DNA of 64,000 bases from Monocercomonoides exilis PA203 (Eukaryota > Protista > Preaxostyla): assembly GCA_001643675.2 (NCBI GenBank), contig LSRY02000025.1:558001-622000 (forward strand), given 5' to 3'. The position numbers and the translations under genes are program-made. This document shows, one piece after another, positions 1 to 64,000 of the stretch; position 1 is the first letter of the stretch; every line of letters begins with the position of its first letter. The notes beneath the pieces are model-generated. The model was not told the DNA's origin. It was given only the letters and a program-made list of their open reading frames with translations, and did not search any database.

Positions 1-1358
1 AGTCACGGTAGGGGATATACGGCTGCTTCGCACACAGCGCCTTGATCACCGTGCCCAGCGTGAAGAGGGACTTGTTGATCGCTGCCGTCTCCTTCTTGTT
101 CTCCGCCTCCGACCCTGACTGCTTCAGCCGCTCAGAGCCAGCCAAGTCCACAAACGTGATTTTTCCCCGCCGCAGCACAGACGAGCGCGCATTCAGCGAT
201 GTGCTGAACAAACGCCCGCTCGCTGCGGGTCCTTCTGTTGCTGCCCCCACCCTCATTCCTCCTCCTCCTGTTCCGCCTGATGAACTCCCAGCTGTTGATC
301 TTCCTGTCACTCCTCCTCCTCTGCCTGTTCCTCCTCCTCCACCTCCACCTCCTCTGGAGAATGAGCCTCCTCTTCTCACTCCTCGTCCGCTCCCTCTCCC
401 ACGCGGTGTCCGCATCGCTTGTCTTTCCTGCTCCTCCTTCTGCCTTCTCTCTTCCTCCATCTGTGCCTCTTCTTCAGGCGTCGGCCGATGCTGCACTGTT
501 ATCTTCAGCGTGAGCAGAGCGTGCGAGCGAGACGACTCGTGATTCAAGTCATGCGACGCAACATGTCTGTTGCGCGCCCCCTTTTCCAGCAAGGCTATCA
601 AATCTTCCCGAGAATAGCATGTCACTGTTGTCAGTGAATCAACATAAAATGTGCTGCCTCTGTGCCGAAGATGCTTAGGCTCCTTTTTCTCTATATCGGA
701 TATCAAGTCGAATATTTGTTCGTTGTATATTTCCATATAATTAGCTGTAATCGTGTAAAGGTGCTCTGGATGCAATTCAATTTCATTAAAAATGTAAGAT
801 GCTGCTTGAGGAATTATTCCATCAGTTGGCAGTCCATAGCAACGATGTTGTTCGATTTCATCCAAAGTCTGGGGCTCTGGGCCTGATATTGTGTATGTTT
901 TACCTGTTCCTGTCTGCCCATATGCAAGAACTGACGCTGAATATCCTTCATTTAACACAGCATCAAGAATGTCAACAATTCCAGAATCCTGGAAAAACTC
1001 TTGTTGTGATGTCTCTTCACCAAATACTTTCTAAAAAATGGATTTACACAAGCTTTAAAAAGACAAAAACTACTCAATATTGAAAAAAATACAAACCGAA
1101 AAGCGAAAACTATGGATTTGATAATCTGCGACCGCAGGATTAGTCGGAGGGATAACCAACTATTTTTAAGTTGTTCGTATTGGAAAGAATATAACAGTTG
1201 ATTAAGCTTGACGTTGAAGTAAATTGAATTCACAATACCTCAATTGTGCTATCTGATGTTGGTGTGACACATATTTCATGTCCTGCTTCATGACGCGCTA
1301 AAGGACGTATACGAATCATAACTTTAATAGCCTCCGATTTAACAGGCTGCCGCGACAT
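1..1358 (-). CDS. Kinesin motor protein (N-terminal motor, kinesin-16/KIF12-like by motif resemblance); 3' part lies beyond the window start
   Basis: Manual minus-strand translation. ATG at 1358 gives MSRQPVKSEAIKVMIRIRP. Introns are 1160-1238 and 1031-1096 (GT..AG). The frame then reads P-loop AYGQTGTGKTYT, EIYNEQIFDL, switch I LNHESSRSHALLTL, switch II ITFVDLAGSER and INKSLFTLG..YIPYRD. Confidence 0.95.
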
Positions 1359-1645
1359 GATTAGCTCCAATTACAAACAAACAAATAAAAAGTCGTTGAA
1401 TAGAATAAATGAATAATGGAAAATCAAATAACAAATTTTTGTTATTGCAAAAGATTTACAACAATTTTACACTTATAAAGCTAAAACATTGAGGTTTGCG
1501 ATATATTTCAATCATATAGATCTTACCCATTGATTCATAATATTGATTAGTCCATCAATTTCAGGTATTGAAATTCTTTCATATTATAATTTTCATTGAA
1601 AATCTTGTGTTGTTGCGATTGTGTTTGTTAAAACTAAATAGGATC

Positions 1646-3547
1646 ATGTATAGCAAAGAGGAATTACCCACTCTTATTCAGAATTTGCCCACCTCAACCG
1701 ATCCAGAGGAAATCAAGAAATGCTGCTTGTCTGCTGCTGCAATTGCGCAAGAGTGTTTGTAAATTTGTTTTATCGATTTTATTGTTTGAGATCTTTGTTC
1801 AGTAATTGTTAAGCCAGAAGGTGAAGAAGTTGCTGATATTCCCCAGCTTCTTGATGACAATCTTCTTCAAGCGCTGGTCGATGTTGTAAAAGGAAGCACT
1901 GATAAGCCTAAGGTTGCTGTTAGAAATGCCTTCCGTGCATTGGGCGATATTTCAAAGATGCCAGGAGCGAAAACAAAGTTGAAGGAAAAGGGTGTTCTTG
2001 AAGGTGTTAAACTTTTCCTTGAGCGTACTGCTGATCACGCAAAGAACACACCCGATAAAGAATCGTTCCCATATTCTGCATGTGCGTTGTTGAACAATCT
2101 TATTGTTCCCGAGCTTCTGACAACATTAATTGGTCTGGGATATACTCCCTTGTTGATCCGCTTGATGAAATCGTCAGTTACAACTCGTCCGTCTGTTTCT
2201 GTGTTTGCAGCCAATGTTCTTCGTAGCTTTGCTGGAATTGACGAAGGAAAACTTGAACTTATGGCAAATGAAGCTCATTCACATCTTAAAACTGTTATTG
2301 AAGCAGCTATCACTGCCATTGATGCTGGGCATTCTGCAAAAGAGGATCTCTTGTTTGTGATTCATTTGTGCTGCAGAATTATTTCTTCTCTTTGCGAGAA
2401 CGGTTTGTTTTTTTTTTTTAATTTTTATTTTTATTTTGATTTTTATTTTTTTTTTAATAAATTCTCAAATTTTTGTAACTTTAACATTATTTTGTTATAG
2501 TTAACAATGTCAATTCATTCGCACAAGGAGGTTATGTATTCTTGTTGCACAATGCTTCTCGCTTGTTCGCACCAACTTTCGAAGCGGTAACAACTTCAAT
2601 TGAGAAGTCCAGTGCCACCTTGAATGTTTTGATGAATCTGATGAAAACAGAAGAAGGTGGAGAAGAAGTCAATGGAAATGTTGATCTTGCCACAATGTAC
2701 GGAATGCTTCAAGAAGCCCTTACGATGGACGCGTCAAATGCAGACACTGGAAAAGCTCTTCAGAAGCTGACATTGGGAATTGGAGGAATCTTCACAGGAG
2801 GTACATTTTAAAGAGGGAGATATTATCTTTTATTGTTATTATTATTTCATTTTTTCATTTTTTCCTTCATTTTATTTATTTATTTATTATTTTATTTTAT
2901 TTTATTTTATTTATTTATTTATTTATTTTTTAATTCAAATATATTCATTTGTTTGTTTATATTGTTTTCTTCTCTGACCATACACAGAGCCCGACACTCC
3001 TGTTACTGCTCAGCAGTTTATTGCGCTGTTGAACAAAGCCTGTGATGTTTATCTCAAAACGGACTCTGAAGTGATTTTCATTGTCACATCGTTGATTGTC
3101 CATCTGTCCTCGTTCGATGGCGGGCTTGAGGCTCTTCAGGCAGACGACACTATTTCCACCAGTGCTGTTGTGCTCGGCCATTACTTGAAGGAAGAGCGGT
3201 CCGAAGTGACTCAGTCGATTCTTCGTAATGTTGTTGTGATGCTGAACACTGGATGCTCTGAGGAAAGAGTTATTCCAATCCTTGCCTCTCACGGAATCTT
3301 TGCGTTGTTGAAAGAAATTTGCGGACTTCACACAGAGCTGAACAGTGAGATTACCGACACCGCGATTGAGCTTCTGAGCCGTGTGGCAACAAGCCCAGAT
3401 GGTTTGAAGGAGATTTCTGCTCCTGAATATGCAGCGACCATCAAGGAAGTGTTGAACTATTTCACTACAGTGAATCTGAGCGACGAAAGAAGAGACTCAA
3501 TCATTGCTAAATGCACTCAACTTGTGCAAGCGCTTCCACCTTCCTAA
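1646..3547 (+). CDS. Armadillo/HEAT-repeat-like helical protein, ~522 aa, 4 exons
   Basis: Exons 1646-1754, 1803-2402, 2501-2800 and 2988-3547 join in frame through GT..AG introns and link ORFs 1940..2500, 2542..2811 and 3029..3547. The product is amphipathic helices with ARM-like segments (AFRALGDIS, ACALLNNL, AANVLRSFA). A possible 5'UTR intron lies at 1565-1641. Confidence 0.8.
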
Positions 3548-3809
3548 GAAAACATAGAAAGAAATTTGGGTTTTGGAGTGATATTTCAAATTTTCATTTT
3601 TTAAATTTTGTTTCTTTTTATTCGAATTTTTATTTGGTATTCAATCAATCACATCTAGAGAAACAGAGTGAAGCCATTATCTGTTTCAACGCAAAAACTT
3701 TTTATTTATCCTTATCATTTTTGTCATAATTTATTCGCGAGCGTAGCAACTTTTTGATATAAATTCAAAAAAAAAATTATTTTTTGACTTTTTTTTTTGA
3801 TGGAAATAC

Positions 3810-3950
3810 TAGATACAATGAGAATAGAAAGGTTTTATTCGAATTAAAATAACTTATTCAAATAAACAAAGTTTATTCGGAATAAATTATTTTTATTGGA
3901 ATAAAAAAAATTAATTGGAATAAACTCTGGCTTTTCGGAATAACTTTTTT
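3810..3950. repeat. Array of ~20-bp quasi-palindromic units (TTTATTC/GGAATAAA); left part of a MITE-like element
   Basis: About 6 units at ~20-bp period. It begins TAGAT-N7-GAATA and aligns in inverted orientation with 7021-7155. Confidence 0.65.
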
Positions 3951-5388
3951 CAAAGAAAATTTATTGTGGTTTCAAAAAATTTCTCAAGAATCACTTTCTT
4001 TAACAACACTTAAAAATTAATTATAATTATCCATTTATATTTAAAAGCTATTTAATTGGCCAGATATGTTTAAAATGAATTACGATCAAAAAACTTTTGC
4101 ACTGTTTTGTAAAATGAATGATGATAAATTATATTCAATAATTTACAAATAATAAAAGCAATCAAAATAGACCTGCAGTTAACGACAAAATAAATTTCAT
4201 CATTTCGCAATGTTTGTTAATTCTTTTTTGTTATTTTTTTCTGTTTATTCTTCACATTTATGATCAAACAGGATAAAAAAACCAAAAACAATATCCAATC
4301 GCAAAAGGAAAATAATTCGATGAAATTGTTCCAGTCACCTGATTATTCATATTATTTTATCCTCCACACGAAACTCTATCAGTAAAGGTGATGTTGTTCC
4401 AGTTGTTTTTGAGTAATACTGAAGAGGAGTCTGTGGTGGGAGATGACAGTGCGAAGGGCTTCGATGGTGAGTATCAAGAACAGAAGAGGTAGACAATTGG
4501 GTGTAATGGAATTGAGAAAAAGAAGGATTGACAAATGCCGAGGAGGCTGTGATGTTTTGAGTGTGCAGCTGGGTAGATGAGAGTGAAGTGTCGAATGAGC
4601 AGGATATCTGCTGCTGTTCATCTTTATCATAACCTCCTTCTTCTCTTCTCATGTCCCTCCTCCTCCTTTCAGTTGCTGCTTGCACTAGCTTTGTGCCGAA
4701 ATTATAATTTATTCAATGTGGAATACATATTATTCTCCATCGCCTTCATCTTCACCTTTGGCTCTTCCTTTTGCCTCCCTTTCCTCTGCTCTGCGCTCAA
4801 TTTGCATCTGAAATCCGCCTTCTTTGCCTCTTCCATTTGAACTTGAACTTCTCTCTCTTCGCTTCTTGGCGGTGTCATGAAACGAGCAGATGAACGCAAT
4901 GTGCCTTGAAGCTCCTTTTCCCTCCAACTCCCATTATCCCTTCCATTCCTATTCACACATTCAGCACAGCCGAAGTGCTGAAACAGAGCGGAATGCGCCT
5001 CTTTGGAAGAGGAAAACGGTTCTGATGCATTTTTAGCGAAACAATTAAAGGCATTAATAACGATTATGATGATGTTGAGAGAATAAAAAGTGAATGAAAT
5101 AATAATTGGTTCAATTTGTCTGTGCTTCCGATCGAACAGCTTTAATTAAACAGAAGGTCGATATTCCGATTTAATGCAAAGAAAGTGATAATGGCATTGA
5201 AAAAGTTAGAGAAGGAGTTTATGAAGAAGGCAATGACGAAGTTGAAGATGGGGCAGTCGGTGGAAAAGGACAAATCGCAGAAGAAGAAGAATCATTAAAA
5301 GAATCTGAAGAATTTGAAGAAAAAGATGAGGAGAAAGAGAAAAAGAATGAGAATGAGAAGAAGGAAAAAAAAAAAAGGAAAAGGAAAA

Positions 5389-5532
5389 GGAGGAGGAGGA
5401 GGAGGAGGAGGAGGAGGAGGAGGAGGAGGAGGAGGAGGAAAAGAAGGAGAAGGAGAGGGAGAAGGAGAGGGAGAAGGAGAGGGAGAAGGAGAGGGAGAAG
5501 GAGAGGGAGAAGGAGAGGGAGAAGGAGAGGGA
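5389..5532 (+). repeat. Purine tandem repeats (GGA)17 and (GAAGGAGAGGGA)7
   Basis: Counted directly: 5389-5439 and 5449-5532. Confidence 0.95.
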
Positions 5533-5811
5533 GAAGGAGGAGGAGGAAAATAAGGAGAAGGAGATGAACAAAACGATTTGTTCGAAGACAACAGAAAAAT
5601 CAGTTGGGACTGAGTAAAACCAGATTTTCCATCTTTGGCTGCTGAAAGAAGTGTCTTTCTTGTCCTGTCCACGAAATCTGAGTGAGACTGAACAGATGGC
5701 AGAGGATGAGAGAATGCTGCACAAATGAGGAAAATGGTAGATTGGAGATGAACATAAAAGCTGAGCCCGATTGCTGCATGTTTCCTGCTGTTTCCAGAGT
5801 GATACCGCAAA

Positions 5812-6590
5812 CATATTTTGCAATGGACTTCTGAAAGAGTTGTGATCGATCACCGCTTGCCCCGCCTCCAGTTTACCAGTAGATACGCTAAACAGTGTTG
5901 GCGAAGACGTAGAAAGCGCACTCGTCCCAATCACACTCACTGTCTTCCCTCTCCCTGTTATTATTATCTTCTTTTCCCCAACACTGATTGTCTTCTCTTC
6001 GCTCACATGCTTCCCACCCAGCACTGTAATAGTGGAGATCAGCTGCACCATGCTTACCCAAACTGCTTGTCCCACTGTCTTGCATGGAGCTGTTTCGGTC
6101 ATTCCATACAAATTGTTCGTGTCATCCACACTCACGCCAACATAAATCGTTTTGAACTTGAGCCAATCCTTCTTATCTGTGTGCTGATATGCCCAGTCAC
6201 TGGTCCAATATCCGTAGCACACTCTCTTCTCATCTGTGTTTGTGGTGTAGCATTCATAGAACGGATTATTTTGAGATAAATATACACTGTAGTAATCATA
6301 ATATACCATATCATGCCCATATGGAGTGGCTGCAGAGCATTTGCATTCATGAAAGAACAGAAAATAACAATAAAAATAATTGGTTGGAACTGCTGTGTTT
6401 CTGGATTCAAAATACAATCCTCCTCCATTTGCTGTTGCTGAACATGAAATAAACTGGAGGCTCCTCATTTTGAATGCAGCCGGAACATTGTAGCAGCACA
6501 TTCCTCCACCAGAATCGTTTGTTAGTGTTCAAGAAGTGAATATGCACTAAAACACGTAAACACTCTCCCCTTTACCACTTTCTGTTCCAA
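5812..6590 (-). pseudogene. Fragment of the Cys-rich beta-helix surface-protein family
   Basis: Motifs GGGLYF, FFHECKC..YGHD, FYECYTTN and PCKTVGQA resemble the N-terminal region of the 2997-aa and 1054-aa proteins. There is an in-frame stop upstream and no signal peptide. The rest of ORF 5206..6501 is antisense read-through of purine repeats. Confidence 0.75.
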
Positions 6591-7020
6591 CAAAGATTGA
6601 AAATTTTGAAATTTCCCTAAAAGAAGTCTTTTCTCGGTGAACTGCTTTGAATTTTGATTTTTATGCAATTCTGCGAATCTGTTAATTGAATAATTTAAAA
6701 ATTGAACACACTTTCATCGTTTCATAAATGACTCTTCTTCCATTGACCATAACCCTTCAAATATTGCATTTCATCATGTTTATCCACATTTTCGTGATCA
6801 TCATTTTAAGAATTCGTATTATTTCTTGTAATTCTATTTGATCTCCAATCCTATGGCAGAAATTTCCAGATTTTCTTTAAATAATTTGAGACCATAACTG
6901 TTTGAAAAAATTTTTTAAATTGCATTTCAATGAATAAATATTGCTTATTAATCTTTAAACGCTCTTGTTTTCCAACCCTTTCAAATTGACAAAAAGGATC
7001 ATTAAAACTTTTGTTGAGGG

Positions 7021-7155
7021 ATTAATTGGAATAAACTAGGTCTTTCTGGAATAAACTTTTTTAATTCGAATAAACTGGTGTTATCTAGAATAAACTTTGG
7101 TTATTCGAATTATTATTTTTATTTCAATAAAATTTTCTTATTCCAATACCATCTA
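7021..7155. repeat. Array of ~20-bp quasi-palindromic units; right part of the same MITE-like family as 3810-3950
   Basis: About 7 GAATAAA-type units at 20-bp period, ending TATTCCAATACCATCTA. It is inverted to 3810-3890 and shares a direct ~40-bp match with 3911-3950. Confidence 0.65.
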
Positions 7156-8183
7156 CTAGTTGTAATATGTAGTTCATGCTTTGGTACGTCTGCTTTGCAT
7201 GAATTCAGACAAAGCTCATAAAAGCTTTTTGAAATTTTTGAATTGATAAAAAAAGATACCAGGCAAAAAAGTGAAAGCCAATTGATTGAATTTGTTTACA
7301 GTGTAACTTTTTGTTTTTCCATTTTCATTAAAAGCGGACACTTTAATGATGACAGATCTGCAGCAATTTCTCAGTTGCCAATGAATGAAAAGCTTCAATC
7401 TTCAACAAAATCATCCTTTCGATGTTAATCGGCAAATGTTTCAAACAAAAAAAAATTTATTCCTTCGAAATATTCATAAAATCAATTTTGTTTTTTTGAG
7501 AAGTGCATGATTATGATTAACTCATTGTTTAACGTTAACCTCTGTGTCCTAACAAATAACTTTCAGCACTGTCCGTCACAAACAAATAAAAAAAATAAAT
7601 AAAATTAAATAATAAATTTGATAGAACGCAGTGAGACAGGATTTGCTCCGAAATAATGAGTTTGATCTTAAAATATGGGTGGTTTGAGTGAAAAACTTCA
7701 CCCACCCCAAATGACGTGGAAAAAAGGGCGAGATAAAAGTTCAAAACAATAACATAAAAAATTAAATAATAAATTAATGTATTGTCAGCTTCACTTCACC
7801 ACCGACTTCGCCTTTTCGCCTTGGTCACGAAGACCAGAGGGCAGGGGACATTGCCCCTCGGAGCTGTCTCCTGCATTCAGTGCAGGGATCCGGTGAGGCG
7901 AGTATTCTGGTCGGAGCAGAAAGAAAAACCACTCTCGCTTCCGCGAGGCGTGGAAAAGAAAACTGCATGTGATATGCTCTGCCTCCCGCTCTTCTGCTGC
8001 ATCAGCAGAGCAACCCCAATCATCACACACTGCATAATTAATAATTAATTCTTCTCTGAAAAAACAATAATAATCTTGTAAAGGAGGAGGATCATGCTTG
8101 AACTTTTTATTTGTTTCCATGTTTCTCTAAACAGGTTCTAGGTGCACTCTTGTGACTTCGGGCGGTTGATCTTTTCCTCTTTC

Positions 8184-8371
8184 CTTTTATATCTCGCCCT
8201 TTTTCTCGTCATATTCCTCCAAATATGTTTCTCTCTTACGCACCCAGCCACTCTGAGTCTCTCCATCCGCGTTCGTATTATTTCGGAGCAAATCCTGCTC
8301 ACTGCGTTCTATCAATTCGCAATAGAGCGAATATACGAACGCAAGGAGCAGGTTTGCTCCTCAATAATGAG
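8184..8371. repeat. Internal complementary region (ICR) of the DIRS element
   Basis: 8277-8315 is the reverse complement of 7618-7658. 8316-8371 is the reverse complement of 11888-11944 with several mismatches. 8184-8212 is inverted to 7711-7739. Confidence 0.85.
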
Positions 8372-8870
8372 TTTTGAAATCCCTCGTTCTCCTCTCTCCT
8401 CTGATCTTAAACCCTCATGCCTAGCACCTTGCCGTGCGGCGGATGACCAGAGGGACTGCGGATGAAGGTGCGGCCTCTATCCCTACTCCCTCCCCCTCTT
8501 GCGCTGTTTTCGGTGGGTTCTCGATCGGGTCTTCTGTGCTTGAGCGGGCATGACAATTTGTCCTATGCTTCTCTCTCCGCGTTTCCCCCGATCGGTTTCG
8601 AGCTTCTTCTGCAAGGCAGTTTGTCTACCCTCCGTAAGCTCCATAATGTTGCGGGGAATTATGGAGGGTGTCTCATCACCCTTGGGAAGTTGTGCTATAT
8701 CGCTCTCGTGAGGCGAACTCCTCTCTCGAATTGACCCTCGACTCTTCGACCTCTTCCTCTTGCTCTGCTCCCCCCCCCCCCAGTTGTGATGTTTCTTCAG
8801 GATACTCCTTTGCTCCAGATTCTGTATTCTCATTTGAAATCTCTTTTCCTTTGCTGTCCTTCTCCGACTT

Positions 8871-9818
8871 TTATCCCTTTTCAACAAGGGGTACTGGGCC
8901 TCCGATTGTCTCCAGGATCCATCTCGTGTCATGAACTGGTAGCACGGTGTAATACCCCTGGGCTTCTCTAGAGCCTGGCGCCCATCTCGCGTACGCATTA
9001 ATTGCTTTCCAATCTGCCGCTTGTTGTCTTGCCAAATGTGTTATCACAGCGTGTCTTATCGAATACGCGGTAAATGTGTCGGGTATTCCGTTCTCTCTCA
9101 AGACAGCCACTAATTCTTCTTTAATCCTCTGCAAGTTTGCAGGTTGCCTCTCCTTGATATCGAACCACACATGTTCGTCTCTATAGGTTGTCTTTGCATA
9201 ACCCATCCAACGTTGGAGCGCTACCACCGCATCGATGCGTGGATTTGGATGCTTATTTATAATAACATTTACAGTCTCTCCCTCTGATGTTTTCGTTCGT
9301 ACTTGTGTCTGGACTAAATCCTCTTTAAGTATCGTTGTCTCTCTTCTCATCCTCTCCAGCTCTGCTGGCCTTAACGCACCAAATATCATAGTTAAAATGA
9401 GAGCCCTCCTTTGGAGGGTCTGTGGGTCTTTCATATCGTGAGTGGCTTCAGCCCATTTCGTGATGATTTTCAAGTCACACATTGATTTGTATCGTTTGCC
9501 TCTTCTTGGTTTCTCCCCCACATAGGTCTTTAGAAATATCTCTATGTCTTTCACGTCAACCTTAGTCTCTCTGAAGAGGTTAATAGAATCCAGCACTTTC
9601 CGTACTGTCTGATTTATCACTCCGCTTGAGAGGTTTGTATTCGAGAGTGTTTCAATGAACTCCGCCATAATCCACTTTGCATCTTTGTTTGTGAGGGGGT
9701 CAGTGTCATCCATGCTCTTATTATCTAGAAAATGTTTGAATCTTCGCAGCGCTCTCCACGTATCTCTTTCGCTCTTCTGATTTTTTAGTATTGCTGCTGC
9801 TATGTCCTTCGCTCCCAC
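8871..9818 (-). CDS. Tyrosine recombinase of the DIRS element
   Basis: 315-aa ORF with catalytic motifs in order: R (GALRPAEL), K (RTKTS), HxxR box as YSIR, W (ARW), Y (GYY). The start is GTG, the true 5' end is probably frameshifted, and the same frame continues past TAA with further stops. Confidence 0.85.
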   Translation of the reverse strand: MGAKDIAAAILKNQKSERDTWRALRRFKHFLDNKSMDDTDPLTNKDAKWIMAEFIETLSNTNLSSGVINQTVRKVLDSINLFRETKVDVKDIEIFLKTYVGEKPRRGKRYKSMCDLKIITKWAEATHDMKDPQTLQRRALILTMIFGALRPAELERMRRETTILKEDLVQTQVRTKTSEGETVNVIINKHPNPRIDAVVALQRWMGYAKTTYRDEHVWFDIKERQPANLQRIKEELVAVLRENGIPDTFTAYSIRHAVITHLARQQAADWKAINAYARWAPGSREAQGYYTVLPVHDTRWILETIGGPVPLVEKG

Positions 9819-9849
9819 ATGTTCTCCTCATGCAAAAAAAGAGGTCACT

Positions 9850-10600
9850 TCCCTGTATATTCTCTTCTCAATAATAACGCTTATTTCCTCTCCTGAGTGT
9901 AATTTACAGCCTTCCCTTCTCATCTTCGCTTCCGGAATCATGCACTCCTGAAATGACCCCAGGGTCTTTGTCAAATGCCCAGGCTGCAGTAGCTAGGTCC
10001 AGGTCTGCACCTGCCAGGATGGCAGAATCAGAATCGTCAGTCCCCTCTGAGCTTCGTTCATCTTCTCTTTCAGGGTCCGTCCAATATTTCTCCGGAAAGG
10101 GTGGACTAGCATTACCTCTCTTCCTTGCGTTTCTTTCTCTCTCTTTCTTCTTATGGAGGATAGTCTGCAAATACTTCCGCAGGGCACCAGCGCAATCGGT
10201 TCTGAAATTGTATCTTGTGTTCTCTGTGTGATTATTTGCAATATCTCTGCGACCTTCTCCCCGCTCAGTGCATTGTCCGGTTTCTTCTTAGTCCGGCTGA
10301 GTGCATTAACTGGCATTTTAGCTGAGATATGAGGAGCCTTCTTCAATTTTCATCACACCGTGCTGTGCGACTTCTTTCTGTATCCTTATCTCACGATCTT
10401 ACGAGGTCATCACATTTCTTATATTCTCGCGATATTTCGCGGTTTCTATCTTTGTATCTATTTCGCAATTATATGATGTTTTTCGTCGTTTAATCGTTTC
10501 ACTGGAGCTCGCCACTATTTTCTCTTCCCTCTCTCTGTTGCGACTCTTCGCGACTCCTCTTTCCGTCACTACTGCTGTTCCCATCAGTTCGTTCCAATTA
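9850..10600 (-). pseudogene. DIRS pol remnant: RNase H C-terminus plus DNA N6-adenine methyltransferase-like domain
   Basis: HISAKMPVNALSR resembles the RNase H end HIPGxxNxxADALSR. LVHPFRRNIGRTLKEK..TILILPSWQVQTW resembles the DIRS MT motif (FPP..I...L.K....ILI.P.W..QPW). Stops and frameshifts are present. Confidence 0.65.
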
Positions 10601-10639
10601 TCGTTCCCGTTGCTGTTCCCACTTGAATCCTTGGGGGAG

Positions 10640-11750
10640 CTAGGGGCAGGGGGACTGTGATCGGGGCAAGCCTCCCAGCTGGTGCTGGGGTATTCTGTGG
10701 TGGAGTTTGTGTTGTCTATCTCCTTTCTCTAAAGATCGTAAAGCTCCCATAAAGCCACATTTCAGGAACTGTCTGTTGGCGAAGCCCTGAGCATTCCTGC
10801 CTACGCAATATCTTCTTGAGCACCCATTCCCGTCCGAGATGAGGCAGAGGGCTGTTGACGAGTCGGGAGATGCACCGAACCCTACGGGATCTCCCTCTGC
10901 TTGAAAAAAGCTGGTGTTCTCCACCAGCCTCCTGAGACATTCAGAAGCATCTTTCGTCATTTTCTCTTCAAGGAACCCCTTCACATTCTTTAAGTTCGAC
11001 TGGGGATTTTCATTCAGAAAATCAATGCGACTGATACAGTCAGCAACAAGGGTTTAAGTTCAGAATAGTCCTCTCAGACTCTCTTTCTCTTCTAATTTAA
11101 GGTGCGCTTTCCTTTATTTCTTTGCTATGGGGATGCATTCACTTTGGATTTTTAATGCCCGATTCAACAGCAGGTTGAAAAAGATCCATTATTCTGCTCT
11201 CTTCCGATGAATCCTTCCTTCCCAAAGCTGTGATTGCTCCGCTGGCTGAAGTATTCCAGATAACGTCTGTTAGTCCGAAAAAAATTTCTTTTCGCGTTAT
11301 GAAATAAATGTGTTTTTGATATCTTCGCTCATTATATTCGAGCCAGCTTTGCAAAATTCAATAAACTTCTTGAGTTCTCCAGCTTTCATTTGGTGCGTCA
11401 GCCATTCAATAGTGAAAATTTTTGTGAAATTTTGTGACATATCTTCCTCTTCCCGCTCTTCTATTCCTTCGAAATCACAATCGCTGTCCTCTTCGTCTTT
11501 CAACTTCTTCATTTGATTAAGAACGCGACAGCCCCTCAACAACTGTCTGCGTTTCTTCTTTGTGATCATATCATGGAAATTTGTTTCAAACTCCGATTCG
11601 CTTGAACTCTTCCTGGATTTTCTTCTTTGTCGCTCTCTCTTCACCTTTTTCATCTGAATCGCATTTGTTGCTCCAGACTGTGTTGGTCATGTTCGACTTC
11701 TTGTTAATTCTTCTTTCACATTTTTTCCTCTCATCAGTCTTTGCGCAAGA
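10640..11750 (-). pseudogene. Broken gag-like ORF1 of the DIRS element
   Basis: Short same-strand ORF pieces (11297..11653, 11139..11354, 10640..10984) between the 5' terminus and the pol remnant. The assignment is positional only. Confidence 0.4.
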
Positions 11751-12601
11751 TCAAAATCCTTTCCCTCACCGTCTCTGTCAACCGATCTTACAGGTTCTTG
11801 TTGTATTTTCAGTGCGGACAATGGTATCAAAAACAGGTTTGAGTTTTAGCGAAGTTTGATCTTTTGCTACCAAAAAATTCATCCAATACTCATAATCGAG
11901 GAGCATACCTGCTCATTGCATTCGCATGTTCGCAACATTGCGAACTTTCAACATCCAACATCACTTTTTCTCCACAATTTTTATCTGTTTTGATTTTCAT
12001 TCCTTCATTCAAACAAATATCCAGAAAAGTCATAATCTTGCTCTTTCTCTTTCATCAACTTGTTGCATCGCAACGATCAGCTCTCTTCCTTGCAATTATG
12101 TTCCAAAAAGCGAAATAATGAAAATTTTCATAAACAGTTCTTTTCTCCCGCTTTTTAAAGGCAACAGATGCAGATATCTTCAAACCGATAAAGAACATGA
12201 TAAATACAAATGAACAGTTGTCCTCATTCAACGTTTGTGAAAATAAATATCCTTTTTTGTTGTTTTATTTTTTAAGATAATATTTCTCATAATGCTGGAT
12301 TTCATTTATCTCCATCATTAACAAGCATTGTCAAGGAAACAATATTCCGAATTTCACAACAAATTTTTGTTTGATAATCTAAAATTTATCTGATAAGTTA
12401 TTTTATGAATTTGAAAAATCAGTTTGATCGATGAAACCATTACAAGAAACAGATAACAATTATTCATTGCTTTTCTCGACAGTTGCTTGCCAAAAATGTC
12501 AATGCAAAGAAGGACTGTATGAAAGCTTATATTTTATTGATTGTGCAATGTTTTTATTTTTGTCATTTTGTTCTTTCAAACTGGGCGATTCTTCGAACGA
12601 A

Positions 12602-14145
12602 ATGGCGTATTGCGAATGCTTTCTGGATGAATTAACTCGGGGGAAAATGAAGGAGCATCCAGTCGAAAAATTCACTGGTTTGCGAACAATATTTATTTGA
12701 ATCCTTGATGATTGCGTTCTTTTCTTAATTTATTTTGAAGAATTGTTTTCTGAACTGGAGAATTGTTCTGAAATGGAGCAAAAACAGAAAATTGAAGAAA
12801 TGAACGAACTGATGAATGAAATGAACAAAGTTGAAATTTGCTCTGTTTTCACAAATGGACAGCTCGACAGACTGAACAAAATGATTGAAGAAAGGAAAAT
12901 ATCTTTGGAAAATGCCATTCCGTTGTTGAAACACATGGGGTATTGCAAAGCGATGAAAGATTTCTTAGGAACTTCGCTTTGCAAATCGTCTTTACAAGAA
13001 AGATTTGAGAAAATGATTGTTGAAGAGAAGAAGAAAAAGAATGAAAAGCTTCTTGTTGATCTCTGCGAATGCTATATTTCTCTGTACGAAAGTCTTCGAG
13101 AGGCATTATTTTCAATTTGTGTACCTTGCCTTCTGAAAGTTGCATTGAACAAAGAGGAAAGCGAAGAGAATCAAAAAGAAGTGGAAATGGCTTTGCTTGC
13201 TATGTCAAATATTAAAGCATATCATGTATGAAATTAAATCTTCCTTTTTAAAGACGTTTGTTTCGATTTCAATTTCAATTTTTTATTTAAATATATATTT
13301 TATTTTATTTTTTCGTGAAGCGTGTTGGAAATGGACTGTATTTGAACGAGATGACAGAAATCTTGAAGTATCATCAGAAAAATCACTATTTGACACGACT
13401 TGCCTATCAATCAGCATGGGTGTTTTTGATAAGCAGATGGACTTATGACAAATTTCTAAACAGCAACGTTTTGAATGAATTGCATTTTGTTGGAGAAGCA
13501 ACAAGAGAACTGGAAGAGTTGATGAAATGCGCGGATTGGAAGAGAAAAGAAGAAGAAGAGGAAAGAGGAAAAGAAACGAAAGAAGAACTTCTTTTATTGA
13601 GGTGGCTTGTGATAATAGATTTTTATTCTCAAAAAGTCCAAATACATGGAGAAGAATTCGTCAAACTGACAAGATGCATCATAGATCTGTGCAGAGCAGC
13701 AAAGGGAAACTGCAGAGAAATATATAGGAAATGCTATTCATTTTTTTATTATTACATTTTTAGAGCCGAATCTTTTTACTACTCGTTGTGCGAAGAGGTT
13801 GCTGACTTAATTTTGGAGGAAATGCATGGGCCAACGATTGACAATGAAGTTACAACATTAAACATAGATGCTTTTTATGATTTTTTGAGAGTATTAAGAG
13901 GAAAAAGGGAAAAGAAGAATAGTTTAACTTCGTTTATTTTGTTTGCCTGGAACTGGCTGAATGGAAAGGCGAAAGAAGAAATTGAAAAAGAAAATCAGAA
14001 AGTGATGTTGTATAGAGAGCTGTGCGAAAAGATGGAAGAGGAAGGATATGAAGATTTAATTGTCAGCTTCTATAAATCAGTTTTTGATTTAGCTCATTTT
14101 AGGGCGTTATCAAAAAATCCAAACGATTATTTTGTTTATCATTAA
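12602..14145 (+). CDS. Uncharacterised helical (ARM-like) protein of a lineage-expanded family
   Basis: Introns 12678-12740 and 13226-13320 join the ORFs in frame (EKFT-ELFSELE; AYH-RVGNGLYL). Motifs CVPCLLKVALNKEESEENQKEVEMALLA, LTRLAYQSAW and KMEEEGYED are recalled from a large oxymonad family. The start could instead be the ATG at 12647. Confidence 0.75.
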
Positions 14146-14399
14146 GAATCATAAATTAAAAACGGGCAAAAAGTGAATTTCTCCATCTTGTTAACTGTAT
14201 TCATCAGAGTTTTATTCTTCCTGTTCTTCTTCTTTTTTTTCTTGAATTTTTCTTTAAGTTGCTTTGCAGCTGATTTCGAGCAATTTTTTTTTGACCTTTC
14301 GTTTCTATTTTCACCTTTCAATCTTTTTCTACCAGTGTAACATTCAAATTTGTAATTCACTTTATTTTGAATTTCTTTTATTTGCATTCATATTTGTTT

Positions 14400-15203
14400 T
14401 GTTGTTGTGTATTTTTCCTCATTCACATCTTCATCTTCTTTACATGTTCCATCAACTTCCATTCGGAAATCCTCTTCTTCTTCATTGCAGTCACTGTGAT
14501 TGCAACTCCTCAAATCCCTCATCATAACTTTTCTTGGGATCTTCAATTCTTCTTTCTCCATTTCTCAGGTTGCCGGTGCAATTGCCTTTGTGTTCTCTTC
14601 CCCCCAAAAGAGCCGATGCCTTGTTTGTTGTTTCTCTGTCATCGTGCTTTGAAATGAAGTTGTTTCCAAAAATCCGCTTTCTTCATAGATGTGTGCGCGC
14701 ACCAACACATCTTCTGAATGGGACTTCTCCTGTTCACATGCTTCAATTTGGAATTCTCCTATTTGCGGATGAAGAAAGAGAGGTTGAAGAAAGAAAGAGG
14801 AAATATTGCACTTATTGAATTGAGAAGACATTTTTTTCTGTTTTTATCAAATGGAGCAAAGCGAAAGCCGCTTTGACTGAAGATGGAAGAGCTGAATTTT
14901 CTGAATAATCTTCTTTCAATTGTTTTTCATCAAATTTCAATTTGATTGATCTGGTTCTTTTGGTGGGAGCACCAATTATTTTGCCTCTGAAAAGCAGTTA
15001 TATAATCTCTTTAATGTCTTCAACTCCTTCTGTGAGCGATGAATTTCATTTCTTTTCTTCATCAACTTCTTCTTCTTCTTCTTCTTTGACACCAGCAACC
15101 TGTGATCATTCATTCTTTTGGGGAAAGGTGAGTCAGCAAATGCTTTGAATTCTTTGTTTGGTTTGTGTGATAAATTGAAACTTTTTTGAAGAAACATTTT
15201 CAT
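14400..15203 (-). pseudogene. Possible decayed low-complexity protein gene
   Basis: Coding-like composition across ORFs 14976..15203 and 14565..14831, with stops and frameshifts and no recognisable domain. Confidence 0.3.
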
Positions 15204-16059
15204 TGAATTTTTTTTATCTTATTGTTTCTGTTCAGTCGAATGGAGCAAAAGAAGATGGATATGGTCTTTGTTTTATTTTGACTTTTTTATGTGTGAACAA
15301 AAAAAAAGTGAAAAATTAATCGAAAATTTGTTTAATTTGAAAAAAATACAAAATATAACACAAAAAGAAGTTATCGAAGGAGTTAAAATACAACGAGCTT
15401 TTATATAAATGAAATTAGAGATTATTTCTAAAGAAAATGTCATTTTAATGGGTTTCGTCCCTTGTGCTGGTTTTTCATATAACTTTGTATTTTGTTTGTG
15501 TAAAAAAAAACGTAATATTCTTTACAATTTCTTGAAAAGAAAACATTTTTTTCTTATTGTTTAATTTTTTAAATCATTCCACGATGTTATTTAACGTGTA
15601 TATTTAGTCATAAAAAGTGCAAATAAATAAACAAAATTTTTAATCAAAAAATCAATATTTAATATTGAAAATAAATTGAATATGCAATTAGAAAAAATTT
15701 GCTAAAATTTCCGTGAAGAAAGAAATAAATAAGTATTTAAACGAAATGAATGAAAAAGAAGAGTTTTTTGGAATAAAAATGTGTAATGGTTTTCTGACAT
15801 AATAAAACAAAATGAAAGAGATTACAACTCACACGTTTAATCGAAAATTAATAAATAAATTAAAAGAATATTCAACAAGCATTTCAAGTTACACTCAATA
15901 TGAAAAACATGTAAAAATTGGTAAATCAACCACAACAATTTTAATGAAGATGAAACAAACAAATAATAAAAAAATAACTGTTGCACATAAATGGCTTTAT
16001 GAAATAAATGGAAAAAGAAAAGGGGAAAAAAAAGATGCATATCACACAAAAACAAACAT

Positions 16060-16116
<57 letters not shown>

Positions 16117-16215
16117 ATAAACCAAAGACATGTTTTAAGATACAAAAACTGCGCACAAACCAAGCAATCGAACATTTCATCATTTTCATTCAAACATTGA
16201 TTCTATTGCATATTC

Positions 16216-19146
16216 TCAGTGCTCTTCCTCTTCAGCAGCATCGTCCGCATTCCCCGTCTTGCTGCTTGGATCTTTGGCCGGGCTCATCCCTGCAGCAATC
16301 ATTGCATCTCTCAGCTGCGCCTCCAGCCGGATTCTTTCTGCTTTCTCTTTTTCTCTTTCCTCTGCAATCTCTTTCTTTCTCTCTTTCTCTGCTTTCTTTT
16401 CTTCTGCTTCTTTTTTCTGCGCCCTTCGATCTTCTTCCATCTCTTCCTGCTTCTCCTCATCTGTCTGCACTTCACCCAGCTCCGCTTTCTTCTTCTTCTT
16501 TTCCATTCTGTCTCGCAGCCTTCTCACTTCTTCCTCTTTTCTCCTCTTCTCCTCTTTTCTCCTCCTCTTCTCCTCCTCTTTCCTCGCATGTCTTGTACGT
16601 CTTTCTCGCTCTGCCAGCACCATCAATTGCTGTCGTAGCTGCTGAACATACGCTGCAGCTTGCTTCTTTCTCGCTTCATCTTCAGCACTCTCCCCTTTTG
16701 TGCTTGTAGCTTGCGGAAGTTCACTGGAGGAAGGGGGAATAGAGGCTATAGAAGCAGAAGAAGCAGAAGAAGCAATAGAAGTAACAGAATTAACAGAAGA
16801 AGAAGAACGAATCAAAGATGCAGAGGTGGAGGAGGATAACAGAGATGATGAGGATGAAGATGAATGAGCCAACTCATTCATTTTTGCTTTACTTTGCTGA
16901 GTTTCTTCTTTCTTTTCTTCTTTTTTTTCATCTTCTTTTTCTTCTTTTTTTTCTTCTTTTTTTTCTTCTTCTTCTTTTTCTTCTTCTTCTTTTTCTTCTT
17001 CTTCTTCTTCTTCTTTCTTTTCTTCTGCTTTTCTGAGTCGCTCAATTGACTGAGAAGCCATCAATTCCTGCATTTCGCTTTCTCTCTTTCTCCTTTCTGC
17101 TTTCTTCTTCTCTTTCTCCTCTTTCTTTCTCCTCTTCTTCTCTTGTTTGTCTTCTTCCTTCTCTTCTCCTGCTTTTTCTTTTGCCAAAGCTCCTTCAGTA
17201 TTCTGCAATGAAACTTCTCCTTCTTTCAAATTTGGCTTATTTAACTCAACACCTTCCTTTTCTGACTGTTCCATCGCTGCTTGCTTTGCTGCTTCTTCCT
17301 GCTCTTTCTTCTTTCTCTCTTCTTTCAGCCTCTTTTTCTCTTCTTTTCGCTTCTTTTTCTGCTCCAACAGCTCTTTCATTCTTTTCTCTTGCTCCTCTTT
17401 CAATTTTTTCTCCTTCTCCTTCTCCTTCTCTTTCTCTCTCTCCGCTTCTTCCTCTCTTTCTCTTTCTTTTTTCAATCTTTCTTCTTCCTCTTCTTTCTTT
17501 CTCTCCTCCTTTTCTTTCTCTTTTCTTTCTTCCTCTTCTTCCTCTTCTCTTTTTTTCTTTTCTTTTTCTTTTTTTTCTTTTTCTTTTTCTCGCTTCTCTT
17601 TTTCTTCTTTTAGTTGAATTTCTTTCTTCTTTCTTTCTTCTTCCATTTGCCTTTCTTTCTCTTCTCTTTCTTTCTCTTCTCTTTCTTTTTCCTCTCTTTC
17701 TTTCACTTCTTTTTTCTTTCTTTCACTTTCAACTTCATCATTTTTCCTTTTTTCTTCACCCTTTTCACCTTTTTCTCTTGTCCTTTGAGCTTTTTTATCT
17801 TCTGCTTTATTTTCTTTCCCAACCTCCTTCTTTGATATTCCTTTGTTTTCTTCAGTTTTAAATCTCTCTTTCATTCCAAACTCTCTTTCGCTTATAGAAA
17901 TTTTCTGTTTTGCCTCAGATGATGTTACAACTTGTTCATTTTTGACTTTATTTTTTTGTGTTTGCTGAATTTCTTCAGCTCTTTCTGATTGTTTTTTAAC
18001 AGCCCTTCCTCTTTCCTCATTTTCCCTCTTCCTCCTTTTTTCGTCTTCCTCTTCTTTCTCTTCAAGTTCAATGAGTTTGCTTTGCTTCTGCACCATCTCA
18101 TCCTCTTCTCCATTTTGCTCTTCTGCTCCGTCATTGAAGCTCAACACAGTCTCCATCAAAATAAACTCCTCTTTTGCTCCTTTTTCAGCTGGCCCTGTTT
18201 TTCTGTTTGCTCCTCCTTTGCTTCTTGCTTCATTTAAATCTTCCAACCCCTTCCTATTCCGTTCATCAAACAAATCTTCTTTTTCTTTTTCTTTTTCTTT
18301 TTCTTTTTCTTTTTCTTTTTCTTTTTCTTTTTCTTTTTCTTTTTCTTTTTCTTTTTCTTTCTCATCTCTTCCCCCTTCTTCATCCAATTTATTCTCCTCC
18401 TCCACATTCTTCTTCTTCCTCCTCTTCTTCTTCTTCCCGCCCTTTTTCCCTTTCTTTGTCCGAAGCAGTGTGTTCTGTCTTTTTGCAGCTCGCTCTCTCA
18501 TTCTGTGCTTCAGAAGCTCTTCGTGGCTGGGAAATAGCAGTGTGCTTTCATCGTTGGATTCCTCTTCCTCTTCCTCTTCTTCTTCTGCGTGCGATAGTTC
18601 GTTCTCTGCAGACTTTGATGCGTTTGTGCGTGTTGTTCCTCGATGTGGAGAACCAAAAGAGGAGGAGGAGGAAGAAGATGATGAGGAAGTGGCTGATGAA
18701 CTTGAGCCAAGCGCTGAAGGTGTGCTGAACAACTCCAAATGTGTCGAGCTCATGTACCGTTCGTGTATCATCCACAGTCGCCGCCTCCTTTTCTCTTCCA
18801 GCTGTTTTGCTTTCTCTTCTTCCTTCTTCTTTTTCTCCTCCAGCTGAACTTTCGCTTCTTCGTCTTTCATCTTCTCAATTTTCTGTTTTCGGATGGCCCT
18901 TTCCTCCATCGCCTGTTCGTGCTGCTCTTCCAAATTGATCCTTTTGATGATCCGGTCGATCGCCTTCTCCCACACAGCCTGGCGGATAGACGATGCCCAG
19001 CTGGCTTCTGAAAGGAATGGAAAAAGATATAGGAAAGAAAGAAGGAAAGAAAAAGGAATAGAAAAAGGAATAGAAAAAGGAATAGAAAAAAGAATAGAAA
19101 AAAAGAAAAGAAAGGAAATGAAAATTGAAGTTGGAACGTTTATAAC

Positions 19147-19215
<69 letters not shown>

Positions 19216-21026
19216 GGCGTATGCCTCATAAAAAGAGTGTGCGCATAAAACATTTAATCAAAAAGTGAATAAAAAGTGAAATTCATTTCGTAAAAATACT
19301 TTCATCACACCTCCATATGAATTACCTCGACTTTCTTCCTTTTTCGCCTTTTTCTTCTTTCCTTTCTTCTTCTTCGCTTCAACAGTCATCTTTGTTGATT
19401 CGAATCCGTCTTCATCATTTTTATGGAGAATCATCCATTCTGCAATATCTTCACCACTTCTTCCTTCCCTTTCCCCAACTCCTTTTCCTCCTTCTCCTTC
19501 TCTTCCTTCTCCTTCACCGTTTCTGCCTCTGTCAGAAACTCCATACTTATTTTGACTGTTTATTGTTCCGTCTTTCTCTTTTTTATCCTTTCCATCTTCA
19601 TTCTCATCTGCTCCTTCGCTTTTGCTCTTGCCTGATTTCCTCTGCCCAAAACCATATGATCCTTTTCCTTTGTTACTCTTTGAGTTGACTTTCTCTTTCT
19701 TTTCTTCTCTGCCCTTTGAAGCGCCATCCAAGGGAGAACAGGCAAAAGCTGTTCTCGAGCGATTCAAATGAGAAGGCGATCTATCATTGCGCATAGAAAG
19801 CTGCTGTGCCTTTCTTCCTTCCATATTTGGCTTCGCTGCTTCTTTCTTCTTTCTCTTGTACATTGACGGGCGATCAGTCTGAATGCTCAGAGAAGAATAA
19901 TTTGACGAAGAACGGCTCGTGCCCAAAGACGAAAGAGAATAATTGCTGCTGTCTTCGCCACTGCCATAGGCTGTCCTTCTCCTTCCGTCTTTCTCGTTTA
20001 GCCTCCTTTCAGTTTGAAAGCCCCCTTTTGTTCTCGAACCTGATCTTTCGGTTAGTGCAGCGCTATGGATGTTGCTGCCTTCACGCAGCTTTGAAGGATG
20101 CTGGCCAATCGAAGTGTAAGAACGAGCAGACGGATTTGCTGCACTCGAAGATGAATGATGTGGTGTCGATGAATCTGCAGAAGGTGATTCAGAACGAACA
20201 CTTCTACGACGCATCGAAGGTGAGGCAGAAGACAAAGAGGCTTGCTGCTGCGATCGAATTGGCCTACTGATTGTTGGAGAGATGGTAAGTGGTTTTACAG
20301 ACACGTGTCGAGTTGGGCTATTTCTGTGAAATGATGGAGATTGAACAGATCTTGTGCGATTGCTCCTTGTAAAATCAGTTGGGGTACTTAGAGCAGAGTG
20401 CTGGCTTGTGTCGCTTCCGACAAACTCTGTGCGTGAGCGAGGAGTTGACATTTCTGATCTCTCCCCAATTTGAAAAGGACTTGTTTGTGTGCTTTCAGTA
20501 TATTTTGAATAAGGACGAACACTTTTGGTGTAAGGAGAAGAAACAAGCGGACGAGAAGAAGAGGCTGCATTAAAAAGAAATTGGTTATTTCTTGTGTAAA
20601 TAGATAAAGTGTCATGCACACTATCGGTATGTGAAGATAATTCATCTTTCTTTTCATCATTGTAAACAATATGTTGAGTCTTTGTTGGATGTCCATATTT
20701 GTGCAAAATAGAAGCAGGATCATGAAGAGGTGGTAGTTTTGCTGGACCTATTTTTACAATTTCAAAGGCAAAAATAGTTGTAATTTGAAAAAAAGAAATA
20801 TAATTTCCTGCAAACTATCAAGAAATAAGTATTCTGTTTGCATGCGTTGCTTGCTTGGAGATTTCACTGTGTGGATGTTTCGACGCTGAATTGATTAAAA
20901 TTCAAACATATTAAAGCAGAATAAGTTCATAAAAGACATGTTATTAAACATAAGAGAGAACAGGATAACTTTATTTTTCTGTGGGCTATTCGGAGAGTCG
21001 TTTCCTTTAGTGGGCGAGCTTTCCAT
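16216..21026 (-). CDS. Large low-complexity protein: Ser/Arg-rich N-half and Lys/Glu-rich coiled-coil or single-alpha-helix C-half
   Basis: ATG at 21026 (MESSPTKGNDSPN) and two short 5' exons lead into ORF 19258..20706. That ORF splices (GGA G|gtgtga ... ttcag|AA GCC) through an A-rich intron at ~19009-19311 to ORF 16216..18975. It includes (GAAAAA)n at ~18278-18360. Confidence 0.7.
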
Positions 21027-21313
21027 TCCCGACTTTTAAATGCTTTTTAAAGCCCCTTTTAATTAATTTTTAAAGAAAAAAAAAAAAGAAAACGTCTCCC
21101 ATTTTATTTTTCTTTATTATTAAAATGAAACCAGAAAACAAATATTCATTCTCTAACATTGACTTCATTGATGAATATAAAAAATATATGACAGTTAAAA
21201 AATAAGCGCCATAAAATAATTTGGCATTCTCTAATATTTCAAAAACTTCTTAACAGAAACATTAATTTCATAACTATAATAACAATTTTAAAAAGCAAAC
21301 ACAAATACAAAGT

Positions 21314-24300
21314 TTATTCAAAAATAATAGCTGCATCGTTGTTGTTATCATCACCATCATCCCCGCCATCCCCTTCACCATCGTCGTCTTCGTCATTATC
21401 ATCGCTATCTCCATCGCTGAAGTCATCATCATCATCATCACTATCATCCTCCTCCTCCTCTTCTTCTTCTTCCTCATTGCCTGTTTCTATGCTTTCCCTG
21501 CTAACCGCAACGACTTTTGGATTCTTCGAATCTGCCTCTTCCTCCACCACAAACGCCCTCCACGCTGCTGCCGCCACACGTCTGTCTGTGTCATTCCTCA
21601 GTTCTCTCGCCATCGCTCTTCTTTGCCTGCCAAACTGACACAGCTCCATCTCCATCAGCCCAATCGCCCGCAAAATCGGACTTTCATGATGCACAAGCAC
21701 AAACTCCACTTTGTCCATTTTCACCTCGTCCAGCTCTTCTTTCGATTTGAACATTCGCTCCGAGTGTGTCCGCTTTGTGATGTTGAAGTGGCCCAGCGAT
21801 TTGGCAATAACCTCTTTCATCGAGCTGATTGGAGAAAACACATCTTCTGCTGTCAGATAACCTTTTCTCACTCTTTCCTCAAACAGCTTCACCCACTTGT
21901 CGCAATGTGTCACTGAAAGAAGCAGGATCAAGCTGTACAGATGCCAATGCGGAGCATTCTTCCCATCAAACAGCGATGTTATCTTGTCCACCACCACACG
22001 CATGGGCATTGGAACATCCTCTTCTCTCTTCCCATGGCTCTTGCTTTTCTTCACCCTCTCCTTCAGCAGACTTCCCAGTGACGCTACAAAATCAAACGCT
22101 TTCTTCCACATCCCTTTTGCCACCAGAGTTTCCATAAGCTCACAGATCTTATCAACATTGCGGGTGTTCAGAAGGGTTGGAAGCATTCGAATGGCACTTT
22201 TCGACAGCTGCTTCTCGTCAGATGTCACTGCAGACTGCGATGCAAATCCAATCACCATCGAAAGCAGCTCATCGCATGCAGCTGTTTCAGAGGAGGAAGA
22301 AGAGGAAGCAGATGAGGAAGATGATGATCCCAGTGAAGATAGCACAGATTCGTCTCCAATGAAATCCGCGGTTGTCAGCATGATTTTTCCTTGTTTCCTC
22401 GCTTTTGTGCACGCCATCATCACCTTCGATAGAATCGTCTTGTTTGGATGCTTCAGAAGGAGAAGCAAGAGCTGCAAGCAGTGGTGTGTGATGGGCATTT
22501 GCTTCTGCTTGACCAAAGATGCTTCATCAGATGCAGCCTTCATTGGAATCACAAGTGTGCTCAGATCTTTCTCTGCCATCTCGTCAAACGGTACTGCCGA
22601 CACAGCCACAATCTCAATCGGAGACACAGCTGCCTTTCTGAACACATTCCACGTCTCCTCGCGGTCGATGTACTGCTCCAGCAGCGTGTGCATAATCAGC
22701 TTCCGCACATCCCTGTGCAGCGTCATCCCAGCAATAGACGCAAACTCACTGAACGCCATTTCTCCGTCTGGCAGATCACGCAAGAGCCTCACTTTCGTCT
22801 TGGCTGTCATCACTTTCTTCATCGGAATAGCTCGAATCGCATCCATCAGCTTCTCCGCACTCAGCCTCGACGGCAGGCCGACCAGCGCAAACGACGCTGC
22901 TTTGAAGCGTTTCTCATCGTCCAACGCAGACACAAGCAAATCGATGCTCTCTTTCTCTCTGCTGTCCAAGTGTAGCAGCCCGTAAATCGCCAGGTTGCAC
23001 AGAAGCTCGTCCTCTTTCCCGTTCTGCGCCAAGCTCATTAGCGTGTCACTGGAGAAAGAAGGCAGATTGCTCAATGAAATGATCGCCTTCCGCTGATCAG
23101 CCAGCAGCCCGTTCATGTTCATTTTGTCGATGGAGCCTGCGTTGTCCTTGATGTACCCTTTCCTCTCTTTCAGCGACTGCACAAGCGATTCCCCATACAT
23201 CTGCTGCTGCTTCTCAGTCAACCGCGCTGCCATCCGACGCAAAGTCAAAATGTATGGCTGTTTACCTCCCCTGAATTTATACCCTGTCTTGCCTTCGATG
23301 CCGTTCACCCCGTGCATCACGCGGAAGGACAAGAATGGCTGGAGGAGATCCTGCCGCTCAGAAAGCACAAGAGATGGGAACGCTTCGTTTAGAATCAGAC
23401 TCTCGTCATTGGAGAGCAAAGAGAAGAAGATGCTCCTCTTTTTGGCTTTCAGCTGCATATCAGCTTCAAATCTCCTTCGCATCTTCTGCAACCGCTCTGT
23501 TTTATCTTCTTCCATTTTCCCCTCAGCATGTTCATTTGCCTGACCTTGCAACGCACCGCTGCTTCTTTTGATTCTCCTGCTTCTGCTTCTCTTTCCTCTG
23601 CGGTTTATTCTTCGGAACCTTCGCATGCTGTGTGCAGAAGGCTTAACCCTCCCCAGAAATTGAAGAATTCTCTGCCAGATCGACGAGAAGTTGTTGCTCT
23701 GCATCATTTTTTCGATCATTGGAACTACAACTTCAAGCGCAAATTCTGGGTTCTTGCCAAACTCTGTGATCACATCGTAGTATAGAGCATTCAAAACCTC
23801 ATATCCTTTTTTCTTCTCCATCAAATGGATGCAATTCGAACTAAACTTCAAGGCTGCTTCGGTTGGCATATCACGTGCCAGATTTCTCAGTTTGATCTGA
23901 TGCAGCCCAATAAAATCATTCGAAAACACATCGCTGTTTTTGTTGAGCATATCAAAGATGGATGATGTATCCATCACAAAACTCAGCTTAAACGTGAGTG
24001 GAATGATTGCCCTCGCCACTGTGAAGGAGCACTTTGATAGCTTGTGCGCTTCTAGAAGAGTCTTGATAAAAGTATGGAAGCAGCTCTTAAACAGCTCTGG
24101 ATCCCGGTTGTATGCACGCCTAAACACAGAAGTCGGCAAAACACTTAATCTGCACGGGATCTCATATTTCGTCGTGTTTTTCAAGAGAAAGTCGGAAGCC
24201 ATAGGCAAAAAGCGATCGAACGGCGGATTTTCACAGTGAATAAGTGCATTCAACAGGCAGTCAAGACCGTTTTCAGGATATTCTGTGAAGTTGGCGATTG

Positions 24301-27103
24301 CGCTTTTCTGCAGCCTTTCCAAGAAATCGTAGTCCTTGTTGCACACATACTCCAGCGTTGAATTGCTAAACTCAACAACAAGCTTGGAAAAGTCCATATC
24401 TTGAACATCATCCACGTTGTGCCCCTTCTTCTTGTTCAGCGCCTTCAGCATGCGAAACACCTCTTTCTCTCTTTCCTCCTTCGGCAGCCGCTTCACCAGT
24501 TTCACATTCAACACGCCATCGTCGTCTCTAAGCGCTGCATTGCCCGTCCGCACAAGCTCCGCCACATCTTCCCACCGCATCTCTTCAGCCCAGGACAAAT
24601 CCAGCGGCAGTAGCGCCTCTTTTCCCGAGTGCTGAAGCAGAGACGAGATCTGCCTGACGCTGAGGAAACGCACTGAGTGTCTAAAGCTGTGTATGCTCTT
24701 TCCCTTTCCGTTGCGCCGTATCATTCCTTCATCGATGCTCGCCTTCCGAATGGAACTGAACGACTCATCTGAGCCAAACGGATAGGTGAATGAGTAATGA
24801 ACTTCTTTCTCTGTTTGCTCTGTTTGCTTTGCTTTTGCAGAATTCTTCGATTCGTCGAATATGCACTTCTGGATCACAATATCAGCTGCTTCACAAGGAA
24901 AAGCCTCAGTCACTTTGCAAAGCAACGCTTCAGTGGTCTTTGAGAAGAGAAGGAGCAGGCAGAACAGATAGAGCAGCTTGTCTCTCCCCTTTTCAGTTTT
25001 CATCAGCTCTGAGTCTTTCACAATGAACGAATACGAAAGAATCGCAGAATTCGCAAATCGGTCGAGCAAAACCTGCAGAGAAGAGCTGGATTCGCTTTCA
25101 AGATCAATCAATTTGGTATTCAAAGATGAGGAAGAAGAAGAAGAAGAAGAAGAAGATGATGATGATGGCAAGTCAACTCTCTTCTCATCACATCCGTTCA
25201 TCCTCAAAAACGCATCCTTCAGTTCATTTCCCCACTCCACAAATATCTCCAGCACAGCTTCCGGGTTGTACCGCGCCAGCGTCTTCCACTCTTTGCTCTT
25301 CACGGTCTTCACAAGCAGACCCGCTTTCTGCTTCAGCACATTCCCCGAGCAGCGAGACAGGACATTCAAATGCCTTCCAATTTCGCAGTCCTTCAGAGAC
25401 AAGATGAAGCTGTCCAGCGAGCTGGCCACGCTGTTTGCTGATGAGTGAGGGCATTTTGTGCTCTTTTCTATGTCTTCTTTGGCTTTATTCTCTTGTTCTT
25501 GCTTTTCTTTCTCTTTTTCTTCTTCCTCTGTTGCCTTCTTGCCAGACTTCCGAATAAGTCTCAGTTTCTTCGCCAAATACTTCCGCTCTTTCCCTTTGGC
25601 ATCTCTGAGCATTTGCTCAATCTCCTTTTCAGCCTCATTGCTTGCTTCTCCTTCTTTTCCTTCTCCACTCTCTATTTTCCTGAGCCTCTTCTCAACCAGT
25701 CTGATCAGAAGCGCCTCGCCCCGCACGCGGATGTTGTGTGACTCGGTCTTCTGCAGCAGCCGTCTCACTTTTGCCTCGTCTTGGCTGCCTTCATACGCCG
25801 ACAGCATAAGCGACTCAGAGTAAAACCCACTTTTCGCTTCCAATTCGCTCAGAAGCGCGCTGACCTGCTCTTTTGTGGCTTGGAAATTAACTGAAACTGC
25901 TGGCTGCCTCTGCCCTTTGGCTCCTCCGGTTAACTGTGCACCACTCGAAGAAGAAGAAGAAGAGCTAGCAGATGCTGATACTGACTCCAATGGTGACACA
26001 ATGCTCCCCAATCCAGCGGAGAACCTTCCAATTTCCACCATCGCCTTCACCCGCGCAATGTGCGGAAGCGTTTCCAGCTGTTCTTCGAGTGCATCTGCAG
26101 TTGTCTTTGGAGTGATAACCACAACTCCAGTTCTTCTCTCAATGGCAGACGCTGCAAACGGGTTCTTCGGCTGCAACGGCACAGAAGAGGAGTCGGTTTC
26201 GCTGCCTGGGAATAGAGAGAGTATTTGTTTAACAACACTTTTGGGGTCTGTGATTCCGAAGTTCTCAGAATCGTCAGCATTGCTTGAGCCCGAAGCACTT
26301 TCTGCTTCAGCATGCATATTTCCCTCATTTGCCTCTGAATCGTCTTCACTTCCCTCACTGTCTTCATCGTTGCTGTCATCATCATTATTACTGTCTCCTT
26401 TTTGCTCAATTTCTTTTGAATCGAAATTCTCTTTCAAAATTGATTTTAAGAAAGGCACATAAGCTTGAATATTTGAAAGCTCTTCCGTTTCCAAAGAAAT
26501 TTCCTTGATAATTGCAAGTAACAATAATTTCATTTTTTGCGAGCTTGTTGCATCATTTACAAGCGGTGTGATTACTGATGGAATAAAGCCTTCTCGAAGC
26601 AGAGCTTTCCTTGAAAGAGAAGATTTGAGGAAATAAAGAGAACCCTTTAGCAAAGGCATAAGTTCGTTTTCCATAGATTTTTGCTTCTATAATGAAAAAA
26701 AAAAATAATTCAAAAATGATTTTGAATACAAGTCAATGAACATTATAAATCAAAGTCAAACTTGAAGTATTTGAACATATTGTCTAACGAAATTGAGTTT
26801 CATATCTTCGGCAGTCATGCTTTTTATATTGGACATAAAGCATTGAACAAAAAATATGCATTTTCTCTAAAAAATTATTTTGTCAGTTTTAAACATGGAA
26901 ATAAGTTAAAAAAGACAAACTGTTAAATTTCTTGAAACTGGATGAGCGATTGCATTGAATACAAATTCAAATAAACCATCTCTATCCTTCTCTTCCAAGT
27001 TAAATTTTCCTTCAGAGATTAAGTTCGAAGCTTGTTCAAGAACAGAAACCGATTCATCAGCATCAAAAATTGACAATTTATTCAATTTTTGTTGAAGATC
27101 CAT
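21314..27103 (-). CDS. ~1886-aa uncharacterised helical (HEAT-like) protein with acidic tail
   Basis: Exons 27103-26921, 26866-26762 and 26686-21314 join in frame via GTTTG..AG introns. The last exon holds the 1786-aa ORF. Confidence 0.85.
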
Positions 27104-27725
27104 AATGCTTGGTGAAGGGAAAGTTAACTATTAATTTGTATTTGTTAAAAAAAATTTAACAAACCATTAGCCTTTATTTAAAAAATGAACAAATATCACA
27201 ATTATTAAAATTATGGTTACATCAAAGTTTCGAAATAAAAAGTTAACAATTCCTTCAAAACTATGATAGAAAAAAACATTTTCCTTTCACATTTAATCCT
27301 ACAATTTTTACAATCATCAGAGGATTAATTTGTCTCGCAAAAGTGGAAAATTGGGAAATTTGTTGAAAATGAAGTTACAAATCTTTTCATAAAAACTGAA
27401 ATAGTTGGAAAAAAGATAAAGAAAAAGCAAAATTCATCAACGCTCAGTACCATTTTGCTTATCAGAAAGAATAATTGATGTTGTTTAAAATGAAATTGTT
27501 TTTCAAAAAATATTGTCATTTCAACACAAAAAGAATTTCTTGTTAAAGCAATAATAATGTTAATAAAAAACTTATTCAAAGAGATTACAAAAGCGTGAAT
27601 ACAATGGCACTGTTTTTGAAAAAAAATTGCAAATAAGAAAAAATAATCTTTAAAATTTATGTAAAGATAAAGAAGTAACAAACAATTTCATTTTCTAAAT
27701 AATTCATCCAATCTTTTGAAAACTC

Positions 27726-28598
27726 TCATTCAACTTTTTTATCATCATCTTTGACATCTGAAAGTTGCTGTTCTTTCAGAATAACTTTTCGTGAAGTTGT
27801 TAGTGTTGATTTCGGCTTTGATTTTGTTGGCTTTGCTTGAAATAGTTCTTCAATTTTTTCTTCTTCTTTTCCTGGAGTAGCTGAAGAAGAGGAAGAAGTT
27901 ATTGATTCATGAGCAACTTCAATTGAGGGACGTGTGTTCGAATTTTTAATTTCTGGTCTTTGTATTAATAGTTCTTCTTTTGGTGGATTTATTGGGATGA
28001 TTGATGAAATGATTGATGAGCAAACAGGACACGATGCTTCTTTTGGAAGAGAATATGCGTGACTATGATATTTATCCAAAGACGTTTTTTCAAGTATAAA
28101 AGTGCATATCGCAATATCGCTTATAACATGCCCGCATGGAGAGAAATATGAAAATCGTTGTTTTCCATTAACTTCAATTTCATTTTTTAATGGACAAATC
28201 CATGGACCACTCTCCCCGTGTGAAGGGATAGTAATTACTGTTTTTGTATATGATTTGTTTGGGGTAAAATGAAGTTCAATCAAATCTTTCAATGGATTTT
28301 TAATATATGGGAATAATCTCTTCACTTCCTTCTTCCTTGCGATCCATTCCTGAATAAAATGCTCTTTACTAAAAAGGTTTCCAAATGAATCAGCTACAAT
28401 GGGCTCTGAAAGAGGAGACTGCGTTAAAGCACAAGAAAAAAAATGTTCGCCGTATTGAGTATAATATTCAAGTGGTTTTTCTTCCTTCTTGGTTTTTGCA
28501 AGCTCCGTTCTGTGAACGAAACTTCCACCGTCTCCTCCTAAAATCCATCAAATATTTAATAAGATATAAAAATAATTGTTATTTTTTATCAAACCCAT
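27726..28598 (-). CDS. RTF2: Replication termination factor 2 (RING-like)
   Basis: A 4-nt first exon ATGG and intron 28538-28594 give MGGDGGSFVHRTELAK. This is followed by CALTQSPLSEPIVADSFGNLFSKE, LKDLIELH, ICPLKNEIEVNG, CGHVIS and CPVC..IIPINP, the Rtf2 motif series. Confidence 0.9.
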
Positions 28599-28743
28599 TT
28601 AAAAATTAAAGGGAAATTATTCACAAAACTTTTTCAAATTGTAATGTTTTTGTCTCAATCTGAACAATTTATTTTTATTATCGTTCAATTCTCATTTCAG
28701 AATTGTATTTGAAAACTTATTATAAGAAAGATCACAAAAGAAA

Positions 28744-31700
28744 ATGGAGGATAGCAAAAGTTCGAGCAATCCACCAAGTGCCACAAGTTCTTCATCAACT
28801 TCTCAAAAATTGGATTCAAATTCTCAATCTTCTTCATCATCTTCTTCAATTGAACAAGAAAGTTCATCATCTTCCAACTTACCTTCTTCTTCTGCATCTT
28901 CTCAACAAGATGACACTATTAATGAAGAAGAGCCTAACCAAAACGATCAATCCGAACAAGCAATTGTGGATACACTCCGTTTTAAATTTATAATTAGAAA
29001 TATTTCTGTGACAAATGTTAAAGCATTCGATTCATTCACAAGTGACATTTTTTTCACGTTTACTCTTGGGGGGAATTATAAAATCGTAGATAATCGTCAC
29101 AAGTTTAAACTTTCTATCATTTAAATTTAAATTATTTTCTTTCTTTTACAAATGTGAATAAAAAAATCCAGGGGAGGAAAAGTTGAAGCAGTAGGAAAAA
29201 AAGGACCAATATTTAGAACTTCCACATACAAAAAAGTTAAATCAGAAGATACAGGTACTCTTAAACTTGTATTTGCGTTCGAGTTTATTATCAAAATGAA
29301 ATTTAACAATGTGTTTTTTGTTTCAGTGAAAATGAGAGATTTTTGGATGGCTTACTGGATTGGAACAATTGAAGAACTTAGAGAGCAAGAGCTAAAAATT
29401 GATGTTTGCGAAGTTGATTTTTATGTGTTTAATATTTCAATATCTAACTTCATATTTATTTTTTCTTTTTTTTTCTACAATCCAAAAGTGCTGGAATTCT
29501 AACTTTTGCTACAAAAACGATTATATGGGCTCATTCAAAATTAAATTGTGGGAACTGGCAAATGGCCCTATATCGTACGACAAGAAAGAAATAGAGCTTC
29601 ACAAGCCTGGAAAGCACGAAACAACCGCAAAGATTTCGTTTGATGCGTATTTCCAGGAGCTTCACGTGTTTTCAGTGTATCTTCACGACTTCCACGCAGA
29701 GGGATTTAAGCTGCCAGCTGGGGAAACAACGGTTGATCCGTATGTTGTGGTCAAGCTCATGAGCGGGGGCACAGTGAAGATGAAGTCCATCAAGAAGACG
29801 CAGTCCAAGCCCGAGAAAAAGACGGTGAAACCAGACTGGGATGATGTGGGGAACCTGACATTCCCTGGCATCCGGAGCGAGTTCGAGAACGAGGACATGC
29901 AGATCGAGGTGTATGCGAAAGGGGCAATCCTCGACACGCTGCTGGGGGCGACGATGGTGCCCATGCGGGGGCTGGCGGAGCTGGGCTTCTTCGACACGCA
30001 GATGGAGCTGAGGGACACCGCCCAGGGCTCCATCAGCGGCTACGTGGACGTGCTGACGCTGCCGCAGCTGCACCAGTCAGAGGAGAAAGTGGAGCTGAAG
30101 CCGTACTACCGCTACCTCTGCATTGACGTCAAAAGCTGCACCGACCTCATCGCGGTTGGCGAGACGGGATATTCGAGCGCGTATGTCGTGGCGGAGTGGG
30201 ATGGGGCTAAGCAGCAGACGAAAGTGGTGAAGGAGGACCTGAATCCAGTCTTTGACCAGACGCTGTTTATCCCCATGATGAAGACAACGACGGTCAGCAA
30301 GACTGCCATCCAGGCAAAAGGAAATATCAAACTGTCTGTGTTTGACTGCGGGAACAAAGGGAACGACTTCCTGGGCGGGGCAGAGGTTCCGCTGTGTAAC
30401 ATCACAGATGGCGGAGTGGAGCCAGATCCGCAGGACAACACACAAAAGACACGCACTTTCTTCAACAGCGGCGGACTGTTCTTGACACAAGGCGGGCAGA
30501 AGACAGAGAAGGGGAGCAAGATCATTGTGCGGTGCTACTTCCACCCAGACATGCCGTCGAAGCTCAAACTCGACCCACCCCCCGCGAAGGAGGAGCTGAA
30601 GATACCAGATGCCCTCCTCGACTGCATCGCTGAGTGGCACAAGACGATCCCTCCTCACCTCGCGCTGAACTCGAACTACGAAGTGGTGGCCACGAACGAA
30701 GACAGCGAGTCGCATTTCCTGAGCTGCTTCCTCACCGACCGCATTCCCATCCCGAAGCCTCTCAGACACCCGCGGCTGCTGATGCGGATGGTGCACTCGA
30801 TGACGTTTGCAGAAGACGCTGACTCGTTCCGCGGCTTCGGAATGCAGGACATGCGTGTGTTTATGTCCCCAAAATTCATGCTGCAGATCCGCAAGGGCGA
30901 CGACCAGGAGCATTCGATCCTGCTGTGCTCGCTTTTCCTGTCGATGGGCATAGACGCCTATTTGTGCCTGGGCTCTGCAAAGAACGGGAACCCGCACGTG
31001 TGGGTGATGACGCGAGAGTTTGACGGGACGGTGTTGTTTTGGGAGACGACGTCGGGGGTGGCGATTCCGTGTGTGCTGAGGTGGCAAGGGAGCGATGACT
31101 GCCCGCCGGATTATGTTCTGTACAGGAATGAGCTGCTGGGAATCAAAGCGAAGTCGCATCCAGTGATTGAGGAATGGAGGCAGTGGAAGGAGGAGCAGAA
31201 GAAGCTGTTCAGCAGGAAGAAGAACAAGAAGCCGCTGCGGCAGGTGGTGGCGAATCCGAGCGATCCGAACAGCCTGACGGAGATGGTGGTGATGGGAGAA
31301 GACGGGAAAGAAGGGAAAGAAGGAGGGGAAGGAGATGAGGAGGAGGAAGAAGAAGGATCTGCAATTGACACAACAGAATTGGAGGAAAAAAGGAAGGAGC
31401 TTCAGAGGAAAACGAAGCGTGCGAGAGAAATAGAAGAGCAGAAGGAGAAAGCGAATGAAAAATCACCAAAAAAACTAGAACAAAAGGGAGACAAGCAGAA
31501 TTCAGATGATTTTGAAGTGGTTGATGAAGCTGATGTGCCTGAAGAATCATCTGCTTCAGCTTCTTCCAGCAGTGCACGTCGTAACATCCGCCACGAATCA
31601 CACATTTCTGTGGGATCGCCAAGTGTTCTGACTGTTGATGCTTCTCCATCTTCCTCTTCTTCCTCTTCTTCCTCTTCTTCCTCTTCTTCCTCTTCTTCCT

Positions 31701-33139
31701 CTTCTTCCTCTTCTTCCTCTTCTTCCTCTTCTTCCTCTTCTACCTCTTCTTCTTCAGGAAGCTCGCACAGTACACTGCCGAAGTCCAAGCTGAGCAAGTC
31801 GAGCGATTTGGACTTCACCGACGACGATGCAGTTGTGGTGGACATAAACGAGCAGTCGCAGCTGGATGTGATGGCAGGCGTCCCCAGCGAGCAGATGAAG
31901 TATGCATCGATGATGATGATGAATACACCTTCTGGAGATAATAACAGTAATAGTTATAACAGTGGCAATGATATGATGGAGAGCTCGGCACATTCACAGA
32001 GCGCCATGTCACCTGGCTCAAAGAATGGCCATCCACCTCCACCTCCCCCGCCTCCCCCTCAGATGAAGGCTTCTTCTTCTCAGGCTTCTATTTCTTCTGC
32101 TTCTTCGCCTTCAATCACCTTTGGAGAAACACACCACGTATCATCCTCTGGAGCTCCTCCTCCACCGCCTCCTCCTCAGCCTACTGTTGAATTCAACCCA
32201 TTCGCTGCAGCTGTTGTTTCTGTGTCCAGCCCAGGCGATGTCTACCACGACGGCCGCTCTGCTTCTATTTCAGCAACAGCATCAGCAGCGTTACAGCAAA
32301 ATGGGTCTTCATCTGCTTCTGCTTCTTCTTCTGTTGGCTCTGATGGCGCTGAAGACGACGGGACAGTTGTGCTTGCAGTGGAGGCGCCAGTGTGGGAGTG
32401 CCATCTGCCTCCAGTGTATCTGCCGTATCTGACTGTGGATGTGGTCTGCAACAACAAGAACGTGTGGGGCAATGCGCAGCATCTGGACCCCGCACTGATT
32501 GAATACGACATGGAGAACGAGGAGCACTGGAAGCCTGTGCTGACGAAGGAGACGAAGGAGATTCCGAACTACCCGATCCGCCCGTTCTTTGACACTGGGA
32601 CGGAGAAGATTCGGCTGCCTACGCCTGTCTCGACCGCAAAGGTGGAGCAGCTGGAGAGGCAGATCTACGACGAGCTGAAAGTCGGCTTTTTGAACTGGCG
32701 GCACACGCGCTTCATGAAGAGCGGGTGGCTGACTGATCTGGATGCGACGCTGCGGGCGGGGCTGGTGACGCTGGAGTACGAGGAGCTGACGGGTATTCCG
32801 AATCCGCGAGGGATCGAGGCGTGGAAAGGGGATGTGTCGCGCCTTGTGCCGCCTGGCTGTTCATTCAGGGGAATGCCGTTCAATTTTTGCTATACCGATG
32901 CGAGGAAGATCCGGCACTACATCATCGACAACTTCGATTTCCACAAACACCCTTCGGAAAATGCGAAGTTTGCCTTTGCGGCGTTTGTGTGTGCACACTA
33001 CAGCAGCGTCTGCTCTGTGTGGGTGTATGTGGCACAGATCACACCCAGCCACGAGGACAACACACAGACGGAGAGAAAAGGGATGAGCGGAGGGCCGGCG
33101 ATGGCTGGAGGAATACCCGCGGTGCAGAGGAAGTGGTAG
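28744..33139 (+). CDS. Multi-C2-domain protein with an inactive transglutaminase-like domain (CC2D2A/MKS6-CEP76 superfamily)
   Basis: C2 motifs (DPYVVVKL..KKTVKPDW; SAYVVAEW..VKEDLNPVFDQ; VFD..NDFLG). TGL motifs GDDQEHSILLCSLF..AYLCLG..HVWVMTR..FWETTSG and NKNVWGNAQ. C-terminal GMPFNF..AKFAFAAFV..VCSVWVYVA. Several short 5' introns at 29085-29490 were not precisely resolved. Confidence 0.85.
31648..31755 (+). repeat. (TCTTCCTCT)n tandem repeat encoding poly-Ser
   Basis: Direct inspection; in frame within the C2/TGL gene. Confidence 0.9.
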
Positions 33140-34169
33140 TCGGGATGAAGATACATGTGTTGAGTATTATTTTACTTTTCTTTTCTTTGCTTTGCTTAAT
33201 TTTAATTTTAATTTTTTATTTTTCTTTTTTTATTTTTTTATAATTTTATTTAATTTGATTGCACAGTATTAATTTTGTTTGTGTGTCTTTTTTTTTAAAA
33301 AAAAATAAAGTTGAATGCTGTTTTGTATGTAATATTTTCTTTTCTTTTCTTTCTTTTTCTTTTCTTCTTCTTTTTCTACATTAACTTCTGTTGCTGCTTC
33401 AAACTCGGCTTCTCCTCATTTTTACTTCCACAAACCTTTTTATTCGAATGTTAATTACGTGCGTATTTGTTTGTGTTGCGTTCTTCTCATCCTCTTCTGA
33501 ACACTCTTCAACCTGTATTTATGATGTTTAGTTAATAAAACATAAGCTTATCTGCTTTTTATCCAGCTAAAAGAAGCACGGATATTCATAAATTACTAAA
33601 TAAGAATTATGTTATAAATTAAATAAAAGTTATTCAGAAAGGAATTGTTATAAATTCTGTTAATTTTTTTGATTTTCCAAAGATGACTTGATTTTTGTTT
33701 GTTTATGCACATCAAAGAAACATTTATTTTTGTAATAACAGTTTTTTATGAACTTTCTGAAATTTTTGTTCAAAGATGTTTCATTTTTAATTGAGAAATG
33801 AAAAGAAAAGATGTTGAACGTAAAATGACTCTTATTTTCACATAAAAAAAATCAATTTTATTTTTCAGAGCTTGTTATCAATTTTTTAAGATGACCCTTA
33901 AATAAAAACGATTAATACAAAGGAAACAAAATTCTCACAAAAATACATATCTATCAAGTATTGATGAGCGTTATTGCTCAATTGCTTTGTGCACGTGCAA
34001 ATTGTGGATTTCTTCAGTGATTTGCAAAATGTTTCATTTATTCAAAATTCGGTTTTCTCTGTGGAAATTTCACAAGAAACCAAAGAAATGCGCTTGAAAG
34101 AAAGAAGTGCACATCCAACAATTTTGAGTTATTTCTTTAATTTTTGACTTCTGCTAACCGAAAGGACAG

Positions 34170-34800
34170 TGGCAGATATCTTTTTGAAGCCATTTTTGGC
34201 TTGTTGCTCAAGAAAATTCACAGTTCATATTTATTTTCGTCCCTGTTTGCGGTAATACGAAAATTTGCTCTTGGTAACATTCAGTGAGAAACGGTGTTAT
34301 TGGATGTGAAATGATTTTTTCAAGTCGTTTTGCATAATTTGGCAATTTGAGATGACTTCTTGTCAAAATGTCCGTCTTTGGTGCGCAATGACCACGTGCA
34401 AAGCTGTGAGGCTTTGATAGCATTGACTCTTATCAGCCTGGATACACGTACACATTCCTATAAAATCATTATTCCGAAATCTGGCTGTTTGCCTCTACTT
34501 GCATGAATGACTCCTTTGCATGGCAGATACTCTCCATAGGGCCATAGAGACCAAGAAAAGCAACTTGAAACAAACAGACTGTTTGAGATCGAATTTGAAA
34601 TTTGAGAGGATATTCTTTGGGTTTTGTTGATTGGCTCAAGACAAAATCCCTTTTCGGTTCTGAGAAAAAAAAAAGAGAGATTCACGAAAGATTGGTCAAG
34701 GAAGTTGATTTGTGCTTCTGCACCATTTTTGCATTCCGCCAGAGATCGCAAAACAGTATTTTGTGGGGATAAATGCATGTGCTCATTCTGAAGAAATATT
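34170..34800 (+). pseudogene. Possible decayed helical-repeat gene
   Basis: One frame reads FEAIFGLLLK..VIRKFALGNIQ*..VQSCEALIALT..SGCLPLLA* with several in-frame stops. Confidence 0.3.
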
Positions 34801-36209
34801 AAAGAGAATTAATTCAAGGTTTGTCGATTGATTGTATTCGAAATGTGAATTTTATGAGTATTTTTTCTTCTTTAATTACAGATCAACAGTCACCGATTTC
34901 AATTGCTCAAAAATATCGACAATTTACCTCAAGGTTTATAAAAGGCAAAATATTCGATGGAAGCAACAATGCTCGAATGTTTGTATCTTCAACGTGGGAA
35001 ATGATATTCATTCTTCTTTATTTCACATAATGATTGGTGTGCAAAGAAGCTTTTTCGATAAAATAATTTCTTTGCTTATTCTTGACTGATGAATTATCGG
35101 TTTGCTGTTTTTTGTGTTGATTCAGTTTTTCGATTCTAATTTTATCCTTTGTTTGTTTTGTAATTCGTCTCATATTTGGTGAGAATCTTTCTTTGTGATC
35201 TTGCGATTTTCGATGGATTGAACAGGTGAATGATTCTCTTGCTTCCAAAAAAGGCATCAATCAAGAAAAGTCGAAATGAGATGGGAAAATTAATTCAAGA
35301 AAAGAACAATGATTTTAACAGCAAAGCATCTCGAATCAAGCAAAAACGCTAAATTAGGGTTAATGTTTGATAATTTGAATATCTTCACATCTTCACTTAT
35401 TAATTTTCTTTTTTATTTTTTCTGGTAATTTTTTTTTTATTCTTTTTTGTTTATTCTTTCATAAAACTGATATTCAGGCTCCAAAACAACATCTCATGTT
35501 TCACAAAGGCAGACGAAGAAATGAAATAGGAAGAACAACTTTTTATGTTTCTATCAATGGGGAAATGAAAAATCATCCAATTACTGCAATTTCATATGAA
35601 GGAAATGGAAAGCGATCACAGAAGTGGGGAAATTATCAATATTTTAAAAGATACCGCCAGTTGAAAAGAAGATGAAAAATCAAATCAATGGATGCTATTG
35701 TCTCATACTTGCTGCCCTTTTTCAATGAAAGAAATTCAAATTGCCAGGTTGGCTAGATCCGCGAAATGTGGAAATTATATGTTGAAAGGGAGCTTTCATC
35801 AAAAAAAAAAAAAAATATCCAGAATTTTCAAATGCGATTCAAGGACTTTAAAGTTACTGCAATAATCTTCAATTGCACACTATTTTTGAGAAAGCATTTC
35901 GTTCAAGAATTATTTCCAAATTGAAGCTTCAAAGAGTGACAAAAAAAGGATGAAAAATGGAAAGCCTGCTGATATATTAACGAGCGGTTAATTCTGAAAT
36001 GAAGACCCAAATTCACACAAACTCAATGTCCACACACAAAAATAAAAATGGATTGAAGAGGAATTTCTGCTTCCTTTTCAATCTGGATTGCTCTGAACAC
36101 TTGGCAAGACATTCAGCCATTTTCCGAAAGCAGATGGTTTGCTGGATTATTTTTTTTTAAAAAAGTCATTAACTTCTTCAACTTTGATGTTGATTATTTC
36201 TCTGCTCAT

Positions 36210-39200
36210 TCAGTTGCGAGTGTTTTGGCTGCTGATAAATATTATTTCTGAGGAGTCCAAAGGTCCAGACTGCTCCACTTCTGAATTTTCCTGAGACCCT
36301 TCTTGGTAAGTGACTGCATCAGACATGGTGAGGATTACAGCTCCAGCTGGGAATCTCTGGATGAATTCTCGTTTCAGATCGCTCAGTATTGGCCTTGCTC
36401 CTGGCTTCTCGCTCACTGCCAATTTGACCAGCTCACAAAAAGAAGAGTCGCGAACTGCAGCCATATCTGGCCTTTCTCCATTCATAATCTTCTTTCCAGC
36501 CACCTCTGCCTCATACTCCCCAAACGGGATCTGCAGCGTCAGGCACTCCCACAGTATCATCCCGATCGAGAACGAGACTGACTCCTTTGTTGCTCCCATG
36601 TTCTTGTTGATCAGCAGCTCAGGTGCCTTCCATCTCAGACATTCTTTTTTGAAACTATCCTCATCCTCAAACGCAGATGAAGGAAGAGAGTAGCTTTCAT
36701 CACTGGCAGAAGTGACAACAGTTGATGATGTGGATGATGAGTCTGAATCATCAGACAATAAGTCTGAATGCATCACAATGCAGATGACTATGTGTTCTGA
36801 AAACAGAACAATGTGAGGGCTCAGATTTGAAAGTGACTGAAGAGGATTTTCCATTTCATCAAACGAGTGAAGTGCCCCATTCGCCACCCAAAACAGGATC
36901 TGGGCAGCTGTTTGCTCTCTTTGTTGAAGACTCCCAATTGCCATCTCCTTCTTCTCGTTTCTTCCATGCAACAGCATGAACAGAGAATCCCTCAAGTCCA
37001 CAATCAGCTTTTCATGAGGCGAGGAACAGGCCATTGCATCCACCATATTCGACATTGACGAAGTGGTTGGGCACAAATCTTCCCCTCGAACAAATGTTGA
37101 ATCTGAATCAGTTGTTGAAGTGGATGAAATGGATGGAGAAGGAGATCTCATTCTTGTCTCTTCCTCTTCATCCTTCTCCAATGCCCATTCAGGAATCTTG
37201 TCTGAATCTTTCCCCAAGATATATTCAGTGGAGCCACTCTCACTCAACAAATGCTCTGATGACTCAGAATGCTCCATATTCGTATCATATATTCTCTTTT
37301 TTGTCCTCTCCTCATTCTTCTTTTCAACTTCTCTCTCTGCTCTCCTCCACTGCTCCTCCGGTGACATTTCCATCGTCACCATTTCAAATGCCTTCGGATC
37401 TTTTCTGATATTATCATTCACAATCTCTCTCAGATCTTCTGCTTCATTCTTAACCTTTCTCCATCGAACAGCCAGAACAACAGATACAATCAGAACAATC
37501 ACAAGAATAACTGCCATGATTATAACAATTAGCAACAAATAAGATTTTCCTTCATTTCCTCTTTCAACAAGTTTTTCATCTCCTTTTGATCCAGACTCGC
37601 TTCTGTTCTTCAGAATAAATGACTGTGTGGAAGAAGGATTCTCTGCATTTCCAAACAAAATATGAACACTCACTTCCACTTCATTTCCACAACTGCTGAT
37701 AAGATCTTTATCCACACTTCCTTCAACTTCTCTTTCGGATAAAAATCCATTTGAATCAAAACCATAATGTTCAATCTCTTTCTCTTCTCCCTTCCTCTTC
37801 ACAACTGAGAAGGTCAGATTGCATGGAATAAGAAGCATCCCTTTGAATGTCAGCTTCAATCTATCTGTTGATTCTTTTGCTTCCGCACTCTCCAACACAG
37901 GAATGAAAAATGATGAATCCCTCTCTGAAACAATCCCTTCAAAATTGCACCCTTCATTCAACATCCAAAGAGAAGTGTTTCTTTCCCATCCATCTCCTCC
38001 TTTCAAACTCATCACATTCAATGTTCCTGAATCTGAGCAAATGATATTTCTTCTCAGTGATGAGTATCCTTCAATTGATGGATTGTTGTTCACAAACTCT
38101 CCTTTCTCAATTATCACATTTCCTCCACTCAATGATATTCCTCCTTCAGCTGAATTCAAGATTGTTGTGTCTTTCATCATCACAGAACTCTTCGCAGAAT
38201 CAAAAAGAGATCCATTCCATCGGCATATCTCTTTTTCCCAATTCAAATAATTCTCCTTCCTTTCCTCTAAACTTCCTTCAAACACACATGACTCGATCAA
38301 TATCTTGTCTGCTGATGTGATCGATACTTGGCTCCCCTTTTGTGATTCTGATGTGCACTCATGAAACGAGCAGTTGCTCATCTCAAAACCTTTCATGTAC
38401 TGAGTTATGCAAACAATGCAAGACCCACAGTTTGATCGGCTGATGTTCGAGAATGATGATAACGCAAAAGATAAAACGAGTGAAGAGTAGCTGTTTTCAA
38501 ATGAGATAAGACTTCTATCTTGCAGAGAAATGTTTGTGACTGCCAACTTCGAAATGCTCACTTTCTCACTCTTTCCACATTCAATTACTGAACTTGTGAA
38601 TCGGATATTGCACACTGTCAGATCCTCAAATGTTGCTCTTTTCGAATTCAGTACCTGGAATACGGACTTCGAGAATTCCAGACAGCAAACAATGCACTTT
38701 TCTGCCTCAAATATCCCATCCTCAACAACCAATAAAGAAGAATCAAATGATGTTCGCGAATTCTCTGTGGTTCTGCTCTCAGACAGAAATGAAACAGATT
38801 CGAGAATAAGATATCCGTTCAGTTGGTAAATCAAGCTCGAGAAGGCAATATTCTGTATTCCACCAAAAACAAATGAAACTTTCTCAATTCGAACAGACTC
38901 CGAAGTTGTCACCGCCTCTTCATCAGCCAAATCAATTTCATTCACTTTTATCTCAGCATTCCTGCTTGCCTCCATCGACTTGATTGTCACCTTCTGAGCT
39001 AAGCACGAACCAGTTAGTGTTGTTTCATTCCATATCAGCAGTTGTGAATAATCAGATGGGATGATGTGGCTCACCCCAACATTCAGTGATCTGCATGCAC
39101 CCTTCATCTCCCCACAATTCTTGCTGTCGCTGCTGTTCCCCACAATCGATGACACAAATATGAATTCGCTCCTGAACACATACACTCTTCCCAACAGATC

Positions 39201-42200
39201 CTCTTCATCCTCATAATTGTCTGCTGTGCATCCCCATATTGCCAGCTCCTTCACAAACGGCTCACCAAAATTTATCAGGAACTGTGATTCACTTATCTGC
39301 GAGTCAATGTCAGTGCACTTCACAAACACATCTCTCCCCTTCAATGCAGCATTCCCTCGGAATGTGATGTTCGATAGCACAAATGGCAAAGTCTTCTGTG
39401 CAACACTCTGTGATTTCAAAAACAATCCTCCTCCTCTCCCAATGTTCGAACAGAAACACTCTGTCACATTTGTGTGATTCATCTCCAGCCTTCCCTTCTC
39501 ATTGAGAAGGAAAAACATCCCTCCTTCATTCGAGCTTGTTGATCCACACCCATCAATTGTTGAATTATCTATTTTCAGTCTCACTTCATTTGCCACATCA
39601 CAGAAAAGCAGTGAAGGGTTGCTTGACACATTGTGCTTCACATTCGCAAATGTGCATTGTTCAAATAGAATGTTCCACTCTTCTTCTGAATTATCATTCC
39701 CCTTCACAGTAATCACACTTTCACTCATCACAATTGCACTTTTCCCACTCAATGAAATGACTTCAAATGTCACATCGCTCATGGTTGTTACACAATCAGC
39801 TGATATACTCATTATCTCATGCATCGTTGAGAATCCAGCTATTTCTGTATTTTCAATCGAAACAATTCCTTTCAAGGCACTGATCAACACAAATGACACC
39901 TCACCAATCGCATTGCCAATTGTGTGAATTGAACAGCTCACAACACTCGTTTTGACTGAATCTGAACCTGTCTGGATGAGGATGTTTGCAACATTATCAA
40001 ATGCAGTCGGAATCGGCATCCCCACTTCTTTGAATTGAACAACCCCTTTGCACTCAACAATCACATTCACATTCCCTTCAATCTCTTTCACAAATCGGAT
40101 TTTGTCTGGCTCCCCATTTGTTCCTTCCAGACTCATTCCACTCACATTCATTTCACTCCTCACATCACAAACTCCATGAATCATCATCTGCTCGACTGTT
40201 GAACTGCCGATACGATTCATCCCATAATCAACAGATCCACACGGATACTCCAACAGCCCACACACAACCACATTGTTTCCTTCTCGCGCCACATGCACAC
40301 TCGACCCAACCTCTTTCCAGAAATAGATCAGTGGGATTGCACACTCTCTGTTTCTTCCATCATACCCTCTCATCGAATCTTCTGTCAGCGCCTCCAATCT
40401 ATCTTTCACAAATGACAGGGTTTCGTTCTTGATGCTGCTGATAAGCGATGGAGATGAAACAAACAAGTCCTTTCCAAACTTCGCATTGTTTGGTTTGTCA
40501 GATGAAAAAGTTGGAGAGGATATCACAAAATCTGTCTCGCCAGATTCACTCAACAAGCTCAACATTATTCCTCCTCCATATCCAACAACTTCCCCTTCGT
40601 GCAGTGCTGTGCAATAATAAAACTCACACTCGTTCATCAACAGATTCGTATTTGCAGATGCCTCATAAAAGAGTGCACCTCCTCCAATCTCATTTCCTTC
40701 TCCTTCAACAGCACACCCTTCAAATGTGCAGTCATTTATTTCTGTTTTGTAATCGCTTCCATCATGACCATTCATTATGCTGATGCACCCTCCACTTCCC
40801 TTCGAACGAGTAATCGATGAAAATGTGCACTCAGACATCTCTTCAACATTTCCACTGTGGCACTCAACAACACATCCATTATCAAATATGATTTCTCCAA
40901 AATCGCTATTCGTCATATTCAGTGAAGGGCTTGAATTAATACTTCCCTCAACAATGAAAAACGATGAATCTCCTATTTTAATATTCCTTGATCCAAACTC
41001 ACTCACTTCCACAGCCCCTCCAGCAGCCTTCACAAACACTGTTGTTATAGCCTCAGAGCCTCCTTCCATCCCACATTCATTTAGTGTAAGCTTCCCTGAA
41101 TAGCACTCAAACACACTTTCATGAAAGATCAGCGATTGAATCAAAGAAAATACAATGCTGGTCATTGACACAGAAACTGAGTTCTCAATCAATCCACTTT
41201 GCGTTCCCTCTTTCTGATCAGAAACATCACACTTTATGTTTTCCCCTTTTCCTTTGATGCTCCATTCATTCGAAGTCAACGCCAATTCTTCCTCAAAGAC
41301 AAATGGCTCAAGAAGAGCAACATCTTTTTTCTTCCCTTCAAAATGGACCGATGCTGCCTTCTCAATTGTGGAGCATGGAAATGATTCATATCCACACATC
41401 GAAAAATCATGACTTGACGATCCTCCTCCAACAAAGGCACACCCCGAAAAGTTATCCCACAGATACACCACCAGCGGAATGGAAAATGTCTCATTCAGCG
41501 TTGATCTCTCAAATCCATTCATCCCTTTCATATCATTCAAATTAACGTCAAATCCAATCGATGTTCCGTCAATCACACTTGATAGATCAAAAGAGTTAAT
41601 GAAGATTTCTTTCCCTTTTCTCGCATCGCACCCAGGAAATGAAACATCCTTCAAGATGAATGAACTCGCTCCACCATTCAAATGAAGATAAATCCCTCCC
41701 CCATATCCACGCTCTCCACCTGCTGTTTGCGTTGCCTTGCAGCTCACAAGTTGAAATAAGTCGTTTTCATCATTTGAATACATTGAATTCGCTTGGGAAG
41801 CATCCGTCACATTTCCCACAGCGAATCTCGATCCTTCTTTCGCATCAGCCCACAATCCTCCTCCATTTCCTCCATTGCTCTCACACCCGCACATGGTTCC
41901 TCCAACAATTTCAAGAGAACAATCTCTCCCAAGTGTGCATTCAACTGCCCCTCCATTTTTTCCATCTCCTTTGAATCCACTCATCGTGTTGTTTGCCAAT
42001 TTAATAGCCTTCACAGAATTTGTCGAAATTACTCGAATTGATCCTGATGGCAAATCTGTTTGGGAAGATGCTTTCACTGAAAGTGTTGAATCTTTAATCG
42101 AAAAAGATGCTCCATTCGCCATCCCAAACAAAACACTATTTTCTGTCGAGCTCATATCCTCGGCACTCAAAGAAGTGAATGCTCCAGCAGCATTGTTTCC

Positions 42201-45200
42201 GTCAAGGCGAATCAATGGATGATTCCCAATCACCAAGGATGATACAACAAAAGACGAAACAGACATCTCGCCTGCTGTTACAGATAAAAACACAAAAGAC
42301 AAGGCTGATCGAGAATTTTGAAATGTCAGTGAGCAGCTCTTGAGCGAAAATGATTGTGAAGAAGAAGAGAAAAGTATTTCGTGATTTTCGAGTGCAGAAG
42401 GGATTGAGAAAACAAGTGATTTCAAAACAGTATTTGCACTTATTGTTATCATGCTTTCTTTGCTTCCATCAGGATCGTCAATTACCTTCCATCCACTGTT
42501 TCCATCTTTCCCTCGGATTGTGTGTTTGAAGGATTCAAATATCAGCTCATTTTTCAGTTCAATCATCCCGTAGACAACAATCTTCTTTTCCTTTTCTTGC
42601 CTAGTCAAAGAATGTCTTAGAGTTAAACAAGGGACTTCAGAAAATCCACAAAAAAAATAATCAAATGCATCAACATTACTCACAACAATCTCTTCTGGCA
42701 AAGGAATCAAATAAACACACATCGGTATTGGGAATGATACATTCCCATTATCATATCCTTGTATCTTGCTCTTTGTATCGAACGAGGCTGTCAATGAAGT
42801 GATCTTCCCACTTTTTGCTATTGATTCCAAGTTGATCGAGTCAACAAAAATATCACTTCCCCATTTGGCTCTGTTCCCCTCAAATCCTGATGAAATCTGA
42901 AAGTTTGCATTTATATCTCTCACTTTCAGCCCAATCCCTCCTCCTCTTCCTTGGATGGTCGAGGCATAACAGTTCTTCACAACACCTCCATTCATTGTCA
43001 ATGAACCAACATTCCCCATTTCAACCATCATTCCCCCTCCAAACTCAGAGGCTTCACTCCCACAGCCATCAAGTGTGCATCCCTCAAGAGTTATTGAATA
43101 TGACCCTTCACCCACACCCATCAGCGATGATCCTGCTGTTGTCCTCACAATGTTGTTGAATGTGCAGTTATCCAGAGTCAATGTGACAGACGATCCTTGA
43201 GAAAGAGATATCACACTTGTTGTGCTGAATGTTTGTGACCATCTCACATCTTTCATCTTCAAACTTCCCCCTTCCATCTCCACAAGTGAGTTCTGAATGC
43301 TCCTCTCTTCTGAATGAGCAGAGTTCATCGATATGTTCATTCGCTTCACATCCATCAACCCACTTCCCTCAACCTCAAACAGTCTGCATTGCCTGTTGTT
43401 TTCAAACGATGTGTCGTGAACCACAGACAGATCATTCACAGCCAATTTCCCTGTTCCAACACAAAACAGACTCAGTCCATTTGATTCAAACTTTGTTTCA
43501 ATGGCTGAGCCAGCTGGAGAAACTCCATTCACAGTGATTGTTTTCTCCCCAACGTCAACTCCTTTTCCTTCCACAACTGTTCCATTCAACACCTTGATTT
43601 CCTCCACAAACCCCACAATCATTTGGGAAAGGCAATGGCTGATTGTGAGGCATGCATAGCTTTCATTCAATCCACAGCTGAATGTGTTTTTTGCATTTGT
43701 TTGATTTTGAACTGAAGCAACAAATCTGCATCGTCCTCCAGCATTCGGAAGCCATTCACTTTTGTCAGTTCCATTTGCATGATATCTGTTTCCATCGGTA
43801 TTTGTTGAAAAGCATAAAACAAGCTGGTTGGTGGATGAAATTTCATGAATAATAACATCACAACCGCGAGGTGCGCTGTTGTTATGAAAAAAGCAAAACC
43901 ACAAAAGATCGCCATTGAAACCTCCAGTGTTTATGCTTACGCCACCACCAATCCATTCTGAAAGACAATCTTTAAAAACACAGTTTCTGATAACAAATTT
44001 GTCAGACTGAATGGTATCATATGCTCCTCCTCCTCCGTTTATTGAACTATGCGCACTGCAGTTTTTGAATAGACAATTAGAAATGCAATCTTTCGTTTTT
44101 GCACTTTTTGAGTACTGAATTCGAATTCCCCCACCATCATTGCACGACCAGTCATCTTTGAATTGGCAATTCTGAACAAATACTTGAACGGATAATCCTT
44201 CTGCACAAATTCCAGCACCTCCAAAATCTGTTGAAGAGACACAATAGCATTCTTCGAACAAAGAATTTGTTACATTTAATTCGGCAATATTCTGAGCATA
44301 TACACCTCCACCTCTTGTCGATGTCGCATTGCATTTCACAAATGACGAATTCTCGACTGTCAGTGTTGCACTCGAATTGCCATAAACATAAAGTGCTCCT
44401 CCGCATGAAGCATCGCATTCGATCCATTCAGCGTTTTTGAAGTTCTGTGTCTGGGTGGTTGTCAGTCTATCAGTGTTTTTCATTCTCGAATCAACCCTTT
44501 TATTGTGGAGGAATGTGCAATTGTTGCACAAAAATGAACCAGATCCTTCTGTTCCACTCGCAATCCCTCCCTCAAGCACATTCATCGATCTTTTAACATC
44601 ACAATCCTCCATTGAACTCCTCTTCATCAATGTCATTTTTCCAGTTTGCATTGTCTCTGTTTCACAATATTTATTTGTGATATTCGCAAATTTGCAGTTT
44701 TTTATTCCTTCAAAACTTCCTGAACCATCTCTCAGAAAACTGCATCCTCTCCCGCAAAACACATCCTCAAACTCACTATTTCTCACAAACAACGAAGACA
44801 AATCACCCCCTTCCATCTTCACCACACTCCCCATCATTCCACATTCCGGACCATTCCCAATTCCCAAAGTCGTGTTTATCAGACAACATGTCCCTCCATT
44901 CCTCACATAATTCCCATTCCACTCATTGTTTCTCACAAACACGCTCCCTTCAACCTGCAGTAATGATCCTGCTCTTATTTCAATCATCACACAATCTTCT
45001 GGCTTTTCAAGCAACATTCCCTTCAATTCAACTGATGAGTTGTATATTTCGCAGAACGTACGAACAATACTTCCCCTCTCCAAAATACCACTCTTCTCCA
45101 TCCCACGAGCATGGAAAGCATAATATTCATTTCTCAATCTATCGTTTCTGTCTTTGCCACAAATTGTTGACAACAGGCACACAAGAAAAACGAAGGGAAT

Positions 45201-45203
45201 CAT
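36210..45203 (-). CDS. 2997-aa type I membrane protein: signal peptide, Cys-rich parallel beta-helix repeats, TM, degenerate kinase C-lobe
   Basis: Intronless ORF with a hydrophobic N-terminus MIPFVFLVCLLSTICG. It has repeated GG(A/G)(L/I/V)..FxxC motifs and five CGxxxxPC/AC modules. The TM is YLLLIVIIMAVILVIVLIVSVVLAV-RWRK (~37460-37545). Kinase subdomains VIII-XI are present (WKAPEL, SFSIGMILWECLTLQIPF, RP). Confidence 0.92.
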   Translation of the reverse strand: MIPFVFLVCLLSTICGKDRNDRLRNEYYAFHARGMEKSGILERGSIVRTFCEIYNSSVELKGMLLEKPEDCVMIEIRAGSLLQVEGSVFVRNNEWNGNYVRNGGTCCLINTTLGIGNGPECGMMGSVVKMEGGDLSSLFVRNSEFEDVFCGRGCSFLRDGSGSFEGIKNCKFANITNKYCETETMQTGKMTLMKRSSMEDCDVKRSMNVLEGGIASGTEGSGSFLCNNCTFLHNKRVDSRMKNTDRLTTTQTQNFKNAEWIECDASCGGALYVYGNSSATLTVENSSFVKCNATSTRGGGVYAQNIAELNVTNSLFEECYCVSSTDFGGAGICAEGLSVQVFVQNCQFKDDWSCNDGGGIRIQYSKSAKTKDCISNCLFKNCSAHSSINGGGGAYDTIQSDKFVIRNCVFKDCLSEWIGGGVSINTGGFNGDLLWFCFFHNNSAPRGCDVIIHEISSTNQLVLCFSTNTDGNRYHANGTDKSEWLPNAGGRCRFVASVQNQTNAKNTFSCGLNESYACLTISHCLSQMIVGFVEEIKVLNGTVVEGKGVDVGEKTITVNGVSPAGSAIETKFESNGLSLFCVGTGKLAVNDLSVVHDTSFENNRQCRLFEVEGSGLMDVKRMNISMNSAHSEERSIQNSLVEMEGGSLKMKDVRWSQTFSTTSVISLSQGSSVTLTLDNCTFNNIVRTTAGSSLMGVGEGSYSITLEGCTLDGCGSEASEFGGGMMVEMGNVGSLTMNGGVVKNCYASTIQGRGGGIGLKVRDINANFQISSGFEGNRAKWGSDIFVDSINLESIAKSGKITSLTASFDTKSKIQGYDNGNVSFPIPMCVYLIPLPEEIVVSNVDAFDYFFCGFSEVPCLTLRHSLTRQEKEKKIVVYGMIELKNELIFESFKHTIRGKDGNSGWKVIDDPDGSKESMITISANTVLKSLVFSIPSALENHEILFSSSSQSFSLKSCSLTFQNSRSALSFVFLSVTAGEMSVSSFVVSSLVIGNHPLIRLDGNNAAGAFTSLSAEDMSSTENSVLFGMANGASFSIKDSTLSVKASSQTDLPSGSIRVISTNSVKAIKLANNTMSGFKGDGKNGGAVECTLGRDCSLEIVGGTMCGCESNGGNGGGLWADAKEGSRFAVGNVTDASQANSMYSNDENDLFQLVSCKATQTAGGERGYGGGIYLHLNGGASSFILKDVSFPGCDARKGKEIFINSFDLSSVIDGTSIGFDVNLNDMKGMNGFERSTLNETFSIPLVVYLWDNFSGCAFVGGGSSSHDFSMCGYESFPCSTIEKAASVHFEGKKKDVALLEPFVFEEELALTSNEWSIKGKGENIKCDVSDQKEGTQSGLIENSVSVSMTSIVFSLIQSLIFHESVFECYSGKLTLNECGMEGGSEAITTVFVKAAGGAVEVSEFGSRNIKIGDSSFFIVEGSINSSPSLNMTNSDFGEIIFDNGCVVECHSGNVEEMSECTFSSITRSKGSGGCISIMNGHDGSDYKTEINDCTFEGCAVEGEGNEIGGGALFYEASANTNLLMNECEFYYCTALHEGEVVGYGGGIMLSLLSESGETDFVISSPTFSSDKPNNAKFGKDLFVSSPSLISSIKNETLSFVKDRLEALTEDSMRGYDGRNRECAIPLIYFWKEVGSSVHVAREGNNVVVCGLLEYPCGSVDYGMNRIGSSTVEQMMIHGVCDVRSEMNVSGMSLEGTNGEPDKIRFVKEIEGNVNVIVECKGVVQFKEVGMPIPTAFDNVANILIQTGSDSVKTSVVSCSIHTIGNAIGEVSFVLISALKGIVSIENTEIAGFSTMHEIMSISADCVTTMSDVTFEVISLSGKSAIVMSESVITVKGNDNSEEEWNILFEQCTFANVKHNVSSNPSLLFCDVANEVRLKIDNSTIDGCGSTSSNEGGMFFLLNEKGRLEMNHTNVTECFCSNIGRGGGLFLKSQSVAQKTLPFVLSNITFRGNAALKGRDVFVKCTDIDSQISESQFLINFGEPFVKELAIWGCTADNYEDEEDLLGRVYVFRSEFIFVSSIVGNSSDSKNCGEMKGACRSLNVGVSHIIPSDYSQLLIWNETTLTGSCLAQKVTIKSMEASRNAEIKVNEIDLADEEAVTTSESVRIEKVSFVFGGIQNIAFSSLIYQLNGYLILESVSFLSESRTTENSRTSFDSSLLVVEDGIFEAEKCIVCCLEFSKSVFQVLNSKRATFEDLTVCNIRFTSSVIECGKSEKVSISKLAVTNISLQDRSLISFENSYSSLVLSFALSSFSNISRSNCGSCIVCITQYMKGFEMSNCSFHECTSESQKGSQVSITSADKILIESCVFEGSLEERKENYLNWEKEICRWNGSLFDSAKSSVMMKDTTILNSAEGGISLSGGNVIIEKGEFVNNNPSIEGYSSLRRNIICSDSGTLNVMSLKGGDGWERNTSLWMLNEGCNFEGIVSERDSSFFIPVLESAEAKESTDRLKLTFKGMLLIPCNLTFSVVKRKGEEKEIEHYGFDSNGFLSEREVEGSVDKDLISSCGNEVEVSVHILFGNAENPSSTQSFILKNRSESGSKGDEKLVERGNEGKSYLLLIVIIMAVILVIVLIVSVVLAVRWRKVKNEAEDLREIVNDNIRKDPKAFEMVTMEMSPEEQWRRAEREVEKKNEERTKKRIYDTNMEHSESSEHLLSESGSTEYILGKDSDKIPEWALEKDEEEETRMRSPSPSISSTSTTDSDSTFVRGEDLCPTTSSMSNMVDAMACSSPHEKLIVDLRDSLFMLLHGRNEKKEMAIGSLQQREQTAAQILFWVANGALHSFDEMENPLQSLSNLSPHIVLFSEHIVICIVMHSDLLSDDSDSSSTSSTVVTSASDESYSLPSSAFEDEDSFKKECLRWKAPELLINKNMGATKESVSFSIGMILWECLTLQIPFGEYEAEVAGKKIMNGERPDMAAVRDSSFCELVKLAVSEKPGARPILSDLKREFIQRFPAGAVILTMSDAVTYQEGSQENSEVEQSGPLDSSEIIFISSQNTRN

Positions 45204-45393
45204 TGTTTCAATGACGATTATTGGTTCATGATCCCATATTTGTGATTATATCCCATTATCTTTCCATATGTCAAAAAATATTATTTCTTGCTCCACTTCC
45301 ATTTTCTGGCTCAAATTTTCTTCTTTTATTAACATTTTTCGTATTCATTTAATTGCAAATATTAATTCCAAGAAACTGCCATCTTCAAATTAA

Positions 45394-45444
45394 CCCTGGG
45401 TGACGTGAAGAAAAAAATTTGTCACGTTAGTCACCGATTTTTTT

Positions 45445-45479
<35 letters not shown>

Positions 45480-45538
45480 GACGCAGAAAAACATCACTGA
45501 CGGACGTGAAGATAAATTTATCTTCACGTCACACAGGT
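45394..45538. mobile_element. 145-bp MITE with TTAA flanks (piggyBac-like)
   Basis: TTAA at 45390-45393 and 45539-45542. TIRs are CCCTGGGTGACGTGAAGA and the reverse complement ACCTGTGTGACGTGAAGA. There is an internal perfect 28-bp palindrome at 45503-45530. Confidence 0.8.
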
Positions 45539-45545
45539 TTAAAAC

Positions 45546-46264
45546 AAATAAATTTTATTTTTGAAAATTTGACTTTTGATGAATTTTTCTATTTCAACAA
45601 AACGATTCAGTTCATCTTTTATGCATATAACTTATTTTTTCTTTGTTAAAAACTGTTCTGGTTATTATTCATAATCGGCAATTTGCTCTTTCTAGCAGAA
45701 TGAAAATCTGTCATTTTCAAAAAATCACAGTCAACTGGATAACAAAAAAAATATTTTTTTCCAAACTCAAATTCATCCAAGTGGATTTAACACGTGCAAT
45801 AATAAATATGACAGTTATATAAAATTACTTCATTTTTGAAATTAAAAATGATTTTATATTCATTTCAATAATGCAATTAGTTTTCATAACTGATTATTTA
45901 TAATAATCATTTTCATTGAAATTATTACAAAATTGTGTTTTATGAAATGAATATAAAATCATTTTTAATTTCAAAAATGAAGTAATTTTATATAACTGTC
46001 ATATTTATTATTGCATGTGTTAAATCCACTTGGATGAATTTGAGTTTGGAAAAAAATATTTTTTTTGTTATCCAGTTGACTGTGATTTTTTGAAAATGAC
46101 AGATTTTCATTCTGCTAGAAAGAGCAAATTGCCGATTATGAATAATAACCAGAACAGTTTTTAACAAAGAAAAAATAAGTTATATGCATAAAAGATGAAC
46201 TGAATCGTTTTGTTGAAATAGAAAAATTCATCAAAAGTCAAATTTTCAAAAATAAAAATTATTT
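45546..46264. repeat. 719-bp near-perfect palindrome (foldback), 322-bp arms and 75-bp spacer
   Basis: Arms 45546-45867 and 45943-46264 are ungapped reverse complements; I found two mismatches by eye. Confidence 0.95.
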
Positions 46265-46761
46265 ATTTCTTCATAAATGCAGAATAACAAATAAAAATTT
46301 CAATATGATTAGATGTGTAACATACTGATGATTGAATATATGAATGATTAAAATTTTATTTTTTTGAAACGTGTCGAGATATATGAATTTTTAAAAAAAG
46401 TCCGGGTTTTTGAAAAATTCCCGGGTTTCTGAACGATGGGAATGAATTTTGCTTTAAAGGCAAGTTTTCTTTCAAAATATTTTCTTATAAAAAAATTAAA
46501 AAGGAGGAAAAACCTAATCGAAAAGACAACATAATAAAAAGTTGGATTGGATCTTATTTATTTTTTGCAGATGAGATTGATTATTTAATAAGTCAAATAA
46601 ACTTTTGATCAAATCTTGGTGACTGATTTTTTTAAATGAGTTCATAACACCCAGTTTCGATTCAGTCTTTTGTTTTTTCAACTTTATTATCATAACCGTT
46701 GAATGATTCTGTCTTTCCATAGAAGTACATGACGGAACATTGTTTTTATTTATTCCAATGT

Positions 46762-46842
46762 TCTTTCCTTTTTTCTTTCCTTTTCTTTCCTTTTCTTTCC
46801 TTTTCTTTCCTTTTCTTTCCTTTTCTTTCCTTTTCTTTCCTT
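46762..46842. repeat. (TTTTCTTTCC)n decamer tandem repeat
   Basis: About 7-8 copies, seen directly. Confidence 0.9.
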
Positions 46843-47014
46843 TTTTTCTTTTTCTTTCTTTCATTCATTCTTTCTTTTTTTTGAAAAGAAAAGGAACAGC
46901 ATAATAATGACTTAAATAGAAAAAAATTGTCAGAGATAAAAAATTTTCAAAATTTGATTTAAAGATTCAATAAAATATGAAAGTTGTTCTCCTTTTTTAT
47001 AACGATAATCGATG

Positions 47015-48377
47015 GGCAATTATCACCTTTTGTGGACCTAATTTTTTTTAAATGAAGTGCATTATAAATTATTAAAAAGTGTCAAAAAGTGATATTTTAG
47101 GTGAATTTAAGTGCGGAAATGTGTTTAAAAATAAAAAAATAATGGAAATTTTTTCGAATTTATGGGATGTGATCATTATTTCTTCTGTTTGATCGAAACT
47201 TCAAATGAATCGAAAAGAAGTTCATAAGCTATTTAAGACATTTCTGAATAAAATAAAGCTCAGCAATGGATGTTTGGAACCGTTCTGAAAGGAAAAGTCC
47301 CTATATGCAGCAGATACAAAATTCCAATGCATTTAATCAGAAAGAATACTGTGAAGAAGTATTGGAGATGCAAAAAATGAAGTGTGAAATGTTCATTATT
47401 TCATGGAAGTCAGTTTAACAAAATGTTCATCAAAATTGGAAAAGTACTGATGATTATTCTCTTTTTTTAAATTGGAATGACCATCAAACATGGAAGTTTT
47501 TTGCTTAATATTCACAGGCACTCAGTAGGTTTTGTTACAGTGCATGCAGATACACTTGCACACAGCACCTAATAAACAAGCCTATACAACTTGGAGGTGA
47601 AGGCAATACAGCAGAAATAGATGAATGTTTATTACGTCGAAGAAAATATCGAAGAGAAAGGTTCAAGAGGCAACAATGGATTTTTGGAGCAATTGAAAGA
47701 AGAGAGAGTCAGCAAGTGGGGAAAAAATGCTATGGATCGTCAAAGATCGTTCAAGAAACTCTTTGTTGCCAATTATTAAACAGCACATATTGCCTGGAAC
47801 TACTGTAATGAGTGATTCTTGGAGAGCATATGCAATATTATCAAAAGAAGGCCATATTCAAAAAATTGTGGTGCACGATCGACATAATGTGGATCCTGCA
47901 ACTGGAGCATGCACAAACACTGTTGAAGGGATGTAGCTTTATTTCAGAGAGTTTCAACCAGTTTCTGGAATGAGTGATGCATTTATTCAAGACAACATTT
48001 CTTCATTCATTGTCAAAAATTGCTTCAATTTGACCTTTTCTGAATTTATTGAGTTGGTTTACAAAAAACATAAAGAAATTGATGAAGACGATGATAATGA
48101 AGAGAATAACGAGGGACCAAATTAGCCAGATATTGATGACATAATTGGGAACAACTCTGAAAATTACTCTCTTTCGTGTTTTGATGAATTTGGAGCAGGA
48201 GATGGTGCATCAGCTTCAGAATACACAGAATATATGTTTAAATATTTTTTTTATTTTTTTGATTTTTTGCAACTTTCCGCACTCATTAAAAAGTTTTAAT
48301 AACATCCTAATTGCTTATTTTTAGTTATCATTCATAATACGCAAATAATAGTAGGTCCACCAAAGGTGACATCTCCC
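47015..48377 (+). mobile_element. Merlin (IS1595/ISXO2-like) DNA transposon with pseudogenised transposase
   Basis: ~26-bp TIRs start with GG (GGCAATTATCACCTTTTGTGGACCTA vs GGGAGATGTCACCTTTGGTGGACCTA). The 8-bp TSD is AATCGATG/AATTGATG. Transposase motifs LGGEGNTAEIDE..RRKY..QQWIFGAIER, LLPIIKQHILPGTTVMSDSWRAY and DPATGACTNTVEGM* are broken by frameshifts and stops. Confidence 0.92.
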
Positions 48378-49049
48378 AATTGATGAATTGTGTATAGTTT
48401 TTTTTTATTCAAATAAACGCAATTTATTAGAATAAACAAAGTTCATTAACGATAGACAGAGTTCATCTAAGTCACGAAAATTAAGAAAAAAAAAATTTCT
48501 AATGAATATTAAATCGATTGCAAAAGCATACATATATAATTAGTGAATTGCTAATGTTGTTTTAAAAATGATTTCTGTTGTTTTCCTCAAATTCTTTCAA
48601 AGATCAAAAGGATCAAAAAATCAGAAAAACTGTAAAATTTCTTTTTCCCAAAATGTGATTCAAAACACATCAGCATTATATTCGTTGATTATTGAACTTC
48701 TTATTATGTTATCCACATGTTTTTTCATATGTTTAATATTAATAAAAAGTAGTATTTAGTGGATTTTGATATGAATGACGTTTTATTATTTAGATTCAAT
48801 AAAGTTTATTGATATTATGTTGAATGACAAATTGGATTGTATCAATATACACACAAACAACTAGCTTTTGCACTAAGATTGGCTCGATGACATTCAAAGA
48901 CTGGGAAAAAAAGACTGCCAATTTTTGAAATTGATATTTCTTTTTGAAAAAGATAAAAAACAAATAAATGAGTCTTCATTATTTCATTTAATAATGAACA
49001 AAGTTCAATCATCTTTCTCTTGCTATTTTTCTGCACTTCTCGTGCAGAC

Positions 49050-51990
49050 ATTCCTTATTGCATAATTTCCAACCCTGCCTGGTGCGTGCGGAATATCATT
49101 CTGCTCTATTCAATCCATCAAAGCTGAAAGTCACATTCTGATGGAATCACATGGAAGCAGCGTTGACTTTTCGAATGAATCTATGGGTGACATGGAACTG
49201 AAGTGCAAAAGCATTGTGACACTATTTGCGCAGGTTGAATTGTGAGGAGAGACAGATATTTGGTGAAGGTGACAGTTCAACAGTTCAGCTGTAACGCTTC
49301 AATGCCTTTTTCACTTCACAAAAATGCTCTCTCTGAGTCGTCCGTTATCAGCTGCTATGGTAGCGATCCTTCCTGAGTGTCTGTGCATAACATGTCGATC
49401 AAGAGCAGCTGAAGAAGCCAGAGCGAGAGCTGTGGAGGAAAGATCATGAAATTGTGCAAAGAAGGGTTTTTCGAGTGCAGTTTTTCGGCTGTCTCAGAGT
49501 GTTTCTGCTCAGAAAGTGGAAGAGGAGGCACAATATTCCTGGATTGCTTATCAATCGCAAGAGATGGTCATTTGCCGTTCCTCTTGGAAAATACAACTTT
49601 CATGAACAACAAGGCGCTCACAGGACGAGACCTGTATGTAAGATGCGCAAGTATCAAATCTCAAATAAGCATTGAGCTCTTCCAGCTTGACTTCAGACCT
49701 CCGTTTGTTCGAGAGTTTGCAATGTGGGGATGCACAGCACAGAATTATTATGATGAGGAAGATTTGTTTTGAACTGATTGATGCGCATCAGAGCGAGACA
49801 ATATTTGCGTCTTCTTCAGATGACAACGCCCCTGATTCGCGCAAGTGTGGGGAAATGAGCGAGCCTTGTATTTCGTTGAATACTGCACTTCTCCACATCA
49901 TTCCCTCTGCTTGCAGCAATTTACTGGTTGACAAAAACGCACTGGTGTCTGGAAAAACATGTGCACGCGACGTGACGATCAAATCGCTGGAGCAGGAAAG
50001 CGACAAAGGGGTGCTCCACCTGAACTGCTCCATTAAGAGCAATACAGACAGTCTTGTTACGTGCTCGTCAAGAGTGAAAATTGAATTTCTAACATTTTTT
50101 TTTGGAAGCGCTTTTTCTTCTTCTCATTCAAGTCTGTTATCGCTGACTGATGGCAACTTGTTGATTGCAGACACAATATTTGCTCAAGAAGATTGGAGTG
50201 GAAACACCGAATACAAATTGAATTGCTCTATCATTCTCCACGAGAATGGCAGACTGTCGATCAACAGATGTTCTTATTCTTTCCTTAGTCTCAGTTCTTC
50301 ATGCCTGGCGGCAAGTCGTGGGGAATATTTCTCGTGTGCATTTCTGAATTTCACAGATGTTATTTCTGGAGTGCTGATGGATTTCCACGATCTGGCAAAG
50401 CTGTCCATGCAACAGGTGCATGCATCCAATTGCAGCGCTCATCGATCAGGCCTCATTCTTCGCAACTGCAAAGACTGCCAGCTCCAGAACATTCAGATGA
50501 AAGGCACTTAGAGTGGATCAAACATTATTGTGTTTTCTTCAGATGGTCCGGGAGGACATTCAAACATCCAGGGCAATTATTTGTAATTCGATGATGCTCG
50601 CGTTTCAAGTGAATCGTTGGTTTCTGTTTAATGCCAGGATTCAGATGTTGAGATGAATTTCTTGGCTGTTTCAAACACAGTGCTTGGGGATGCGTGTGCA
50701 GTGGGCGTGACATCGAATGCTTCGGCATTCCATTTGAAGCAGTCATCATATAAAAATATAACCTGAGATTCACTTGGCTCGTGCTACTTGGCTGCTTCGT
50801 CTTTGTCTTTGTTGCATGAATTGGAGAACAAATCGAACAAAAAGTGTGCTTCACCATCAGATAAGGTACAATTGCATCGTTGGCAGATTTGATTGTAGCT
50901 TTCGTGTCTTCATGAGTGTTTGATGGAGGAGCAATCGCGTGAAAGTTTGGAATAAACAACGAGCCATAAGGAGAGCTGTGCCAGCGGAGCGAATCGATGG
51001 TAAATCTTCAGAAAAGCTCAGGAAAATAAATGTACTCTCGTATTGCCAACTTTGGAAATGAGGGCTGTCAGTGTTTTTCAGAAGCATCTTTGTGCAATTT
51101 GGACTATTTGTCAATAACAGCCCATATCCAGCAGGCAATCCATCCATGAGGAACAACAATGCCTGCTTTGGTCATAAGCCGCTGAACATTCAATTCCTGA
51201 AAGGCAGAGATGGCTTTCTTCAGAAGACTTTAATATGGATTTCAAGCAGTGAATGCTCACTGGAAAGATTGGCTTCATAAAGACTTTTTCCATTCTTCAT
51301 CCTTCAACTGGCTTAACCGAAATCTTGCCATCAAGGAAGCACACTTACAGTTGATCTTGTTGGTTCCTTGCTTCTGTTCTGTAATTTGACACTTCATGTT
51401 GATTTCTTCAAAGGCTCGGTTCACAATCTCTGGGTGTATTCTCTGTAAGAGGAAGAGTTTGTGGGCGAAATAGAGATTCACACAACTATTCCAGCATCAA
51501 TAGCAACAACAGCTTCAAAAGAAAGGAAGTGTCTGTTTGAGAGTGTTGGCTTGCCTTTTTCAACAAAACCATTTATTCTGAATAACAAAAGCGAGATTGA
51601 GCCAAAAGAAGATCAAAGGATTATTAAAGAAGGAAAGGTTGGAAAATCATTGAGGGCATTGGATGTGATAGTTAAATCCGTTGTGGTTTCATTGATTGTG
51701 CTTGCTGCGTCGATCGCAGTGACTACTCGAAGGAGATGTGTAAAAAGAAGAAGCTGGAAAATACAAGGAGAAAGATGACGACGCAATAACTAAAATCCGA
51801 AGTCATTTGAATGGCAACAACGGAGAAATCTCCAGAGGAACAGTGGAGGAGAGCAAAGAATAATGCAGAAGTGGAATATTGAGAGGCTTTGTGAAAAAAA
51901 TTGACAAATGAAAATGAAATACATTTATTCCATGGAGAAAGTTGAGGAAGAGAAGGCTTCATCATTTAGTTGAATCATCAGTGTGCTTCA
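49050..51990 (+). pseudogene. Decayed paralogue of the C-terminal half of the 2997-aa receptor-like protein
   Basis: Collinear motifs GRGGTIFL..LPFLLEN..NKALTGRDLYVRC..PFVREFAMWGCTA, KCGEMSEPCISLN..HIIPS, FVNNSP..PSMRNN, STKPFILNNKSE, a TM remnant and SPEEQWRRA, with many frameshifts and stops. Confidence 0.88.
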
Positions 51991-52679
51991 GAGATATCGG
52001 ATTTGTTGGAGATGGACTGCTCCACGAACATCGATTGCAGCAAAAGTTTGATAAATATTTTTATTACATAGTGAACACATTTACTGTATATTAAAGAAAA
52101 ACAAGATAGAATGATGACGAACAAAATGATATTATCATTCATTTCGCACTGTTTCTGTTTAATAGAATCTTCTTTTAAACAAATATCAAATTTTGTTTGA
52201 GAATAAAAAAAATCTCAAATTTTATTTGAGAATAAAAAAAATCTCAATTGAATAGATTTTTTCTATTTTTTTTATTGATAAAGAAATTGATAAAATGAAA
52301 AATTTTTTTCATAACAGTTCATAACTACTTCAAAAATCCTATATTTTAGTGAATCATACTTTATTCAAATATAACTTAATTAATTTAAATAACATGACTT
52401 TATTTAAGAAAAGCCCACAATATTTGAAAAAACGAGTTCTTTTGAATTGAAAAATACTATTAGAAATCCTTCTAATGGATTACTCATCACATACAGCAAA
52501 GTTCAACTAAGAATGTTTTCGATATAATTGTGGATTATCATAATTGATCTCATTTCATTCCATAAAAAGTCATTTTCTCTGTTGATCTTTCAATTGATAG
52601 TTAATGATGAGTTCAATATAATTATTCCTTCATTATTCACAATAAAGGTTACAAGATCAATAATTGTTAAACACTTTGT

Positions 52680-55600
52680 ATGGCGCGTCTAGGCAGATAT
52701 ATCGAACATATATTGGCTGCAGCATTGCTTATTTTTTGTGCGAGTTCTGCATTTGCACCAGAGGCAGAGAAGGGCAGCGTGCTGCTGCCACCGACAAATG
52801 GGCTTTTCAACTCTTGTATTTTCGGGCTGAAGAACAGCACGCTCGAGCTGAAAGGAATGGTGACGATGGCGGGGAAAGAAGGCGTTGTTCTGCAGGGAGA
52901 CGCGGAAAGCAAGAGTATTTTGAGGAATGTGGCGATTTTTGTTGATTGGAGAAAAGAAGGGGCGCTTTTTAGCTCGGAGGGATGTGTCCGCGCGAGCAAC
53001 ATGAGCATTGCGCCTGCACTGGAAACAGCAAGCTTGCATTGCAGCGTGTGCAGAATGGGCGAATTGGGAACGTTTGCGCTTTCTGAGAGTTCAGCTGAAT
53101 CTGTGGCTGTTTCGACGAGTTCGTTCATCCTGTCTGGAGCAGCGAAGTCACTGAGCGTTTGCAGATGCACGTTCTTCAATTTTTCGGTTAAAAATGAAGG
53201 AAGCGATGGAAAAGAAGAGCATTGTTGTTTTTGCCAAGAAACATCAATGAGTGGATGCCAGTTGGAGAGAGTGGACGATCCAGTTGATGGAAGTGTGGTG
53301 CCTCATTTTGGCGCTCCGTGCACAGGGCTGTTTGTGGCTGACAATAACACATTTCTGAACTGTCAGCGGGGGATGCTGAAACGCAGACTGAATAAGCAAT
53401 TTACTGACGAAACATTCACTAAAAGACAGGTTGCGCCAGATGGCGAAACTGAAGTAATATTTGTGAATTGCAAGTGGGAGCGATGCACTTCTGGCAGCAA
53501 TGTGTATGGTGGGGGTTTATTTTGTGAATCAAATACAGTTGCATTGCAATTGAAGGAATGCTGTTTTAATGAATGTCAGTCTGACAAATCTGGAGGCGCT
53601 GTTGCTGTTTTGAAAGTGAAATCGATTTTAGTCCTATCTAGTGATTTTTTTAATTGTTCGTGTAATCAATATGGTGGAGGTATTAGAGTTGCTAGGATTA
53701 CAAATTGTCTAAAGTTTTCTGAGTGTAATTTCGAAGAATGCAGTAGCAATTTTGTTGGAGGTGGAATTTATTTGGATAACGAAGGAAGTGAATGCGATCC
53801 AGCCAAATATCCAGCATATTCTTCACTTCTTGCATCCACCAATTCGCTGATGACAAATGTTGTCAATGACAAATGTCAGTATCAGATTTTTCATTGCTCA
53901 TTTTCAAAATGCACTGCAACTAATTTTGGAGGTGGTGTATTTATTATTCGGCAAAGCAGAATTTTAACAACCGAAATGATGTTTCTTCATTGTAATACCT
54001 TGCAAAAACAAGGAGGAGGACTTGATTTCGAATCTCAAAAGAAAGCAGAAGCAATTACACATGAAATGAAATATGCGTTATTTGATTATTGTTCCGCAGG
54101 AAGCGGAATAGGCCATGATGTCAAAATACTTGATACTTACCGTTTGGTGGATGAGATGTTTTTTGAATGCCGAAGCCGAAGCAACACTCCAGATGGAAAT
54201 CGTGTATGCTATACATTTAACTCCGTTGATGAAGTGAAAAATGAATGGATACCTCTTTGCAGCTCCGACATAGCATTTCGTATTACAGCCAGTGGTTCGG
54301 ATGAGATTGGTTGCGAAAAGAGCCCGATTGGCTGCCAATCAATTAAGTATATTTTGGATCAAAAGGCCAGCGAAAATACGATTTCCATAAATGTTATTGG
54401 CTCATCTTTAATTGTTGGAAAGGAGTCAAACACGGGAATTATTGTTGATGCGAAAACTATTTTGATAAGTGGAAAGCTGGATACACTTATTGGAACCACA
54501 TATGTTATTCCGGGGATGGCGCTTGATGTGTATTTTTTCAACGTTTTGACAGGAAAATTGGAGCTCTCTTTGTTTGATGTAAGTGTTCCCAGTGCTACAT
54601 GTTCGATGGTGTTGGTCAGCGGATCAGGAGAGCTTGTCGTGGAAAGCCAGAACATCAAAGGGGTTGCAGGAATAAAATACACAAACCCACTGATTCAAGC
54701 AACAAATGGAAAAGTTTCAATGGAAATGGTCAGAATCAGCGAGATGCTGTCAGTCAATACTCACACTCCTCTTATGAAGTTGTCGAACACAAAAATCTCT
54801 ATGATGTTGTGCGACATCGAGACAGGAGGAGGAGGAGTCTTCACAGATGAGTATGAAGGGAAAGAGGAGGAATTTGCATGCAGATATGCGACAGGCTCAA
54901 TTGCCGTGACGAGGGGTGCAGTAACGATTGAGAAGTGCAAAATCAAATCGAACTCATGGGGAGGACTGAGTGTGGACAATGCAGATGTGATAATAATTGA
55001 CTCAGATATAACTGAAAATGCACTGACTTATAAGTCGATGAAAGGAGAAAGGAATCTTGTGTGTCATGGAGGAGGGATAATTCGACTGAAAGCAAGCAAG
55101 CAAGAATATCTTGACAAAGTTCAGTACTGGATTAATGATGGATGTGCGTTAACAGATAACTTGACTCAAATTGATTCTACGTTTATTCGGCCAGTCATTG
55201 TCGAAGCGAAAGTGAAGGAGACATCAACAGAAGCAAAATTGGATTTGACGATCAGTGGAAGAAATTTGCTGTCATGTGGAGTGAAGGTTCAAGGGAAAAG
55301 AGGAAGCGATGCAGATGATGTTTATCAATTCCCGAGTGTAATGTCTTTCAATGGAATGGAGAGCATTGAAGCCACTTTCAACTTGCCAGCAGGTGATTTG
55401 AAGTCTGTTTCAAGTTCTGGTTCAAGTGAACCAGATGGATCAAAGGCGAAAAATGTATCAAATGCAAAGAAAGAATTTTTTATTCGACTGCAATATTTGA
55501 AAGAGCCCAATCTTTCAGGAGCTTCGGTGTGGGACTCGGCAAAGGTTGCTTTCACCAGCATCGTTATTGTTTTGATTGATGTGGACGATCCAATTCCACA

Positions 55601-55844
55601 GCCTGATCCAACGCCTTCTGAACCAAGACGGACAAATGAAGGAGCGATCATAGGAGCAGTGCTGGGGAGTGTGCTGGGTGTGTTTGTGATTGTGGCGGCT
55701 GTTGTCAGCGCCTGCTGCTGCTATCACAGAAAAGTGTGCTGTTACGGTGCGAAGAAAGAGAAATATGAAGAAGAGGATGCGAACAAGGGAGAAATAGAAG
55801 AAAGTGGGAAAGAAGTGGAAATGAATGCAATTGGAGAAAATTAG
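52680..55844 (+). CDS. 1054-aa type I membrane protein of the Cys-rich beta-helix family with a short Cys-rich/acidic tail
   Basis: Signal-peptide-like HILAAALLIFCASSAFA and repeated FxxC..GGG(I/V/L) units. A Pro-rich stalk precedes the TM GAIIGAVLGSVLGVFVIVAAVVSA and the tail CCCYHRKVCCY..acidic. Confidence 0.9.
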   Translation: MARLGRYIEHILAAALLIFCASSAFAPEAEKGSVLLPPTNGLFNSCIFGLKNSTLELKGMVTMAGKEGVVLQGDAESKSILRNVAIFVDWRKEGALFSSEGCVRASNMSIAPALETASLHCSVCRMGELGTFALSESSAESVAVSTSSFILSGAAKSLSVCRCTFFNFSVKNEGSDGKEEHCCFCQETSMSGCQLERVDDPVDGSVVPHFGAPCTGLFVADNNTFLNCQRGMLKRRLNKQFTDETFTKRQVAPDGETEVIFVNCKWERCTSGSNVYGGGLFCESNTVALQLKECCFNECQSDKSGGAVAVLKVKSILVLSSDFFNCSCNQYGGGIRVARITNCLKFSECNFEECSSNFVGGGIYLDNEGSECDPAKYPAYSSLLASTNSLMTNVVNDKCQYQIFHCSFSKCTATNFGGGVFIIRQSRILTTEMMFLHCNTLQKQGGGLDFESQKKAEAITHEMKYALFDYCSAGSGIGHDVKILDTYRLVDEMFFECRSRSNTPDGNRVCYTFNSVDEVKNEWIPLCSSDIAFRITASGSDEIGCEKSPIGCQSIKYILDQKASENTISINVIGSSLIVGKESNTGIIVDAKTILISGKLDTLIGTTYVIPGMALDVYFFNVLTGKLELSLFDVSVPSATCSMVLVSGSGELVVESQNIKGVAGIKYTNPLIQATNGKVSMEMVRISEMLSVNTHTPLMKLSNTKISMMLCDIETGGGGVFTDEYEGKEEEFACRYATGSIAVTRGAVTIEKCKIKSNSWGGLSVDNADVIIIDSDITENALTYKSMKGERNLVCHGGGIIRLKASKQEYLDKVQYWINDGCALTDNLTQIDSTFIRPVIVEAKVKETSTEAKLDLTISGRNLLSCGVKVQGKRGSDADDVYQFPSVMSFNGMESIEATFNLPAGDLKSVSSSGSSEPDGSKAKNVSNAKKEFFIRLQYLKEPNLSGASVWDSAKVAFTSIVIVLIDVDDPIPQPDPTPSEPRRTNEGAIIGAVLGSVLGVFVIVAAVVSACCCYHRKVCCYGAKKEKYEEEDANKGEIEESGKEVEMNAIGEN

Positions 55845-56335
55845 AGAGGGAATCCTATGAAAGCATTGGTCGCATGCATTTATATGTATTCCTTTTTTAT
55901 TTAATTTTATTTTGATTATTTTCTTTTGAAGATGGAAAACACTTTTTAATTATGTTTTTAATATGTTTTGCAACTAATGAATAGTTGCCGTTTATGTATA
56001 TAGATATGTTTTTCTGAAATTTATTTGAGTAATTAAAGCGTAATTGGCTGTTCATGTTGTTCTGAACGCTGAATCTGATATTTATTTGTTTGCTATTGAA
56101 CAAATAAATATTTCTTTTCTTTTCTTTTCTTTTTCAAAAAAAATGAAAATATCTTTTGATTGAAGTGTTTTATTTTCAGAATTTTGCTTGGTGTATATTT
56201 TTTTATGTTTTTGATTATTTATAATATTTATGTATTTGCTTCCAAGGTGCTCGAGCCAAGTTTACTCATTTATCGCGAGCAGTTGGATGTTGCTTATTTT
56301 GTCTGAGCTGGAAGTTTTATTCGCTCTTTAAGTTT

Positions 56336-56374
<39 letters not shown>

Positions 56375-57092
56375 GAAGAGGCATTAAGAGCTTGGAGAGT
56401 TATTTTTTCGCTTATTGAAATCACTTCATATCCAGTGGTTTTTTGGTTATGAAGATTTCTATAATACAGCAAAGAATTTTACAGAATAATGTTCACCTCA
56501 TAAAAGTCAGAAAGTGGTTCTGAACGATAAAAGGAGACTCAACTGAAACCTTTGATTTCAATAAAAACTCCATCAATTTTTGATTTTTATATTCAAGTTT
56601 GCTTTTTAACACTTTTTTTTTAGAAATAAATGTTTATTAAAAAATATGAAATACCATAGGTGCCAAACCCTGAATTGGCAAATATTTGTGAAATTTGAAA
56701 TATTTATTACTCATTGTTCATTGAGTCTGCAGAGCTCGCTATCAGGTTATTTGCTATATTTATTTATATGTGAAAATATTTTTCTAATAAATATGGCATA
56801 TATTTTTTTGTTAAGTTCATTTTGTTTTATTTTCCAATTAAATAAAAATTTCATATTTTGATCAAATTTCTATTCCCACTCACGAAACTTCACAAGAACG
56901 TTTGTAACAGCATTATCAAGATATAACAACCATAAAAGTGAAAGTCTCGTGAGTTAAAACAGAAATTTAATCAAAATACTGAATATTTATTGAATTCGAA
57001 AATTTAACAATAGGTATATGGGTGTTTTTTTTTTTGTTTTCATAAAAAAAATCAAGAATTGAAAAAAAATAATATATGGTTGATCGTTTTTG

Positions 57093-57266
57093 AAATCACA
57101 CTTTCGTTCGAGTTTTGATCAAAGTTTCAATCTCAATGGGACAAACAAGAAATAATATTTCCTTTAAAATATCATCACGTGTTTCATGTTATAACTGTTG
57201 AAGTTCATTTTAAAATATCCCATTGAGATAAAAAAATTAATCAAAACTCGAACGAAAGCATGATTT
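57093..57266. mobile_element. 174-bp MITE-like inverted repeat with 49-bp arms
   Basis: 57093-57141 pairs ungapped with 57218-57266 (CTTTCGTTCGAGTTTTGAT and ATCTCAATGGGA blocks). No TSD was identified. Confidence 0.65.
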
Positions 57267-58249
57267 GGTTCGTAATTTTTTGTTTCATAAAAAAAACAAC
57301 GATTTGTTCCAAACTTTTTCTACAACCTTATCTTGATAAGTCTTTCATTCACATTAAAAAAAAAAAAAAAAAAGATTTAAAATTTATTGAAAAACATTTG
57401 AAAGTTAGGAATGGAATAAAATTCATAATGCAAAATATTTCTTCCCATTTAAAAAAGGATCAGCCATATATTGTGGCATTTATTGATCAAAGAGTTTTAT
57501 TGATATTATGAAAGTGTATAGCTTTTATTTCTGTGATGAGTATTTGTTTTATTTATTAATACAAAAAATGCATACCTCTTTTTATGTTTTTAGTTAAAAA
57601 GAATTTTTTGATCAAGTTAAAAAAAATTGAAAAATCTATATTTAAAAGAAGAATAAAAAGTTACAGTATTTGTATTGATACAAATACTGAAAGAACATTA
57701 TTAATAAAGATTGGAGAATATTTCAATGAAGATAAAAAAATTAAAAAATTTAAAGGATTATAAATGTTTGTTTTCTCCAGTTCTTCAGCGAAAATTGTTT
57801 TGTCATATCTATCTTCCAGCTATGAGGCTCAGCAGTTTCTGCAAAAGTTGAACGAAATTGATGAACATCAGATAACTCTTAGAACAACAACCATCTCCAC
57901 CTGTTTGCTTCAATCTTTATTCTTCTTATTTCATTCCCTTCTTGCTTCCTTATCAATCTGCCACTTATATTCCTCCCATTTCCGCTCTTCCTCAACAAAA
58001 TCCTCAATTCGAAAACACCATTAAAATTGAAAACTTCCCTCTCCAATGTTTTCCACTTCATTATTTCTCTATGTCACTCTGTTATTCCAAAACCTTTTAT
58101 TGACATTGATTGCTCTTTCTTCTCTTCTCAATCCAATATCCAACTAAAATCTCTTCTTTCTTCCATTATTCAAAATTTCTCAAAAATTTTGCAATATTCT
58201 CTCTATCTCGTTTCCATTTTCCATACATCTTTAATTGCTCCACCATCCT

Positions 58250-58991
58250 CAATAAGCGCAATATTTTCCTCCTTTCTTCCCTTTCCATTATCAACTGCAC
58301 CAAAAACAGCATCATCTTAGCACAGGTGAACCAAAAAACTGCTACCAATGGCGGATGCATCTCATTCGCCTCATCTGCCTCTGCCAACTCCTTTTCAGTG
58401 AGCAACACCAATTTCTCCACCTGCTCTGTGAGCGAGGATGCAAGTTCTGGAGGAAGAGGCGGTACTCTCATGATCGAGTTCAAGGATGATTCACAAGTGT
58501 CATAATCCTCATTTTCCATCACCAATGTGAAGTTTTCTGCCAATAAGGCCAGTGTCGGAATATTTATGTATTTTGAGTGTGAGTCGCTTGTCGCCTATGT
58601 GAAAGAGCCCTAGTTTGCCTTCATGCTCAGCATCACAAAAAAATATAACTCAGTTGTTGGACATGTTAGAACAGATGCATTTGGCAACTGGAGTGTCGAT
58701 TTGTTTATATTTCTTGATGGGCATACAGCTGACAATGAATATGTGGATAATCATCTTGGCAACAAAGCAATGTATTGCTGGCTATCAAAAATACCCTTCA
58801 AGAGCACACAAAACGCGATGGATCTTCTGAAGAAGGTGCAGAACATAAGGCAGAGATTTTTGAGTGAGCTGATTTGTCTGTGGATTAATGTGTGTGATAA
58901 CCAAATAAAAGAATGGAGATTAGATAAAGTTGAAGAAGAAGAGGAAGCAACAATTGGAGAAAGTGTGGAAGTTCAGATGACGTTGAATTGA
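58250..58991 (+). pseudogene. Decayed fragment of the beta-helix surface-protein family
   Basis: NGGCISF..FSTCSV..GRGGTLMI..*..NVKFSANKASVG..*..VDLFIFL..YCWLSKIPFKS reads in one frame with in-frame stops. Confidence 0.7.
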
Positions 58992-59076
58992 AGCGACGCG
59001 ATTAATCCTCTTCTTTTCAGTCATAGAAAATCATTATAATTTCATTCACCACTTCTCAAATATCTTCTTTTCAATA

Positions 59077-59151
59077 CAGTCTAAACCGGATATAATCACA
59101 TCGATTTTTGCACAACTTTTTGTGACTATATCCGATAGTGATTATATACGA
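59077..59151. mobile_element. pogo/Tigger-like terminal inverted repeat (single end)
   Basis: TA|CAGTCTAAACCGGATATAATCAC followed by two inverted subterminal copies (59122-59134, 59138-59150). No partner end was found in the window. Confidence 0.55.
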
Positions 59152-60419
59152 TAGATGAAAATCGCGTCTATATGAAAATGAATCAATCAAAGTTTGAATT
59201 GCAGAATTATTAATTTTTTTAAAGGATTGCTTTATATTTTATTATTATGCATTTATTTTATTTCGAAAAAAATATCATTTTTCATTTTTTCAAAAAAAAA
59301 TTAGAAAATCAAAAATATTATAATTTGAGATCAAAGATCAACTTCAAATAACAAATATGAAGAAGTTTAAGAAACGTGGCATGTTAACGCATTTTGATGG
59401 CAAATTCAAATCACCGATGTTAATGAAGAACGAACATCAATCTTTTAAAGAATAATTTGACTTATACGATTTTATTTTCTCATTAATAACACTTTGATAT
59501 GTTTTTGAAAACAGACAGTTTTTTCAGTCTTATTGCAAACATTCTTTATTTGTTAAATATTTCTTTTAAACAGAAGATTGTGATTATTATTTTTTTTGTC
59601 AACTTGTTTTTTTGATAAAGAAATTCATCAATTTTTAACAAATTTTCGCATGTCAAAGCTTTATTGGGATAAAAAATTTTTTGGAAGCTTTCTCAAAAAT
59701 GAATGCTTTTCTAAACAATTTCCTTGTGTGATTTGTTATTTGATCATTATTGTTTCATGTTTTTCAAGTAAAAAAATTAATGTTTGTAGTTTTTGTTACG
59801 AAAAAGAAGTTTCCAATATTTGTGAAACGCATAATTAATCAATAAATAGGAAATTTTCAATATTCGAATGTTTTTATAAAATTTTGAAGAATTCTTTATT
59901 CGTTTCTTTCATTTTCTCAGTCATTCTCCACAAACAAAAAAATCAAATTCACATGAATAATAAAAAGCATTTCAAGTTGGAGAAAAGAATGAATAGCTCG
60001 AGACAATCAGATTTTTGATGAGAATATCAGGAATGATTTGTTGGACAAGTGTAATTAAAGAAAAATGGATAGACAAGAGATATTAAAAAAAGTATTTTTA
60101 TTGAAAATTGAATGAGATCAGGCAGACAAATAGGAAAATGATTTAATATGTTTTATAAACAAAGAAATAAATATTCACATTTAAATAAAGTGGAAAAAAA
60201 GGTGTATCAGTGAATGAAGAAGTGAAATAAATAAAACTTATAAATAGTGATTTATTAAATATTATGAATAAATTTTTCATCATATTTCCATCTGAATCCA
60301 AGCTGTGAAGCATACGCATGCTGATGATAATCTGGCAAGTGAATCGTCTGAAGCTGTTACTGAAGATAGAATCAGTTTGTTAGTGAGTGAAAATTTTTCG
60401 CTTACCTAAAAACAAAAAA

Positions 60420-61200
60420 ATACTTTGCAATGGACTTCTTGTCGTATCGTCATAGCACAAAACTTGAACTTTACAAAACTACCAGTTCGGAACATTGAAC
60501 AGCGTTGTCGATGATGAAGAAAAAGTATTTGTCACAATCACACTAACTGCCTCAACTATCCCCACAACAGAAATATTATCCCCAATATTGATCGTCTATT
60601 CTTCTCTCCCATGCTTCCCACCCAGCACTGTGATTGCCTAGCTCAGCTGTGCCGTGCTCAACCCCACTGCATGCCCCACTGAATTGCACTGCGCTGTCTC
60701 GCTCATCCCGCACAGATTGCTCGTGTCATCTCCACTCACCACAACATACCAATCCTTCATCCCTACGCTCAGCCAGCACATCTTTTCTGTATGTTGATAT
60801 TTCCAACTTCCATATTTATAATAACGGCACACTCTCTTATCATTAGTATTTGTTGTGTACGATTCGTAGAATGGGTTAGCCGATGAAAAGTGATTGTCAG
60901 CATCTCGAAAATACACATCGTGGCCATATGGAGTGGAGGCGTTGCAACTGCAATCGTGGAAAAAGAAGAAATAGCAATAAATGTTGTTGCTTGGAGCTGT
61001 TTGTTGGTTTGGATCAAATCTCATTCCTCCTCCATATGACACTGCTGAGCACGAAATAAATTGGAGGCTCCTCATTTTGAATGCAGATGGAACACTTTGG
61101 CAATACATCCCCCCACCATAAGAATTTGTCAGAGAGCACGAAGTGAAGAAACACTCAAACACATTAGCGCCAACCACTTTTCAACTTTCTGTGCCAAAAC
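60420..61200 (-). pseudogene. Second fragment of the beta-helix family, paralogous to 5812-6590
   Basis: ORF 60638..61177 aligns with 5206..6501 (AFKMRSLQFISCSA, PYGHD, NPFYE.YTTNT..KRVC, YQHT) and is bounded by stops on both sides. Confidence 0.8.
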
Positions 61201-62709
61201 ATTAAGATAAAGAAATATGAAAAAATTCAAAATGAAAAACTTATCCTTTTCAAATGAACAACACAAACTATATTGGTATATTTTCCTTTTTGTTCTTTTC
61301 TTTGGAAAATGACTTTGATTATTCCAATTTCTTATATCTTTTCATTTATTACGTTTTGTCTCAATCTTTTGAATAAAATCATTGTCTGCTCATGTCTTGG
61401 TATTGATATTGTTTATTATTGCCAAATAGAATGCCATTCGAAAAGTCTATAATCCTTTTGTTAGAAAATATCAAACGTCATATCAGAAAATTTTAACCAT
61501 AACTGTTTAATGATAAAAACCGAAATATATTTCTTGTAATAATGAAACATGCTTTTGCGTTGCTGCTTTTTGATATTTCACGGAATTTTGGAGTGAAAAA
61601 AATAAGAAAAAACAAAGTTGAGGGTCGAACTTGCAAAAATATTTTTCATTCAGAAAAATATCAAGGTTGCAAAGAAATTATATCTCCAGGAATAAATAGA
61701 TGTCGTGTGTATTAATAGAATGTTATTTCATTTATATTTCAAAATCTGAAAGTGTTAGCATTCGCACTGTCACTATAACTTAAACTTTTGAATTGCCATA
61801 GCTGTTATTTATCAATGCATGATATCAAAGACAAGTGAAGGGAATTCTGAATTTCAAAAAGTTTATTTGTAATTTTTTTGGTCTCATTTGAAATTCATTT
61901 TGGATTTATTAGAATAATAATCGATAAGAGAATCACAGCCTTTAACAAAAATGCACAAATTGCATCTTCGAAGTGTCCTTCATTTTTATGCATTCATGTG
62001 ACCTGATCATTTTTTATCAATTGTCAAATGTTCAAAGAACCTTTTAAAATGAAAGAAACAATCTTAACCATTCAGCGAATCAGCAAAGGCATTTATTAGT
62101 TATTTGTTGTTTGATATTTCGCTTGAAATCAAATATTTCAAAAAGATTTAACATTTTTTTATTCAAATTTGCAAAGAAAACAAAGAAGAAGGCTCATTAT
62201 TACAAGTTGGTGGACATTTTTCCATTTTAGATTTTTCTTCGAATTACCAACTGTGAATTTGAATGCACGATCGTGCAGCAATCAAATTCTATTTTGGTGA
62301 CTCTATCGAAATTGTTAATAATAATGATTTAAACAATCAGTTTAATATCTTTTTTTCTCTTCAAAGATTTCTTAAACATTCTGAGATGCTAAGCAAAAAT
62401 ACAAAGTGATTTGAATCTGTTTTTTCTACATATAATGAGTAAAATCTGATTGGTTTTCTTTTCTATATCATCTCTAGCATCTCTCAGCTATGCAAAAGGA
62501 AATAAAAAATATTCAAAAAAAGGTTTAAGTGTATTAATGTCTTTTTGGAATAACAAATGCTCATGATGTGATTTATGAATGTTTTGTTTCAAAAGGTTAT
62601 TGGTAAGCTTTTCTGAAATGTTATATAAAAAATATAAAGCAAAAAAAGAACAAATTCATATGAAATATCTTTGTTCTTTGAAACAAAAAGATTACAAACT
62701 GATTTTCAT

Positions 62710-64000
62710 TCAAACTTTGACTTTCTTTTCTTTTCCTGCATCACCTTTTATTCCAACTGTGTTCTCATGTGAATCACGCTCATCTGTTGTTCCGAACATG
62801 TTGAAGTCTGTTAATGAAGGCTGAATCAGATTATTAATTGCGACTTTTTCCAGTAAATCTTCTACTTCGTTAATAACTTTATGACTATCTTTGGGTGGTG
62901 ATTTATCTTCAATGAACTCTTTTAACATGTTCCACATTTTATTTGCCTCTCCAATTGTTTTGACTTTTCTTTTTCTTCCTTCTTCATCAACTTTCACCTT
63001 TTCGGTTATTTCATCTTCGGAAACATTCGACTTTGATATTATTGAATCAACAATCTCTTCTTCGGATAGAATTTCTCTTGTTATTTCGTGATCTTCAGCC
63101 TGGTAAAATTCCTCGGCAGTTATTTCGAAAAGATCGCTGTCTCTGGTTTTCAATTTTTCAAACAGCACATTATACTCGTTCATTTCATCTTCCTCGATAT
63201 TCACAATTACTTTTTCTTTTTCTTTAGCAGGATCCCATTCCGCATGCTTGAAACAATTTTCTATTGTTTCCTTTTTAACTTTTTTCCAAGCTTTTTCCAC
63301 CATGTTTAAAACTTCAAGTATTGTAATCTTCGTTGCAACCCCACATTCAACTTTTGCCAGTTTTTTTCTAAGAAATAGACATTTATAGAAGTGTTTAAAG
63401 ACTTTGATAATACCTGCGTCCATTGGTTGGATAATGGACGTTACATTAGGAGGTAAATAAAATAATGAAACATGAGACAAATTGACACTATCTGCACTAT
63501 GAGCTGCACAGTTGTCGACAATTAACGCAATTTTCCTATGTGAAATGGACATTTTTTCGTTAAGTCTTTTGACGTAATCATTAAAAATGACTGCATTCAT
63601 CCATGACTTTTTTGAATGATTATAAAGGGTTGGTAAGAATTTTCCTTTCAAACATCTTGGCGATTTTGATTTGCCGATCACAAGAGGGCATAGCTTTTCT
63701 CCTGTCATACTTGCGGCAAGAAGAACGGAAACCCTATCTTTCGATTGTTTGATTCCAGAAACCGAACAACTGCCTTCGGTAAAAGTTTGTTTCGCTGATT
63801 GATTGTAAAATAAACCTAATTCATCTGCGTTGAATATGTTGTTCTCCCCATATTGATTTATAATTGTAGGCAAAGTAAAATCAATCCATTTGGCGGCACT
63901 GTCCTTGTCTGCAGACAATGACTCTCCAACGATTTTCTTTGAAGTTATATTGTATCGCATTCTCCATCGTTCTATCCAACTATCCCAGTTGCGTTCTGAA
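62710..64000 (-). mobile_element. pogo/Tigger (CENP-B-like, DDE_1) transposase; 5' part beyond the window end
   Basis: Motifs IFNADELGLFY, KDRVSVLLA, P.VIGKSKSPRC, KSWMN, LIVDNCAAH and LPPNVTSIIQPMDAGIIK (DD31D). The frame stays open to the window edge (WIERWRMRY, HTH end). Confidence 0.93.

Follow-up and report, generated by a model that had tools for sequence, protein, structure and literature searches.

Within the window, i.e., the whole 64,000-nt stretch of Monocercomonoides exilis DNA analyzed here, the element at positions 7618-11944 is probably a defunct, single-copy mosaic from a sub-lineage, devoid of RT, within a DIRS1-like family of tyrosine-recombinase retrotransposons. The family itself is a true DIRS1-like retrotransposon; the element type is ordinary, and it is the host group in which such elements have so far been poorly documented. 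The sense strand of the element is the minus strand, and its features are as follows (window coordinates):

7618-7700, minus: 3' (right) terminus in element sense, starting TTGATAG on the plus strand; approximately nt 7-83 correspond to the right ITR in family copies
7701-8276, minus: 3' UTR separating the ICR from the right ITR, containing a second inverted-repeat block (7721-7738 versus 8187-8204)
8277-8315, minus: ICR right half, reverse complement of 7618-7657 (39/40, one 1-nt indel)
8316-8376, minus: ICR left half, complementary to the 5' terminus of family copies
8504-10302, minus: remnant of the recombinase frame (residues ~461-1060 of a 1066-codon frame), with one stop and two frame changes
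8871-9818, minus: open 315-codon stretch with the tyrosine recombinase domain (Pfam PF00589, E 4e-10)
9673-9856, no strand: change-point interval, where an apparently younger 3' segment gives way to older sequence, judged from private-substitution counts
10306-10330, no strand: deletion junction, with ~1.7-2.2 kb missing (RT, RNase H, and most tandem repeats) and ~20 nt of filler
10519-10787, minus: what is left of the beginning of ORF B, the RT-bearing frame (residues ~65-128, with one 36-bp repeat unit; tblastn, 46-47% amino acid identity), overlapping the gag C-terminus
10643-11839, minus: gag pseudogene of a divergent lineage, 45% amino acid identity over 405 residues to the gag of the full-length C13 copy, with 8 in-frame stops
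11884-11944, minus: 5' (left) terminus, ending ...ATTGCGAA; the terminal TT of the family is absent

The best reference for the family is the 6542-bp C13 copy (L002+L031), which carries gag, RT (RVT_1, E 3.7e-27), RNase H (RT_RNaseH, E 1.8e-8), a recombinase ORF, ITRs, and an ICR, the latter matching the 5' end at 61/61 and the 3' end at 42/43 positions, with an ITR of 77 nt; PF00589 was found both in its 1066-codon frame and in the window ORF. ITRs in the C13 and C25 copies span 77-82 nt at 86-87%. The frames scanned, namely those for RNase H and the recombinase, the 3' end (residues 241-700) of the RT frame, and 425 aa of gag, contained no integrase domain. Pfam gave no match for a methyltransferase-like domain after RNase H, and a language-model search placed the 188-aa tail located there near clusters in which 12-15% of members carry PF05869 Dam, which is a lead only. 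Among 14 copies with unrelated flanks, 12 end with GCGAATT(G)(A) and 12 start with TTGATAG, the other two starts being truncated; their flanks show TT at either end (1-5 nt of the junction) and are otherwise free of repeats, hence no target-site duplication exceeds the 2-3 nt junction motif. Some discordance between 5' and 3' parts is normal in the family, gag regions being ~30% apart between all deep lineages and 3' parts only 9-18%. In trees, 3' parts of RT-less (group-2) copies are interleaved with those of full-length copies, which means that recombination is frequent and that arguments for a single origin rest on the junction sequence only.

This organization closely resembles that of DIRS1-like elements such as DIRS-1 of Dictyostelium discoideum (Piednoel et al., 2011, PMC3266345), with the same gag and RT-RNase H and a tyrosine recombinase in a long overlapping frame, the same ITRs built from an ICR-constrained part and a perfectly matching inner part, the same ICR in two parts close to the 3' end, the halves meeting at the circle junction, the same short motif in both ITRs and both ICR halves (here GCTCC..AATAATGAG), and the same NTT start and ATT end without target duplication. 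Published ICRs total 85-130 nt and ITRs 66-316 bp (PMC3266345), compared with ~100 nt and ~80 nt in the M. exilis family. The family differs in its metamonad (Preaxostyla) host; the 2011 survey held Excavata DIRS records to be uncertain (PMC3266345), and the M. exilis genome paper names no such elements (PMC8767320). It also differs in the extension beyond the ITR, which is long on the left (~20-27 nt; left extensions have been reported only for fungi and amoebozoa, PMC3266345) and nearly nil on the right (3-6 nt), in having only TT rather than a full trinucleotide as the constant at the left end, and in the position of the ICR ~0.58 kb upstream of the right ITR, where the second inverted-repeat block lengthens the ICR-terminus pairing. 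Both arms of this block are conserved in all six alignable copies, a seventh copy being without the anchor motif.

The initial annotation had described a DIRS1-type element with ends at 7618 and 11944 and the circle-junction arrangement of ITRs and ICR, and our data agree: the ICR is complementary to both ends, and the same boundaries recur in other copies with unrelated flanks. The left boundary is common to at least 35 other copies, 38 other genomic matches begin at query position 1-12 on the 7618 side, and 11944 is the stop point, within 0-9 nt, for ~25 of the 40 matches to the 5' part. The ICR (8277-8376, 100 nt) consists of two parts adjoining as ...CTATCAA followed directly by TTCGCAAT..., the other strand reading GCGAA-TT-GATAG, which is the junction previously proposed (GCGA-ATT-GATAG). 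The ICR/terminus arms form the sole perfect inverted repeats of at least 18 nt within 7000-12600. In most other copies, the ICR right half matches the 3' terminus over 38-43 nt at 95-100% (88-90% in two old copies), and in one copy (L012) an identical variant occurs in both the ICR arm and the terminus arm. Complementarity between the ICR and the 5' end reaches 57-59/61 in the same register in young copies (97-100% over the best local match), compared with just 51-53/61 in old full-length copies. Across 14 copies, 11 variants are common to ICR and 5' end, against 12 changes found only in the ICR and 13 found only in the terminus; ICR and terminus co-vary in these other copies.

The window copy departs from this pattern. 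Its ICR left half has the sequence most common in the family but matches the reverse complement of its own 5' end (11884-11944) at only 50/61 positions, the inner ITR of its 5' end does not match its 3' ITR, and the terminal TT is missing, which contradicts the earlier view that all cis sites had been kept. Its termini are inverted repeats, as had been noted, although weak ones (42 nt, 76%). They had been called unusually short; ITRs are ~80 bp in other copies, within the published range, and the short ITR of the window copy is a by-product of its mismatched ends.

As had been proposed, RT is deleted from the window copy, and RNase H is missing as well. Homology with full-length copies ends at 10306, where matches to 38 copies stop, and picks up again near 10330-10372. 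The identical junction sequence is present in group-2 copies, in L009, L016, L023, and L027, and at no fewer than 23 dispersed genomic loci, and the left flanks read at four junction-sharing loci are mutually different. The sole RT-less copy read end to end, a group-2 copy of ~4.7 kb on C25, has a 5' end matching its ICR at 59/61 and an ITR of 79 nt; tblastn with the full-length RT frame found nothing in it beyond the tandem-repeat stretch, the last ~0.4 kb having been compared by blastn only. The 5' part specific to group-2 is present at no fewer than 40 loci. Since junction-bearing elements have spread, RT and gag would have had to come from full-length relatives, and, judging from the distribution of copies, mobilization of the RT-less lineage in trans is a fair reading. 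The suggestion of mobilization in trans thus suits this lineage, with its junction at 23 or more loci, and not the window copy, a singleton with mismatched ends. LARD/TRIM-type LTR derivatives are likewise internally deleted, keep their terminal cis signals, and spread via the proteins of autonomous relatives; they possess LTRs and depend on a DDE integrase, whereas the elements described here have ITRs and an ICR and a tyrosine recombinase, which the deletion spares. Truncated DIRS-1 is reverse-transcribed in trans, with the ICR being essential (Malicki et al., 2020, PMC7192593); those constructs are alike in having lost most coding capacity, retaining termini and ICR, and being supplied with full-length proteins, but they were engineered and followed to cDNA only, whereas the M. 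exilis deletion lineage is natural, occupies dozens of loci, and retains the recombinase region.

The architecture of the window copy itself is a singleton at single-copy depth and not, as had been supposed, that of a family of non-autonomous copies: no second locus in the genome spans 10307-10700, and read depth across 10306-11975 equals that of the unique flank. Logan contigs (four runs, one sample) span 10306 and 11944/11945 without any difference from the assembly, and therefore the locus is not an assembly artefact; at 7617/7618 they extend just 28-29 nt past the boundary, with 31 letters as the threshold for spanning.

The two halves of this single copy are discordant. In the 3' part, tblastn with the C13 recombinase frame gave three pieces with 71-83% amino acid identity, and one of the two frame changes coincides with or is close to a C11 run (8770-8780), whose length may be wrong in this Nanopore-based assembly. 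The 315-codon frame is open, as first described, with 92% amino acid identity to the C13 copy, identical catalytic-motif residues, and private changes at just 18 of 945 nt; dN/dS of the recombinase between lineages is 0.17-0.24. In the 5' part, gag, previously considered lost, persists as the pseudogene at 11839-10643, which shows 67-71% nucleotide identity to every other copy and represents a lineage otherwise unrepresented. Its stop load is 8 in 400 codons, compared with a single stop plus two frame changes over 600 codons of the recombinase frame. Private substitutions, whose density hinges on the relatives sampled (29 copies), number 43/2100 to the left of the best change point and 38/587 to its right (2.0% versus 6.5%; position 9719, Fisher p 4e-7), and other copies show no jump near 9719. 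By this measure, approximately 7618-9720 appears young and the remainder older, although the change point could mark a switch of nearest relative instead of an age difference. That the recombinase frame is still open is probably due to its segment being young rather than to selection on the window copy.

We consider it unlikely that the window copy is a single, uniformly old RT-deleted element, inserted by one retrotransposition, whose halves differ through unequal constraint and chance decay. Such an origin would fit the deletion junction and the collinearity with full-length copies, which continue to the 5' end, the comparably low ICR-to-terminus complementarity of old full-length copies, and the faster evolution of gag than of the 3' part in all lineages. 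However, decay after insertion should be even, and the changes number 0/61 in the ICR left half, 1/80 in the ICR right half plus the 3' end, and 11/61 in the 5' end, all 11 differences between the 5' end and the ICR lying on the terminus side (binomial p 0.001). Moreover, the three-fold rise in private changes at ~9719 is absent in other copies, and inner ITRs match each other within the C13 and C25 elements but not in the window.

An equally doubtful alternative is a reverse-transcription recombinant, in which cDNA from a younger RNA switched to a co-packaged old-lineage RNA near 9700-9850 and the hybrid was integrated. The parts are indeed collinear and in the same orientation, termini are not duplicated, mosaicism among copies in the trees is rampant, and module identities are discordant in both directions (C91 versus C40: 83% in the 3' part, 90% in the 5' part). 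On the DIRS-1 model, however, the left terminus should have been rebuilt from the element's own right ITR and ICR (PMC7192593), and the window 5' end matches neither, with 5 mismatches even in its outermost 23 nt; the donor RNA would need to stem from a gag pseudogene with many stops, and the terminal TT expected of recombinase integration is missing. A chance abutment of two unrelated truncated insertions, a 3' fragment of one element and a 5' fragment of another, would account for halves of different age, and insertion of DIRS elements into or close to one another is known (PMC7192593), but this is very improbable because order and register across the join are those of full-length copies, the 10306-10440 junction sequence is common, in one piece, to at least 23 RT-less copies, and the change point falls within continuous family homology and not at a break.

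The reading that we prefer is a patchwork: once integrated, the element most probably exchanged sequence with a younger copy at the DNA level, through recombination or gene conversion. Full-length elements of ~6.5 kb begin with the left terminus, followed in sense order by gag, a frame for RT and RNase H that may carry a Dam-like methylase tail, a long frame that overlaps it and ends in the recombinase, the 100-nt ICR, a 3' UTR of ~0.58 kb, and the right ITR. On the Cappello/Malicki model for DIRS-1, from which we infer the replication route of the family, a sub-genomic RNA would be transcribed and copied into cDNA, the left terminus would be rebuilt from the element's own right ITR and ICR, and the joined ends (GCGAA-TT-GATAG) would be recombined by the recombinase into a TT-holding target, leaving TT at both ends of each new copy and no target duplication. 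A single internal deletion probably removed RT and RNase H, with junction-bearing elements continuing to spread. In the window copy, a young 3' segment of ~2.1 kb (terminus, ICR, and recombinase domain) would have been joined to an older rest (junction, gag pseudogene, and 5' terminus) from a lineage with no other survivor. Given its mismatched ends, the copy is probably immobile.

The window copy is cautionary in that 'readable' ends may occur in a post-integration patchwork, and its short ITR and open recombinase frame stem from patchwork history and not from function. More speculatively, the RT-less lineage could be a natural two-component system, with RT and gag supplied in trans and a recombinase needed in cis because it prefers the DNA encoding it; we regard this as improbable, though dN/dS in the recombinase region among RT-less copies is ~0.2, indicating purifying selection. 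If it were true, the window copy, in which a fresh recombinase segment sits on an old RT-less chassis, would bear witness to repeated renewal of the 3' module. According to the genome paper, 35% of the M. exilis assembly consists of unclassified repeats (PMC8767320), and our analysis documents, for a metamonad, both structurally complete DIRS1-like elements and a lineage of RT-less derivatives that has propagated. Furthermore, ICR-templating was previously shown by experiment only in Dictyostelium, and the variants common to the ICR and the terminus in natural copies provide comparative support for this step.

Three copies of the family were read end to end, namely a full-length copy on contig C13, an older one that is nearly complete, and a copy lacking RT. 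The full-length copy is located as follows.

L002 plus L031 (genomic stretches), genes on the strand opposite to the plus strand of the window: C13 copy, 6542 bp

Its internal complementary region (ICR) matches its own 5' end at 61/61 and its own 3' end at 42/43 positions, and its inverted terminal repeats (ITRs) measure 77-82 nt at 87% identity. It carries a gag-like frame of 425 codons, a second frame with RVT_1 (E 4e-27), one stop and then RT_RNaseH, and a 1066-codon frame which overlaps the RT frame and has a phage-integrase-type recombinase at its end. This arrangement, including the long ORF overlap, is the DIRS1 layout according to Piednoel et al. (PMC3266345). A 188-aa tail shows likeness to Dam-bearing clusters, which we treat as a lead only. 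The RT-bearing frame also holds a 36-bp tandem-repeat array (~15 units in C13, L031:469-1009), encoding a charged 12-residue motif and differing in unit number among copies; the array is found as well at G000:C36:629196-629768 and C48:67000-72800, and contig C48 contains kilobases of related arrays. An MgtE_N Pfam match in ORF B was rejected as a product of these repeats. Elsewhere, L010 (G000:C1:238666-244367) and L011 (G000:C1:257441-263140) lie in opposite orientation 16 kb apart, with flanks 99.8-99.9% identical on both sides, which suggests that the element lies inside a large inverted duplication, probably a palindrome.

Compared with published DIRS1-like elements (PMC3266345), the M. 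exilis family lies within the reported range in ITR length (~80 bp vs 66-316), ICR length (~100 nt vs 85-130), NTT...ATT ends and long ORF overlap. It departs from those elements in three small respects: its extension beyond the ITR is long at the left terminus and nearly nil at the right, its left end is constant in TT alone, and the ICR precedes the right ITR by ~0.58 kb, with a second conserved inverted-repeat block lengthening the pairing. This block (GACG.GGAAAAAGGGCGAGAT; 7721-7738 vs 8187-8204), both arms of which are conserved in 6/6 alignable copies, lengthens the complementarity between the ICR and the 3' terminus into a panhandle of ~700 nt across the 3' UTR. The Nanopore assembly of M. 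exilis PA203 comprises 101 contigs (~82.3 Mbp, N50 1,379,369), and the genome paper reports LTR elements along with DNA transposons, with 35% of the assembly made up of unclassified repeats, and leaves tyrosine-recombinase retrotransposons unmentioned (PMC8767320). DIRS records from Excavata were held doubtful in a 2011 survey (PMC3266345), and our literature searches found no paper linking Monocercomonoides with DIRS.

A GCGAATT end is present in 12 of the 14 other copies, at times with further junction letters (G, GA). TT stands at both ends of each of 14 copies with no other duplication, which fits recombination of a joined-end circle with a target bearing the same short motif. Agreement between the 5' end and the copy's own ICR is 57-59/61 positions in a single register for the younger copies (97-100% within the best local alignment) and 85-88% for the three oldest. 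Changes in 14 copies were counted against a 58-nt majority reference for the ICR and termini, the sequence of which occurs naturally as the L002 ICR; 11 lineage-specific variants are shared by the ICR and the 5' end, compared with 12 changes confined to the ICR and 13 confined to the terminus. Within one copy the inner ITR parts are alike, and between lineages they are unlike (C13 vs the RT-less copy on contig C25, whose ends match). The shared ICR/terminus variants, together with the match of inner ITRs within a copy, are the prediction of the Cappello model, which Malicki et al. tested (PMC7192593). Under this model an element restores its left terminus with its own right ITR and the ICR as sources, so that the ICR is indispensable. 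At L006:1501-1560, the 3' end has GCTCCTCAATAAT, which belongs to the opposite terminus and the matching ICR half, in place of GCTCCGAAATAAT, suggesting occasional copying from one ITR to the other.

In the window copy (7618-11944, sense strand minus, 5' end at 11944), 8277-8315 and 7618-7657 are reverse complements at 39/40 positions, and 8316-8376 and 11884-11944 at only 50/61. The ICR halves adjoin as CTATCAA/TTCGCAAT, the circle junction written in the initial annotation, and both boundaries proposed there are firm by the genomic matches: 38 others start at query position 1-12 relative to 7618, and ~25/40 matches to the 5' part terminate within 0-9 nt of 11944. A TTGATAG start is found in 12/14 copies read and is truncated in the remaining 2, the preceding flanks being unrelated in all. 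Logan contigs, all of one sample (four public runs), agree with the window sequence across 10306 and across 11944 and extend just 28-29 nt beyond 7617/7618.

The ends of this copy are mismatched. All cis sites had initially been considered kept; its 5' end differs from its own ICR at 11/61 positions, lacks the terminal TT, and carries an inner ITR unmatched at the 3' end. All 11 differences sit on the terminus side (binomial p 0.001), and the ICR half has the sequence most frequent in the family. The ITR, described earlier as 45-55 bp and short, measures 42 nt at 76%; it appears short because, at the 5' end, the inner ITR matches nothing in the 3' ITR.

Other features of the window are as follows.

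29399-33139, plus strand: CEP76-like protein gene with C2 domains (host)
36210-45203, minus strand: 2997-codon ORF with a protein kinase domain at its end (host)
62710-63960, minus strand: DDE_1 transposase domain (E 7e-36) in a 416-codon ORF, therefore a pogo/Tigger-type DNA transposon

A dispersed repeat (11959-13500) begins 15 nt past the 5' end of the element; its core (12700-13250) occurs in dozens of copies at ~70%, and the repeat also flanks several other DIRS copies. Its copy on the same contig (C20:299649-301190, 92% identical) was considered as an empty site and rejected as another repeat, its homology beginning at 11959 without continuation into the left flank. At 6900-7160, a ~250-bp repeat containing direct as well as inverted sub-repeats (AATAAACT units), with at least 40 genome copies at 72-94% looks like a miniature transposon.

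Main-family homology of the window copy ends at 10306 and restarts at ~10330-10600, continuing to 11944 at 67-71% identity. The missing part, ~1.7 kb relative to the C91 copy and ~2.2 kb relative to C13, comprises RT, RNase H and most of the 36-bp array. The breakpoint sequence, including ~20 nt of filler, is common to four RT-less copies (L009, L016, L023 and L027). The gag region, thought to have been lost as well, is still recognizable, with 11839-10643 aligning in one frame with C13 gag at 45% identity with 8 stops.

The two portions of the copy probably differ in age. Substitutions private to it amount to 2.0% over 7618-~9718 and 6.5% from there to 10306, a measure that may carry sampling effects, with the best change point at 9719 (Fisher p 4e-7) and a support interval of 9673-9856; no such jump at ~9719 was seen in the other copies compared. 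The copy is a singleton, as no other genomic locus spans 10307-10700, and in the Logan contigs 10306-11975 has the same depth as the unique left flank, the 3' part being 10-200x deeper. The open 315-codon recombinase stretch noted initially was recovered at 8871-9818, with 92% protein identity to the C13 copy and unchanged motif residues, which we take to be comparable to those of XerD/Cre; a PDB sequence search with this ORF returned only spurious P450cam matches (E>0.04). The stretch falls wholly inside the young segment and has just 18 private changes (13 non-synonymous), and its open frame thus reflects youth rather than selection on this copy. The family's long frame is broken both upstream and downstream of it; a C11 run (8770-8780) lies at or near one break, which could be a homopolymer-length error in the Nanopore-based assembly.

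Since the deletion junction lies in the old part, this part belonged to an already RT-less element of a deep branch, in which gag was still present and collinear with that of full-length copies. The 3' ~2.1 kb would later have been replaced from a younger copy, most likely in the chromosome, via gene conversion or unequal recombination, because a replication cycle would have regenerated the 5' end to fit the new right ITR and ICR, neither of which the 5' end of this copy matches. That mismatch also makes replacement during reverse transcription, by template switch, probably not the source, although this route would be workable if family transcripts include the whole left terminus. Another reading, in which 10306 would be the join between a young main-family 3' part and a foreign 5' part, was dropped, being countered by the sharing of the junction with RT-less copies, the change point at ~9719, and trees of the 3' part, which put the window copy among older lineages. 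Apparent circle-junction joints in the Logan contigs, 7644 to 8357 (depth 5) and, with letters between, 8368 to 7658 (depth 3.8), are taken for graph artefacts because they lie at or near a 22-nt repeat common to ITR and ICR; contigs of this kind (four runs, one sample) cannot reveal rare forms.

Trees of the 3' part, in which RT-less and full-length copies are intermingled, show mosaicism to be common in the element family, and module identities between copies are discordant in both directions. The C25 RT-less copy (~4.7 kb) has a 79-nt ITR and a 5' end matching its ICR at 59/61; the full-length RT frame found no match in it outside the tandem-repeat stretch (last ~0.4 kb by blastn only). The deletion junction is spanned at at least 23 loci, the 5' part specific to the RT-less group occurs at at least 40, and the left flanks differ among the four RT-less copies read. 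On the shared junction, the RT-less lineage arose once and spread, which would have required RT supplied by full-length relatives. The family mobilized in trans proposed in the initial annotation is thus a reasonable reading for the lineage, but not for the copy on which it was based, a singleton that is not a working member of it.
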